In this document: in pieces, positions 1-37,996 of the stretch | Layout: the number at the start of each line of letters is the position of its first letter | Numbering within the stretch: the stretch's first letter is position 1 | Source: an uncultured Pseudomonadota bacterium | GTDB taxonomy: Bacteria > Pseudomonadota > Alphaproteobacteria > RUG11792 | Direction of reading: 5' to 3' | NCBI GenBank assembly: GCA_902773285.1 | Contig: CACYDS010000009.1 | Span: forward strand, 1 to 37,996 | DNA length: 37,996 nt | Position numbers and translations under genes: made by a program | Notes under the pieces: model-generated | What the model was told of the DNA's origin: nothing | Seen by the model: the letters and a program-made list of their open reading frames with translations, nothing else | Database searches by the model: none

Positions 1-124
1 ATGCAAAAATGAAACAGATGTTAGAACTCTCAATAGCCCTATTTCTGCATAGCAGAGAACTTTTTTGTTAATTTGTTTGGCAATCCCTGAACGCTTTATC
101 CATGACAGAAATAGTTAGGACTTG

Positions 125-133
125 TGATATAAT
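125..133 (+). promoter_or_regulatory. Candidate extended -10 element (TGaTATAAT) upstream of gyrA
   Basis: The sequence tgatataat at 125-133 lies about 34 nt upstream of the gyrA ATG. No convincing -35 was seen. Confidence 0.3.
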
Positions 134-166
134 TACTTATCAGGCGTGGATTATTAATACAAAGCA

Positions 167-2827
167 ATGAGCGAAAAAAACGATATAGTGTCGGTATCTA
201 TAGAAGAGGAAGTTCAAAACTCGTATCTTGATTACGCGATGAGCGTGATAGTTTCGCGCGCAATTCCAGATGTTAGAGACGGACTAAAACCGGTGCATAG
301 GCGCATAATTCACGCAATGAATGAAACTAATAACCACTACAACAAGCCGTACCGCAAATCGGCTAGGGTAGTCGGCGAAGTGATGGGAAAATATCACCCG
401 CATGGGGATGCTGCGATTTATGATACTATGGTGCGATTGGCGCAGGATTTCAGCCTCAGAGTGCCGCTTGTAGATGGGCAGGGAAACTTTGGCTCTATGG
501 ATGGCGATTCTGCTGCGGCTCCTCGTTATACGGAAGCAAGGATGGCGCCTGTTGCTCATGAGTTGGTTTCGAATATCGATGAAGACACTGTAAATTTCGC
601 TCCAAACTACGACGGCACGATAATGGAGCCAATAGTACTTCCAGCAAAATTTCCGAACCTGTTAGTGAACGGATCTAATGGTATAGCTGTTGGAATGGCT
701 ACATATATACCAACTCATAACCTCGGAGAAGTCATAGATGCCTGTTGCGCCGTTTTAGATAATCCAGAACTTAGCACTGATGATTTGATAAGAGATTACA
801 TTCCAGGTCCCGATTTCCCAACTGGCGGGATTATAATGGGAAACGGAGGAATACGAAACGCATTCCATACTGGGCGCGGAACGGTTGTTGTTCGCGCCAA
901 AACCAGCATTGTAAAGGAACGTTGCGAAAAGGAAAGTATTATCGTTCACGAGATACCATACCAAGTGAATAAAGCGAAGTTAGTTGAGAGAATTGCTGAA
1001 TTAGTTAAAGATAAAACAGTTGAGGGAATAAGCGATATACGCGATGAATCTAATAAAGACGGCGTGAGGATCGTTATCGAATTACGTAAAGACGTTGTTG
1101 GAGAGGTAATTTTAAATCAGCTATTCAAGTTTACTCAGTTACAGACAAACTTAAGTTACAATATGGTCGCACTGGTTAAAAATCGTCCAGTGAAATTGTC
1201 ACTTCGCGAGATTATCGATAATTTCATTGATTTTAGACAAGAAGTAGTTATAAGACGTAGCAAATTTAATTTAAAGAAGTGCCGAGAAAAAGCACACGTA
1301 TTACTTGGATTTGGGTTAGCTATATCCAATATTGATAGAGTTATTCAAATAATCAGATCAGCTATAGACCGCGCTGAAGCGAAAGAAAACTTGATGGCAG
1401 AGGAGTTTAATGCTGAAAATATCAAGTCGCTTTTGGAATTAGTTGATGGATATTCTGAGAATGCAAAGACGTATAGGCTAACAGAAGAGCAAGCAAATGC
1501 AATTTTGGACTTGAGATTACATAAATTAACAGGGTTAGAAAGAGATAAGATACAAAGCGATTTGAATGAAGTCGTTGACCAAATAAATGAATTACTGGCG
1601 ATTTTGGGCTCAAAACAAAGGGTAATAGAAATTATAAAATCCGAAATGCGAGAGGTTAAAGAAAAATACAACACACCGAGATTAACTAAAATTGAACAAA
1701 CTTTTGAAAATGTCGAAGACGAAGATCTGATACAAAAAGAAGATATGGTAGTCACTTACACTATGGAGGGCTATATTAAGCGGGTGCCTCTTGCGACGTA
1801 CCGGTCTCAGAAACGTGGAGGACGTGGCAGAAATGGTATGGAGACTAAGGAAGAAGATATTGTTAAAAGCGTCATAATCGCGAACACACATGATGACGTT
1901 CTGTTCTTCACGAATGTCGGAAAAGTTTACAAGATGAAAGTATACAAACTTCCTATAGGTTCTCCAACATCAAAAGGCAGGGCGCTTGTTAATATGCTTT
2001 CAGTAGATGAAAATGAATCGATTGCTACGATTTTGACAGTGCGAAAAGATGAAGGATTAGATGATAAAACGCTGATTTTTACAACATCATTTGGAAATGT
2101 TCGCCGTAATAAATATCAGGATTTTGAAAATATCCAATCCAATGGGAAGCGCGCGATTACACTTGATGACGGGGAAAAATTGATTGATGTCAGATTTTGC
2201 GGAAATGACCAAGATGTTTTCCTAAGCACAAGAAACGGTATTTGCAACAGGTTTTCAGTAGATGATTTACGAATTTTTGCCGGCAGAAGCTCCAACGGGG
2301 TACGTGGTATAAAACTAAAGCCGGGAGATGAAGTCATCTCAATGGCTAACCTGGATAGATATGACCTTGAAAACGTTGAGGAGCGAGAAGAATATCTGAA
2401 AAACGCCGAAAGGTTAAGAAAACTTGTAAAGAAGGGCAAACTTGAAAATGGCGGAATTGTTGAAGACAGAATGACGATTTTGGCGCAAAATGAAAAGCTG
2501 ATATTGACAGTGACAGAAAATGGATTTGGAAAAATATCTTCATCTTACGACTATCGCTCGACAAGTCGCGGAACTCAGGGCTTTACAAATCTTGCAATAA
2601 CTTCGAAAAATGGCAAAGTTGTTGCATCATTTCCTGTGCGATACGATTCCCACATAATGATGGTTACGAACACCGGGAGAATTATGAGATGTTCCGTGGA
2701 AGAAATTAGAATAACCAGAAGACATTCACAGGGAGTCATACTCTTTAGATTGAATGACGGAGAATTCATTACTTCTTTGTCTGAAATTAACGAAACTACA
2801 GATACAGATGATGAAACGGAGGAATAG
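167..2827 (+). CDS. gyrA: DNA gyrase subunit A
   Basis: 886-aa ORF. The N-terminus YLDYAMSVIVSRAIPDVRDGLKPVHRRIIHAM and the HPHGD motif are classic GyrA. It has a C-terminal beta-pinwheel region and an acidic tail. Confidence 0.97.
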   Translation: MSEKNDIVSVSIEEEVQNSYLDYAMSVIVSRAIPDVRDGLKPVHRRIIHAMNETNNHYNKPYRKSARVVGEVMGKYHPHGDAAIYDTMVRLAQDFSLRVPLVDGQGNFGSMDGDSAAAPRYTEARMAPVAHELVSNIDEDTVNFAPNYDGTIMEPIVLPAKFPNLLVNGSNGIAVGMATYIPTHNLGEVIDACCAVLDNPELSTDDLIRDYIPGPDFPTGGIIMGNGGIRNAFHTGRGTVVVRAKTSIVKERCEKESIIVHEIPYQVNKAKLVERIAELVKDKTVEGISDIRDESNKDGVRIVIELRKDVVGEVILNQLFKFTQLQTNLSYNMVALVKNRPVKLSLREIIDNFIDFRQEVVIRRSKFNLKKCREKAHVLLGFGLAISNIDRVIQIIRSAIDRAEAKENLMAEEFNAENIKSLLELVDGYSENAKTYRLTEEQANAILDLRLHKLTGLERDKIQSDLNEVVDQINELLAILGSKQRVIEIIKSEMREVKEKYNTPRLTKIEQTFENVEDEDLIQKEDMVVTYTMEGYIKRVPLATYRSQKRGGRGRNGMETKEEDIVKSVIIANTHDDVLFFTNVGKVYKMKVYKLPIGSPTSKGRALVNMLSVDENESIATILTVRKDEGLDDKTLIFTTSFGNVRRNKYQDFENIQSNGKRAITLDDGEKLIDVRFCGNDQDVFLSTRNGICNRFSVDDLRIFAGRSSNGVRGIKLKPGDEVISMANLDRYDLENVEEREEYLKNAERLRKLVKKGKLENGGIVEDRMTILAQNEKLILTVTENGFGKISSSYDYRSTSRGTQGFTNLAITSKNGKVVASFPVRYDSHIMMVTNTGRIMRCSVEEIRITRRHSQGVILFRLNDGEFITSLSEINETTDTDDETEE

Positions 2828-2839
2828 TTTGCTAGGGAA

Positions 2840-3922
2840 ATGTTTACGATAGCCTTCAGATATATATTCAAAAGACTTGTAGTAACATTTTTCGTGGTTT
2901 CTCCAATCATTGTTTTTATGGCATGGATTGCGATGTCAATAAAATACATCGGATTGATTGCCTCTGGAGGTATTTCATTAACAACGTTTTTGAAGTTAAT
3001 TTTGTGTATATCCCCAGGCGTTTGCGGAATAATTTTTCCTGTATGTTTTTTGTTGTCAGCAGTAATCGCCATTTATGGTTTGCAATCAAATAAGGAGCTT
3101 ACAGTGTTTTTGAGCTCTGGAAAAAGTCCACTGTCTGTTTTGGTTCCAATTTTGTTTTGGGGATGTTGCATAGCTGGGCTTGTCACTTTTTGCAATACCA
3201 TAGGCGCGCCGCATGCCTATAAAAAGTTCGAAACTCTGAGAGAGAAAATATATACTGAAGTTTCGACAAATTTTCTAAAGGCACAATCATTTAATCTCGT
3301 TGGAGATTCGGTTATATATGTTGGTTCTCGTAATCATAATTCTGTAAATAACATATTCATATTTCATCTTTCCAAAAAAGACAATGCAATTATGAATATA
3401 ATAACTGCCAGGCATAGCTCTCTTATACACAGCGGTAACAATATATTGGTGCAACTGGACAATGGATGTAGGCAAGAAATCGATAAAAATGACGACATAG
3501 TGTCCACGTTAACGTTTGATAGCCTTACGTATGATATAACGCAATTTTTCCAAAGTTCTTATAAAAAATCCTCAAAGGTAAAACATAAGACACAATCGGA
3601 ATTGTTGCAAATTGCTCGGCATAGTCCGGAGAAAAAAGTGAGACAAAATTGTTTGGCAGAATATCATTCCAGAATATTGATTTCATTTTCTTCGATAATA
3701 AATGCTCTAATTGTCGGGATATTTTTGATATGTACTCGGGAACGCGCTCGTGGTAGCAAAGACGCAATATTAGCGTTTTCATTTGGAATAATCAGCCATG
3801 TTTGCCTCATGGTCTTGATGAATTTAGCAACAAAAAATAATAATTTAATAATTTTTAATTACACGGCAGTAAGCTTAGTTATCCTATTTCTCTACGTGTT
3901 TTTCGTACAAAGAAGGACTTAG
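2840..3922 (+). CDS. lptF: LPS export ABC permease, LptF/LptG (YjgP/YjgQ) family
   Basis: 360-aa polytopic membrane protein with the N-terminal FRYIFKR pattern and a central periplasmic domain. It is followed directly by a paralogue, as in lptFG pairs. Confidence 0.75.
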   Translation: MFTIAFRYIFKRLVVTFFVVSPIIVFMAWIAMSIKYIGLIASGGISLTTFLKLILCISPGVCGIIFPVCFLLSAVIAIYGLQSNKELTVFLSSGKSPLSVLVPILFWGCCIAGLVTFCNTIGAPHAYKKFETLREKIYTEVSTNFLKAQSFNLVGDSVIYVGSRNHNSVNNIFIFHLSKKDNAIMNIITARHSSLIHSGNNILVQLDNGCRQEIDKNDDIVSTLTFDSLTYDITQFFQSSYKKSSKVKHKTQSELLQIARHSPEKKVRQNCLAEYHSRILISFSSIINALIVGIFLICTRERARGSKDAILAFSFGIISHVCLMVLMNLATKNNNLIIFNYTAVSLVILFLYVFFVQRRT

Positions 3923-3924
3923 CA

Positions 3925-5010
3925 ATGTTTTCAACGCTAACGAAATACATCATAAAGAATTTTATCAAGAGTTTCATAGTTGTATTTTTATGTTTCTACG
4001 TAATCATCTCGCTTCTAGAGTTAATGGATGCTGTTCGACAATACTTTTCCGCAGGATATTCTCCATCGGTAACTCAAATTATGAAAATCACATTATGTCG
4101 TGCAACTGTGACAATTTGCACGTGCTTTTCATTTGCGGTATTGTTTGCAACAGTGATATTTTTCACAACGATGCACAACCATCTCGAGCTCAATATTATA
4201 AAAGGATCGGGTGCATCACCATATAAAATTCTACGTATGCTTTTTGTTGCGGTCTCTATCTTAAGCCTATCTTACATATCGGTTTTTGATACCTTATCCG
4301 TTTATTCATATAGAACGCAGGATATCAGCCTTGCAAAGCCACAATCTAAAGGTGAGAATTTAAGCGTTACCAGTAAAGGAATATGGTTTCGGGATATATG
4401 TGATAACAAATCTTACATAATTTATGCAAGGAATTTTGATCGTATCACTACTTCTTTGAATGGGATTAGAGTTTTTGAATTTGATGAGAAAGGCAACTTC
4501 GTAAATACGATACTGGCTCATTCCGCATTGATCAAGGATAACGTTTGGTATATACAACGTTGCAAAATAATTACGCGTAGTGGAGATACGATCAAGCAGG
4601 ATGTACATACATTGCCAACAAAACTTTCGTATAAAACAATTAACAAAATGGTGGCTGATCCTCACAGTATTTCTTTCTGGAAAATTATGAAATTAGCGAA
4701 TCTTCTTGAAAAAGTTGGTTTATCAAGTAGATCTTATCAGATGCACTGGTTTTTGCGCATATCTACGATATTACAAATATTTGCATTTGTAGCGATAGCT
4801 GCAGCATTTCTTATGCGGTATAACCATCGCGATCGTAAGCCGTATGTTCAAAAAGCCTCAGCTCTTATTGCCTGCGCCTTCCCTCTGCATTTTATCAATA
4901 ACATCATCCTCGCATACGGCGAGAATGGGGCTATGCCACTCTCAGTCTCAACTTTCCTAGTTCCAATAGCCACTTTGCTTGCGGGGATATTATTTCTGAA
5001 TGAAACGTAA
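3925..5010 (+). CDS. lptG: LPS export ABC permease, LptF/LptG family
   Basis: 361 aa. The N-terminal LTKYIIKNFIKSF pattern and the TM - periplasmic domain - TM layout fit the family. The start lies 2 nt after the lptF stop. Confidence 0.75.
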   Translation: MFSTLTKYIIKNFIKSFIVVFLCFYVIISLLELMDAVRQYFSAGYSPSVTQIMKITLCRATVTICTCFSFAVLFATVIFFTTMHNHLELNIIKGSGASPYKILRMLFVAVSILSLSYISVFDTLSVYSYRTQDISLAKPQSKGENLSVTSKGIWFRDICDNKSYIIYARNFDRITTSLNGIRVFEFDEKGNFVNTILAHSALIKDNVWYIQRCKIITRSGDTIKQDVHTLPTKLSYKTINKMVADPHSISFWKIMKLANLLEKVGLSSRSYQMHWFLRISTILQIFAFVAIAAAFLMRYNHRDRKPYVQKASALIACAFPLHFINNIILAYGENGAMPLSVSTFLVPIATLLAGILFLNET

Positions 5011-5023
5011 TTGATACTCCAGT

Positions 5024-5806
5024 CTAGTTCCCAACTGAAAATTTAACACCTATTGTATTGCAACCACAATCAACATGGATGATTTCGCCTGTAATTCCAG
5101 AAGCCAGATCGCTTAGCAAAAATGTACAAGCAGAGCCCACATCCTCACGTGTCACATTACGCTTCAACGGAGAACGATGTCTCTCGTATTCTAAAATTTT
5201 AGAAAATTCACCAACTCCAGATGCGGCAAGTGTTTTTATTGGGCCGGCAGAAATAGCGTTTACTCTAATCCCGAATTCTCCAAGGTCATCAGCTAGGTAT
5301 CTTACGCTAGTTTCAAGCGCAGATTTAGCCAAAGCCATTACGTTATAATTCGGAACCACTTTTTCGGCTCCATAGTATGTCATAGTTGCAAGAGCACCAC
5401 CGTGAGGCATCAATTTTTGCGCATATTTACAAACTTCAGTAAACGAAAAACACGAAACATTCATTGCATTTAAAAAATTTGCTCGAGAAGTATTGCAGTA
5501 TTTCCCGGTAAGTTCATTTTTGTCAGAGAAAGCTATTGAATGTACAATGAAATCAATTTCCCCCATCTCATCCGCAATTTTATTGAAAGTTTGTTCGATT
5601 TCCCCATCTTTCGATACGTCACACAAGAAGACATTGTGACCTCCGAAATCTCTAGCTATATCGGAAATTTTATCCTTAAAATACTCTGTTTGCGCCGTGA
5701 AAATTAGTTCTGCTCCCTGTTTTCTAAGTGCTTCGGAAATGCCGTAAGCTATAGAAAATTTATTTGCGAGCCCCATTATCAGGCCCCTTTTCCCCTGCAT
5801 AATCAT
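5024..5806 (-). CDS. fabI: Enoyl-ACP reductase (NADH) FabI
   Basis: GKRGLIMGLANKFSIAYGI N-terminus, SDR fold, and Y..M..K-type region (YNVMALAKSALE). The ORF track starts at a TTG at 5809. ATG codons at 5806 and 5800 are more likely starts. Confidence 0.92.
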   Translation of the reverse strand: MIMQGKRGLIMGLANKFSIAYGISEALRKQGAELIFTAQTEYFKDKISDIARDFGGHNVFLCDVSKDGEIEQTFNKIADEMGEIDFIVHSIAFSDKNELTGKYCNTSRANFLNAMNVSCFSFTEVCKYAQKLMPHGGALATMTYYGAEKVVPNYNVMALAKSALETSVRYLADDLGEFGIRVNAISAGPIKTLAASGVGEFSKILEYERHRSPLKRNVTREDVGSACTFLLSDLASGITGEIIHVDCGCNTIGVKFSVGN

Positions 5807-5950
5807 CAAACAAAACTTTCAATAAATCATTAATACTCAAATCGTATTAAAAATTAAGCATTCTTTCAATGTTTTGTGGCGATGATTAACGGAAAATTAA
5901 TCTTTATTGGATACCATTTCGATATGAATCTGAGTACAGTTACTTGAGTT

Positions 5951-6613
5951 ATGGCGAATTTGGGAGCAACGAGTTTGAGACATTACATGTCCGGCATTGA
6001 CGGTACAATTCCCGGAATTGGTGGATGTCCTTTTGATATGGATAAGTTGCAAAACGACTATGTCAATGGAGCGATAACCCCAAACAGAATAATTCACTTT
6101 ACAGGGGATGAGCTAAAGACAGACGTCAAAATGTCGCTTTCACCATTGAACGACTATGGCAATAAGGATCATGAAGTTCTTGATGTTATCGCTTGTTCTG
6201 GCTTTTACGAAACGTCGACTCTTAGTTTTAGAATACCAAATCTGCATAAGCCTGGTGCTGCTCGAGCCTCAGATGTTTGGGTTGTTATTCCGCAGAATAT
6301 CATTGTGCCGCAGTTAGTGAAAAAACTGCATCAGGGGGCTATTGATGGTATATACATCGCTACTTTATCATTCCTAAATGCTGGTGATGAAGATAAGCCG
6401 CAAGTCACTCAGGTGCATGACTATACAAGCTGTTTTATAAAATTTGTAGATTCGTTGAGCTATGGAGCCCTAGCAGTATTTGCATTTTCATTTGTCAGAT
6501 TAAAGATAACACAGCATGACTATAAGCAAATAAGTGAAAAAGGAGCTAATGGAGCGGGCGGACAATATGTCTACGAATTTGATTATAACGCAGCTCTTGG
6601 AAAAAAAGGGTAA
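5951..6613 (+). CDS. hcp: Divergent Hcp-like (type VI secretion tube) protein with an extra ~50-aa N-proximal insertion
   Basis: By eye it aligns to Hcp1-type sequences as I remember them. EVLDVIACSGF matches EEIDVLAWSWG. SDVWVVIPQNIIVPQLVKKLHQGAIDGIYIATLSFLNAG matches the DKSTPxL...G...L.IRKAG segment. The C-terminal FSFVRLKITQHDYKQISEKGANGAGGQYVYEFDYN matches LNFAQVQVDYQPQKADG...YGWN. An alternative start is the ATG at 5987 (MSGIDG). Confidence 0.6.
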   Translation: MANLGATSLRHYMSGIDGTIPGIGGCPFDMDKLQNDYVNGAITPNRIIHFTGDELKTDVKMSLSPLNDYGNKDHEVLDVIACSGFYETSTLSFRIPNLHKPGAARASDVWVVIPQNIIVPQLVKKLHQGAIDGIYIATLSFLNAGDEDKPQVTQVHDYTSCFIKFVDSLSYGALAVFAFSFVRLKITQHDYKQISEKGANGAGGQYVYEFDYNAALGKKG

Positions 6614-6618
6614 GCGAA

Positions 6619-7404
6619 TCATTCGCGCAAAAGTTCATTGAGACTCGTCTTGCTTCTGGTTTTTGCATCATTTTTTTTAACTATCACAGCGCAAGATATG
6701 TTAATTCCGCTCTTGCTTGGATAGGTCCCAGGAACTACGACAGAACCAGCTGGCACAACTCCGTATACAATTTCTCCGCTCTCTCGATCGATAATCTTGG
6801 TCGAAGCTGAAATTGATACGCCGGAGGCTATAACTGAATTTTCTTCAACGATGACCCCTTCTAGAATTGAACTATGTACCCCAATGAAACAATTGGCTTC
6901 AATAATCACTGGCCTTGCGCAGGCGGGTTCTAACACACCCCCAATAACGGATGACGCTGCGATATGACAATTTTTCTCAATTTGTGCGCACGAGCCAATC
7001 GTTGCATTGATATCAATCATTGTCCTTTCGCCAATATACGCGCCTACATTTATATAGCTAGGCATTACAACCGCGTTATCTCCGATATAAACTCCATCTC
7101 TAATTACGGCCAGGGGCACCTTTCTATATCGTGGATTATTATAATCATACGCCAAAAGCCCCAATTTGTCATAGCAATCAAAATTCTGCCGCATAGCCAA
7201 CTTTGTTTTAAAAGCTAGCAATATCGCCTCTTTTACCCATTGATTAACTATCCAACTTTTACCTATTTTTTCCGCTACGCGTATCTCGCCGGCATTCAGC
7301 AATTCAAAAATTTCATCTATAACTTGATTTACACGATCATCCGGAAGTTCGCCAATGCAGCATTTTTTTACTAATTCTTCATAACTGTTGAGCATATTGG
7401 GCAA
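6619..7404 (-). CDS. dapD: 2,3,4,5-tetrahydropyridine-2,6-dicarboxylate N-succinyltransferase
   Basis: 261 aa. It has an N-terminal helical domain followed by left-handed beta-helix hexapeptide repeats (IGDNAVVMPSYINVGAYIGERTMID...). Confidence 0.88.
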   Translation of the reverse strand: MPNMLNSYEELVKKCCIGELPDDRVNQVIDEIFELLNAGEIRVAEKIGKSWIVNQWVKEAILLAFKTKLAMRQNFDCYDKLGLLAYDYNNPRYRKVPLAVIRDGVYIGDNAVVMPSYINVGAYIGERTMIDINATIGSCAQIEKNCHIAASSVIGGVLEPACARPVIIEANCFIGVHSSILEGVIVEENSVIASGVSISASTKIIDRESGEIVYGVVPAGSVVVPGTYPSKSGINISCAVIVKKNDAKTRSKTSLNELLRE

Positions 7405-7673
7405 AATACTTACTACTCATTCTGACATTTTATCATATCCATCGCTCATCCAAATCAACTATGTATTTGGCTTAGACTTATCGCATTTAATCAAATCCAT
7501 AATGTTCCCTAAAAAACAACTAACTCGTGCAGCTATATCAAATTGCTAAAGTGGATCTTTCTTTATTTGTTTTGGAATAGCAAAATTTTTTCACGGGTTA
7601 ACATAATTTTAATAAATTCCCAATAGGCTAGGAAATAGAACGAGGAATACAAAGAGATGCTGGGGAGGATCTC

Positions 7674-10600
7674 ATGTCACGTACGTATCGATTACTGATT
7701 ATAATTTTATTGGGAATGTTACCAATATATCAGGCAGATGCTGGGGATAGTACGGATACAGAAGAAGTGGCTGGGAATTCATCAGAGGAATCGGAAGAGC
7801 CTGTCGAGCCTCAATTGTATGATTTTCATGATATTCTAACTCTAGAAGAAGGGTCGCAGGTGATTTTTGGCACCGGATTGTTTCGGAGTACGTCCGGACT
7901 TGTTAACTATACCAATAAGGTACAATTGCGTCCCAATTCAACATTGACGTTACGAGCTGGCGATGGAGAAAACACCGGAGTGTTCCACAATTATGGAAGA
8001 TGTGAGATGTATAAAAATTCCAAAATAACTGGCGGAGGAACGATTTTTGAACATGGACGGTTTGAAGATGACAATGCAAACAATGTCCGAGCATCTCAAA
8101 ATAAAGCTGATTATGAGCGAGGATACATAATTGACTACTACGATACTCAACAAGACCTCACGACAGATCAAGAAATTCAGAATGCCGCTTATTACGATTT
8201 AGTGAATAATGAAGATGCGCCTATACGAAAATTTAAGATTTATTACATGGGGTGTGGCATATTCACCACTTCTAAAGAACTCGGAGATCCTAGTATTCAG
8301 GCAACTGATTTTGCTGAAATTACTGATTCAATGAGGGGAACAGACAACCAGGGAAAAATAGATTCAAGTATCATCTTTAAAAGGGATGCCCTTGATTTCA
8401 ATCAAACAGCCGGCTCCATTGATACAGCTTACGATTTGAGAACGCTGTCAAATGACTATGGTTCGTTGGGAACGATACACATTTCTGACCAAACAGATGA
8501 TATTAAATCATCGTTCTTTTCAATACGTGGATTTGATACTGAAGACGCCGGGCATGACTGCTCAGGGACAGACGGCTCCACATATTTTAAATTTGGACGA
8601 AATTTAGACAGAGATGTTTGGGTTCCAAAGGTTGATGATAAGGTTGTGCTAGGAAAAACAATGCCAGACACAGAAAATGCCGCCGCATATGAGCAGGACA
8701 TTATGGATACGCTGAACACAAGTGCCGAAAACAATGACAATCTCTTTGCGTATAAGGATTGGGAGCCAAATGATCCAGTGACAACTTATCACGGAGACAA
8801 TTCGTGGTTTAATGGTGTTTATAAGTTGAAACGCGGAGCCATTATCGTAAAAAATACAGCAGGAATGTTTGGTGGACGAGTTGAGCTCGGAGATGCGGAT
8901 GTATACGAGAGCCCTACGGGAGCTGGCACTGGAACTTTGGCATTACATAGAGATTTAGTTGCAGGTAACGAAGATGCAAAAAATTTCATAAAAAATGTGA
9001 GGCCTACTGAATTTGAGTGGGAAGGTGGCGCGAAAGATGAATACAACAAGCCTGACATCTATATGAACGGTAACTCTACACTTTTCTTCAATTTGCAACC
9101 AGACCAAAACGGAAATCAGATATTTTCATTCTATGGAAACATAACTGGCACTGAACGAGATAGGCTGATATTTGAACAAGGAGAAGTCAGAATTAAGGGA
9201 GATTGCTCTGGCTTTAAAGGTAGCATTGCAGTGACTCCAGGGGCTAAGTTTGAAGTGAGAAGTAGCGATGCCGGAAGTAGTAGTACATACCAGGGAAAGT
9301 TTCCGAATGCGAATATATACCAAGTTTATGGCGCAGATGCTGGAGAAAATGCAGGAAAGTTTGTGACAAATCCGACAGCGGTAACGTCAGTAGATACTGC
9401 TACTATGGAGAATGTCACGATAAATAACGGTATCATGGAGCTGAACAATGCCGGCAGTGAAGATGGCGGGAAGATTACCTTAAAGAGCGCAAATATTGAA
9501 AGCACGGCGATGACGACATTGAACGATGAATCTAATATTAAAGATACAGTGATAAGAGGGGTGCTCGTTGCAAAAGGCGATATGACTGTCGAGAATACGA
9601 CTTTGGAAGGAGGTGTGCTCGTTCTAGACAATGCAACTTTGACAACAGATAACATGACGGCAGGATCTACGATTGCAAGTTGGGGAAATGGGAACTACAG
9701 GGATGTAGTAAATATTGGAGCTAACGTTGGTGCAGGAGCAGGGTATTTCCGCATTACTCAGCAGCATACTTTGAAGTTGTTTTCGGACTACAACGTTACT
9801 ACTGGCGAAGCTGATTACATAAATGTTGCTAACTCGGTTGCTAATATACAAACAGCTGGTGGTATAGCCGTCGCTGGTATGAACTTCAATGAAATGCCGA
9901 CAAATGACCAATATGTATTTAAGATATATGATGGTGCCGGTCACACAGATAATATGCCTGTTACCATCGGTGGCTCATACAATGGTGGCGATCCTGTATT
10001 TGATGTATATGTCAATGGGACTTTTAATCCGACTAATACCAATCCCATAAATGGTATAAACGCCGGTGGAATTGATAATGTAGGAGATACCAAATTAGAC
10101 TATAACGTTACAAATAATGCACAGAAAGTTACGACATACTTAGATAACGGCGTGCGCATTCTGGAATTCGGCAATGGAAACATATATAAAGTCGAAGGCC
10201 AGTCCGCTGGGCGATATGGAAATGTTGTTCTTACGAAATATCTTACCGATAGATCCGTTGTTGCGGACGTTGTCCAAAGTGGCGCCATTAGCTCTATTGC
10301 GCTAAACATTGGAGATACAATATCTGATGCAGATGACATTTTAAACTCATCGATTTTCTCAAATAGTGAAGCTGCCTTGTTAGATTCTGAGGTAAAAACG
10401 CGAGGAACTTCTGGCGGCACTTCATCCACAAACGAAGAATCCCAAACAGAGAAGCATCATAGAAATGATGCATTACCGCTTTCAGAGAAAAAAACTAAAA
10501 AATATAGGATTTGGAACAAAACTTTTGGAGAGCATGACGCAATTGACTTGCGAGGAAGTAGCAATATGAGCATGAATGAAGCAGGAACAATTCTAGGATT

Positions 10601-11294
10601 TGACAGCGAAGATATGAAATTCAATTCGTTTGGGTATGATACGATGCTGAGGCCTACAATTTTCCTGGGACTTCAACACAATAATCTTAGGTATAAAGGC
10701 GATAAATATGGCATCAATGGTTATTTTGGCGGCGCCAAAGCATCACTGTATGCCAAAAATCAGGTTCTTGAAGTGTTTGGGCTATATGAACAATTCAACA
10801 CCAGAGCTACGTTGCCAGCGAATTACTCAGGTTCATATCAAAAAATTAAGGCTAAGACCCATATATTGAATTTGGGGGCAAAATATGCCATAGACGTTAA
10901 ATTACACCAAAACCTATATATTCGTCCTAATGTATCCTTGGGCTATGCATTTATGTGGTCTCCTGCATTTACTGGATATAACGAAGCTAGTCATAAATTG
11001 CGCAATCGCCATATGATTTCTGTGGCGCCTGGCGTTAGCCTTATTCGAAGGCAGGGAGATTGGCTCATTCGAGGATTTGTAGCATATCATCGCAAATTCG
11101 GCACGAAAGGGCGAACGAAAGCGACAGGAGTGTCTATGAAAACAGATCTGACCAAAAAGAGATTCTTAGAATATGGAGCGGAAGTCACAAAAGATAATAT
11201 AGCTAACAACACAAGCGCGAGCCTAAAACTATCAAGGAAAACCTTTGGTATCCGCGGATTTAAGGCAACGATATCTGTCGGCATAAAGTTCTAA
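7674..11294 (+). CDS. Large autotransporter outer-membrane/surface protein (type Va)
   Basis: A GGAGG RBS lies 7 nt upstream. There is a Sec signal peptide (MSRTYRLLIIILLGMLPIYQADA|GD), a ~900-aa Asn/Gly/Thr-rich passenger, and a ~280-aa C-terminal beta-barrel-like domain with alternating hydrophobic strands ending in a terminal Phe (ISVGIKF). Confidence 0.85.
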   Translation: MSRTYRLLIIILLGMLPIYQADAGDSTDTEEVAGNSSEESEEPVEPQLYDFHDILTLEEGSQVIFGTGLFRSTSGLVNYTNKVQLRPNSTLTLRAGDGENTGVFHNYGRCEMYKNSKITGGGTIFEHGRFEDDNANNVRASQNKADYERGYIIDYYDTQQDLTTDQEIQNAAYYDLVNNEDAPIRKFKIYYMGCGIFTTSKELGDPSIQATDFAEITDSMRGTDNQGKIDSSIIFKRDALDFNQTAGSIDTAYDLRTLSNDYGSLGTIHISDQTDDIKSSFFSIRGFDTEDAGHDCSGTDGSTYFKFGRNLDRDVWVPKVDDKVVLGKTMPDTENAAAYEQDIMDTLNTSAENNDNLFAYKDWEPNDPVTTYHGDNSWFNGVYKLKRGAIIVKNTAGMFGGRVELGDADVYESPTGAGTGTLALHRDLVAGNEDAKNFIKNVRPTEFEWEGGAKDEYNKPDIYMNGNSTLFFNLQPDQNGNQIFSFYGNITGTERDRLIFEQGEVRIKGDCSGFKGSIAVTPGAKFEVRSSDAGSSSTYQGKFPNANIYQVYGADAGENAGKFVTNPTAVTSVDTATMENVTINNGIMELNNAGSEDGGKITLKSANIESTAMTTLNDESNIKDTVIRGVLVAKGDMTVENTTLEGGVLVLDNATLTTDNMTAGSTIASWGNGNYRDVVNIGANVGAGAGYFRITQQHTLKLFSDYNVTTGEADYINVANSVANIQTAGGIAVAGMNFNEMPTNDQYVFKIYDGAGHTDNMPVTIGGSYNGGDPVFDVYVNGTFNPTNTNPINGINAGGIDNVGDTKLDYNVTNNAQKVTTYLDNGVRILEFGNGNIYKVEGQSAGRYGNVVLTKYLTDRSVVADVVQSGAISSIALNIGDTISDADDILNSSIFSNSEAALLDSEVKTRGTSGGTSSTNEESQTEKHHRNDALPLSEKKTKKYRIWNKTFGEHDAIDLRGSSNMSMNEAGTILGFDSEDMKFNSFGYDTMLRPTIFLGLQHNNLRYKGDKYGINGYFGGAKASLYAKNQVLEVFGLYEQFNTRATLPANYSGSYQKIKAKTHILNLGAKYAIDVKLHQNLYIRPNVSLGYAFMWSPAFTGYNEASHKLRNRHMISVAPGVSLIRRQGDWLIRGFVAYHRKFGTKGRTKATGVSMKTDLTKKRFLEYGAEVTKDNIANNTSASLKLSRKTFGIRGFKATISVGIKF

Positions 11295-11304
11295 GGGAAA
11301 AGGT

Positions 11305-11324
11305 GAATGGACTATGCTCCATTC
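11305..11324. terminator. Short hairpin between the convergent autotransporter and HExxH genes
   Basis: gaatgga-ctatgc-tccattc forms a 7-bp stem. The flanking U-tracts are weak on both strands. Confidence 0.3.
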
Positions 11325-11329
11325 AAGCC

Positions 11330-11989
11330 TTATTTCATCAAATAATCCATTAACTCATGAAAATTTTGAGGAGTTAACTTTGCGGGTTGTTCCGTTGAAA
11401 TTTTACGCAACACTTCAGGTATAGAGAGCTTTTGTTCGTGCAATTTTATTGCATTGTATAAAGCATATATGTGGTTAGACAAATCTGTATATTCTCTATG
11501 TTGAAACTCTTCTTTTATTAATTCATCTGAACAATTTGCATATTGTTCGCTTACCTCATCATAATCATACAATCGTAACACCTCCAGCGATTGCAGCGAT
11601 TGTCGCATATCTGTTACATTTTGCTTCTTCACCAACAAATCCGCCAAACAAGTTGAAACTAATATTCTGTATATTTCCCAAAGTCTCAATGCCTTGCTGT
11701 AATCAAATATCGTTTCAATATACAGCGAAAAAAGCTCAGGATTTGAATTTCCGGTCCTTGTTTTTGTCTTTACCATCCAAGCATGTTCTATCATATGGGC
11801 AATTTCATGTATTAGGAAAACCTCAGCATCTGTAGTCGACATGTACGTTAATTTTAAGCAGTAGTTATCAGTGATTTTCTCCGGATCCATAAATCTCAAT
11901 TGGATTTTTTTAAGCCACTCTTCATATTTTTGTTGATCTTGAGGATCATCAAACTTATATTTTTCCTTTTCTGCATCAGCTTCAGTCAT
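11330..11989 (-). CDS. Hypothetical protein with an HExxH metallopeptidase-like motif
   Basis: 219-aa ORF with an ATG start. Its only recognisable motif is FLIHEIAHMIEHAW (HExxH followed by E-H). There is no signal peptide or TM segment. Confidence 0.55.
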   Translation of the reverse strand: MTEADAEKEKYKFDDPQDQQKYEEWLKKIQLRFMDPEKITDNYCLKLTYMSTTDAEVFLIHEIAHMIEHAWMVKTKTRTGNSNPELFSLYIETIFDYSKALRLWEIYRILVSTCLADLLVKKQNVTDMRQSLQSLEVLRLYDYDEVSEQYANCSDELIKEEFQHREYTDLSNHIYALYNAIKLHEQKLSIPEVLRKISTEQPAKLTPQNFHELMDYLMK

Positions 11990-12198
11990 GCGTAAAAGCT
12001 CGGCGGCATCAGATACTTCACTGTGGATCGCCTAATCTATGTATGAATTCTTCGCCTCATCATCCTCGTTTTCATATACATATAATTCCATCCATCTGCC
12101 TTTACTCTCAATTTCCTTAAAATCAGTCGGGGACGCACAAATCTTTGTGTTTATTGGGCTTTTTTGTAAATTCTACACATTCAGATTACTGGTGTTCG

Positions 12199-12555
12199 TT
12201 AATGCGTTTCAAACCAACATATAGCATCATATCCATTGTCATACTCAGGTTGCTGTTCTCTGGCTAGTTTCTCATAATAACTTGCTTTCTCTGCTTCATT
12301 CAGTTCTTCAGAATGCTCTGGATCTAGATATACAACACCAGAGCTCCCCGGCTTGATTATCCGCAAATACGGCGGGACGTCCTCAAGCCCATACGAAATG
12401 ACGTCTACACACGATCCTGAATCAACTGTCCATTCAGCATATGTAAATTCCGTCTTAGCAATTGCTCTTTCAACAACTCCTATCAGATACTCTCCAATCT
12501 CTCCACTATCTTGGAGCAATTTTTTATAAAAGTCTTTAGCCCTATTTTTTACCAA
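12199..12555 (-). CDS. Hypothetical protein, possibly the 3' remnant of a decayed longer gene
   Basis: 118 codons open with no ATG anywhere, so the ORF-track start is a TTG. The same frame continues upstream through three stops to an ATG at 12810. Confidence 0.35.
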   Translation of the reverse strand: MVKNRAKDFYKKLLQDSGEIGEYLIGVVERAIAKTEFTYAEWTVDSGSCVDVISYGLEDVPPYLRIIKPGSSGVVYLDPEHSEELNEAEKASYYEKLAREQQPEYDNGYDAICWFETH

Positions 12556-12864
12556 AGATCAATCTATTTCTGCTTCTGGTTAGCTACTATTAGTCAATTT
12601 TTCAATCTTTTTTCTTGTTTGTTCTAACGGCAGTAGCAGGCAAAGCATCTGCCTCACGTCATCGCTAATCCACTTATACCTACTTTTGTTGTCCTAAAAG
12701 AACTTTACCGGGTCTTTAGCGAACAACTTAAATTCACTATCCATAGTGTGGCAAGTGGCCACACAGCACAACACAACCAATAATCTCAATATACCCCTGA
12801 TATTCATCATAAAGTTCAAAGCTATAAAAACACCCGTCAGTATTATAACTTGTAAAAAGCTCTC

Positions 12865-12894
12865 TGTCACTCAATATTGTTATGAGCTTATACA
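12865..12894. repeat. Solo copy of the IS-type terminal inverted repeat seen at 26629-26921
   Basis: tgtcactcaatattgttatgagcttataca. Its terminal 17 nt, tgttatgaGcttataca, differ at one position from 26905-26921 (tgttatgaActtataca). Confidence 0.5.
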
Positions 12895-12909
12895 GGATAC
12901 GAAAAAAGT

Positions 12910-12939
12910 TTGACTGATTTGAAAATTTTGTGTTATCAT
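12910..12939 (+). promoter_or_regulatory. Candidate sigma70-type promoter of the tRNA(CAU) gene
   Basis: TTGACT (12910-12915), an 18-nt spacer, then TATCAT (12934-12939). It ends 13 nt before the mature tRNA 5' end. Confidence 0.45.
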
Positions 12940-12952
12940 TTTTGCAAAGAGT

Positions 12953-13029
12953 GGGTCTTTAGTTCAGTTGGTTAGAACCCTCCGCTCATAACGGAGTTGT
13001 CGTAGGTTCGAGTCCTACAGGACCCACCA
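12953..13029 (+). tRNA. tRNA with CAU anticodon (elongator Met or lysidine-dependent Ile2; not distinguishable by eye)
   Basis: The cloverleaf was folded by hand. Acceptor GGGTCTT/AGGACCC, D stem GTTC/GAAC, anticodon stem CTCCG/CGGAG with loop CTCATAA, T stem GTAGG/CCTAC. CCA is encoded. Confidence 0.9.
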
Positions 13030-13045
13030 ATTTTCGCTGAAATTT

Positions 13046-13636
13046 TTATAAAGTGAGTGCGGTTTTTATGCTCGTAGGAATGGGCTCGTTTGATACTGCT
13101 GTCAGGTCCGTTAGCGTGGCTAAGACTTTACATCTTGAAAAATGCTCTATTGTATCAATTAGCGTCGTGTTGCCGTTCAAGATGATACCTAAGATATCAA
13201 TGTTCCGTGCTCTTAAAACCCCGATGGTCAAGAATATATGATTTAAAAATCCTAATTTAGATTTCGCCACTATTAATGCCTTTGCATTCAGAAAATTGAT
13301 TAAATCAGCCATCATTATGTTTTTGGTAATTGGCACGAGAGCGCCGCCGGCCCCTTCAATCACTGTATTATTTGGGGGGCATTGTCTCTTTATGGTATCT
13401 ACATCAATATCTATTCCTTCAAGATGTGCCGCATCATATACCGATAGTGGCGCCTTCAGTCTATATGCGTTAGGAATAATATGTGTTGTCGGAGAAAACT
13501 GAATGATTGTATTAGCATCCGAATCATCACCGGTCTGTATCGGCTTAAAATAGGAAGCCGCAGTATTTTTGCAGATCCATGCAGAAGTTATTGTTTTTCC
13601 GATATCTGTATCAGTCCCTGTGACGAATATATTCAT
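13046..13636 (-). CDS. bioD: ATP-dependent dethiobiotin synthetase
   Basis: MNIFVTGTDTDIGKTITSAWI is a P-loop-type BioD N-terminus. EGAGG is also present, and the 196-aa length is typical. Confidence 0.88.
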   Translation of the reverse strand: MNIFVTGTDTDIGKTITSAWICKNTAASYFKPIQTGDDSDANTIIQFSPTTHIIPNAYRLKAPLSVYDAAHLEGIDIDVDTIKRQCPPNNTVIEGAGGALVPITKNIMMADLINFLNAKALIVAKSKLGFLNHIFLTIGVLRARNIDILGIILNGNTTLIDTIEHFSRCKVLATLTDLTAVSNEPIPTSIKTALTL

Positions 13637-13689
13637 GCAGCACCTTGCTCGAAACTATATCTCTTATCTTATCAAAGAACAGAGCAATG

Positions 13690-14025
13690 TTATTTGCTAA
13701 TACAACAAGGCATAACAAAAAACGCTATAAGAGAATCACGCGTGGCAGTAGCTGGATCTAATTGTCCAGATTTTATCGAAAGTTCATTATTAATCACGCG
13801 TTGAAATATCTCTTGTTGTAATTTCGCACCTAGCCCACCATTTATCAACCTTTTTTCCAGGATTTTATGTATAAGCATTGCGTTTGCGGAAGCTTCGGTT
13901 TCATTTAATCCATCGTTTAGAGTGATAGAAGGGAAATTTTTAGACACAGCCATTGATGGCTTCTTTTCTTTCTCGGGCAAAGTATCATGAAGCTGTCCGA
14001 AAATATCATTTTGCATAATCTTCAT
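13690..14025 (-). CDS. Hypothetical 111-aa protein, translationally coupled to tssG
   Basis: The ATG lies 2 nt after the tssG TAG. No TM segment, signal peptide or recognisable motif was found. Confidence 0.5.
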   Translation of the reverse strand: MKIMQNDIFGQLHDTLPEKEKKPSMAVSKNFPSITLNDGLNETEASANAMLIHKILEKRLINGGLGAKLQQEIFQRVINNELSIKSGQLDPATATRDSLIAFFVMPCCISK

Positions 14026-14027
14026 AA

Positions 14028-14999
14028 CTAAACACTCTCTGTAAAAAATGCACTTTTGGAACTGTGCATCCCGAATATAAATGTATTCTTATTTAAACTA
14101 TTATCTCCATTAAGCAATGTTTCCTTCACTAGGCATTTATCCAAAAAGAAATGGAGCTTGACAGCAACACCATGTGGAACGTAAAGGCATATGATTTCCT
14201 TCATTTTTTGAAGAGCAGAAAACGTTTGATCTTTTGAATATTTTTTGGGCAGAAACTTTGCATACTGCTCAAAATCCAAAGCCCCAATTAAAACCGTTAT
14301 ACCTTTCGTCGCATCCCAAATTTTATCTCCCAATAGACAGGTTTTCCCCAATTTATTATGCCTCCCTTTTTTTCCAATAGACATCCGCTCTCCGAGAGGA
14401 GCTTGTATAAAACCGCCCTCAAATTGGCGAATTTCTATTGGCACTTTAAAAAAGCTTTCTAGAATAGCTTTCAAACCAGCACTAGATCTCGTGCGACGCC
14501 AAAACAAATTTTGAACAGAAACCTTAAATTGTTCCGGGATCATCCCGGCTTTTGACTTCATATTTAATTCTAATCCAGATAAGCTAAAAATTATGTTTCC
14601 TATGACAGAATTTTCAATCGGGCTTGACAGGGTTTCAATATTTTGACGTTTCAAAAACGCATATCTTAGCGAAAGTATTTTGCTATTGTATATATCAAAA
14701 TAATCGTACAACGCACCGCGTGTTGTACGCTCATAACTTAAAAACTCTTCTGTATAACTGTCTGGTATTGGACTTTCAATTCCAACAATACCATTCATAT
14801 TCACATGTATCTCCGCAAGGCCATCTTTTATGCCCTCAACCTTTGAGACGTCTATGTACTTCGATGTATAATTCACGTTTGATTTGATGTCGACAAACTT
14901 AATTTCGCATCTTTTTAGCGCAACATCTAACGCCTTCACAAATGAGAACTTTTCAGCCTCATATATAAATCTTTCTAAAAGTGAATCAGCCTTTGCCAC
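14028..14999 (-). CDS. tssG: Type VI secretion baseplate subunit TssG (ImpH/VasB family)
   Basis: 323 aa with a GTG start. FSFVKALDV matches the F.Ff.avrlLe start. The segment VNMNGIVGIESPIPDSYTEEFLSYERTTRGALYDYFDIYNSKILSLRYAFLKR matches the GL.G..GpLP..yTe...r.r..d.al..FlDiFnhR...LfYrAW core. RRTRSSAGLKAILESFFKVPIEIRQFEGGF...LGDKIWDATKGITVLIGALDFEQYAKFLP matches the C-terminal TssG pattern. Confidence 0.8.
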   Translation of the reverse strand: MAKADSLLERFIYEAEKFSFVKALDVALKRCEIKFVDIKSNVNYTSKYIDVSKVEGIKDGLAEIHVNMNGIVGIESPIPDSYTEEFLSYERTTRGALYDYFDIYNSKILSLRYAFLKRQNIETLSSPIENSVIGNIIFSLSGLELNMKSKAGMIPEQFKVSVQNLFWRRTRSSAGLKAILESFFKVPIEIRQFEGGFIQAPLGERMSIGKKGRHNKLGKTCLLGDKIWDATKGITVLIGALDFEQYAKFLPKKYSKDQTFSALQKMKEIICLYVPHGVAVKLHFFLDKCLVKETLLNGDNSLNKNTFIFGMHSSKSAFFTESV

Positions 15000-15031
15000 T
15001 TAAATCCCCATCCGGCATCTGATAAAAAAAT

Positions 15032-15108
<77 letters not shown>

Positions 15109-15126
15109 ATATTCCTTGTTAACCCT

Positions 15127-15155
15127 ATTATATATCGTTCAATTGCTAGGCACAA
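15127..15155 (-). promoter_or_regulatory. Candidate promoter of tRNA-fMet
   Basis: On the minus strand: TTGTGC (15155-15150), a 17-nt spacer, then TATAAT (15132-15127). This is 18 nt upstream of the mature tRNA 5' end. Confidence 0.45.
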
Positions 15156-15206
15156 CAAAATTTATAATTTTTTTCAGATGCAAATTAATATTAACACCAT
15201 TACACT

Positions 15207-15252
15207 ATTCCCCCTGGATGCACCATAACAAAGTGCATCGGGGGAATTTTTT
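15207..15252 (+). terminator. Strong intrinsic-terminator-like hairpin with a T-run on the plus strand only
   Basis: attccccc(tg)gatgcac - cataacaaa - gtgcatc gggggaat, followed by TTTTT. That is 8 + 7 bp of stem with a 2-nt bulge. It lies 33 nt downstream of the minus-strand dsbA-like stop, but the U-tract is on the plus strand. Confidence 0.55.
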
Positions 15253-15284
15253 GCTCAAAACTCAATTAACTCAGAGTAATTTTT

Positions 15285-16079
15285 TTACTTTATAACTGAT
15301 TCTATAGCTGGAAGCAACTGTTCGGCAGAGGAAAGACGCAACATTGTTGCCTTACCATCCTTTAATGTAAATATTGCAGGCACTAACGGCAATTTCATGC
15401 TCTCGGCCAATCTGCCATTTTCTGCCAACTTTTTATCGCAATCATCCATCATACCTTCTATTTCCTTATTATCCAAACCGGCTGCTTTCAACGACGATTC
15501 GATGAATTTCTTGTCTATATCTCCCTTGCTTGAAGTCACATGCTCAATAAACTTTATGGCCTTTTCTGCACTTTTCTCGTATACGGCCAAATAGACCTTT
15601 GCAAGAGTTACAGAATCGTTGCCCAAAACCGCGACAGGAAGCACCTTAAAGCACAGATCCTTCTTTGCCTTCACTAAGTTCAACATTTGTTTTTGTATCT
15701 CGACGCAGGCTTTCTCCAATGGATCGATGAAACAAATCACTGATGCCTTGGATTCAAGCTTCCCAAACTTCATAGCTAATTTAGTAATATCTGCACTTTT
15801 ATCGGATACAGTCTGTTCAATTTTTTTCAATTCATCCTCGCGCTGTTTTGCTATTCCCTCTCCCATAGCATTCATAACAAGTTGAGGATTTTGTTTTACT
15901 GTATCAACTATTATACCTCGGACTTTTTCATCAAAAGTTGCGCTTTCAGCCACTGATGATGGCTTCTTGGGGCAAAAATATGCGGCAGACGCCACTATTA
16001 ATGCCAAAATAGACACGATTATAGAAGCTTTACAACCGCATCCAGAACATTTTTGTTTGTTTTCCATAAATTTTTCCAA
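15285..16079 (-). CDS. DsbA-family (COG1651-like) thioredoxin-fold protein with a degenerate active site (ExxC instead of CxxC)
   Basis: The layout is an N-terminal anchor, a helical linker (VKQNPQLVMNAM, compare YL..NPE), then a thioredoxin fold. ICFIDPLEKAC sits where VEFFDYNCGYC is expected. LVPAIF sits where the cis-Pro GTPAFV motif is expected. Confidence 0.6.
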   Translation of the reverse strand: MEKFMENKQKCSGCGCKASIIVSILALIVASAAYFCPKKPSSVAESATFDEKVRGIIVDTVKQNPQLVMNAMGEGIAKQREDELKKIEQTVSDKSADITKLAMKFGKLESKASVICFIDPLEKACVEIQKQMLNLVKAKKDLCFKVLPVAVLGNDSVTLAKVYLAVYEKSAEKAIKFIEHVTSSKGDIDKKFIESSLKAAGLDNKEIEGMMDDCDKKLAENGRLAESMKLPLVPAIFTLKDGKATMLRLSSAEQLLPAIESVIK

Positions 16080-16238
16080 AAAAACAACTAGGTCTACATA
16101 ACTTCATCTTATAACAAATTTGCCCGAATCCATAAATAAATCTCATAAAGGAAGATGTTTTTCACAAGATGCATTCGCACCCTTAAACGCACCAGATATG
16201 ATATACTACAAATAGCGGCAGTTTTTTGAGCTTATATC

Positions 16239-17135
16239 ATGATTTCGTACGTCATCATTGCAGTTGTATTGTTGTTAGTTTGCAGCACAATCTTCATTGT
16301 GGATCAGCAAACTTGCGCAATCATAGAGCGGCTTGGCAAATTTCAAAGACTTGCCTACCCAGGACTAAATTTTAAAATTCCATTTATTGAAAACAAGCGC
16401 GCAAGTCTTTCAATGCGGATACATCAGCTTGAAGTGGTCGTGGAAACAAAAACTAAGGATAATGTGTTTGTTAAGGCGGTTATCGCTGTACAATACAGAG
16501 TTCTTCAGTCGAAAATTTATGAAGCATTTTATATGCTCCAGGATCCAGTTGGACAAATAACATCATTTGTCTTTGATTTAGTGAGAGCGCAAGTGCCAGC
16601 TATGGACTTAGATGACGTTTTTTCTCGCAAAGACGATATAGCAGATGCAGTAAAAGAAGAGCTTGAAACGCCAATGGCTGATTTTGGGTATGAGATCATT
16701 AAGGCTTTAGTAACAGATATCGACCCGGATGCTAATGTCAAATCCGCTATGAACGAAATAAATACCGCCCAAAGATTGAGAGTGGCCGCCACAGAAAAAG
16801 GGGAAGCCGAAAAGATTTTAAAAGTAAAACAAGCTGAAGCCGAGGCAGAAGCTTGTATTCTACACGGAAAAGGTGTTGCTGGTCAGAGGCAGGCGATTAT
16901 AGAGGGTTTATGTCAATCTGTTGATGAATTTGTAAAGCAAACTGGAACGACGCCGGCACACGTGATGGATATGGTTTTGCTAATACAATACATAGATACA
17001 TTAAAGGATATAGGCTCAAATTCGAAATCGAGTGTGGTGTTTGTTCCTCATAACCCAGGAAATTTTTCATCGCTAGGAGAACAGTTGCGTGAAACAATCT
17101 TCGCATCTGATCTTTTGAAAAACTCAAAAAAGTAA
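16239..17135 (+). CDS. SPFH/Band 7 (stomatin/prohibitin-like) membrane protein
   Basis: N-terminal TM segment, then IVDQQTCAIIERLGKFQRLAYPGLNFKIPFIE. The C-terminus has a coiled-coil with an AEAEAEA stretch. Confidence 0.85.
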   Translation: MISYVIIAVVLLLVCSTIFIVDQQTCAIIERLGKFQRLAYPGLNFKIPFIENKRASLSMRIHQLEVVVETKTKDNVFVKAVIAVQYRVLQSKIYEAFYMLQDPVGQITSFVFDLVRAQVPAMDLDDVFSRKDDIADAVKEELETPMADFGYEIIKALVTDIDPDANVKSAMNEINTAQRLRVAATEKGEAEKILKVKQAEAEAEACILHGKGVAGQRQAIIEGLCQSVDEFVKQTGTTPAHVMDMVLLIQYIDTLKDIGSNSKSSVVFVPHNPGNFSSLGEQLRETIFASDLLKNSKK

Positions 17136-17161
17136 CGGATCACGATCTCAACAAGCAGGAT

Positions 17162-18469
17162 TTAGCGTCGCAATAAGTCCATAGCGCTTACCTTTTTGTT
17201 CGCAAGTTTCTTGGACATAACGCGTTTCAACATTTCAAAATCTTTAATAAGACGATTAACATCCACCACTTCTTGAGCGCATCCCTTCGCTATCCTGCGA
17301 CGTCTTGACGCGTTTAACATCTGAGGATTACGACGTTCTTCTTTTGTCATAGCCCGTATTATCGCTAATTGTCGGAACGGTATTTTTTCGGAGAACGCTG
17401 GTCGGTCAAGTTGTGCTTTAAGTTTACCCATACCCGGCATCAATTTCATAAGTCCGTGCAAACCACCAATCTTTATCAACTGCTCAAGATATGCCTCCAT
17501 GCTTTCCAAATCAAACTTGTTGTCTACAGTTTTCTGCAAACTAGCCTGATCCAACGAACGTGTTTTCTCCATCAGGCCCGGCATGTCTCCCCGATCCAAT
17601 ATCCTAGAGGCAATGCGTTTTGGATCAAATTCTTCAATATCAGAGATTTTTTCTCCAGTACAAATGTATTTGATTTGACAATTTGCTACATACTTCGCGG
17701 AAAGAACCGCTCCCCCTTTAGAATCGCCGTCCATCCTTGTAAAAATCAAACCTGTTAGCTTAGTCGCATCGTTAAACGACCTAGCCATATTAACTGCGTC
17801 CTGCCCCATCATACCGTCTACGACGAGAAGTAACTCATTAGGTTGTATGACCCTCTTCAATGAAATTACTTCATCCATCATACTCTCATCTATGTGTAAC
17901 CTACCCGCTGTATCGTATATGATAATGTCATACTTATCCTGAATGCTAAGGGATTTTTTGGCAATATCTATAGGGGTATCGCCCGGCAAAAAATCGTCGA
18001 AAAAATCTATGGAATTGTTATTAGCTAATACTTTTAATTGTTCTATGGCTGCTGGACGATAAGTATCCAGAGATACCAGCAAAACTTTTCTTTTAAACTT
18101 ATTTTGAAAAAGATTTGCCAGTTTTGCAGAAGTTGTCGTTTTTCCAGTCCCCTGGAGTCCGAGCATCAAAATTTTTCCTCGTCTAAAGCTTGAGTCATTG
18201 TCAGAGCGTCCTAGAAATGCAACAAATTCATCGTATACAGCTTTCAATACGGTTTGCTCCGGAGTTATACTATTCAGGATTTTTTGTCCTGCTAATTTTT
18301 CCTTGAGTTTTGCAGTAAAATCTTTAACTACCGGCAGAGCAACGTCAGCATCTAGCAAAGAAATTCGGATTTCTTCTATCGTGGAATTTACTATTCCTTC
18401 AGTCAGTATTCCTCTTCTACCTATTTTCCTTATGATTGAAAGTAATTTATCAGACAGATTTGAGAACAT
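17162..18469 (-). CDS. ffh: Signal recognition particle protein Ffh
   Basis: MFSNLSDKL... N domain, GLQGTGKTTT P-loop, DTAGR motif, and a Met-rich M domain (LMKLMPGMGKL). Confidence 0.95.
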   Translation of the reverse strand: MFSNLSDKLLSIIRKIGRRGILTEGIVNSTIEEIRISLLDADVALPVVKDFTAKLKEKLAGQKILNSITPEQTVLKAVYDEFVAFLGRSDNDSSFRRGKILMLGLQGTGKTTTSAKLANLFQNKFKRKVLLVSLDTYRPAAIEQLKVLANNNSIDFFDDFLPGDTPIDIAKKSLSIQDKYDIIIYDTAGRLHIDESMMDEVISLKRVIQPNELLLVVDGMMGQDAVNMARSFNDATKLTGLIFTRMDGDSKGGAVLSAKYVANCQIKYICTGEKISDIEEFDPKRIASRILDRGDMPGLMEKTRSLDQASLQKTVDNKFDLESMEAYLEQLIKIGGLHGLMKLMPGMGKLKAQLDRPAFSEKIPFRQLAIIRAMTKEERRNPQMLNASRRRRIAKGCAQEVVDVNRLIKDFEMLKRVMSKKLANKKVSAMDLLRR

Positions 18470-18799
18470 AGATATTCCTCGGAAAAAACGTTACAACCAT
18501 TGTTTTCAATAGTCTATTATACCCCGCGCTGAAAATGCAAAATGTTTTCTGAGCAAAAACGTATAACTCATTGGAGTAATTTTGCATATTTTCTGCCAAT
18601 GACATGATCATATTTAGGATTCCACCTAAAATCTATATTTTTAGAAATATCTGTTAAAAAGTTGTTAAGGAGGCTAGGCTAAAAATTAGCTAATACCAGT
18701 TACCACACAGCTCAGCAATTCCTATTTATAGATTTGACTAGATAAGCATTGTGGGGTAAACTGAGAACTGGGGCAAAAGATTGTTTTGAGGGAGATGCG

Positions 18800-20455
18800 A
18801 TGAAGTTTGGTATTTTAAAAGGGCTTTTGATAATTACATTGGGGAATATTTTAGCGCTCAGCTCATTTGCTAGTAGCAACAATGTTCACGTCTTTTCAAA
18901 GAAGGATAATCCTATAAATGCCAAGCGTGAGCTTGCAAAAATTTGGATATCCATCAGATTTAACAATCACATACAAAATTTAACGAACAAAAACTGTTGG
19001 GTTTTTGAGGGTAAGTATAAATCTAGTATCGACAACATTCTAACTGAGATAAGTAATTCAATGCTTGATATATGCCCGTATGCAAAATCGGCTAAATACA
19101 GTGATGGTAGCAAGATTGCTGAATTTTTCAAAGAGGAAGGTTTCAATCCAATATCAGCATACCAAGGAGCGAACTGGAATTATGTCGTATTGATGAATTT
19201 GCTGCAAAATATGAGAAACAGAGATATCGAGAGCATAAAATACGAGTGGCAGAAGATTCACATTTTAGATGAAGTAGTTATGGACATACGGAATGCAAAC
19301 ATAAGACAAGCCAGTCAATATGACTATGATCGGAAGCATTACATAGAGAGTTTAAATCATGCGGCAAACGATATACTGCAGTATTTTGATAGCTTAGATT
19401 TGTGGAGATTTGTTCTGCGAATAAAACAAAAATTTTATAAACCGACCAGTCCAGTTCAAAAAAATACGTCCGTCCCCTCCCCCATGCAAATAACAAGAGA
19501 TCAAATGCCTCATGGGATAAAAAATGAAGGAGGCACTTGCTATCTAAATGCGGTACTACAGTGTTTATATAACAGTGCTCCAATAAGAACCGCCATACAA
19601 AAATTAAGTCAATCACCGCAGAACAAATTGGCACAACAGATAAATAACATATTCCTTCAACTTGCGACAAATGGGACGAATGAACTGGATTTCAATGGAG
19701 CGGTCTCAAGCATAGCTAGGCACATAGGAATGGATCGCATAAGCAATAAACAGCCTTCCATCGGCAATCAAGACCCAGCAGAGGCTATAGGAAACATCCT
19801 AGATACGCTAATAGATGAAGAAATAGCGCCGCAGCTAAGTCGTATAAACCAAAAATACAGCAAGCAATCAGATGCCTCTAAAAAAGGACAATTATCACAA
19901 AATCTTCGCCACCATAGCACAATCGGCCAAATTTGTGACATTAAATGTAGTGATATCATAACTTGTAATAAATGCGATAATCGCAGTACGAATGATACCC
20001 GGCTAACCAAACTGGATCTCGCCCTACTAAAGGCACACAGCAAAGAAATTTTGCTGCACGATTTAATCAGATCGTTCGAAGCCGAGGAAATCTTGAATGA
20101 TACAAACAAATGTTGGTGTCCGAACTGTAAGCGAAACGAGCCGGCATCGAAGCGCATAGTGCTTAACACGTTGCCTAAGGTTTTGTGCTTAAGCTTAAAA
20201 AGATATGAGGTTAAAGACAAAAAAACGTCTTTCAGAGGCGATACAATATCATTTCCCGATGTAATAAAAATAAGACAATATAAATACAAACTTCGCTCAT
20301 TCGTCTATGGCGGATATATAAAGGGTGGACATATCATAATGGAAGGCTATGCGGATGATGCAACTCCATATACTGCTAACGATGGACAAGTATTAATCAA
20401 AGGCGAATTATCACCCTCAAAAGCTCAAATGTTATTTTATGAGCGGATGGAATAG
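18800..20455 (+). CDS. Secreted USP/UCH-type (peptidase C19-like) cysteine protease, putative deubiquitinase, with an unknown N-terminal module
   Basis: The likely start is the ATG at 18800, after GAGGGA; the ORF track starts at an upstream alternative codon at 18749. The signal peptide is MKFGILKGLLIITLGNILALSSFA|SS. The Cys box is GIKNEGGTCYLNAVLQCLYNS, with the Cys codon at 19538-19540. Zinc-ribbon fingers CNKCDN...CPNCKR and LPKVLCLSLKRYE are present. The His box is YKLRSFVYGGYIKGGHIIMEGY...YTANDGQV. Confidence 0.8.
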   Translation: MKFGILKGLLIITLGNILALSSFASSNNVHVFSKKDNPINAKRELAKIWISIRFNNHIQNLTNKNCWVFEGKYKSSIDNILTEISNSMLDICPYAKSAKYSDGSKIAEFFKEEGFNPISAYQGANWNYVVLMNLLQNMRNRDIESIKYEWQKIHILDEVVMDIRNANIRQASQYDYDRKHYIESLNHAANDILQYFDSLDLWRFVLRIKQKFYKPTSPVQKNTSVPSPMQITRDQMPHGIKNEGGTCYLNAVLQCLYNSAPIRTAIQKLSQSPQNKLAQQINNIFLQLATNGTNELDFNGAVSSIARHIGMDRISNKQPSIGNQDPAEAIGNILDTLIDEEIAPQLSRINQKYSKQSDASKKGQLSQNLRHHSTIGQICDIKCSDIITCNKCDNRSTNDTRLTKLDLALLKAHSKEILLHDLIRSFEAEEILNDTNKCWCPNCKRNEPASKRIVLNTLPKVLCLSLKRYEVKDKKTSFRGDTISFPDVIKIRQYKYKLRSFVYGGYIKGGHIIMEGYADDATPYTANDGQVLIKGELSPSKAQMLFYERME

Positions 20456-20555
20456 GAGGAATGCGTGGAGTGCTTCATTTCTAAAAAAATAATAATTTGT
20501 TAAAAAATTTACGTGTGCTATCCTTCTCCTAAGGTGGTTGGATTTTTCGAATAGG

Positions 20556-21668
20556 ATGCCATATCTTTTATCTACATTAACTTTTTTCCTGTTACTAGGG
20601 GTCGTTGTTGTTGTGCATGAACTGGGCCACCTAATCGTGGCGCGCATAAATGGCGTTTTTTGTGAGGCATTCTCATTTGGATTTGGCAGTGTCCTATTTA
20701 AAAAGAAGGACAAGAAGGGGACGGAATGGCGAATATCGTTATATCCTCTGGGGGGATACGTCAAGATGCTTGGAGATGCAGATGTCTCCAGCGTAAGAGA
20801 AGTAATGCCAGAAGGATATACGGAAGAAGACATGGAACGTATGTCCGTGCATCGCAAAAAGCCATGGCAAAAACTACTAATCGCAGCTGGAGGGCCGTTT
20901 GCAAATTTTGTATTCGCAATTTTGGTGCTTTTTACGTTGTCGACAATCAACGGAGTGCCGGAATATGACAATACAATAACGGTTATTTCAGAACAAAATT
21001 TAGCTTATAGATCCGGCCTCCGAACAGGAGACGTCATAACAAAGGCGAATGGCACAGAAGTAGATAACTTCATTGACATAGCAAAGCAAGTAAAAACTTC
21101 AGCTGGAAGAGATTTGAAGCTTGAATTAAAGCGAAATGGCGAAACGAAGGAATTCAACATCGAGATGTTTGAGCGAACAGAAGATGGAGTGAAGCCAATA
21201 CAAAGTCTTGGCATCGCTCCGAAGGGATTCAAATACAAAAAAGTTTCTATTCTGCAATCTGTTGGTTCAGCAATATTGACGACCTGGCGTTTGGCTTATT
21301 CGAATGTAACCGCTATTTGTAAGATAGCTACTGGATCGATGAGCCCGAAAAACGTTGGCGGGATAATCTCGATTTTTAAAGTTTCTTCCGATAGCGCAGA
21401 GGCGGGAATCGTCAGTTTCATAACAATGATCGCAATGATATCAATCATATTGGGAGCGGTAAACCTCTTGCCAATACCGGTTCTGGATGGCGGTTCAATA
21501 GCCATTGCTGCAATAGAATGGGTCATCGGAAAACCGTTGAATAAAAAATTCGTAAATGTAATATTTACGGTTGGATTAGTTGCGGTAGTTGGCCTGATGG
21601 TATTGGGAATGTGGAATGACTTGGTAAATATAAAGTTTTTTAGTTGGTTGGAGAGTTTAGTAAAATGA
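20556..21668 (+). CDS. rseP: RIP metalloprotease RseP (site-2 protease)
   Basis: HELGHLIVAR HExxH in TM1, a central PDZ domain, and the C-terminal NLLPIPVLDGG motif. A TTG at 20538 is an alternative start. Confidence 0.9.
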   Translation: MPYLLSTLTFFLLLGVVVVVHELGHLIVARINGVFCEAFSFGFGSVLFKKKDKKGTEWRISLYPLGGYVKMLGDADVSSVREVMPEGYTEEDMERMSVHRKKPWQKLLIAAGGPFANFVFAILVLFTLSTINGVPEYDNTITVISEQNLAYRSGLRTGDVITKANGTEVDNFIDIAKQVKTSAGRDLKLELKRNGETKEFNIEMFERTEDGVKPIQSLGIAPKGFKYKKVSILQSVGSAILTTWRLAYSNVTAICKIATGSMSPKNVGGIISIFKVSSDSAEAGIVSFITMIAMISIILGAVNLLPIPVLDGGSIAIAAIEWVIGKPLNKKFVNVIFTVGLVAVVGLMVLGMWNDLVNIKFFSWLESLVK

Positions 21669-24223
21669 AGAAATTAGTAACAAGCCTAGTTTTAGGGTTA
21701 GTAATAGCAAACAATGCCGGAGCCGTAAAGGTTACTGATATAAAATATATCGGATGCGAACGCATAGAAAAAGAGACGGTGAGTACGTATTTTCCGATAC
21801 AAGTCGGCGACGAGTGCGATACAGAAACGATTAATGATGCGTTGAAAACTTTAAAAGAAACGAATTTCTTTAAAGACGTAAAAGTCCGACTGTCCGGTTC
21901 AACCGTTATCGTCGAGGTGCAGGAGGCGCCGATTATAAATAAGATATCGTTTGAAGGAAATTCAAAACTATCGGATGCGGACATAAAAAAGGCAATCAAG
22001 CTAGGTTCGCATGAGCCTTTGTCGCCAGCCAAGGTCAAGGAAGTTCAGCAAGGATTGTTACAAATATACCGCAAAATGGGACGCTATAATGCGACTGTGA
22101 CACCGAAAATCATTAAGTTGAAAGACAATCGCGTCAACTTAGTTTACGAGATAAAAGAAGGCGTGGCTGCCGGCATCAGCAAGATAATTTTTGTCGGTAA
22201 TAAAAAAATATCATCATCTGATCTAAGAGACATAATCCATTCAAAAGTGAAGAAATGGTTCAGATTCTTTGTGACAGATGATATATACGACGAAGATCGG
22301 TTAGAGGAAGATAAGATGATAATCACGAAGTATTATCAGGAACGAGGGTATATGGATGCCCGAGTGCTTTCCGCCGTAGCAGAATTAGCGTCGAATAAAG
22401 CATCGTTTGTTTTGACATTCACTATAGATGAAGGCAAATTATACACATTCGACAAAATATCTGTTAAATCGCATATTGCAAAAGTGACAGAAAAGGGGCT
22501 GGATAAAGATTTGTTTTGTCGAAAAGGCGATATCTATTGCGCATCATTTGTTGAGGCGGATGCACATAAAATAGCGCGTATGATAGGGCAAAGAGGATTT
22601 CCGACAGTCAATGTAACACCTAACGTAACTAGGAATTTTGCAAAAAATACAGTGGGAATTGTTTTTAACATAACTGAGGGCGAAAAAATTTACATATCTA
22701 AAATCGTAATCAGCGGAAACACCAAAACCAGAGATCACGTCATACGCAGAGAAATCGTTTTGCAGGAAGGAGATGCATATAATCAATCGTTCGTGAAGAT
22801 GTCAGAAGGCAAACTCAGAGAGTTAGGATTTTTCGATAAAGTCGATATACAGGCAATACCTGATCCGAATTCGCCAGACAAGTGCATACTACACGTAACT
22901 GTATCTGAGGCGCCAACTGCTGAAGCAATGGCAAATGCGGCTTATTCAACGACAAGCGGTTTTGGATTTGAGTTACAATACAACGAACAAAACTTTTTAG
23001 GAACAGGAAAAACATTATCTGTCTTTTTAGGATCCAGTCGTACAGCCTCAGGAAAAAGTCGAATAACGAAAGAAGATGGCTCGACTGGCAAGGAGGATCA
23101 AAAGGCAAAGTTCAGGTTTTTGAACAATGTCCAATTATCAGTCTCAGATCCACATATCTTTGATAAAGACATGGAAGGTTCGATCTCGTTCCATCGTAAT
23201 GTGAACTCGGTATTCGATGCCTTTAATACGAATGAGATAGGAATGGGATTGGGCTTAAGCTATGAACTCAGTCCACGTTGGACTCAAGATTGGGGCTACA
23301 CGCTGGATAGGCGCAAATTCCAAGATGTCAGCAAAACAGCATCCCCTATAATTTTGGCTCAAGTGCAAAAACGTGATGGAGACAAAGTTTCAACAAGAAG
23401 CGCAACGAACATATTGTCCGAAATAAAACACACAATTGCTTATAATACGTATTTCATACGCGGATTAAAAGGATCTATGAGTGTGTCTTTGGCGACATCG
23501 ATAGCTGGGTTTGGTGGCAATGCTAGACATATAAAGAATGTCTTGACTGGCACGTATGTAATGCCTGTGTTTAGACGTTCAAAACTATCGTTTTCCTTGT
23601 CTACTGGTATGCTAAATAAGCTTGGAGGCAAAGATCCGAATATAATGGACAGCTTCATTTATGGAGCAGATTCTTTCAGAGGATTTGAATACGCTGGTGT
23701 AGGCCCAATCGCTTCAACATTAATGCAGACGAATGAGAAAGCGATACAGGATATAATTGCTTGGAATAACAGCCATCTGCCTGCACAACAAAAAGTTGTA
23801 CCAGCTCCTGCATACAGATCTCAGAAAGATTTCCTTGGGGCGAAGAAATTCTGGAAAGGCACGATAGAATACACATTCCCTCTGGGACTGCCTGAAGAAC
23901 TGCAATTCAGAGGATTCATATTCACAGATATAGGCGCCCTGTGGGATGCCCCAAATAAGAAGAACAAGTTCATAAAAGAAGTAGAGGGGACATTGAAAGA
24001 TGCGCAAGGATTAGAGCACAACAAGATCGAATTTAGCATGGATGACACTACTGTGAAAGCTCAAAAAATATTTGATAAGTGCAAAATACGGCAGTCCATC
24101 GGATTAGGTATTTCATTCGTAACCCCATTTGGTCCGATAAGCATAGCTTATGCGAAGCCAATCAAGAAATGTAAATATGACGAACAACAAAGATTCATAT
24201 TTGGGTTCCGCTCATCGTTCTAA
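21665..24223 (+). CDS. bamA: Outer membrane protein assembly factor BamA (Omp85)
   Basis: The ATG at 21665 overlaps the rseP stop (ATGA). Signal peptide MKKLVTSLVLGLVIANNAGA, POTRA repeats, and a C-terminal barrel ending FGFRSSF. Confidence 0.93.
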   Translation: MKKLVTSLVLGLVIANNAGAVKVTDIKYIGCERIEKETVSTYFPIQVGDECDTETINDALKTLKETNFFKDVKVRLSGSTVIVEVQEAPIINKISFEGNSKLSDADIKKAIKLGSHEPLSPAKVKEVQQGLLQIYRKMGRYNATVTPKIIKLKDNRVNLVYEIKEGVAAGISKIIFVGNKKISSSDLRDIIHSKVKKWFRFFVTDDIYDEDRLEEDKMIITKYYQERGYMDARVLSAVAELASNKASFVLTFTIDEGKLYTFDKISVKSHIAKVTEKGLDKDLFCRKGDIYCASFVEADAHKIARMIGQRGFPTVNVTPNVTRNFAKNTVGIVFNITEGEKIYISKIVISGNTKTRDHVIRREIVLQEGDAYNQSFVKMSEGKLRELGFFDKVDIQAIPDPNSPDKCILHVTVSEAPTAEAMANAAYSTTSGFGFELQYNEQNFLGTGKTLSVFLGSSRTASGKSRITKEDGSTGKEDQKAKFRFLNNVQLSVSDPHIFDKDMEGSISFHRNVNSVFDAFNTNEIGMGLGLSYELSPRWTQDWGYTLDRRKFQDVSKTASPIILAQVQKRDGDKVSTRSATNILSEIKHTIAYNTYFIRGLKGSMSVSLATSIAGFGGNARHIKNVLTGTYVMPVFRRSKLSFSLSTGMLNKLGGKDPNIMDSFIYGADSFRGFEYAGVGPIASTLMQTNEKAIQDIIAWNNSHLPAQQKVVPAPAYRSQKDFLGAKKFWKGTIEYTFPLGLPEELQFRGFIFTDIGALWDAPNKKNKFIKEVEGTLKDAQGLEHNKIEFSMDDTTVKAQKIFDKCKIRQSIGLGISFVTPFGPISIAYAKPIKKCKYDEQQRFIFGFRSSF

Positions 24224-24262
24224 AAAAAATACACTAGAGGAATAGCAATCTATCCTCTAGTG
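24222..24262 (-). terminator. Intrinsic terminator (minus-strand sense), possibly bidirectional, overlapping the bamA stop codon
   Basis: cactagagga / tcctctagtg forms a 10-bp stem (24232-24241 / 24253-24262). On the minus strand it is followed by T8 (the complement of 24222-24229). It is 190 nt downstream of the tgt stop. On the plus strand only cTTTg follows. Confidence 0.5.
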
Positions 24263-24451
24263 CTTTGCAAATGTGCGTAAAATTTGCACACAATAGGAAC
24301 AAGCCTTGCTTGCCCATCTGACTGAAACACAAGAGAGATACCCCCCCTATCTCGGTTGTTATGCATACTCGTTGTCTGCAATATCACCGCTTACAATACA
24401 TATCTTCACTGATATTTTTGCTTGATTTTATATTAACTCGCACAAAAAATT

Positions 24452-25732
<1,281 letters not shown>

Positions 25733-25962
25733 TTACGCGCCGTCCAAATCTATGACTTGTGCTTAAGACGCGCATTAATCACTATCTTGCTTGTGACTGT
25801 TTTTATCCTATTGCACTCTCGCACCAATGCAAAACGGAAAAGTGACTTATAAGATTCAGATCTCGGAATACTGCTTGTTTCTCAATCGTGCAATATCTGC
25901 TTAGGTCAACTTAATTGCTAATCCCAGATTACTTTTGTAAATACCAGTAGCTGTAGACTAAA

Positions 25963-25997
25963 GTAAACAAATACCACCGGAAATGCATGTCCGGTGG
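25963..25997 (-). terminator. Intrinsic terminator downstream of rplI
   Basis: ccaccgga - aatgcatg - tccggtgg forms an 8-bp stem (25974-25997). On the minus strand it is followed by TATTTGTTT. It lies 25 nt after the rplI stop. Confidence 0.55.
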
Positions 25998-26021
25998 ATT
26001 TGAACGATAATATCTCAGAAT

Positions 26022-26504
26022 TTATTCCGCTTCCTCTTCCTGCTGTGTAACATTCTGCTCTTGCGCTGTCATAATTCTAACTGGTATGTTGACAGCAACT
26101 TCTGGATGCAACACAATGCCTACTTGATATGTCCCTATAGCCTTGATTGGAGAGGCTATCCTGACTTGCCCTTTTGATATCTTGTAGCCTTGTTCAGCCA
26201 GTCCTTCCACAATATCAGATGGGCGTACAGAGCCAAACAAGAATCCAGAATCGCTTGCTTGTCTAGTCAAAACGAGCGAAACATTAGAAATTTTCGAAGC
26301 AAATTTCTCTGCCTCATTTTTCAACTTTTGATTATTGGCTTCAATCTCAGCTTTCTTCGCTTTAAAATAATCCAAATTCGCTGCTGTGGCTCTTAGCGCC
26401 TTCTTCTGGGGCAATAAAAAATTTCTAGCGAAACCGAGCTTCACATCAACAACATCGCCAATCACCCCTAGTCTCTCAACCTTCTCTAATAAAATTACCT
26501 GCAT
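26022..26504 (-). CDS. rplI: 50S ribosomal protein L9
   Basis: MQVILLEKVERLGVIGDVVDVKLGFARNFLLPQKKA is a canonical L9 N-terminus. Confidence 0.95.
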   Translation of the reverse strand: MQVILLEKVERLGVIGDVVDVKLGFARNFLLPQKKALRATAANLDYFKAKKAEIEANNQKLKNEAEKFASKISNVSLVLTRQASDSGFLFGSVRPSDIVEGLAEQGYKISKGQVRIASPIKAIGTYQVGIVLHPEVAVNIPVRIMTAQEQNVTQQEEEAE

Positions 26505-26613
26505 TTCAAAACCCTAAAAACTTCAACAAACAAAACTACGTCACACTGACACATTTCCCATATGATAGCATCTCTACTGAAAAAGTCCACATAAATTGCG
26601 CTAAATATCATAG

Positions 26614-26862
26614 CTATGTATTATTTTCTGTATAAGTTCGAACAGAAGTGAGACAAGATGAGTCTCCTGAACTATACTTAGGAATATACTCCAAATGGAT
26701 AAGGCCGTGCTGGGAGATATGTGGGCTAGAGGAGTTATATTGCTTTATAAATTTCATAAGCTCTCTTCTTGCACCTGAGATGGTCTCTTCAGTGAGATCA
26801 TAGTAAAATTCATTTCTAAAAATCCTATTGCTATGTTCGACGTTCCAATCTATTAGCTCGCT
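26614..26862 (-). pseudogene. Transposase C-terminal fragment (rve/DDE integrase-type tail)
   Basis: The open frame has no start codon. It reads ELIDWNVEHSNRIFRNEFYYDLTEETISGARRELMKFIKQYNSSSPHISQHGLIHLEY. This resembles the ER.FR.LK.E..Y....t..EAR..i..yI.fYN..RPHs.Lg..tP.ey tail of IS3/IS481-type transposases. Confidence 0.5.
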
Positions 26863-26921
26863 TTAAGTTATCTCACATGCCCGCAGGCCAACTTTTGTCT
26901 CATATGTTATGAACTTATACA
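26629..26921. mobile_element. 293-bp IS3/rve-type insertion-sequence deletion derivative (MITE-like) with imperfect ~28-bp terminal inverted repeats
   Basis: The left end is TGTATAAGTTCgaacagaagTGAGACAA (26629-26656). The reverse complement of the right end (26895-26921) is TGTATAAGTTCataacataTGAGACAA. The outer 11 nt and inner 8 nt are identical, and the termini are TG...CA. No clear target-site duplication was seen. Confidence 0.55.
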
Positions 26922-26936
26922 CAAATCCCAAAAACG

Positions 26937-26964
26937 TTTACTTCTTTGGGAATTAGCGTATAAT
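26937..26964 (+). promoter_or_regulatory. Candidate promoter of rplY-pth
   Basis: TTTACT (26937-26942), a 16-nt spacer, then TATAAT (26959-26964). It is 40 nt upstream of the rplY ATG. Confidence 0.4.
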
Positions 26965-27003
26965 GGGTACAGCGGATAGAGATTTTTTTATGGAATAGAA
27001 TTT

Positions 27004-27657
27004 ATGGCAAGTAACTTAGTCGTAACTGCGCGAAGTGCAAATGGGAAGAAGGCGGCAAGAAAATTAAGGCATGATGGCTATGTTCCTGGAGTGATATACG
27101 GCGATGAGAAGGCTCCTGTATTAGTGTCGGTTGGCGAGAAAGAATTGATAGCAGAGTGCTATGCGAGCGCTTTTTTGGGGCACGTTATTGAGGCAAAAAT
27201 TGGCACAAAACTAGAAAAATTTTTACCAAAACAGATAGAGTTCGATCCTGTTACTGATCGTCCTATTCACGTTGATTTTTTGCGTGTTTCTAAGAATTCT
27301 AAAGTAAAGGTAAACATAGCAATAGAGTTTGTGAATGAGGATAAGTCTCCTGGAATTAAGAAAGGCGGAATTGTTAATGTCGTTGTACATAAGTTGGAGT
27401 GTCTCTGTTCGCCTGACGCAATTCCTGAAAAGTTGACAATTGATTTGTCGGGAAAAGATATTGGCGACGGGTTTATGCTTAGTAATTTAGCGTTACCGAA
27501 AGGAGTGACCCCTGTTAATGCAGAAAGAGATGCGGTTATAGCTACTATTGTTTCTGCCAGGATGACAGAAGAAGAGACCAGCACAGAGGAAACAACCACG
27601 ACGACTGCTGAAGTAAAGACAGAAACTGCAACTGAGCCGGAGAAAAAAACAGCCTAA
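27004..27657 (+). CDS. rplY: 50S ribosomal protein L25/general stress protein Ctc
   Basis: RSANGKKAARKLRHDGYVPGVIYG N-terminus and a two-domain Ctc length (217 aa), with a Thr/Glu-rich tail. Confidence 0.9.
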   Translation: MASNLVVTARSANGKKAARKLRHDGYVPGVIYGDEKAPVLVSVGEKELIAECYASAFLGHVIEAKIGTKLEKFLPKQIEFDPVTDRPIHVDFLRVSKNSKVKVNIAIEFVNEDKSPGIKKGGIVNVVVHKLECLCSPDAIPEKLTIDLSGKDIGDGFMLSNLALPKGVTPVNAERDAVIATIVSARMTEEETSTEETTTTTAEVKTETATEPEKKTA

Positions 27658-27660
27658 GAT

Positions 27661-28242
27661 ATGTTTCTGATTGTTGGTCTAGGAAATCCAGGTTTAGATT
27701 ATGCATATACTCGGCATAATGTCGGTTTCATGTTCATTGATTATTTAGCATATGAACTTGGGTTTCTTGATTTTCGATCACGATTCAGCTCGTTGTATAC
27801 TGAAAAATTATTTGAGTGTAATGCAAAAGTGGTACTGCAAAAACCACAAACATACATGAATAATTCCGGTAATGCCGTATCCCAATTGGTGGCGTTTTAT
27901 AAAATTGAACCACAAAATATTTTTGTGATACATGACGATTTGGATATGCGTCCGATGCAGTTACGCATAAAGTTCGGAGGTAGCGCAGGCGGACACAATG
28001 GACTGCGAGATATAGAAAAGGTTATCGGAAAAGATTATTGGCACATTAAGGTCGGAATTGGCCGACCGATTGAGCGAGAGCAGGTTGCAAATTATGTGCT
28101 TTCCCCTTTTTATAAAGATGAATTGACGATTTTGGAATCGAAAGTTTTTGAAGTGTTAGGAAGGCATATTGTGGAGTTGCTCTTCGCGGAAAATAGGACG
28201 GTTCCTATAAACAAGATCATGCAAGAGGTCACTTGTTTATAA
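27661..28242 (+). CDS. pth: Peptidyl-tRNA hydrolase
   Basis: MFLIVGLGNPGLDYAYTRHNVGF, YMNNSG, and GGHNGLRDI motifs. Confidence 0.95.
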   Translation: MFLIVGLGNPGLDYAYTRHNVGFMFIDYLAYELGFLDFRSRFSSLYTEKLFECNAKVVLQKPQTYMNNSGNAVSQLVAFYKIEPQNIFVIHDDLDMRPMQLRIKFGGSAGGHNGLRDIEKVIGKDYWHIKVGIGRPIEREQVANYVLSPFYKDELTILESKVFEVLGRHIVELLFAENRTVPINKIMQEVTCL

Positions 28243-28655
28243 AGCTGATATGGGCAACCGTAATGTTTTTATTGACATTATGGGCTTTGTATGTTTTTGC
28301 AATAGGAATGGATATTCCTGTTGCTTACTATGAAAAAGGCGAGACAATTATGTGTGACGATAAATCAATATAAAGTTGTTGTATTTCCGAAAACCAGTAC
28401 ACTAGGAAATCTCCGCTAAAGACAAATTTGTAAATACGCCGCAGATGATCATTATTTCTTATTTCTGTTTTCAAGTTTTTGTTTATACTAACGCAGTCAA
28501 TTTCTGCGTCATGGATATCTGCTAAAAATACGTTTGTATCTGCTAATTTCGACTTCTAGTCTTCTTCGAACAAAACTTAGCTGGGATTTCTGAATTAATT
28601 TTTTTTAAACTTTCGATTCGATAATCAAGTGTAAGAATTCCTGAAATTATCGTCT

Positions 28656-29462
28656 TTATGTATCTTTTCTCTTTTTCGGTTTTGAGAGTAGGTATACTCC
28701 GATAAGGCAAAGGATAACTATCGCAATTATCATTGTGGCTAATGCATTTATTGCAGGAGACAAACCTATGCGTACGTTGGAGAAAATTAGTATAGGCAAA
28801 GTTGTTGAACCTGGTCCCGTCAGGAAACTGGCTATGACTAAATCATCTAATGAGAATGTAAAGGCCAGTAGCCAGCCGGATAGTATAGCCTTGGAAATTG
28901 CTGGTATCTTGATTTTGAAAAATACCGTAAAAGGTCTCGCCCCAAGATTGAGAGCCGCTTCTTCTAAAGATTTATCAAATGACAAAAGTCTTGCCCGAAC
29001 AGTCATATGAACGTATGCCATCGTCGCCATTATATGACCTATGGCAACCGTCATTACTCCGCGCTCCTTTGGAAATTCGAAGATGGATTCGACACTAATA
29101 AATAACATCAATAACGAAAATCCAACGATTATTTCAGGCATGACAATTGGCACTATGATAGTATTTGTTAAAAAATTTTTCCCAAAATATGTCCCAGTGT
29201 TTGTTGTTGCGACGGCCGCCAATGTTCCTAAAACCACGGCTCCAGAAGCAGATATAAAAGCTATTTTAAAACTAGTCATCATCGCTCTTACTAAATCTTC
29301 ATCTTCTAGTACCTCGTGAAACCATCGCAATGAAAAATTCGTCCAATTCCCTGAAATTTCAGAATCGCTGAATGAACTGATTATGAGAAATAATATCGGA
29401 ATGAATAGAAAAGCGTATCCAAAAATTAACATTGTTATAATAGTTTTTGATACTTTTAGCAT
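28656..29462 (-). CDS. potC: Polyamine-type ABC transporter permease (PotC/PotI-like)
   Basis: 268 aa, 6 TM segments, FSLRWFHEVLEDEDL, and an EAA-loop-like LEEAALNLGARPFTVFFKIKIP. Confidence 0.75.
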   Translation of the reverse strand: MLKVSKTIITMLIFGYAFLFIPILFLIISSFSDSEISGNWTNFSLRWFHEVLEDEDLVRAMMTSFKIAFISASGAVVLGTLAAVATTNTGTYFGKNFLTNTIIVPIVMPEIIVGFSLLMLFISVESIFEFPKERGVMTVAIGHIMATMAYVHMTVRARLLSFDKSLEEAALNLGARPFTVFFKIKIPAISKAILSGWLLAFTFSLDDLVIASFLTGPGSTTLPILIFSNVRIGLSPAINALATMIIAIVILCLIGVYLLSKPKKRKDT

Positions 29463-29463
29463 T

Positions 29464-30594
29464 TTACTCTCCCAGAGAATCGAAATCGTTCATTCTAATT
29501 TGCGACCACACTCGTGTTGCCATTTTGTCCATTCTGATATCATCTGCATTTCTGCTAGGATTTCCCATAATCATTTCGCTCAGCATTCCTTCATCTTGCG
29601 GACATATTTGCATATCGTTCGCAAATTCTTTGTCAAAATACTTACGAGCTTCAGGTATATTGACCAAAATTCCGGTGTTGTTTGTTAGTTTTGCGGCAAT
29701 CTCCGGACGTAGTAAATAATTTATAAATTTATGGGCATTTTTCTTGTGGGGAGCTTTATTCGGAATTCCTATGCAATCTATCCAAAGAATGGCATATCCC
29801 GCAGGAATAGCATATTTAATCTTTTTGTCCAATTTCTTAGCGGATTGTATAGCTCTCCATGCGTTGTCGGAGCATCCGATGGCGACTACAACTTCCCCAG
29901 ATAGTAGGTCTTTTATTAGAGTTGTTGAAGAGAATTTTTTTATATATTTGCGCAATTTCTTGAAGTGTTTCACATATTCCTTTACCTTTTCTGGTGTTTT
30001 AATTGAGCCATTATCCCTCAAATTTAAAAACACCGCCGCTTGGGGAAATATGTCAATGTATTCTTCTGGGAAGCTCACGCCATACTTCGATAATTTTTCG
30101 ATCTTTTCGGGATTTAAAAGCATATCATAAGTAACTTCTTTTGATTCTGGAAATACATTTTGTATCGCTTCCTCATCGTATGCAATACCGATAGTCCCCC
30201 AAAACATCGGAACCATTCTTGTCGTATCTCCTCCTGCTTTTGAAAATTTTTCAGTTATCTTCCCTTGGATGTTTTTCAGATTCGGAATCAAATTGCTATT
30301 CAATTTCGCGTAAACCCCCATAGCGCATTGTCGAGCTGCATAGGGTATGAATGACGGAAAAACAACATCATATCCGCTGTTTGTGGCAAGTAGTTTGGCT
30401 TCAAGTGAATCATTGTTATCGTACACGTCGTATATCACTTTTATTCCAGTTTCTTTTTCAAAATCTTTCAAAATCTCATTGCTTATAATGCCATACCAAC
30501 CGTAAACATTGACCGTCTCTTTTGCATTCTTATCCATTCTTAAGATACATATGACTCCAAGTATCAAGCAACAAATGATGATACTTTTTCTCAT
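29464..30594 (-). CDS. potD: Spermidine/putrescine-type ABC substrate-binding protein (PotD/PotF-like)
   Basis: Signal peptide, then VNVYGWYGIISNEILKDFEKETGIKVIYDVYDNNDSLEAKL, which is the PotD/PotF N-lobe pattern. Confidence 0.75.
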   Translation of the reverse strand: MRKSIIICCLILGVICILRMDKNAKETVNVYGWYGIISNEILKDFEKETGIKVIYDVYDNNDSLEAKLLATNSGYDVVFPSFIPYAARQCAMGVYAKLNSNLIPNLKNIQGKITEKFSKAGGDTTRMVPMFWGTIGIAYDEEAIQNVFPESKEVTYDMLLNPEKIEKLSKYGVSFPEEYIDIFPQAAVFLNLRDNGSIKTPEKVKEYVKHFKKLRKYIKKFSSTTLIKDLLSGEVVVAIGCSDNAWRAIQSAKKLDKKIKYAIPAGYAILWIDCIGIPNKAPHKKNAHKFINYLLRPEIAAKLTNNTGILVNIPEARKYFDKEFANDMQICPQDEGMLSEMIMGNPSRNADDIRMDKMATRVWSQIRMNDFDSLGE

Positions 30595-31649
30595 AGTTTC
30601 TTTCCTTCCTTGCGTTTGTCATACCAACGTTGCATGAATCTTTCACTGAAGAAAGCTACAATTATCACGAGCCCAATACACATAAATGTATATGTTATGT
30701 AATTTCCTTCAACCATTCTTCCAAGAAGCGATTGAGATAATTCAACCTTGAAATTATATGAATTTGCAAATGAATGGTGCACCATATTGTATATTTGTCT
30801 CATAGCCATAACAAAAACAACTACGGCTCCAAGTGCATATACGCAATATCGCTCTATTTTGTATGTCAACTTTACTCCAATCCATGAGCCAATTGAGGCC
30901 CCTATAAATAGCAGCATAACAAACATTACATCACAACAGTATTCACTTGCCGAATATACAAGTGCAATTACGGCAGTAATTACGCACCCAGCCAGAGCAG
31001 TAGTTCCATATACAACCGGACTAATTCGAGCTATCAAATAAGTGATTATCGGAGCCATAAAAAGATTGTTTCCACCTCCCAATGAAGATACTAGAAGCCC
31101 TGCCAAAAAACCGACAAAAATTGGAATTAAAATGCTCATTTCGGCACGAGATCGGATGAAAATTTTATGAAATGGAAGATATAGCATCCATCTTCTCATA
31201 GAAACGCTCTTTTTATATTTTATTGTGTCGCCATGTTTCCATGCGCGAAAACTTTGAAACAACATGATTATTCCAAAAATGATTAGGATAAAAATGTAAA
31301 CATAGACGAATTTATTAAAAGCAAATTTTGAGTTTGAGGAATTTTTCAGTATCAGCCATTCAAAAAAAGCCCCAAACATTCCCCCTAAGAGAAGGTATGT
31401 GGCCAAATGAAAATCAACATCCATTTTTCGTTTGTAAGCCAAGAAATTTGTTAAATTTGTGCCAACGGCATGACAAAGTTGGGTAGATACGGCAATCATA
31501 GGTGGAATCCCAAGTTCCATCAGGATTGGTGTTATTATTACTCCACAGCCAAGCCCCAAGAATCCAGACACAAAACCTCCTAGTAGCCCAGTGCAAAGTA
31601 TCAGCAATGGATCAAGAAACATACCGGTGATTGGGAAAAATACATTCAT
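30591..31649 (-). CDS. TSUP (TauE/SafE, DUF81) family membrane transporter
   Basis: 352-aa polytopic protein with two GG..G-rich repeats (LLGGFVSGFLGLGCGVI / LAGLLVSSLGGGNNLF). Its stop overlaps the potD-like ATG (ATGA). Confidence 0.75.
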   Translation of the reverse strand: MNVFFPITGMFLDPLLILCTGLLGGFVSGFLGLGCGVIITPILMELGIPPMIAVSTQLCHAVGTNLTNFLAYKRKMDVDFHLATYLLLGGMFGAFFEWLILKNSSNSKFAFNKFVYVYIFILIIFGIIMLFQSFRAWKHGDTIKYKKSVSMRRWMLYLPFHKIFIRSRAEMSILIPIFVGFLAGLLVSSLGGGNNLFMAPIITYLIARISPVVYGTTALAGCVITAVIALVYSASEYCCDVMFVMLLFIGASIGSWIGVKLTYKIERYCVYALGAVVVFVMAMRQIYNMVHHSFANSYNFKVELSQSLLGRMVEGNYITYTFMCIGLVIIVAFFSERFMQRWYDKRKEGKKL

Positions 31650-31783
31650 AACTCTGAAAAATTATCTCCAATCAAAAGTACGCCAGACCAACATGATATC
31701 ATGAACACGAGATTTGCGTAGTAAAAATTTAGAGACACTGTGTTCATGAACATTACACTAGGTGATAGTGAGGTAAAAAGCAT

Positions 31784-32638
31784 ATGGATGGTTTTCTGAT
31801 CATCGACAAGCCAGAAGGAAGGTCTTCGGCTTTCGTCGATTTTGTTATAAAAAAATGTCTTAAAGCAGAGAAAGTTGGACATATAGGGACGTTGGATCCG
31901 TTTGCCACTGGAGTTTTAGCTGTCGCAATAAATGGTGGGACAAAAGCTATTCCATATATCAATACTAAAAGAAAGGTTTATGAATTTGAAATAACTTTTG
32001 GCTCCCAAACAGATACTTCCGATAAAACAGGGAAAGTTATTAAAGTTTCAAATAAAATACCAACTGTATCTGAAATAGAAGGGGTTTTGCCTCAATTTAT
32101 TGGCGAGATATCCCAAGTGCCCAGTATTTTTTCCGCAATAAAGGTTAATGGTAAACGGGCATATGAATTGGCGCGAAGAGGCGAAGTGCCGGATATGAAA
32201 CCACGAAAAGTCACGATTTATAGCATTGAATTGATAGGGAAAAGCAAATTTAAGGCGGAGGTTTCGCCTGGAACATACATCAGAACTCTGACTGAGGATA
32301 TAGCCAAAGCGCTTGGAACTGTGGGGCATACGTCATCTATAAGGCGTACCACGGATGGTAAATTTTCTAATGGGCAAAGTATCACACTTGAAAATCTGGT
32401 GGAAATTAAAGATAATCTAAGCAGCGTGTTGATTTCGCTCGAGAATGTACTGGACGACATCCCTGTTATTCCCGTTTCGTGTCAAGATGCTGAAAATCTG
32501 ATGCTGGGAAGGTGTATTTATACTGCTTTCGTTGGTGAAACTGGGCAGTACCTAGCTTCTGCGGCGAATGGTTTTTTGGAAGTTGTAGAATTTTCGGGTG
32601 GCAAAATAAGCCCGAAAAAATTGTTGAGGTCTTTTTAG
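31784..32638 (+). CDS. truB: tRNA pseudouridine(55) synthase
   Basis: GFLIIDKPEGRSSAFV...KVGHIGTLDPFATGVLAVAING carries the catalytic Asp motif. Confidence 0.93.
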   Translation: MDGFLIIDKPEGRSSAFVDFVIKKCLKAEKVGHIGTLDPFATGVLAVAINGGTKAIPYINTKRKVYEFEITFGSQTDTSDKTGKVIKVSNKIPTVSEIEGVLPQFIGEISQVPSIFSAIKVNGKRAYELARRGEVPDMKPRKVTIYSIELIGKSKFKAEVSPGTYIRTLTEDIAKALGTVGHTSSIRRTTDGKFSNGQSITLENLVEIKDNLSSVLISLENVLDDIPVIPVSCQDAENLMLGRCIYTAFVGETGQYLASAANGFLEVVEFSGGKISPKKLLRSF

Positions 32639-32653
32639 AAAAAGGAGAGCAAG

Positions 32654-32923
32654 ATGTCGATAATGGCAGAGAAAAAGCAAGAATTAATCAAGGATTATGC
32701 AATTCATGACGGTGATGTTGGGTCGCCCGAGGTGCAAGTTGCGATTCTGACTGAACGAATCAAAAATTTGACAGAGCATATGAGTCTGCATAAGAAAGAT
32801 TTTCACACTAGGCGGGGATTACTCATTATGGTAGGGAAGCGCCGTCGTTTGTTGGATTATCTCAAGAGAGTCGATGAGAAAAGATATCAAAAACTCATTG
32901 AGCGTTTAGAGTTGCGTAAATAA
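32654..32923 (+). CDS. rpsO: 30S ribosomal protein S15
   Basis: 89 aa. [51 protein letters not shown]. Confidence 0.95.
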
Positions 32924-32948
32924 ACGTCAGAAATAGAGGAATTCAGCA

Positions 32949-33917
32949 GTGAAGAATGTTTTTGTTTTCCCGGGGCAGGGTTCTCAAAAAGTTGGTATGG
33001 CATCGGCCTTTATAAATGGCTATAGAACTGGTATGGAAACGATGCAGGAGATCGAAGATGCTATTTCTCTCAAGCTGTCGGATTTGATCGAGAACGGCAC
33101 TATGGATGAATTGACAAAAGCCGAAAATGCTCAGCCTGCGATTTTTGCTGTCGGTATGATGTGTGTCAGAATTCTGGAAAATGAATACGGTTATTCTCTT
33201 GCGAGAAGGTGCAAATATTTAGCTGGTCATTCATTAGGTGAATATACTGCATTATGTGCATCTGGCGTGTTTTCACTAAGCGATGCAGCGAAGTTGGTAA
33301 GATGCAGAGGTGAGCTGATGTCTCGCGCTTTCCCAGATAGCGAAAATTATTCGATGGTTGCGCTCATTGGACTTTGTGCTGATGATATTGAAAAGGAAAT
33401 CAACGAGTATAGCACCGGCGGCAATGTTTGCGTTATCGCTAATGATAATTCTGATACACAGGTCGTAATAAGTGGGCATAGAAACGCTGTGAATGAATTT
33501 ATTGAAAAAATAAAATCAATGCCTGGCTTTAAAAAAGCTATGGCATTGCAAACTAGCGGAGCGTTTCATAGCCCATTGATGGCGCCTGTTGCCATAGAAT
33601 TTGATAAGATGCTGGCGTCAGGTTTTGAGACCCGTGGTTTTACTATACCCGTAATTATGAATGTTACCGCTCAACCATTGAGCGATACCGATGCAGTGAA
33701 GACGAAGATGATAAATCAAATCGTTGGCAGGGTCAGGTGGCGAGAAACTATGAAATACATAGCGAGTGATACAGAAATAGCCAAGGTTGTCGAAGTAGCA
33801 CCAGGAAAGGTTCTTTCTAATATGCTGAAAAGATCTAATCCAGAAATGGGTACGTGCACTTTAGAAACAGTTGCACAGATTGAGGAGTTTATAAAAGCAG
33901 AGGAGGCAGAGGATTAA
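32949..33917 (+). CDS. fabD: Malonyl-CoA-ACP transacylase
   Basis: GTG start. FVFPGQGSQKVGM and the GHSLGEY active-site motif are present. Confidence 0.93.
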   Translation: MKNVFVFPGQGSQKVGMASAFINGYRTGMETMQEIEDAISLKLSDLIENGTMDELTKAENAQPAIFAVGMMCVRILENEYGYSLARRCKYLAGHSLGEYTALCASGVFSLSDAAKLVRCRGELMSRAFPDSENYSMVALIGLCADDIEKEINEYSTGGNVCVIANDNSDTQVVISGHRNAVNEFIEKIKSMPGFKKAMALQTSGAFHSPLMAPVAIEFDKMLASGFETRGFTIPVIMNVTAQPLSDTDAVKTKMINQIVGRVRWRETMKYIASDTEIAKVVEVAPGKVLSNMLKRSNPEMGTCTLETVAQIEEFIKAEEAED

Positions 33918-33918
33918 A

Positions 33919-34671
33919 ATGTTATTTTCACTAGAAGGTTTAAACGCTATGATAACCGGTGGCGCTGGGGCTATCGGCAGAAAGACTGCTACAGAAATGG
34001 CCAAGCAAGGTGCAAATGTAGTTATAGCAGATGTCCGGCAGGATGCATTGGAAACAGCAAAGAAAGAGATAAAAGATGCATCAGGTAAAGATGTCACAAT
34101 AATGAACTGCGATTTGCTTGATGTTGATAATACTCGAGCGCTATTCGCTAGGGCAGAAGAACAGACTGGACGGATTGATATTTTGGTCAACAATGCGGGA
34201 ATAGATCGCGATAAGTTGCTGATGAAGATGACTGAAGATGATTTCGAGATAGTGCTAGATGTGAACTTAAGAGCAGCGTTTACGCTCACTAAATCGGCAG
34301 TAATGGCTATGTCAAAGCGAAAATTTGGTCGCATTATCGGCATATCCTCTGTTGTTGGATTTACAGGAAATCCAGGGCAGGCAAATTATTGCGCAAGTAA
34401 GGCTGCGCTTGTTGGATTGTCGAAGGCGGTCGCATTAGAGTATGCAAAACGAGGAATCACGGTTAACTGCATAGCACCAGGCGCTATAAAAACCCCGATG
34501 ATTGATGCGGTAAGCGACGAAGCTCGTGAGAAATTTCTGGCAAAAATTCCGCTTGGATATATGGCAGATCCGGTTGAGATTGCTTATGCCGTGTGCTTCT
34601 TGGCATCCCGCGAGGCTTCATATATCACCGGCCAAACGCTGCATGTCAACGGTGGTATGTATATGGGGTGA
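33919..34671 (+). CDS. fabG: 3-oxoacyl-ACP reductase
   Basis: SDR with GGAGAIG, NNAGI and YCASKAA (YxxxK) motifs. It starts 1 nt after fabD. Confidence 0.85.
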   Translation: MLFSLEGLNAMITGGAGAIGRKTATEMAKQGANVVIADVRQDALETAKKEIKDASGKDVTIMNCDLLDVDNTRALFARAEEQTGRIDILVNNAGIDRDKLLMKMTEDDFEIVLDVNLRAAFTLTKSAVMAMSKRKFGRIIGISSVVGFTGNPGQANYCASKAALVGLSKAVALEYAKRGITVNCIAPGAIKTPMIDAVSDEAREKFLAKIPLGYMADPVEIAYAVCFLASREASYITGQTLHVNGGMYMG

Positions 34672-34674
34672 CAC

Positions 34675-35568
34675 ATGAATGATGTCGTCATTATAGGCTC
34701 GGGTATGGCTGGGTTAACAGCAGCTATATATTTGACACGCTCAGGAGTTGTGCCGGTTGTGATTTGTGGAGATACTCCGGGCGGACAGTTGATGCAAACA
34801 GATAATGTGGAAAATTACCCGGGGTTTGCGTCAATAAATGGCGCTGAACTTATGATAAAGACAATGAACCAAGCAGAAAAACTTGGAGCTAAGATGATCT
34901 ATGAAACTGTGACGCAAATACAAAGTGCAGGGAATGGTTTTGAAATTGATGTTACTTCAGGGGATCAACTGCGGGCAAAAACTATTTTAATCGCAACCGG
35001 AGCAACTCATAAGCGCTTAGGCTGCAAAGGGGAAGCTGAATTTACAAACAAAGGCGTATCTTGGTGCGCGACTTGTGATGGCGCACTGAGTAAGGGAAAG
35101 CCTATCGCCGTTATTGGCGGCGGAAATACCGCAGTAATGGAGGCGCTGTTTTTGTCGAATATTGCTTCTAAAGTTTACTTAATACATCGAAGAGACACAC
35201 TGCGCGCAGACGAAATAATGCAAAGGCGTATATTAGCAAAGTCTAATGTAGAATGTGTATGGAACGCTACTGTAGACGAAATTATAGGGGACACAAATGT
35301 TACAGCAATCAAGCTAAATTCTGGAAAAATCATCGATGTTGTCGCGGTGTTTATTGCGATAGGTGTAACGCCTGCAACTGACTTTGTCGAAAATTTGGTT
35401 TCCTTGGATAAAGACGGATATATCGCTTCAAATGAAACAAAAACTTCAGTGCCTGGAATTTTTGTTGCTGGAGACGTTGAAAATTGCTTAACTAAACAAG
35501 CGGTCTATGCTGCTGGACGAGGATGTTTGGCAGCACAACAAATTGAACGATATTTGGGCATAAGATAA
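34675..35568 (+). CDS. trxB: Thioredoxin-disulfide reductase
   Basis: GSGMAGLTAA FAD motif, redox-active CATCDG, and the GGGNTAVMEAL NADPH motif. Confidence 0.9.
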   Translation: MNDVVIIGSGMAGLTAAIYLTRSGVVPVVICGDTPGGQLMQTDNVENYPGFASINGAELMIKTMNQAEKLGAKMIYETVTQIQSAGNGFEIDVTSGDQLRAKTILIATGATHKRLGCKGEAEFTNKGVSWCATCDGALSKGKPIAVIGGGNTAVMEALFLSNIASKVYLIHRRDTLRADEIMQRRILAKSNVECVWNATVDEIIGDTNVTAIKLNSGKIIDVVAVFIAIGVTPATDFVENLVSLDKDGYIASNETKTSVPGIFVAGDVENCLTKQAVYAAGRGCLAAQQIERYLGIR

Positions 35569-36657
35569 ATGACGCCACAAGAACAAAAGAATATCGAAAC
35601 GATAAAAAATTCGATAGATTTAATTAAGAACTTTATAAAATTTGATGAAATAAGTGCAAAGATATCTGAATTGGAACGACAGATAGAAGCCCCGGATTTT
35701 TGGGGTAATACTGAGAATGCGATTAGGGTAACGAAGGAAAAGGACAGTATATCTGAAAAAATCGAACCAGTGAAGAATTTGGAATGCAGACTGGACGATT
35801 TAACAGGGCTAATTGAATTAGCTGAGATTGAAAACGATGACGCAATGCTTCTGGAATTATCTGGGAATCTTGACACGTTAGCTAAAGAAGCTGAGACATT
35901 GCAGATTGAGTCACTATTAAGCGCTCCGCATGATTCTGCAAATTGTTTCCTTGAAATTAATGCTGGAGCGGGAGGGACAGAGGCGCAAGATTGGGCAGAG
36001 ATGCTCGCACGAATGTATACAAGGTGGGCAGAGAAGCGCCGATATAAGTATGAAATCACAGATAAAAACGATGGCGAAGAGGCAGGAGTTAAGTCAATTA
36101 CAATTCACATAAAAGGACAAAAAGCCTATGGATGGCTCAAAAAAGAGTCAGGAGTGCATAGACTTGTCAGGATATCTCCATTTGATTCGAATGCACGTCG
36201 ACATACCAGTTTTGCCTCAGTTTTTGTTACACCAGAAGTTGATAATTCGATCGAAATTGAGATAAACGATGCGGATTTGCGCATTGATGTATACCGCTCT
36301 TCAGGCGCAGGTGGGCAACATGTGAATAAAACCGAAAGCGCTGTTCGGATAACTCATATTCCAACCGGAATTGTTACAGCGTCGCAGATCGACCGCTCTC
36401 AACACCGTAATCGCGAAATCGCAATGAGTATGCTGAAATCGAAGTTATACGCTCTGAAGTTAAAAGAACAGGAAGATGCAATCAGCGCGTCACAGAACAA
36501 AACAGATATAGCATGGGGGAATCAAATACGTTCATATGTCTTACAACCATATCAACTTGTCAAAGATACCAGAACCGGCACAGAAACTGGTAATGCTCCT
36601 GCTGTTCTGGACGGCGATATTGACGCTTTTCTAGAATCCGCTATCGCAAAACTGTAA
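35569..36657 (+). CDS. prfB: Peptide chain release factor 2, encoded in one uninterrupted frame
   Basis: SPF tripeptide (RISPFDS), GGQ (SGAGGQHVNKTES), and 362 aa colinear with E. coli RF2 from the N-terminus. The ATG directly abuts the trxB TAA. Confidence 0.95.
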   Translation: MTPQEQKNIETIKNSIDLIKNFIKFDEISAKISELERQIEAPDFWGNTENAIRVTKEKDSISEKIEPVKNLECRLDDLTGLIELAEIENDDAMLLELSGNLDTLAKEAETLQIESLLSAPHDSANCFLEINAGAGGTEAQDWAEMLARMYTRWAEKRRYKYEITDKNDGEEAGVKSITIHIKGQKAYGWLKKESGVHRLVRISPFDSNARRHTSFASVFVTPEVDNSIEIEINDADLRIDVYRSSGAGGQHVNKTESAVRITHIPTGIVTASQIDRSQHRNREIAMSMLKSKLYALKLKEQEDAISASQNKTDIAWGNQIRSYVLQPYQLVKDTRTGTETGNAPAVLDGDIDAFLESAIAKL

Positions 36658-36660
36658 ATT

Positions 36661-37728
36661 CTACCTAATATACGTCACATAACACCAGCTCGTGTCGTAT
36701 GCATAACGAAATTTTAAACCAGAAAAAAGCGCTTCTACCGGATTGCTAATTCGTTCGGCAACAAGCATCCATCTCACTTTTTCTTCTTCGCTTGTTTTGT
36801 TGTAACAACTTACAGAGTCGCTCTGAATTTGACACAATCGGTAGCCATCTCCACAAATATTAAATTCATAATCATAGATATTATGTGCCATATGTTCCTC
36901 TTTTATTCTTATCCAATCATATTTGGTAATATCAGATCCGATTGCTTTCATGGATATACTGTACACGACTTTTCTACTCTTCAGCTTCAATAAAGGAGCT
37001 TTTGTCCCAGAAATTTTAGGTTCAAAATCGATGCGAACGAACCCAACAGGCATCCATGCATAATATGCCGGATTTTTCGCCTGCTCTTGTATCAGGGCAT
37101 CTATGGATTTTCCTTTCGTTTCTTCGTAACACCGATAAAATCTGGTCATTTCATCAGATAAAGACAGCGCTTTATCATAGGCTTTTATATTGCTAATAGC
37201 ATTTGTTACTTTTCTTGTAATATAATATACTCCTTCTGCAAGATAATGGGCACAAATTCTAGATTTTACTGTATTAAAAATTTTGTTCTTTTTGTCTTCA
37301 AATATTTCGTACCCGTCGCCTACTTCGCCATTTAAGTAACTATGCTTAAGTACATGCAGATAGTTGTACAGTACAACAGCATTCCAGTGCTTTTGTTTAT
37401 AGTCTCTTGCATTAGCATTAAATGTTATAACATCTCCTGCATTTTTCCTCGCAAACTCGTTCTTGTCTGTAACACAATCCGCAACTGCCTGTGCTATTAC
37501 TTTTATTATTGATTCGTTATATTTTGTTTGTGTTATCCAATTGTTATTATTATCCGCATCGGCAATTTTATGGTTTGCAAGAATTCGCCAACTTATATTG
37601 TTAAACAGATTTATTATTTCAGACAGGTCGTCACATCCAGCTCGGGCACAACAGCAAAATAATGATACTATTAAATATAACTTGCAAAACTTCCTTATCT
37701 CATTTTTTACTAAAACTGTAATTTTCAT
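36661..37728 (-). CDS. Hypothetical secreted protein sharing an N-terminal module with the USP-like protein
   Basis: 355 aa. There is a signal-peptide-like N-terminus (KLYLIVSLFCCCARA|GC). NNNNWITQTKYNESI...DC...KHWNAVVLYNYL parallels NKNCWVFEGKYKSSI...DIC...ANWNYVVLMNLL in the 18800-20455 product. The C-terminal half was not recognised. Confidence 0.6.
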   Translation of the reverse strand: MKITVLVKNEIRKFCKLYLIVSLFCCCARAGCDDLSEIINLFNNISWRILANHKIADADNNNNWITQTKYNESIIKVIAQAVADCVTDKNEFARKNAGDVITFNANARDYKQKHWNAVVLYNYLHVLKHSYLNGEVGDGYEIFEDKKNKIFNTVKSRICAHYLAEGVYYITRKVTNAISNIKAYDKALSLSDEMTRFYRCYEETKGKSIDALIQEQAKNPAYYAWMPVGFVRIDFEPKISGTKAPLLKLKSRKVVYSISMKAIGSDITKYDWIRIKEEHMAHNIYDYEFNICGDGYRLCQIQSDSVSCYNKTSEEEKVRWMLVAERISNPVEALFSGLKFRYAYDTSWCYVTYIR

Positions 37729-37912
37729 TTTGTTCCTTATAAAACATCAGATTCCATGTCTACTATCAATAGTATAGTATTTTTCGGTATGCCTCAATAT
37801 ATATTTATATTCCCAATATTATAAAAACATCCTCGGAATTGTGTTAGTTCACATATGGATTAAGCAAAACAACCGCATATTTTGCAAGCTATTCCAGCTG
37901 TAGCTTCTTTTA

Positions 37913-37996: not shown

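Follow-up and report, generated by a model that had tools for sequence, protein, structure and literature searches.

Nearly all Holosporineae have a conserved T6SS, which is, according to reviews, retained even in the smallest genomes of this group (PMC11909080). A 2025 review notes that Hcp/TssD is apparently missing from the Holosporineae system, and this apparent lack of a tube protein is part of the reason why the system has been described as non-standard (PMC11909080). Midha et al. (2021) reported that the T6SS core genes of Holosporales are present at four or more loci (PMC8163844). In the complete genome of Ca. Bodocaedibacter, these genes form one dispersed set rather than a contiguous cluster, and there is only one TssF-TssG locus; tssF-tssG correspond to CPBP_00125/126 and tssB-tssC-hcp to CPBP_00985-987. 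The hcp product, which was found using InterProScan, is a 174-aa "Hcp1-like superfamily" protein (PMC8163844).

The stretch of DNA analysed here (the window) is an entire contig of 37,996 bases. The closest relatives of three of its products, TssG, a 220-aa Hcp-like protein and the 111-aa protein p111, are encoded by MAGs titled Holosporales bacterium or uncultured Alphaproteobacteria, obtained from rumen, termite gut and mouse gut. By these sequence relationships, the contig is assigned to an uncultured gut-associated (rumen) member of the Holosporales, an organism that is probably a symbiont of protists. As in Ca. Bodocaedibacter vickermanii, the Paracaedibacteraceae and the Caedimonadaceae, which belong to the same order, the core genes are distributed between housekeeping genes and TssG is a PF06996-type protein. 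A reduced genome, a host-associated life and candidate effectors of eukaryote-like type are further features in common with the published Holosporales. Unlike the published genomes, the window lineage carries tssG without tssF wherever the flanks were read, with p111 as its partner, and its hcp stands alone and encodes a 220-aa protein recognised by no library, whereas the published hcp lies beside tssB-tssC. In the Rickettsiales, obligate host-associated alphaproteobacteria, the genes of the rvh type IV secretion system are likewise located at several loci and the system is still functional. The likeness is in the distribution of secretion-machine genes of a host-associated alphaproteobacterium over several loci; the machine is a different one, with no component in common.

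Table 1 Features of the window discussed in the text
Feature	Position	Strand	Description	Basis or remark
Solitary hcp-like gene	5951..6613	+	220 aa, predicted Hcp/TssD tube fold	AF2 model and Foldseek
dapD	6619..7404	-	Neighbour of hcp-like gene, context	NF008808, 3.7e-89
Genome-specific segment	7470..12894	.	5.4 kb, holds the 1206-aa protein and the 219-aa and 118-aa ORFs	Not T6SS
Putative "autotransporter"	7674-11294	+	1206 aa, secreted or outer-membrane-like	N- and C-terminal features
ORF	11330-11989		219 aa	Intact
ORF	12199-12555		118 aa	Intact
tRNA-Met(CAT)	12953-13029	+		ARAGORN
bioD	13046-13636	-		Pfam and NCBIfam
p111	13690..14025	-	Conserved 111-aa ORF	2 bases downstream of tssG stop codon
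tssG	14028..14999	-	323 aa, GTG start; putative T6SS baseplate wedge subunit	PF06996, 1.5e-40
tRNA-Met(CAT), initiator-like	15032..15108	-	32 nt upstream of tssG; context, not T6SS part	ARAGORN

The assignment of the tssG product to the TssG family relies on its sequence: it scored 139.8 bits with PF06996 (T6SS_TssG), above the curated cutoff of 24.6, in a match that covers most of the profile (positions 35-296 of 304), and the same family was present in all 26 homologue clusters. With the stricter NCBIfam equivalog TIGR03347, the score of 134.8 bits was slightly below the cutoff of 143.3. Annotated plasmid TssG proteins are 22-27% identical to the protein over 80-98% of its length, the one from a plasmid of Pseudoroseomonas cervicalis being 22.9% identical over 94%. 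This plasmid, pL11-A (L036), carries a contiguous T6SS-i cluster of approximately 21 kb (tagH-tssK-dotU-tssL-tssM-tagF...hcp-tssH-tssA-tssB-tssC-tagJ-tssE-tssF-tssG), with which the window has a homologous TssG and a common Hcp fold; of the cluster genes, none but tssG could be matched to a counterpart in the window. The genes upstream of tssG are the initiator-like tRNA-Met and a DsbA-like gene, not tssF, and blastn alignments to three related loci (L001, L010 and L034) continue through this tRNA to its far end. No ORF of the size of tssF (approximately 600 aa) adjoins tssG in the 14 related loci examined, and the neighbours tested in related loci are housekeeping genes. A scan of 18 MAGs revealed a single tssG locus in each, using peptide patterns particular to the TssG family of the window, which a second, canonical tssG would escape.

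The small ORF p111 adjoins tssG in most of the related loci that reach past the tssG stop codon, with TssG identities down to 44%, and the pair was found again across the 18 MAGs from rumen, termite gut and mouse gut. The two genes are probably co-transcribed, and p111 is a candidate T6SS accessory protein. It had not been mentioned in the initial annotation. A search for its family yielded no match in Pfam or PHROGs. Its AF2 model (pLDDT 71) has a disordered N-terminus followed by a helical bundle, and no PDB match below an E-value of 1 was obtained with it. TssE, PAAR and other known parts were considered as identities for p111 and rejected, as neither a family match nor a PDB match of the model was found.

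The 220-aa protein did not match any family in Pfam, NCBIfam or PHROGs, and profile searches of PDB sequences gave nothing significant. Pfam searches with 22 and 27 of its relatives were without significant match; PF05638 is the Pfam family with the largest number of matching members, although it was reached weakly and by three of 27 (best E 0.011), and none of the NCBIfam Hcp models matched. Alignment of the family with seven canonical Hcp sequences using hhalign gave a weak match (E 0.0022, probability 13%) over 134 collinear columns, in which the family-invariant P120...G129 stretch is paired with the helix region of canonical Hcp; nothing was obtained against one canonical Hcp alone. An AlphaFold2 model of moderate confidence (pLDDT 70.5, pTM 0.71; pLDDT below 50 at residues 1-24 and 86-105) was compared with the PDB using Foldseek. 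The top 50 matches were all Hcp or Hcp fusions, with E-values of 1.7e-7 to 4e-4 and target-normalised TM-scores of 0.6-0.73. In a viral structure library, the best E-value was 2.1e-4 and the leading TM-scores, normalised to the target, were 0.33-0.48; phage tail tubes fit less well, their E-values being approximately 1000-fold higher and their TM-scores lower. The protein is accordingly predicted, on the basis of this model, to adopt the Hcp tube-protein fold. Since no family match was obtained and all of the top 50 PDB matches are Hcp, the term "Hcp-like" holds for the fold and not for the sequence family. Membership in the phage or eCIS tube proteins was not found, as Hcp fits better, PHROGs gave no match and the neighbours are housekeeping genes. 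Francisella IglC is an Hcp-like protein of similar length; it was absent from the top 50.

The predicted β-barrel with its single flanking helix superposes on the Hcp1 tubes of A. baumannii (4W64), P. aeruginosa (1Y12) and B. pseudomallei (4TV4), with target-normalised TM-scores of 0.58-0.73 and a probability of 1.00. In contrast to these, with which it is 10-16% identical, the window protein is approximately 50-60 residues longer and has the low-confidence loop at residues 86-105 and a highly conserved N-terminal extension of approximately 45 residues (DGTIPGIGGCPFDMD.LQ.DY), which canonical Hcp does not have. The family is small, with 34 clusters among 1.84 billion protein representatives; all of its named members are called hypothetical and come from Holosporales or Alphaproteobacteria MAGs, sampled from the same kinds of gut samples as the tssG-p111 pair.

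The initial annotation had proposed that two T6SS-type parts lie among housekeeping genes, some 7.4 kb apart, with no other core gene in the 38 kb. This description holds: TssG is recognised by Pfam and Hcp by its predicted fold, the coordinates give the same distance (14028 - 6613 = 7.4 kb), and Pfam, tblastn and a scan of the intergenic gaps, which contain no ORF of more than 61 aa, revealed no further part. Outside the region of interest, all ORFs from the 89-aa S15 gene upward have a housekeeping Pfam match, except for two of 355 and 78 aa. Using a canonical set of 12 T6SS proteins (among them TssA/B/C/E/F/H/K/M, DotU and Hcp) for tblastn against the window and approximately 390 kb of related loci, only tssG was detected. 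TssB/C/E/F/K/L/M/A and VgrG were found neither in the window nor in the 390 kb, a result that tells little about whole genomes because the related loci cover no more than the surroundings of tssG and hcp. No tssF or other core gene was found beside tssG or hcp in the relatives, where the ORFs scanned (589, 606, 527, 440, 431, 361 and 343 aa and others) were housekeeping genes or without match. Of the genes listed between the two, dapD, bioD and the tRNA-Met were recovered. The designation "autotransporter" has support from terminal sequence features only: the N-terminus of the 1206-aa protein resembles a signal peptide and the protein terminates in ...GIKF, it forms a singleton cluster, and no match was found in Pfam, NCBIfam, PDB sequences or by plasmid tblastn. 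The neighbouring ORFs that had been described as decaying are intact and without detectable relatives; the contrast drawn with the T6SS genes is unsupported. A scattered layout, which had been regarded as unusual, had already been reported for Holosporales, with dispersal over four or more loci (PMC8163844).

Positions 95-7469 of the window are collinear with two related loci (L039/L040) and positions 12895-18547 with a third (L008), both at 83% nucleotide identity. The segment in between is missing from these loci at the matching junctions, and nothing between the blocks aligns. As this genome-specific segment joins two syntenic blocks, the 7.4-kb spacing is incidental. Conserved hcp-tssG linkage at the window was rejected: in the close relatives L039/L040, dapD is followed by mlaE, an ABC-transporter gene, hisS and trmD. 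A separate nearness of hcp and tssG, at 4 kb, was observed in L001, L010 and L034. The adjacency of hcp and dapD is also present in L004-L007 and L039/L040, and the two genes are less than 2 kb apart in the distant L037; dapD is a long-standing neighbour of the hcp-like gene. Both tssG and hcp are set among housekeeping genes in the window and in all relatives read. In none of these loci does the hcp-like gene lie beside tssB-tssC or other sheath genes, nor were phage genes seen in its immediate neighbourhood.

The genes tssG, p111 and the hcp-like gene are under purifying selection. The dN/dS ratio was 0.098 for tssG against its closest relative (L008) and 0.077 for p111, compared with 0.04-0.08 for the housekeeping neighbours. 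In the Hcp-like protein, no nonsynonymous change was present between two relatives at a dS of 0.129, and a pN of 0.062 was obtained against a saturated pS of 0.83. This protein is 86% identical to the copy in L001, versus 63% for TssG. In all of the more than 18 genomes, the T6SS-type reading frames are unbroken, at TssG identities of 44-86%, and tssG and the hcp-like gene have both been retained across the clade down to the lower of these values. Selection on both genes, which had been suggested from their intact reading frames, is thus borne out.

Taken together, the window likely contains two separate pieces of the known dispersed Holosporales T6SS, in a gut-associated member of the order with a divergent hcp tube. 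One piece would be the unit of tRNA-fMet, tssG and the 111-aa ORF, and the other the single-gene locus for the divergent Hcp. TssG would form the core of the baseplate wedge together with TssF, TssE and TssK, whose genes, like the remaining core genes, would be located at other places in the genome, and p111 may work with TssG. The 220-aa protein would form the inner tube as stacked hexameric rings, and the TssBC sheath would expel this tube and so deliver effectors into the eukaryotic host. What counts against this explanation is that no other core gene was seen in the window or in the 390 kb of flanking sequence from relatives, which says little about whole genomes, that the 220-aa protein fails every sequence-family test and that the confidence of its model is moderate; in addition, the solitary hcp and the tssG without tssF differ from the published genomes.

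The initial annotation had also raised the possibility of a relic. In that case, the rest of the T6SS would have been lost, and tssG, p111 and the Hcp-fold gene would be slowly decaying leftovers or would have been repurposed, which would agree with the finding of no other T6SS gene in the window or in the flanks of related loci and with the breaking of the published sub-clusters, tssF-tssG and tssB-tssC-hcp, in the window lineage. Simple decay, however, is excluded by dN/dS values of about 0.1, like those of the housekeeping neighbours, and by the intact ORFs in more than 18 genomes; purifying selection and retention across the clade speak against a relic. Repurposing fits poorly with TssG, for which a function on its own is not known, the baseplate wedge being composed of TssE-TssF2-TssG plus TssK. 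Loss or co-option is therefore considered improbable, the more so as the system is kept even in the smallest Holosporineae genomes (PMC11909080).

The 220-aa protein could also have the tail-tube/Hcp fold and serve another role than that of a T6SS tube, for instance as what is left of a phage tail, a tailocin or a gene transfer agent, or as an Hcp-like chaperone, its nearness to tssG being coincidental. Its place outside all Hcp sequence families, its always solitary gene, its conserved N-terminal extension and the lack of nearness to tssG in close relatives would all be compatible with this. The top 50 PDB matches, all to T6SS Hcp, the much poorer fit of phage tail tubes, the negative PHROGs result and the phage-free neighbourhoods argue the other way, as do the PF05638 matches of the family and the second, independent nearness to tssG in three loci. 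The Hcp-like protein is, moreover, more conserved than TssG, as expected for an abundant structural protein, and another role is thought to be unlikely, although less so than loss of the system. It is very improbable that a contiguous T6SS cluster is present elsewhere in the genome and that tssG and hcp are extra, orphan paralogues. In other bacteria, hcp and vgrG often occur as orphan genes, and the MAG scan, tuned to the TssG family of the window, would miss a canonical second copy; an orphan tssG, however, is not a known phenomenon, and each of the 18 MAGs contains one tssG locus. Spare baseplate genes would also hardly be maintained under strong selection in a reduced genome, and the complete Ca. 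Bodocaedibacter genome has one dispersed set and no contiguous cluster (PMC8163844).

As the scattered layout of the T6SS in Holosporales has already been published, the gain is incremental. What goes beyond the literature is a tssG without tssF but with p111, and a solitary hcp from a small "hypothetical" family. Tentatively, and with somewhat less confidence than would tip the balance in its favour, it can be proposed that the 220-aa family is the functional TssD/Hcp thought to be missing in Holosporineae, at least in gut-associated lineages, that p111 is a new, lineage-specific subunit associated with the baseplate, which originated with the uncoupling of tssG from tssF, and that together they represent a T6SS more fully atomised, into single-gene loci, than any published. 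Among the candidate means by which Holosporales symbionts manipulate their protist hosts, the T6SS is foremost. If the proposal is true, the Hcp-fold "hypothetical" family would close the missing-tube gap in gut-associated lineages, and its recognition would improve the secretion-system inventories of MAGs. Single T6SS genes can remain under strong selection after complete loss of their operon context, and the tssG and hcp loci bear on the regulation of multi-protein machines in reduced genomes.

The contig, whose whole length on record is the window (37,996 bases, G+C ~39%), is densely filled with housekeeping genes. In order along it lie gyrA, lptF, lptG, fabI, dapD and bioD, then ffh, rseP, bamA and tgt, then rplI, an L25 gene and pth, a polyamine-type ABC transporter and, finally, truB, rpsO, fabD, fabG, trxB and a peptide-chain release-factor gene. 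The encoded proteins have relatives in MAGs titled "Holosporales bacterium", "uncultured Alphaproteobacteria" or "uncultured proteobacterium", which were obtained from the rumen and from the guts of termites and mice. The initial annotation had placed dapD, bioD and a tRNA gene between an Hcp-like gene and tssG, which was confirmed, and had seen no other T6SS core gene in the 38 kb, which was borne out by searches of the window. No other T6SS genes were found in ~390 kb of related loci in other genomes (designated by L numbers), which cover the flanks of tssG and hcp rather than whole genomes. Two further ORFs were noted in the window: one whose product carries a ubiquitin C-terminal hydrolase (UCH) domain of eukaryotic type (PF00443, 1.1e-21; PF13423, 8.2e-18) and is a candidate host-directed deubiquitinase effector in a bacterial genome, and one whose residues 78-120 weakly resemble the Shiga-toxin B subunit (Pfam SLT_beta, E 0.0092; phrog_851, E 0.0014; both below thresholds).

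Positions of the features discussed, in the window unless a related locus is named
Feature	Position	Strand	Remarks
gyrA to dapD, including hcp	95-7469		collinear with L039/L040
Hcp-like gene	5951-6613	+	220 aa
5.4-kb segment	7470-12894		1206-aa protein, ORFs of 219 and 118 aa
tRNA, bioD, p111, tssG to ffh	12895-18547		collinear with L008
Second CAT-anticodon tRNA	12953-13029	+	start of block syntenic with L008
p111	13690-14025	-	111 aa
tssG	14028-14999	-	323 aa
Initiator-like tRNA-Met	15032-15108	-	CAT anticodon, 32 nt upstream of tssG
DsbA/DsbG-like gene	15285-16079	-	264 aa
UCH protein gene	18749-20455	+	568 aa
ORF with weak Shiga-toxin-B resemblance	36661-37728	-	355 aa
Histidine-kinase and HTH_3/response-regulator pair, L032	7809-9521		
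Same pair, L033	2199-3911		
Same pair, L037	7981-9758		
Same pair, L038	3323-5100		
MORN_2 (YwqK-type) repeat gene, L030	9585-10127		180 aa
Run of ORFs with tssG-p111, L034	3575-11572		
Run of ORFs with tssG-p111, L010	4556-12501		

The tssG assignment was upheld by a nearly full-length match to PF06996 (1.5e-40) and by 22-27% identity to TssGs annotated in T6SS clusters on plasmids; the ORF falls slightly under the stricter NCBIfam equivalog cutoff and, judged by its sequence, is a genuine TssG. In 14 of 14 loci examined no tssF-sized ORF lies beside it, and the neighbours tested in related loci are housekeeping genes. Overlooked at first was p111, which starts two bases past the tssG stop codon and is found beside tssG in the majority of related loci that reach far enough, with TssG identities down to 44%. 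It has no sequence-family match, and its predicted helical-bundle model no significant structural match. As the upstream tRNA (which on visual comparison with the E. coli type looks like tRNA-fMet) is conserved as well, tRNA, tssG and p111 form a conserved unit. The other CAT-anticodon tRNA could be an elongator tRNA-Met or tRNA-Ile2. A membrane-anchored, DsbA/DsbG-like thioredoxin-fold protein, scoring below the Pfam and NCBIfam cutoffs, is encoded next to tssG, also in L008 (91% identity). In a rumen lineage with a 144-kb contig (L034; also L010), tssG-p111 lies within a run of ORFs without Pfam match (285, 361, 431 and 267 aa upstream, 343 aa downstream), which may encode effectors or T6SS parts that have escaped recognition.

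Searches of the Hcp-like ORF against the families of Pfam, NCBIfam and PHROGs gave no match. An AlphaFold2 model made from 22 homologues, of moderate confidence (pLDDT 70.5, pTM 0.71), shows a beta-barrel with one flanking helix. The 50 PDB structures that match it best are without exception Hcp proteins or fusions of Hcp (target-normalised TM-scores 0.6-0.73, identity 10-16%), headed by A. baumannii Hcp1 (4W64; E 1.7e-7), while phage tail-tube proteins, which have the same fold, match clearly worse (best E 2.1e-4). At the sequence level there is only a faint echo of Hcp: PF05638, the Pfam family matched by the most members, was touched by 3 of 27 (best E 0.011), and hhalign against seven canonical Hcp sequences gave E 0.0022 over 134 collinear columns spanning almost the whole Hcp domain. 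On these grounds the earlier "Hcp-like" label is accepted for the predicted fold. Searching 1.84 billion representative proteins with a profile yielded only 34 clusters of this family, the named members all being "hypothetical protein" of Holosporales or Alphaproteobacteria MAGs. With 190-235 aa the members of the family are ~50 residues longer than canonical Hcp; the Hcp1-like protein of Ca. Bodocaedibacter has 174 aa (PMC8163844). The most conserved segment in the window's subgroup is an N-terminal extension (DGTIPGIGGCPFDMD.LQ.DY), which is placed without confidence in the model.

In 8 of 8 different genomic contexts the Hcp-like gene stands alone among housekeeping genes. Two distant lineages have, divergently upstream of it, genes for a histidine kinase and an HTH_3/response-regulator protein, which may regulate it; the window lacks this pair. 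At ~4 kb from one of the distant Hcp-like genes, a MORN_2 repeat protein of the YwqK type is encoded; in Holosporales T6SS loci described before, vgrG has YwqK genes as companions (PMC8163844). The stretch from gyrA to dapD shares 83% nucleotide identity with L039/L040, where mlaE, an ABC-transporter gene, hisS and trmD follow dapD. Since the 5.4-kb segment has no counterpart in syntenic relatives at either junction, the 7.4-kb spacing of hcp and tssG in this genome is incidental. The segment's 1206-aa product forms a singleton cluster; it starts with a signal-peptide-like stretch, and its C-terminus (...GIKF) is outer-membrane-like. No homologue of it turned up in any of the libraries searched, and no relatives of the segment's two smaller ORFs were found; neither the "autotransporter" label nor the supposed decay of ORFs between hcp and tssG is supported by any search. 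A separate 4-kb nearness (tssG-p111, one ORF, pnp, hcp) is seen in L001, L010 and L034, and in the distant relative L037 hcp is close to both dapD and pnp, so that some old neighbourhood is possible.

That the two genes are decaying relics is excluded by their substitution patterns; the initial annotation had taken their intact ORFs to argue for selection. With L008 (rumen MAG RUG14374), the closest relative, as the reference, dN/dS is 0.098 for tssG and 0.077 for p111, and 0.04-0.08 for four housekeeping genes of the same syntenic block. The Hcp-like gene shows zero amino-acid changes at dS 0.129 between L001 and L010, likewise between L001 and L034, and pN of 0.062 with saturated synonymous sites against L026. 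Identity between the window and L001 is 86% for the Hcp-like protein and 63% for TssG; the higher value fits an abundant structural protein. The genes could possibly have been co-opted without the rest of the T6SS machine, but TssG is not known to function outside the TssE-TssF-TssG-TssK wedge.

The observation in the initial annotation holds, and its reading is supported in part: it was right about selection; its view of the scattered layout as unusual does not stand. In Bodocaedibacteraceae, Paracaedibacteraceae and Caedimonadaceae, T6SS core genes occupy four or more locations, and those of Ca. Bodocaedibacter are transcribed (Midha et al. 2021, PMC8163844). The window therefore repeats a pattern already described in Holosporales, although further fragmented, with tssG parted from tssF and hcp a single-gene locus. 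According to a 2025 review, the T6SS is conserved in almost all Holosporineae and is "non-standard", since TssD and TssJ are apparently missing (PMC11909080). The novelty is incremental: a layout more fragmented than the published one, p111 as a conserved tssG partner, and an unannotated Hcp-fold family that may be the "missing TssD" of these lineages.

What the first reader, a model, noticed from the sequence alone, without database searches (positions are those of the whole stretch)
13690..14999. Orphan TssG baseplate gene translationally coupled to an unknown 111-aa ORF
The 323-aa product follows the TssG (ImpH/VasB) pattern along its whole length (see the feature evidence). In known T6SS clusters tssG follows tssE-tssF. 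Here the upstream neighbour is an initiator tRNA gene. The only co-oriented partner is a 111-aa ORF whose ATG lies 2 nt after the tssG stop, followed by bioD. The small ORF has no recognisable motif. It could be an undescribed baseplate accessory or adaptor, or a lineage-specific replacement for a missing core part.
Basis: partly seen in the sequence, partly recalled or inferred. Interest (0 to 1): 0.65.

Follow-up and report, generated by a model that had tools for sequence, protein, structure and literature searches.

The report
Initiator-tRNA-led tssG operon with new partner
A real type VI secretion baseplate gene (tssG) sits alone among housekeeping genes of a Holosporales-like gut endosymbiont. 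Together with the initiator tRNA gene in front of it and a previously undescribed 111-residue protein behind it, it forms a three-gene unit kept intact in about 17 related genomes, although what the small protein does is still unproven.

Summary
On the minus strand, tssG (14028-14999; Pfam PF06996, E=1.5e-40) is followed 2 nt after its stop codon by a 111-aa ORF (13690-14025), then by bioD. An initiator tRNA gene lies 32 nt upstream.

- **ORF111 is a real gene.** dN/dS is 0.076. It defines a family of 63 clusters (at 50% identity), found only in Holosporales or unclassified Alphaproteobacteria MAGs from rumen, termite gut and mouse gut. It has no sequence or fold match to anything known, including TssE and TssF.
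- **The conserved unit has three parts.** tRNA-fMet, tssG and ORF111 stay together in 17 non-redundant loci. Their flanks differ almost everywhere, and sigma-70-like promoters sit in front of the tRNA.
- **"Orphan" is misleading.** Holosporales are reported to scatter their T6SS genes. The window also carries a solitary, sequence-cryptic Hcp-fold gene (5951-6613), found here by structure prediction.
- **ORF111's role is inferred only.** Conserved translational coupling points to a TssG partner, either structural or a chaperone. Against this, distant homologues and two related MAGs have it unlinked from tssG, and one MAG carries a 52-nt deletion that truncates it.

Verdict: a new variant of a known system, of moderate interest.

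The parts
15207..15247 (-). Strong hairpin just after the stop of the upstream 264-aa DsbA-like gene. It is the likely 3' boundary of the upstream transcription unit.
   Evidence: RNA fold of 15185-15290(-): a 16-bp stem, MFE -29.5 kcal/mol, z-score -3.86, with 0 of 200 shuffles folding as well. No clear U-tract follows, so its role as a terminator is inferred.
15127..15155 (-). Promoter-like element in front of the tRNA: TTGTGC, 17 nt, TATAAT. The -10 box ends 18 nt before the tRNA 5' end.
   Evidence: Read by eye. It does not pass the scan tool's threshold of 4 of 6 matches at the -35 box. At the same position in relatives there are clear TTGACA/TTGACG, 17 nt, TAnnnT promoters (L001, L006, L009, L016, L017, L024, L028, L029, L041, L043).
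15032..15108 (-). Initiator tRNA-fMet gene (anticodon CAT), the first gene of the conserved unit.
   Evidence: ARAGORN and Rfam tRNA at 63.1 bits. 90.9% identity over 77 nt to the E. coli metZWV genes. C1xA72 mismatch and A11:U24 are visible in the sequence. A tRNA-Met(CAT) lies on the same strand, about 15-30 nt upstream of the first possible tssG start codon, in every relative with upstream sequence available except L042 and L022/L047.
14028..14999 (-). tssG, the T6SS baseplate wedge subunit (323 aa, GTG start 32 nt after the tRNA).
   Evidence: PF06996 E=1.5e-40. TIGR03347 at 134.8 bits. hhalign probability 98.3% against a canonical TssG. 342 plasmid records with TssG-like matches at 22-27% identity. 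dN/dS 0.098 against L005. The tRNA-tssG spacer has no significant structure and no promoter or terminator call.
13690..14025 (-). ORF111, a 111-aa (12.3 kDa, pI 7.8) protein of a new family, translationally coupled to tssG.
   Evidence: 20 close homologues. 63 representative clusters by exhaustive HMM search. dN/dS 0.076. Invariant motifs: QxDIFG at the N-terminus, AMLIHRxLQKK, and NExxIKxGxxDxxTATRDSL. AF2 model with pLDDT 79.6: an N-terminal beta-hairpin, a disordered K/E-rich linker and a C-terminal helical bundle. No Pfam, NCBIfam, PDB-sequence or Foldseek match. The 3' end of tssG encodes a conserved GAGG/AAGG Shine-Dalgarno-like sequence.
13046..13636 (-). bioD (dethiobiotin synthase), 53 nt downstream and co-oriented. 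It is a neighbour only in this genome and in RUG14374, and is not part of the conserved unit.
   Evidence: TIGR00347 E=4e-33. No terminator call between ORF111 and bioD on the minus strand. The downstream gene differs in other relatives.
5951..6613 (+). A solitary, sequence-cryptic gene with an Hcp (TssD) fold. It is a second dispersed T6SS structural gene in the window, 7.4 kb from tssG.
   Evidence: No Pfam or PDB-sequence hit. The AF2 model (pLDDT 75.8, pTM 0.75) gave 52 Foldseek PDB hits at E<=1e-3. 48 of the 50 listed are Hcp structures, and the other two (4ksr, 7o42) are chimeras that contain Hcp1. The best is 4w64_A at E=3.8e-8, with TM-score up to 0.81. 86% identical to a gene 4 kb from the tssG unit in L001. 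It is solitary in L051 and L052 too.

Best explanation
The locus is a small operon led by a tRNA gene: promoter, initiator tRNA-fMet, tssG, ORF111. It belongs to a Holosporales-affiliated endosymbiont whose type VI secretion genes are dispersed singly around the chromosome.

**Shown**
- tssG is a full-length TssG under purifying selection.
- ORF111 is a real, strongly conserved protein of a previously undescribed family restricted to this group.
- The three genes stay adjacent and co-oriented through many genome rearrangements.
- Promoters lie upstream of the tRNA. None is evident between the tRNA and tssG.
- The ORF111 start overlaps the tssG stop or closely follows it, and a Shine-Dalgarno-like sequence is encoded in the last tssG codons.

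**Inferred**
- One transcript is made from the tRNA promoter. RNase P and 3' processing release the tRNA and leave a tssG-ORF111 mRNA, as in the E. coli metY-rimP-nusA-infB and tRNA-tufB operons.
- ORF111 is translated by ribosomes that terminate on tssG, so the two proteins are made in roughly equal amounts.
- ORF111 binds TssG as a lineage-specific baseplate-wedge accessory or assembly chaperone. Its invariant N-terminal beta-hairpin would dock by strand addition, and its helical bundle would form the body.
For: - **TssG identity:**
- **Selection:** dN/dS is 0.098 for tssG and 0.076 for ORF111, comparing the window with RUG14374.
- **Size and restriction of the family:** (all 18 genome hits are Holosporales or unclassified Alphaproteobacteria MAGs).
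- **Conservation of the unit:** tssG followed by ORF111 on the same strand in 17 non-redundant loci. tRNA-Met(CAT) lies directly upstream wherever sequence is available. There are at least 11 different upstream and at least 11 different downstream neighbours.
- **Retention when unlinked:** in two MAGs where the genes lie on different contigs (Hm464_bin42, Nc350_bin147), both genes are still intact.
- **Coupling:** junctions of -4 to +11 nt with GAGG/AAGG in the tssG 3' end.
- **Operon boundaries:** a hairpin after the upstream gene, an unstructured tRNA-tssG spacer, and TTGACA-17-TAnnnT promoters upstream of the tRNA in relatives.
- **Initiator identity of the tRNA:**
- **Dispersed T6SS:** PMC8163844 and PMC11909080, and the Hcp-fold gene in the window.
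Against: - No direct evidence of co-transcription or of a TssG-ORF111 contact.
- Conserved adjacency does not prove shared function. The tRNA itself is conserved next to tssG without any obvious functional link.
- More distant family members sit next to gpmI, lolE-like or ftsQ genes with no tssG nearby (L010, L011, L048, L049).
- The pair is split in Hm464_bin42 and Nc350_bin147, ORF111 is not adjacent to tssG in Pcl387_bin130, and the two genes are divergently oriented in Iy174_bin24.
- RUG11420 carries a 52-nt deletion that removes the tssG stop and the first 13 ORF111 codons. ORF111 may therefore be dispensable, or that contig may be faulty.
- No family member was seen under a named Holosporales genus known to have a T6SS. 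Names were available for only about 10 of the clusters.
- The presence of tssB/C/E/F/K/L/M/vgrG in this genome could not be checked.
Confidence: 0.5

Rival explanations
1. ORF111 is a small housekeeping or regulatory protein with no role in the T6SS. It simply shares the strong tRNA promoter and tssG's translation, and the linkage persists because neither tssG nor ORF111 has a promoter of its own.
For: - Distant homologues lie beside gpmI, lolE-like or ftsQ genes without tssG.
- Where ORF111 is unlinked from tssG, it sits next to ordinary genes such as an aroK-like, SIS-domain or ABC ATPase gene.
- The tRNA-tssG linkage shows that functionally unrelated genes can stay adjacent in this clade.
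Against: - The coupling to tssG, with overlapping or near-overlapping stop and start and a conserved Shine-Dalgarno-like sequence inside tssG, is kept down to about 45% TssG identity and across at least 11 different contexts.
- The family is confined to a group in which a T6SS is reported to be nearly universal.
- No recognisable regulatory, nucleic-acid-binding or enzymatic domain was found.
Confidence: 0.25
2. ORF111 is a small T6SS substrate: a 12-kDa cargo carried in the Hcp lumen or on the spike and delivered into the protist host.
For: - Its size is in the range of known Hcp-lumen cargo (background knowledge on Hcp-dependent effectors).
- It is encoded in a T6SS gene unit.
- An Hcp-fold protein exists in the same genome.
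- It has no signal peptide, and its N-terminal motif is invariant.
Against: - Very strong purifying selection and a single copy, unlike typical fast-evolving effectors.
- Equimolar coupling to a subunit present at only 6 copies per baseplate is an odd way to express a secreted cargo.
- It is never next to hcp or vgrG in the held loci.
- No toxin-like fold.
Confidence: 0.12
3. tssG-ORF111 is a remnant: a decaying leftover of a lost T6SS cluster, or a small island integrated at the 3' end of the tRNA gene. On this view ORF111 is a chance or decaying ORF.
For: - tssG lacks its canonical tssE/tssF neighbours.
- It sits at the 3' side of a tRNA gene, a classic integration site.
- TIGR03347 scores just below its equivalog cutoff.
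Against: - dN/dS is about 0.08-0.10 for both genes.
- Both are intact in more than 20 genomes.
- No integrase, no att-like repeat of the tRNA 3' end, and no GC anomaly.
- A conserved Hcp-fold gene is present too.
Confidence: 0.03

Closest known systems
Dispersed T6SS of Holosporales (Ca. Bodocaedibacter, Paracaedibacteraceae, Caedimonadaceae; PMC8163844, PMC11909080, bioRxiv 10.1101/719211)
   Same: Alphaproteobacterial endosymbionts of protists with small AT-rich genomes. Their T6SS core genes are split over several loci among housekeeping genes. Hcp and TssJ are hard to detect by sequence.
   Different: The published arrangement keeps tssG with tssF ([tssG-tssF]) and hcp with tssBC. Here tssG is followed by ORF111 and not by tssF, with no tssF within 6-10 kb in about 25 relatives. 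hcp is a singleton. The initiator tRNA leads the unit. Neither the ORF111 family nor the tRNA linkage appears in the T6SS passages retrieved from those papers.
Canonical T6SS-i baseplate operon tssE-tssF-tssG (example: Pseudoroseomonas cervicalis plasmid pL11-A, L050)
   Same: The TssG protein is homologous over its full length (hhalign probability 98.3%).
   Different: tssE and tssF are absent from the locus. The downstream partner is a new 111-aa protein unrelated to TssE or TssF. The identity of TssG to canonical TssG is only 22-27%.
Mixed tRNA-mRNA operons of E. coli: metY-rimP-nusA-infB and thrU-tyrU-glyT-thrT-tufB (background knowledge)
   Same: A tRNA gene (in metY, also an initiator tRNA) is the promoter-proximal gene, and protein-coding genes follow with no promoter or terminator in between. 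The tRNA is cut out of the common transcript.
   Different: In E. coli the downstream genes encode translation or transcription factors. Here they encode a secretion-system baseplate subunit and an unknown protein. Co-transcription is inferred here and not demonstrated.
Small T6SS accessory and adaptor proteins (TssE/gp25, PAAR, Eag/Tec/Tap chaperones, TagJ)
   Same: Small proteins encoded next to core T6SS genes that bind a core component.
   Different: ORF111 has no sequence or fold similarity to any of them. Its predicted hairpin-linker-helical-bundle architecture matched nothing in PDB or BFVD at E<0.8.

Membership tests
TssG (T6SS baseplate subunit; PF06996 / TIGR03347) | Profile match above the curated Pfam threshold over the whole domain | tested here: met
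   139.8 bits against a cutoff of 24.6, E=1.5e-40, profile positions 35-296 of 304.
TssG (T6SS baseplate subunit; PF06996 / TIGR03347) | NCBIfam equivalog cutoff for TIGR03347 | tested here: not met
   134.8 bits against a cutoff of 143.3. It is a divergent member. The match still covers positions 34-297 of 300 at E=3.3e-39.
TssG (T6SS baseplate subunit; PF06996 / TIGR03347) | Full-length homology to a TssG encoded in a canonical tssE-tssF-tssG cluster | tested here: met
   hhalign probability 98.3% over 288 columns against Pseudoroseomonas TssG. tblastn hits to annotated tssG in 342 plasmid records.
TssG (T6SS baseplate subunit; PF06996 / TIGR03347) | Encoded next to tssF (and tssE) | tested here: not met
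   No TssE, TssF, TssC or TagJ match in the window or in any of about 50 related loci (phmmer --max). Pfam annotation of the neighbours agrees.
TssG (T6SS baseplate subunit; PF06996 / TIGR03347) | Other T6SS core genes present in the same genome | tested here: inconclusive
   An Hcp-fold gene lies in the window. The rest of the genome is not available. The literature says a T6SS is present in nearly all Holosporineae.
TssG (T6SS baseplate subunit; PF06996 / TIGR03347) | Assembles with TssF2 and TssK trimers into the baseplate wedge | not testable with these tools
   Needs complex prediction or biochemistry.
TssE / gp25-like (as the identity of ORF111) | Sequence or profile similarity to TssE, or a gp25 fold | tested here: not met
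   No PF04965 hit at E<=10. hhalign probability 0.1% against TssE. No TssE or gp25 structure among the Foldseek PDB hits.
TssF N-terminal fragment (as the identity of ORF111, since tssF follows tssG in other Holosporales) | Similarity to TssF | tested here: not met
   hhalign probability 0.4% against a canonical TssF. No TssF chain among the Foldseek hits. Caveat: the template was a single sequence.
TssJ / PAAR (as the identity of ORF111) | A lipoprotein signal with a beta-sandwich (TssJ), or an all-beta PAAR cone | tested here: not met
   The N-terminus MKIMQNDIFGQ has no signal peptide or lipobox. The model is mainly helical. No Pfam hit.
tRNA-led mixed operon (metY-nusA-infB type) | A co-oriented tRNA gene directly upstream of the CDS, the promoter upstream of the tRNA, and no promoter or terminator in between | tested here: met
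   A 32-nt unstructured spacer. Promoters lie upstream of the tRNA in relatives. The arrangement is conserved in every relative with upstream sequence except L042 and L022/L047.
tRNA-led mixed operon (metY-nusA-infB type) | A single primary transcript processed into tRNA and mRNA | not testable with these tools
   Needs RNA data.
Hcp / TssD (for the 220-aa protein at 5951-6613) | Hcp beta-barrel fold | tested here: met
   52 Foldseek PDB hits at E<=1e-3. 48 of the 50 listed are Hcp structures and the other two are Hcp1-containing chimeras. The best is E=3.8e-8, with TM-score (target-normalised) up to 0.81. The model has pLDDT 75.8 and pTM 0.75.
Hcp / TssD (for the 220-aa protein at 5951-6613) | Match to the Pfam T6SS_HCP profile | tested here: not met
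   No Pfam hit for any of the 20 family members at E<=1.

The most novel reading that the evidence does not exclude
ORF111 is a new structural subunit of a remodelled Holosporales T6SS baseplate. It binds TssG and takes over the job of a canonical part that is lost or undetectable in this clade, for example the TssE-like sheath-initiation or wedge-clamp role. Placing tssG-ORF111 behind the initiator tRNA promoter ties baseplate synthesis to growth-rate (stringent) control of the translation machinery.
Probability: 0.15. Interest if true: 0.7.

Novelty: new variant of a known kind. Interest (0 to 1): 0.5.

Why it matters
The T6SS is considered the main candidate device for host interaction in Holosporales endosymbionts. 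It has been described as non-standard, lacking the Hcp tube and TssJ.

This locus shows three things for a gut-protist-associated clade found in rumen, termite gut and mouse gut:
1. The baseplate gene tssG travels with a conserved, previously undescribed small protein. That protein is a concrete candidate for a lineage-specific T6SS component and can be tested by co-expression or complex modelling.
2. Expression of this pair is apparently wired to the initiator-tRNA promoter, an unusual regulatory arrangement for a secretion system.
3. At least one "missing" core part, Hcp, is present but invisible to sequence profiles. Claims of tubeless T6SSs in these symbionts therefore deserve a structure-based re-check.

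The organisms are uncultured and the small protein's function is still unknown, which limits the immediate impact.

Tried and rejected
- **Exact look-up of the window's TssG:** not on record.
- **ORF111 against known families:** nothing usable from Pfam, NCBIfam, PDB sequences, Foldseek PDB or Foldseek BFVD. The best fold hits were generic helical bundles at E of about 1.
- **ORF111 as TssE or as a split-off TssF N-terminus:** rejected by hhalign and by the lack of fold hits.
- **Opposite-strand 340-352-aa proteins next to distant ORF111 homologues (L010, L011) as divergent TssG:** rejected by BLASTP.
- **ORF111 remnant downstream of tssG in L006:** none found by tblastn.
- **The search for related loci with ORF111 alignments A2 and A3:** failed because no stretch was conserved enough. 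Replaced by a hand-made degenerate DNA pattern.
- **Island-at-tRNA hypothesis:** no att-like repeats and no composition anomaly.
- **Promoter scan in the window:** it did not flag the site upstream of the tRNA, and hit counts were no higher than in shuffles. The promoter argument rests mainly on the relatives.
- **Second tRNA-CAT gene near the unit:** not conserved between lineages.
- **Search for the origin of the complete genome CP165730.1 in the literature:** nothing found.
- **Locating tssB/C/F/K in the same MAGs:** not possible.
Full report
**1. Observation**

The window is AT-rich (about 39% GC) and consists almost entirely of housekeeping genes: gyrA, lptF/G, fabI, dapD, ffh, rseP, bamA, tgt, rplI, rplY, pth, fabD, fabG, trxB and prfA.

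On the minus strand, the ORF listing gives a 323-aa ORF at 14028-14999 (GTG start), a 111-aa ORF at 13690-14025 (ATG) and a 196-aa ORF at 13046-13636. The junction reads GTT TAG TT ATG, so the 2-nt spacing is exact.

The 323-aa protein matches Pfam T6SS_TssG at E=1.5e-40 over nearly the whole model. It matches TIGR03347 at 134.8 bits, slightly below that equivalog cutoff. A profile of its clade aligns end to end with a TssG taken from a canonical tssC-tagJ-tssE-tssF-tssG cluster (probability 98.3%).

The 196-aa protein is BioD.

ARAGORN and Rfam place a tRNA-Met(CAT) at 15032-15108 on the minus strand, 32 nt upstream of tssG. It is 90.9% identical over all 77 nt to the E. coli metZWV initiator genes. 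It carries the 1:72 mismatch and A11:U24.

**2. ORF111 is a real gene of an undescribed family**

A word-indexed search found 20 homologues at 44-99% identity. An exhaustive profile search of 1.84 billion representative proteins found 63 clusters, nearly all 95-125 aa long.

Between the window and its closest genome (rumen MAG RUG14374, L005), dS is about 0.9 and dN 0.068. This gives dN/dS of 0.076, as low as for tssG at 0.098.

The alignment shows nearly invariant motifs:
- M-x-I-x-Q-x-D-I-F-G at the N-terminus.
- AMLIHRxLQKK in the middle.
- NExxIKxGxxDxxTATRDSLxxFF at the C-terminus.

AlphaFold2 (pLDDT 79.6) predicts an N-terminal beta-hairpin, a disordered K/E-rich linker and a confident C-terminal helical bundle.

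Nothing known matches it:
- No Pfam or NCBIfam family for the window protein, and no consistent Pfam family for any of 40 members.
- No PDB sequence.
- No Foldseek hit better than E of about 1 in PDB or BFVD.
- hhalign against TssE and TssF is null.

Every source name recovered is "hypothetical protein" from a "Holosporales bacterium" or "Alphaproteobacteria bacterium" MAG. A degenerate DNA pattern for the C-terminal motif hit only 18 places in 185,579 species genomes. All 18 were in such MAGs from termite gut, rumen or mouse gut.

**3. The conserved unit is tRNA-fMet, tssG, ORF111**

I pooled the loci found through ORF111 and through TssG and scanned them with HMMs and ARAGORN.

- **The pair.** tssG is followed directly by ORF111 on the same strand in 17 non-redundant loci, with TssG identity to the window falling to about 45%.
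- **The tRNA.** A tRNA-Met(CAT) of the initiator type lies on the same strand, about 15-30 nt upstream of the first possible tssG start codon. This holds in every case with upstream sequence available, except L042 and the rearranged L022/L047.
- **The flanks.** The genes flanking the unit differ almost everywhere. There are at least 11 unrelated upstream and at least 11 unrelated downstream neighbours. Only the closest pairs of genomes share flanks (examples).
- **The junction.** The tssG/ORF111 junction is always tight, from a 4-nt overlap to an 11-nt spacer. The last tssG codons (E-[ERK]-V) encode a GAGG/AAGG Shine-Dalgarno-like sequence.
- **The promoter.** Upstream of the tRNA, most relatives show a textbook TTGACA/TTGACG, 17 nt, TAnnnT promoter. 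The window has TTGTGC-17-TATAAT, which is below the scan tool's threshold.
- **Boundaries in the window.** A strong hairpin closes the upstream gene (z=-3.86). The tRNA-tssG spacer is unstructured.
- **Not an island.** There are no att-like repeats and no composition anomaly that would suggest an integrated island.

The simplest reading is a single transcription unit led by the initiator tRNA. This is analogous to E. coli metY-rimP-nusA-infB (background knowledge). ORF111 would be translated by coupling to tssG.

**4. Why tssG is alone**

Published work on Holosporales reports the following:
- A T6SS is conserved in almost all members (PMC11909080).
- Hcp and TssJ are apparently missing (bioRxiv 10.1101/719211; PMC11909080).

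The clade seen here goes further. No TssE, TssF, TssC or TagJ is detectable within 6-10 kb of tssG in any locus.

The window also contains another lone T6SS gene. The 220-aa product of 5951-6613, between fabI and dapD, has no sequence-level hit. Its AF2 model (pLDDT 75.8, pTM 0.75) gave 52 Foldseek PDB hits at E<=1e-3. Of the 50 listed, 48 are Hcp structures and the other two are chimeras that contain Hcp1. The best hit is E=3.8e-8, with TM-score up to 0.81. This gene is 86% identical in the L001 lineage, more conserved than tssG at 63%. It is solitary there and in L051 and L052 as well.

"Orphan" therefore describes the gene order, not the biology. tssG looks like one piece of a fully dispersed T6SS gene set. 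I could not verify the remaining core genes in this genome.

**5. What ORF111 does**

This part is inference.

For a TssG partner, structural accessory or assembly chaperone:
- Translational coupling is conserved across deep divergence and many rearrangements.
- Both genes are retained even when they have been separated (Hm464_bin42 and Nc350_bin147).
- Selection is as strong as on tssG.
- The family is restricted to a group where the T6SS is the presumed key host-interaction device.

Against:
- The tRNA shows that adjacency in this clade can reflect shared transcription and not shared function.
- Distant homologues are unlinked from tssG.
- One MAG (RUG11420) has a 52-nt deletion that removes the tssG stop and the first 13 codons of ORF111.

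Rival readings are a hitch-hiking small protein unrelated to the T6SS (0.25), a small secreted cargo (0.12), and a relic or island (0.03). I put the partner model at about 0.5. The underlying facts, that the genes are real, that they form a conserved unit and that the tRNA leads it, are much firmer (above 0.85).

**6. Comparison and novelty**

TssG is a divergent but genuine family member. ORF111 fails every membership test tried (TssE, TssF fragment, TssJ, PAAR) and is best treated as a new family.

The arrangement is a new variant of the already unusual Holosporales T6SS organisation, combined with a tRNA-led operon of the metY type.

Interest is moderate. It offers a testable candidate for a lineage-specific baseplate component and an odd regulatory coupling. 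As a by-product, it gives evidence that the "missing" Hcp of these symbionts is present but cryptic. The organisms are uncultured and the function remains open.

Noticed in passing
window 5951-6613 (+): A 220-aa protein with no Pfam, NCBIfam or PDB-sequence hit. Its AF2 model gave 52 Foldseek PDB hits at E<=1e-3. 48 of the 50 listed are Hcp (TssD) structures and the other two are Hcp1-containing chimeras (best E=3.8e-8). It is a solitary gene between fabI and dapD, 86% conserved in L001, and solitary in L051 and L052. This may be the Hcp reported as missing from Holosporales T6SSs.
   Followed up: yes
L004 9968 (= RUG11420, also L027/L032) compared with L001 9989-10040: A 52-nt deletion removes the last two tssG codons, the stop, the spacer and the first 13 codons of ORF111. 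TssG gains an out-of-frame tail and ORF111 loses its start and its invariant N-terminal motif. The flanking sequence is 100% identical. This is either a natural loss or an assembly artefact.
   Followed up: partly
window 18749-20455 (+): A 568-aa protein with a eukaryote-type ubiquitin C-terminal hydrolase domain (PF00443, E=1.1e-21). It is a candidate deubiquitinase effector, consistent with an intracellular lifestyle in a eukaryotic host.
   Followed up: no
window 7674-11294 (+): A 1206-aa protein with no Pfam hit. It has a signal-peptide-like N-terminus and a C-terminus ending in ...GIKF. By eye it looks like an autotransporter or large surface protein. Not tested.
   Followed up: no
window 12953-13029 (+); L009 2485-2561: A second tRNA gene with a CAT anticodon lies just beyond bioD, convergent with the unit. 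It has a paired 1:72 position, so it is not an initiator. Whether it is elongator Met or Ile2 was not resolved. L009 has a different tRNA-Met directly after ORF111, so this second tRNA is not conserved.
   Followed up: partly
L022/L047 (Iy174_bin24) 267-1666; L040 2756-3031: In one termite-gut MAG, tssG and ORF111 are adjacent but divergently oriented, with no tRNA-Met on the contig. In another (Gx481_bin186), a second weaker ORF111-like ORF (E=1.2e-9) lies about 0.9 kb downstream of the first, a possible paralogue.
   Followed up: no
window 15285-16079 (-), 11330-11989 (-), 12199-12555 (-), 36661-37728 (-): Four further ORFs have no confident family. The 264-aa ORF has weak DsbA/DsbG-like hits (E about 3e-4, below cutoff) and is 91% conserved in RUG14374. 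The ORFs of 219, 118 and 355 aa have no hits and no homologues in the other held loci.
   Followed up: partly
L010 9932-10474 and L049 8001-8360: Distant ORF111-family members in two unrelated contigs are each followed directly by gpmI (iPGM). One contig is the complete 1.33-Mb genome CP165730.1. This is a second recurrent neighbourhood for the family, without tssG.
   Followed up: partly

Follow-up and report, generated by a model that had tools for sequence, protein, structure and literature searches.

Does an uncultured bacterium of the ruminant gut export a deubiquitinase-like enzyme, and what would such an enzyme be doing outside the bacterial cytoplasm? The question is raised by a gene for a 551-aa protein in a contig of 37,996 nucleotides (CACYDS010000009.1; the whole stretch is hereafter called the window). 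The original prediction had described its product as a eukaryotic-type USP (C19) deubiquitinase-like protein with a Sec signal peptide, and had taken it for a strong candidate host-manipulating effector.

The Gene and Its Start Codon

The coding sequence occupies positions 18800..20455 of the forward strand and, as read from the ORF list and the Pfam UCH match, specifies a signal peptide, an N-terminal module (here called the N-module) and a USP domain in this order; a protein record (P0001) is identical to the 551-aa product. The mechanical ORF list opens the same frame earlier, at TTG 18749. Direct reading of the sequence revealed a Shine-Dalgarno-like GGAG (18791..18794, forward strand) with a 5-nt spacer to ATG 18800, and in the alignment all homologues begin at the Met equivalent to this ATG. 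Taken together, the spacing and the homologue starts place the start codon at ATG 18800 and not at TTG 18749, so that the coordinates originally proposed proved right. Two antisense ORFs (19278-19670 and 19768-20289) overlap the USP gene and were taken as spurious because the gene lying over them is well supported.

The C-Terminal Part Resembles a Complete USP Catalytic Domain

The region of aa 239-547 (19514..20440, forward strand) is a predicted USP (peptidase C19) catalytic domain. The Pfam UCH search called for in the original prediction aligned PF00443 over profile positions 2-254 of 254 with 78.2 bits (E = 9.7e-22; gathering cut-off 23.9 bits), PF13423 (UCH_1) matched as well (E = 5e-18), and PF00443 was present in 8/8 homologues. 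Among proteins of the PDB, phmmer retrieved USP2 (8e-16), and the family profile aligned with the whole catalytic core of USP15 (1.4e-24) and USP4 (1.1e-22), and also with the catalytic cores of USP8 and USP2. A word-indexed profile search for more USPs brought in no more than a fragment and three remote USPs that look protist-like.

All the motifs listed beforehand, namely GIKNEGGTCYLNAVLQCL, CNKCDN and CPNCKR, LPKVLCLSLKRYE, GGHIIM and ANDGQV, were found at their predicted places. The core of the Cys box (19523..19540, forward strand) contains the putative oxyanion residue Asn242 (19523-19525) and the catalytic Cys247, whose codon, checked at 19538-19540, is the one that had been named. The box reads GIKN242EGGTC247YLNA, with the Asn five residues ahead of the Cys, and matches Gl.NlGNTCfmN in the alignment with USP15 and USP4. 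In the C-terminal part, GGHii with His511 aligns to GGHYt of USP15, and the third catalytic residue, Asp528 (20381..20383, forward strand), stands 17 residues past His511 in anDnkV, aligned to fdDssV of USP15. Between the two boxes, the QDxxE motif (Q324, D325, E328; 19769..19783, forward strand) aligns to QQDcqEl of USP15. Such a motif serves to bind the ubiquitin tail, as is known for USP7. It has been named the QDE-box (PMC3486910).

The first CxxC pair (C389, C392; 19964..19975) aligns to vCpeC and the second (C440, C443; 20117..20128), likewise on the forward strand, to yCpnCk of USP15/USP4. Both match within one continuous alignment, which points, at the level of sequence, to a fingers subdomain with a zinc ribbon.

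Across the 8-member family there is no variation in Asn242, Cys247, His511 and Asp528, in the QDxxE motif or in the four Cys of the zinc ribbon, and in a set of ten divergent USP domains Cys247, His511 and Asp528 were retained in 10/10 and Asn242 in 9/10. Since Asn242, Cys247, His511 and Asp528 do not vary among proteins that are 49-66% identical, we infer selection on catalysis. The USP (C19) claim thus holds in the profile alignments for the Cys box, the His box, the third Asp and the four-Cys zinc ribbon.

A full-length AF2 model built from the 8-sequence alignment was of low confidence (pLDDT 46.8, palm below 50), too poor for judging the geometry of the triad, and was dropped for this purpose. 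A Foldseek search with this low-confidence model, to be read only qualitatively, gave USPs for all of the top 50 matches (best E 7.5e-8, TM 0.3-0.4, rmsd 7-12 Å).

An Isoleucine at the Gatekeeper Position

The catalytic His511 is followed by a non-aromatic residue, Ile512 (20330..20335 for the pair, forward strand; alignment to USP15 and within the family), and this Ile is invariant in the 8-member clade. The position is aromatic in the other USPs that carry an N-module (W/Y in P0135-P0138) and in two of the nearest matches outside the family (Y/W in P0010 and P0011), and T in P0012. Every class of eukaryotic DUBs except one is reported to retain an aromatic gatekeeper, and the residue is reported to be required for activity, in Burkholderia TssM as well (PMC10719079). 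It is a near-universal feature of USPs that does not belong to the formal family definition, and for this reason the USP placement was kept despite Ile512. By its sequence, the product of 18800-20455 is an atypical member of the USP-fold family. The full set of USP hallmarks claimed for it is therefore to be reduced: Cys and His boxes, Asp and zinc ribbon are in place, and the aromatic gatekeeper is exchanged for an invariant Ile. This suggests an altered specificity or a lower activity as compared with canonical USPs.

The Protein Carries a Predicted Sec Signal Peptide

Residues 1-24 (18800..18871, forward strand; MKFGILKGLLIITLGNILALSSFA, followed by SS) form a predicted Sec-type signal peptide. 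Signal peptides were called by a home-made heuristic for n-, h- and c-regions, calibrated with proteins of the window from both classes, exported and cytoplasmic. It gave an n-region charge of +2, a 10-residue hydrophobic maximum of 2.41 and a small-x-small site SFA/SS, values like those of BamA, a 1206-aa protein and a solute-binding protein of the window and unlike those of GyrA and Ffh. The residues F23-A24-S25 do not vary among 8 homologues. The predicted architecture of a signal peptide followed by a module of about 190 aa was thus recovered, with the signal conserved in the homologues as judged by this heuristic. Among the genes of the window, no outer-membrane export route was identified. 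On its way, a Cys-protease with a Cys4 zinc site would have to cross the oxidising periplasm, an observation that counts against the main reading given below.

The N-Module Defines a Small Family of Exported Modular Proteins

The core of the N-module (aa 36-215; 18905..19444, forward strand), delimited by alignments A3 and A5 and the AF2 model, is a six-helix orphan domain with the motifs HI, KY, (I/V)LTE, NWNYVVLMNLL and A..DI..YF..LDLW. It is joined to the USP domain by a variable linker (aa 216-238; 19445..19513, forward strand), which has low pLDDT in both models and is poorly conserved in A1 and A5. The AF2 model of the N-module from 22 sequences is all-helical and confident (pLDDT 86.1, pTM 0.81). 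Pfam (E up to 1), NCBIfam and a profile search of the PDB (best E 1.9) yielded no relative, and Foldseek gave none in the PDB (best E 0.58, TM up to 0.26) or in BFVD (best E 0.58). Structural matches to nuclear receptors and PA28 were weak, of the kind expected from generic helical noise, and were rejected.

A profile search through 1.84e9 representatives returned 19 clusters only, with P0001 at E = 7.9e-107. On the basis of alignment A5, we define the family by a helical domain of about 170 aa with the motifs NWNY..L.N.L and A..DI..Y...L.L; the product of 18800-20455 contains these motifs, is recovered by the profile and has a confident model. The module is always N-terminal and usually lies behind a signal peptide: a signal-like N-terminus was called by the heuristic in about 22 of the 27 N-module proteins, and in one apparent exception, P0149, the gene call had been cut short, and the sequence upstream of it encodes a clear signal peptide. 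The C-termini differ. Besides the USP domain (P0001, P0135-P0138), a Metallophos/PPP phosphatase is attached in P0149 (E = 3e-18), and further members end in C-termini without an assigned domain. In an all-against-all BLAST of the USP domains of N-module proteins, P0001 was closest to P0136 (121 bits), and those of P0135 and P0138 were as distant from it as protist-like USPs are.

Genomes carry several N-module paralogues, and the window itself holds a second one, encoding 355 aa on the reverse strand (36661..37728) with a signal peptide (...CCCARA/G) called by the heuristic and a C-terminal part without an assigned domain. It was recovered by hhalign (E = 0.003) and, over aa 52-191, by hmmsearch with the A2 profile (E = 1.5e-8), and is 45% identical over 100 aa to a paralogue at locus L003 (E = 9e-21). 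Its matches to Shiga toxin B (E 0.002-0.009) lie within the N-module and far below the cut-offs, and were rejected. The N-module is the more novel part of the protein: it is common to the N-termini of a small group of modular, exported proteins.

The Host Bacterium and the Locus

GyrA of the window is 70-78% identical to that of MAGs labelled 'Holosporales bacterium', which places the contig in this order. The Holosporales are obligate symbionts of eukaryotes, mostly protists, and those derived from the gut have not been shown to be intracellular (PMC11909080). Since the order consists of obligate eukaryote symbionts, a host-directed role is the natural reading of the protein, and the GyrA placement and the lifestyle of the order (PMC11909080) thus lend support to the host-manipulating effector originally envisaged. 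The USP homologues derive from ruminant-gut metagenomes; a preprint on symbionts of rumen ciliates (10.1101/2025.07.29.667580) does not cover the Holosporales.

Directly downstream of the USP gene lie rseP, encoding an M50 protease, and bamA (20538..24223, forward strand); rseP was assigned by Pfam, and bamA by the window ORF together with the POTRA/Omp85 Pfam annotation of its syntenic counterparts. No terminator-like site was found between the USP stop codon and rseP. The order USP-rseP-bamA is kept in L003-L006 and L010-L012, and the locus as a whole (band7-ffh/USP/rseP-bamA) recurs in independent contigs, which stem from four or more separate data sets. Other N-module USPs occupy unrelated loci. 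A lone gene for the T6SS baseplate, tssG (14028..14999, reverse strand), is located 3.8 kb upstream of the USP gene (PF06996, E = 1.5e-40; the match to TIGR03347, E = 3e-39, is slightly under the cut-off). The tRNA-Met genes inverted around tssG were considered as island borders and rejected, one being of the initiator type and the other an elongator, hence not repeats. The C-terminus of the 1206-aa window protein had no match in the PDB, Pfam or NCBIfam, and the idea of an autotransporter there is a visual impression only.

Comparison with Known USPs

The original prediction named TssM as the bacterial example of a USP, and this precedent is real, but it is not the sole one, as Simkania, Amoebophilus and Cardinium show. 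TssM is a type-II secreted protein with an N-terminal accessory domain, and is thought to strip ubiquitin from the bacterial surface (PMC10719079). It is alike in being a USP-fold cysteine protease of a Gram-negative bacterium that lives, in the case of the window organism presumably, inside eukaryotic cells, in the succession of a hydrophobic N-terminal region, a non-catalytic accessory domain and a USP domain, and in Sec-dependent export, which proceeds through type II in TssM and is here a predicted Sec route only. The suggestion that the window protein passes through Sec and then by a further route has a direct precedent in TssM (PMC10719079). The two proteins nevertheless belong apart. 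According to the definition of the TssM family in PMC10719079, its fingers subdomain is wholly absent, with a 'Littlefinger' loop instead, and its accessory domain is Ig-like; the window protein shows neither trait, having predicted fingers with a Cys4 zinc ribbon and an all-helical, six-helix N-module. Moreover, the His is followed by a functional aromatic motif in TssM and by Ile in the window protein.

The three active USPs of Simkania, SnUSP1-3, were compared by their published description only (PMC10643670). They also have full-length eukaryote-like USP domains with canonical active-site residues in an obligate intracellular bacterium, and their hydrophobic regions lie outside the catalytic domain. 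They differ in the expected aromatic gatekeeper, in the phylum (Chlamydiota) and in predicted type III signals or membrane anchors, and no shared N-module has been reported for them. USPs have also been predicted in Amoebophilus and Cardinium (PMC3486910, PMC8831229): Aasi_0770 and Aasi_1805 of Amoebophilus asiaticus and CAHE_0028 of Cardinium hertigii are likewise eukaryote-like USP candidate effectors of symbionts of the host cytoplasm, but they belong to the Bacteroidota and are known from predictions only. PMC8831229 nowhere uses the term 'signal peptide'.

Of the human enzymes, USP15/USP4, USP8, USP2 and USP12/46 are the closest by profile, matching along the entire core with E values from 1e-24 to 1e-17. 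They share with the window protein the Cys box, QDxxE, CxxC...CxxC, PKxL..L.R and the His box in the same order, and the His-to-Asp distance of 17. They differ in that the identity is about 20-25%, the DUSP/UBL and other eukaryotic accessory domains are missing from the window protein, and Ile stands in place of the gatekeeper Tyr; the first histidine of the human His box ('vvHsG') corresponds to Tyr, Arg or His in the family of the window protein.

Discussion

Our main reading, to which we assign a probability of roughly 0.6, is that the gene encodes a Sec-exported, three-part deubiquitinase-like effector, analogous to TssM, of an uncultured Holosporales bacterium from the ruminant gut. Judging from its sequence, the signal peptide would carry the protein over the inner membrane and be cut after SFA24. 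The six-helix N-module would have no part in catalysis; being common to exported proteins with differing enzymatic C-termini, it probably serves a step common to all of them, such as passage through or retention at the outer membrane, or host targeting. The hydrophobic region and the Ig-like domain ahead of the USP domain of TssM may be its analogue. The C-terminal domain has all parts of a USP-fold cysteine protease, namely a thumb, fingers with a zinc ribbon and a palm; the profile alignment shows the domain and its catalytic residues, and its activity is presumed. Its most likely job would be the removal of ubiquitin or a ubiquitin-like modifier (UBL) from the bacterial surface or from nearby host proteins, and in this way the ubiquitin-dependent autophagy of the host cell would be weakened. 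Against the main reading count the clade-wide Ile at a position reported as necessary for DUB activity, where the other N-module USPs retain W or Y, the low confidence of the catalytic-domain model, and the reservation of PMC11909080 about an intracellular life of gut-derived Holosporales. A bolder version, which we put forward tentatively and consider rather doubtful, sees in the N-module the address tag of an undescribed two-step delivery route of gut Holosporales, in which Sec transport would be followed by module-dependent outer-membrane passage or surface display of eukaryote-like enzymes, and in which the Ile gatekeeper would have retuned the USP to some non-canonical target, for instance a protist UBL or ester-linked ubiquitin on the bacterial surface.

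As a lineage of obligate protist symbionts, the Holosporales are both large and old; a 2025 review of the order (PMC11909080) states that experimental data on their secreted proteins are lacking, and it nowhere mentions ubiquitin. The N-module family offers candidate effectors where none are known, and these are testable: a deubiquitinase-like enzyme, a PPP-type phosphatase and several unassigned C-termini. Characterised bacterial USPs are few, namely TssM and SnUSP1-3, and a natural USP that has kept its triad and zinc-ribbon fingers and yet has an Ile gatekeeper would be a ready-made test of that residue. The N-module was previously undescribed, and the same bacteria attach it to other host-like enzymes. 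The ruminant-gut homologues point to an overlooked interaction of rumen symbionts with their hosts, possibly ciliates or other protists.

Polymorphic secreted effectors usually combine a common N-terminal domain with variable C-terminal enzymes. The N-module proteins have this layout, and they might accordingly be cargo of the non-standard T6SS of the Holosporales, with the N-module as a loading or adaptor-recognition domain and the C-termini injected. Almost every Holosporales genome has kept this T6SS, whose substrates are not known (PMC11909080), and the distance of 3.8 kb from tssG to the USP gene in the window would fit, as would locus L002, where tssK (PF05936, E = 4e-35) is immediately preceded by two N-module genes, one of them for a USP. 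T6SS cargo, however, is loaded in the cytoplasm. The Sec-type signal peptide of most family members, the window protein included, leads to the periplasm instead. Furthermore, no vgrG, hcp, PAAR or adaptor gene stands beside the USP gene in L003-L013 or in the window, where its neighbours are ffh, rseP and bamA, and adjacency to T6SS genes is confined to L002; we consider such cargo distinctly unlikely. The neighbours rseP and bamA, together with the export signal, could speak for a housekeeping protease of the envelope, that is, an old USP fold re-purposed, in company with rseP-bamA, for cutting a bacterial periplasmic or outer-membrane substrate that has nothing to do with ubiquitin: the position just upstream of these genes is strictly kept, with no terminator-like site between, and the lost aromatic gatekeeper is the residue that enforces Gly-Gly tails. 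The USP family is, however, confined to a narrow clade (8-9 close members found vs. more than 50 GyrA relatives of at least 70% identity), which makes an essential envelope function unlikely. The invariance of QDxxE and of the zinc-ribbon fingers, the ubiquitin-tail motif and the ubiquitin-binding site of USPs, also argues against it, as do the fusion of the N-module to a eukaryote-type PPP phosphatase, suggestive of host targets, and the occurrence of other N-module USPs at unrelated loci, so that a role in the envelope appears improbable.

Might the protein bind ubiquitin as a decoy or shield, with weak activity or none? The clade-wide Ile would agree with this, as gatekeeper mutants of other DUBs lose activity (PMC10719079), and SnUSP3 reacts with probes but does not cleave chains (PMC10643670). 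The strict conservation of all four active-site residues in otherwise diverged proteins stands against it and renders the decoy very unlikely. As for the gene itself, a USP domain is typical of eukaryotes, and the nearest matches outside the family (P0010-P0012) look protist-type, as though eukaryotic DNA had been mis-assembled into a bacterial contig or a pseudogene were at hand. Against such an artefact stand the intact ORF with its Shine-Dalgarno site, the native base composition, the presence in one protein of a signal peptide and of a module known only from bacterial gene neighbourhoods and, above all, the recurrence of the same bacterial neighbours in contigs of at least four independent data sets. 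By this synteny the artefact is effectively refuted, and the USP gene is truly bacterial.

Returning to the exported deubiquitinase-like effector, we can also say something about its origin. The GC and GC3 of the USP gene equal those of housekeeping genes, with no compositional sign of a recent transfer, and the proteins encoded at the conserved locus are only 49-66% identical between lineages. Horizontal gain of the gene from a eukaryote is plausible, and, given the native composition and the locus conserved across such diverged proteins, any transfer must be old.

The USP Domain and Its Active Site

A mechanical ORF list opens the plus-strand ORF with its stop at 20455 at TTG 18749. ATG 18800 is the better start, because GGAG lies 5 bases upstream of it and all homologues start at the equivalent position; the resulting CDS (18800-20455, +) gives a product of 551 aa (P0001). 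Two antisense ORFs are overlapped by this CDS, which is well supported, and are best ignored. All the motifs quoted in the original prediction were found in the translated protein, and the Cys247 codon indeed occupies 19538-19540.

The Pfam UCH search (PF00443) proposed earlier gave a match to the entire profile over residues 239-547 (78 bits vs. a cut-off of 23.9, E=9.7e-22), with PF13423 as the second Pfam match. A single-sequence search of the PDB returned USP catalytic domains only (USP2, 8e-16), and a profile of seven family members aligned end-to-end with USP15 (1.4e-24), USP4, USP8 and USP2. In the profile alignment with USP15/USP4, GIKN242EGGTC247Y corresponds to the Cys box, Q324-D325-x-x-E328 to QQDxxE, C389xxC392 and C440xxC443 to the two zinc-ribbon CxxC pairs of the fingers, GGH511 to GGHY, and AND528 to FDD, the His-to-Asp spacing of 17 residues being canonical for USPs. 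All eight full-length homologues keep Asn242, Cys247, His511, Asp528, QDxxE and the zinc cysteines unchanged; even among ten very divergent USP domains, Cys247, His511 and Asp528 are present in all and Asn242 in nine. The full-length AlphaFold model built on the eight-sequence alignment was poor (pLDDT 46.8), and Foldseek found only USP structures with it, at low TM-scores, so that the fold call stands on sequence evidence. By profile and active-site criteria, P0001 is assigned to the USP/C19 fold family as a member atypical at the gatekeeper.

Nearly all deubiquitinases carry an aromatic residue directly after the catalytic His, a gatekeeper on which their activity depends (PMC10719079); in the P0001 clade this position is always Ile. 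Thus, of the "full set of USP hallmarks" originally claimed, the Cys box, QDxxE, zinc ribbon, His box and Asp hold, but the gatekeeper is non-aromatic. Other USPs sharing the N-terminal module of P0001 (N-module) retain Tyr or Trp, thus indicating that the change is specific to the P0001 clade. This change is the main caveat on the predicted deubiquitinase role: with Ile, the enzyme may be less active, prefer another P2 residue or act on a different modifier.

Predicted Signal Peptide and N-Module Family

Residues 1-24 of P0001 (MKFGILKGLLIITLGNILALSSFA↓SS) begin with positive charge, continue into a hydrophobic core and contain a small-x-small site. A simple heuristic groups them with the N-termini of BamA, a solute-binding protein and a putative 1206-aa surface protein of the window, and apart from those of GyrA and Ffh; together with FAS at the predicted cleavage site, invariant in the homologues, this supports the Sec signal peptide proposed earlier. 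A 264-aa membrane-anchored protein encoded at 15285-16079 (-) weakly resembles DsbA/DsbG-like thioredoxins (E about 3e-4, short of the cut-offs) and may be a thiol-disulfide oxidoreductase of the periplasm; if so, it would bear on keeping an exported Cys protease reduced.

Residues ~26-236, better conserved than the USP domain in the homologue alignment, have no relative in Pfam, NCBIfam or PDB sequences, in line with the ~190-aa module of unknown function described originally. This N-module is the newest part of P0001. AlphaFold run on its 22-sequence alignment gave a confident six-helix model (pLDDT 86.1, pTM 0.81) with no significant structural neighbour in the PDB (best E 0.58) or a viral library. 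When 1.84 billion representative proteins were searched exhaustively with the N-module profile (HMMER), only 19 clusters were retrieved, the module being N-terminal in all of them. One hit of this search, P0148 (266 aa, Cys-rich, with several CxxC pairs at its N-terminus), matched the profile weakly and internally; this could be due to chance or reflect another domain arrangement, and the protein was excluded from the family alignment.

The N-module is combined with USP domains (P0135-P0138), with a calcineurin-like/PPP phosphatase (P0149, E=3e-18) and with several C-terminal domains lacking any Pfam match, and about 22/27 members have a signal-peptide-like start. P0149 seemingly misses its signal peptide, but its ORF runs upstream to MAIINSIFVLLFSIFMFGGQAVA↓EF, the database gene call being N-terminally truncated. 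The same 38 kb that hold the USP gene encode a second, divergent N-module copy (NWNAVVLYNYL) at 36661-37728 (-); the protein, of 355 aa, opens with a signal peptide (...CCCARA↓G), and its ~150 C-terminal residues belong to no known family. On contig L003, a 342-aa paralogue (3653-4681, -) lies 5 kb upstream of the USP gene; it has a highly acidic Glu/Gln-rich tail and, as called, no obvious signal peptide. In L002, from a goat-rumen alphaproteobacterial MAG, two members stand side by side within 67-5353: an N-module protein (491+ aa) whose C-terminus is unassigned and an N-module USP with a His-Tyr gatekeeper, followed by tssK, the only physical link seen between the family and a T6SS. In L008 (also L009), a divergently transcribed pair (2400-6852) encodes two proteins, each with signal peptide and N-module, one having a C-terminus of 550 aa with no assigned family and the other (P0149) the phosphatase. 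The N-module loci are chromosomal with housekeeping neighbours, and the 77% identity of GpmI between L003 and L007 indicates that the carriers are close relatives.

Genomic Setting

The USP gene is preceded by band-7 and ffh and followed by rseP, bamA and tgt; other parts of the window carry gyrA, lptFG, fab genes, ribosomal protein genes and prfA. The GyrA of the window shares 70-78% identity with proteins named "MAG: Holosporales bacterium" and 59% with those of Candidatus Odyssella and Paracaedibacteraceae. P0001 has eight full-length homologues (49-66% identity) and one fragment, on contigs bearing ruminant-gut study names (RUG14374, RGIG3458 Goat_Rumen, STEW19-1, XIEF21-1, GLEN20-2). The order USP-rseP-bamA is kept in independent contigs, and band7-ffh-USP in L013. 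The GC (0.377) and GC3 (0.379) of the USP gene are like those of housekeeping genes (0.400±0.023 and 0.365±0.024). Bacterial neighbours, GyrA placement, conserved order and native composition rule out contamination or recent import and allow us to conclude that the gene is resident and vertically inherited in a clade of ruminant-gut Holosporales.

In the region 12953-15108, two oppositely oriented tRNA-Met genes flank bioD, a 111-aa ORF and tssG (14028-14999, -), a lone T6SS baseplate gene. The two tRNA genes were rejected as a repeat, since one is initiator-type and the other an elongator. T6SS genes appear scattered in this genome.

Discussion

In the product of this bacterial gene, a segment resembling a signal peptide precedes an orphan helical module, which is followed by a complete USP domain that retains every catalytic residue; the N-module recurs in other exported proteins with eukaryote-type enzymes. 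The original observation is confirmed, and its interpretation is partly supported. We favour, at a probability of about 0.6, an exported protein whose N-module serves a shared step and whose USP domain protects the symbiont by cleaving off ubiquitin or a ubiquitin-like modifier; we infer the route, the host and the activity. Sec export and signal-peptide cleavage would bring P0001 across the inner membrane, and the N-module may then act, with no part in catalysis, in a step that its carriers share, for example in crossing the outer membrane, in staying at the surface or in targeting within the host. From the surface of the bacterium or from host proteins close by, the USP domain would strip the modifier, thereby shielding the symbiont from ubiquitin-dependent autophagy.

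An envelope protease with a bacterial substrate would suit the conserved position upstream of rseP-bamA and the lack of a terminator before rseP, but is unlikely given the narrow distribution of the family, the ubiquitin-binding features retained in the USP domain and the phosphatase of an N-module sibling. That P0001 is T6SS cargo, as the tssK adjoining N-module genes in L002 and the nearby tssG could suggest, we rate slightly lower still, because family members carry signal peptides and the other loci have no T6SS neighbours. Loss of the aromatic gatekeeper might point to an inactive ubiquitin binder, which the invariant triad makes more improbable than either. An assembly artefact, conceivable for a domain typical of eukaryotes, has a negligible probability and is excluded by synteny.

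For the proposed exported deubiquitinase, Burkholderia TssM offers the nearest precedent in mechanism: its USP domain follows a hydrophobic region and an Ig-like domain without catalytic function, it is exported by type II secretion, and its proposed role is to remove ubiquitin from the bacterial surface (PMC10719079). P0001 has fingers and lacks the Ig-like domain, and is therefore not a TssM-family member. The original prediction, naming TssM as an example, called USPs rare in bacteria; they are rarer than CE-clan or OTU effectors, yet others are known, namely the active Simkania SnUSP1-3 (PMC10643670) and those predicted in Amoebophilus and Cardinium (PMC3486910, PMC8831229). New here are the Holosporales lineage, the pairing of a Sec signal with an orphan module common to several proteins, and the lack of an aromatic gatekeeper. 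A eukaryotic origin of the USP domain is plausible; pairwise scores among N-module USPs are compatible both with monophyly and with its absence.

Holosporales live in obligate association with eukaryotes, mostly protists, and include a gut-derived clade with ruminant sequences and unverified hosts; nearly all their genomes conserve a non-standard T6SS without known substrates (PMC11909080). This 2025 review does not mention ubiquitin anywhere, and no relevant paper emerged from a literature search that paired ubiquitin or deubiquitinases with Holosporales or Paracaedibacter. As an effector candidate, P0001 is solid and testable; its group has no known effectors, and the modular family behind it is unexpected.

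Other Genes of the Window

The ORFs at 5951-6613 (+), 11330-11989 (-), 12199-12555 (-) and 13690-14025 (-), of 111-220 aa, have no Pfam or NCBIfam match. The 1206-aa protein (7674-11294, +) begins with a clear signal peptide (…IYQADA↓GD), is rich in Asn, Gly and Thr over a long middle part and ends in …ATISVGIKF; it matched nothing in Pfam, NCBIfam or PDB sequences, and by eye looks like an autotransporter or surface adhesin.
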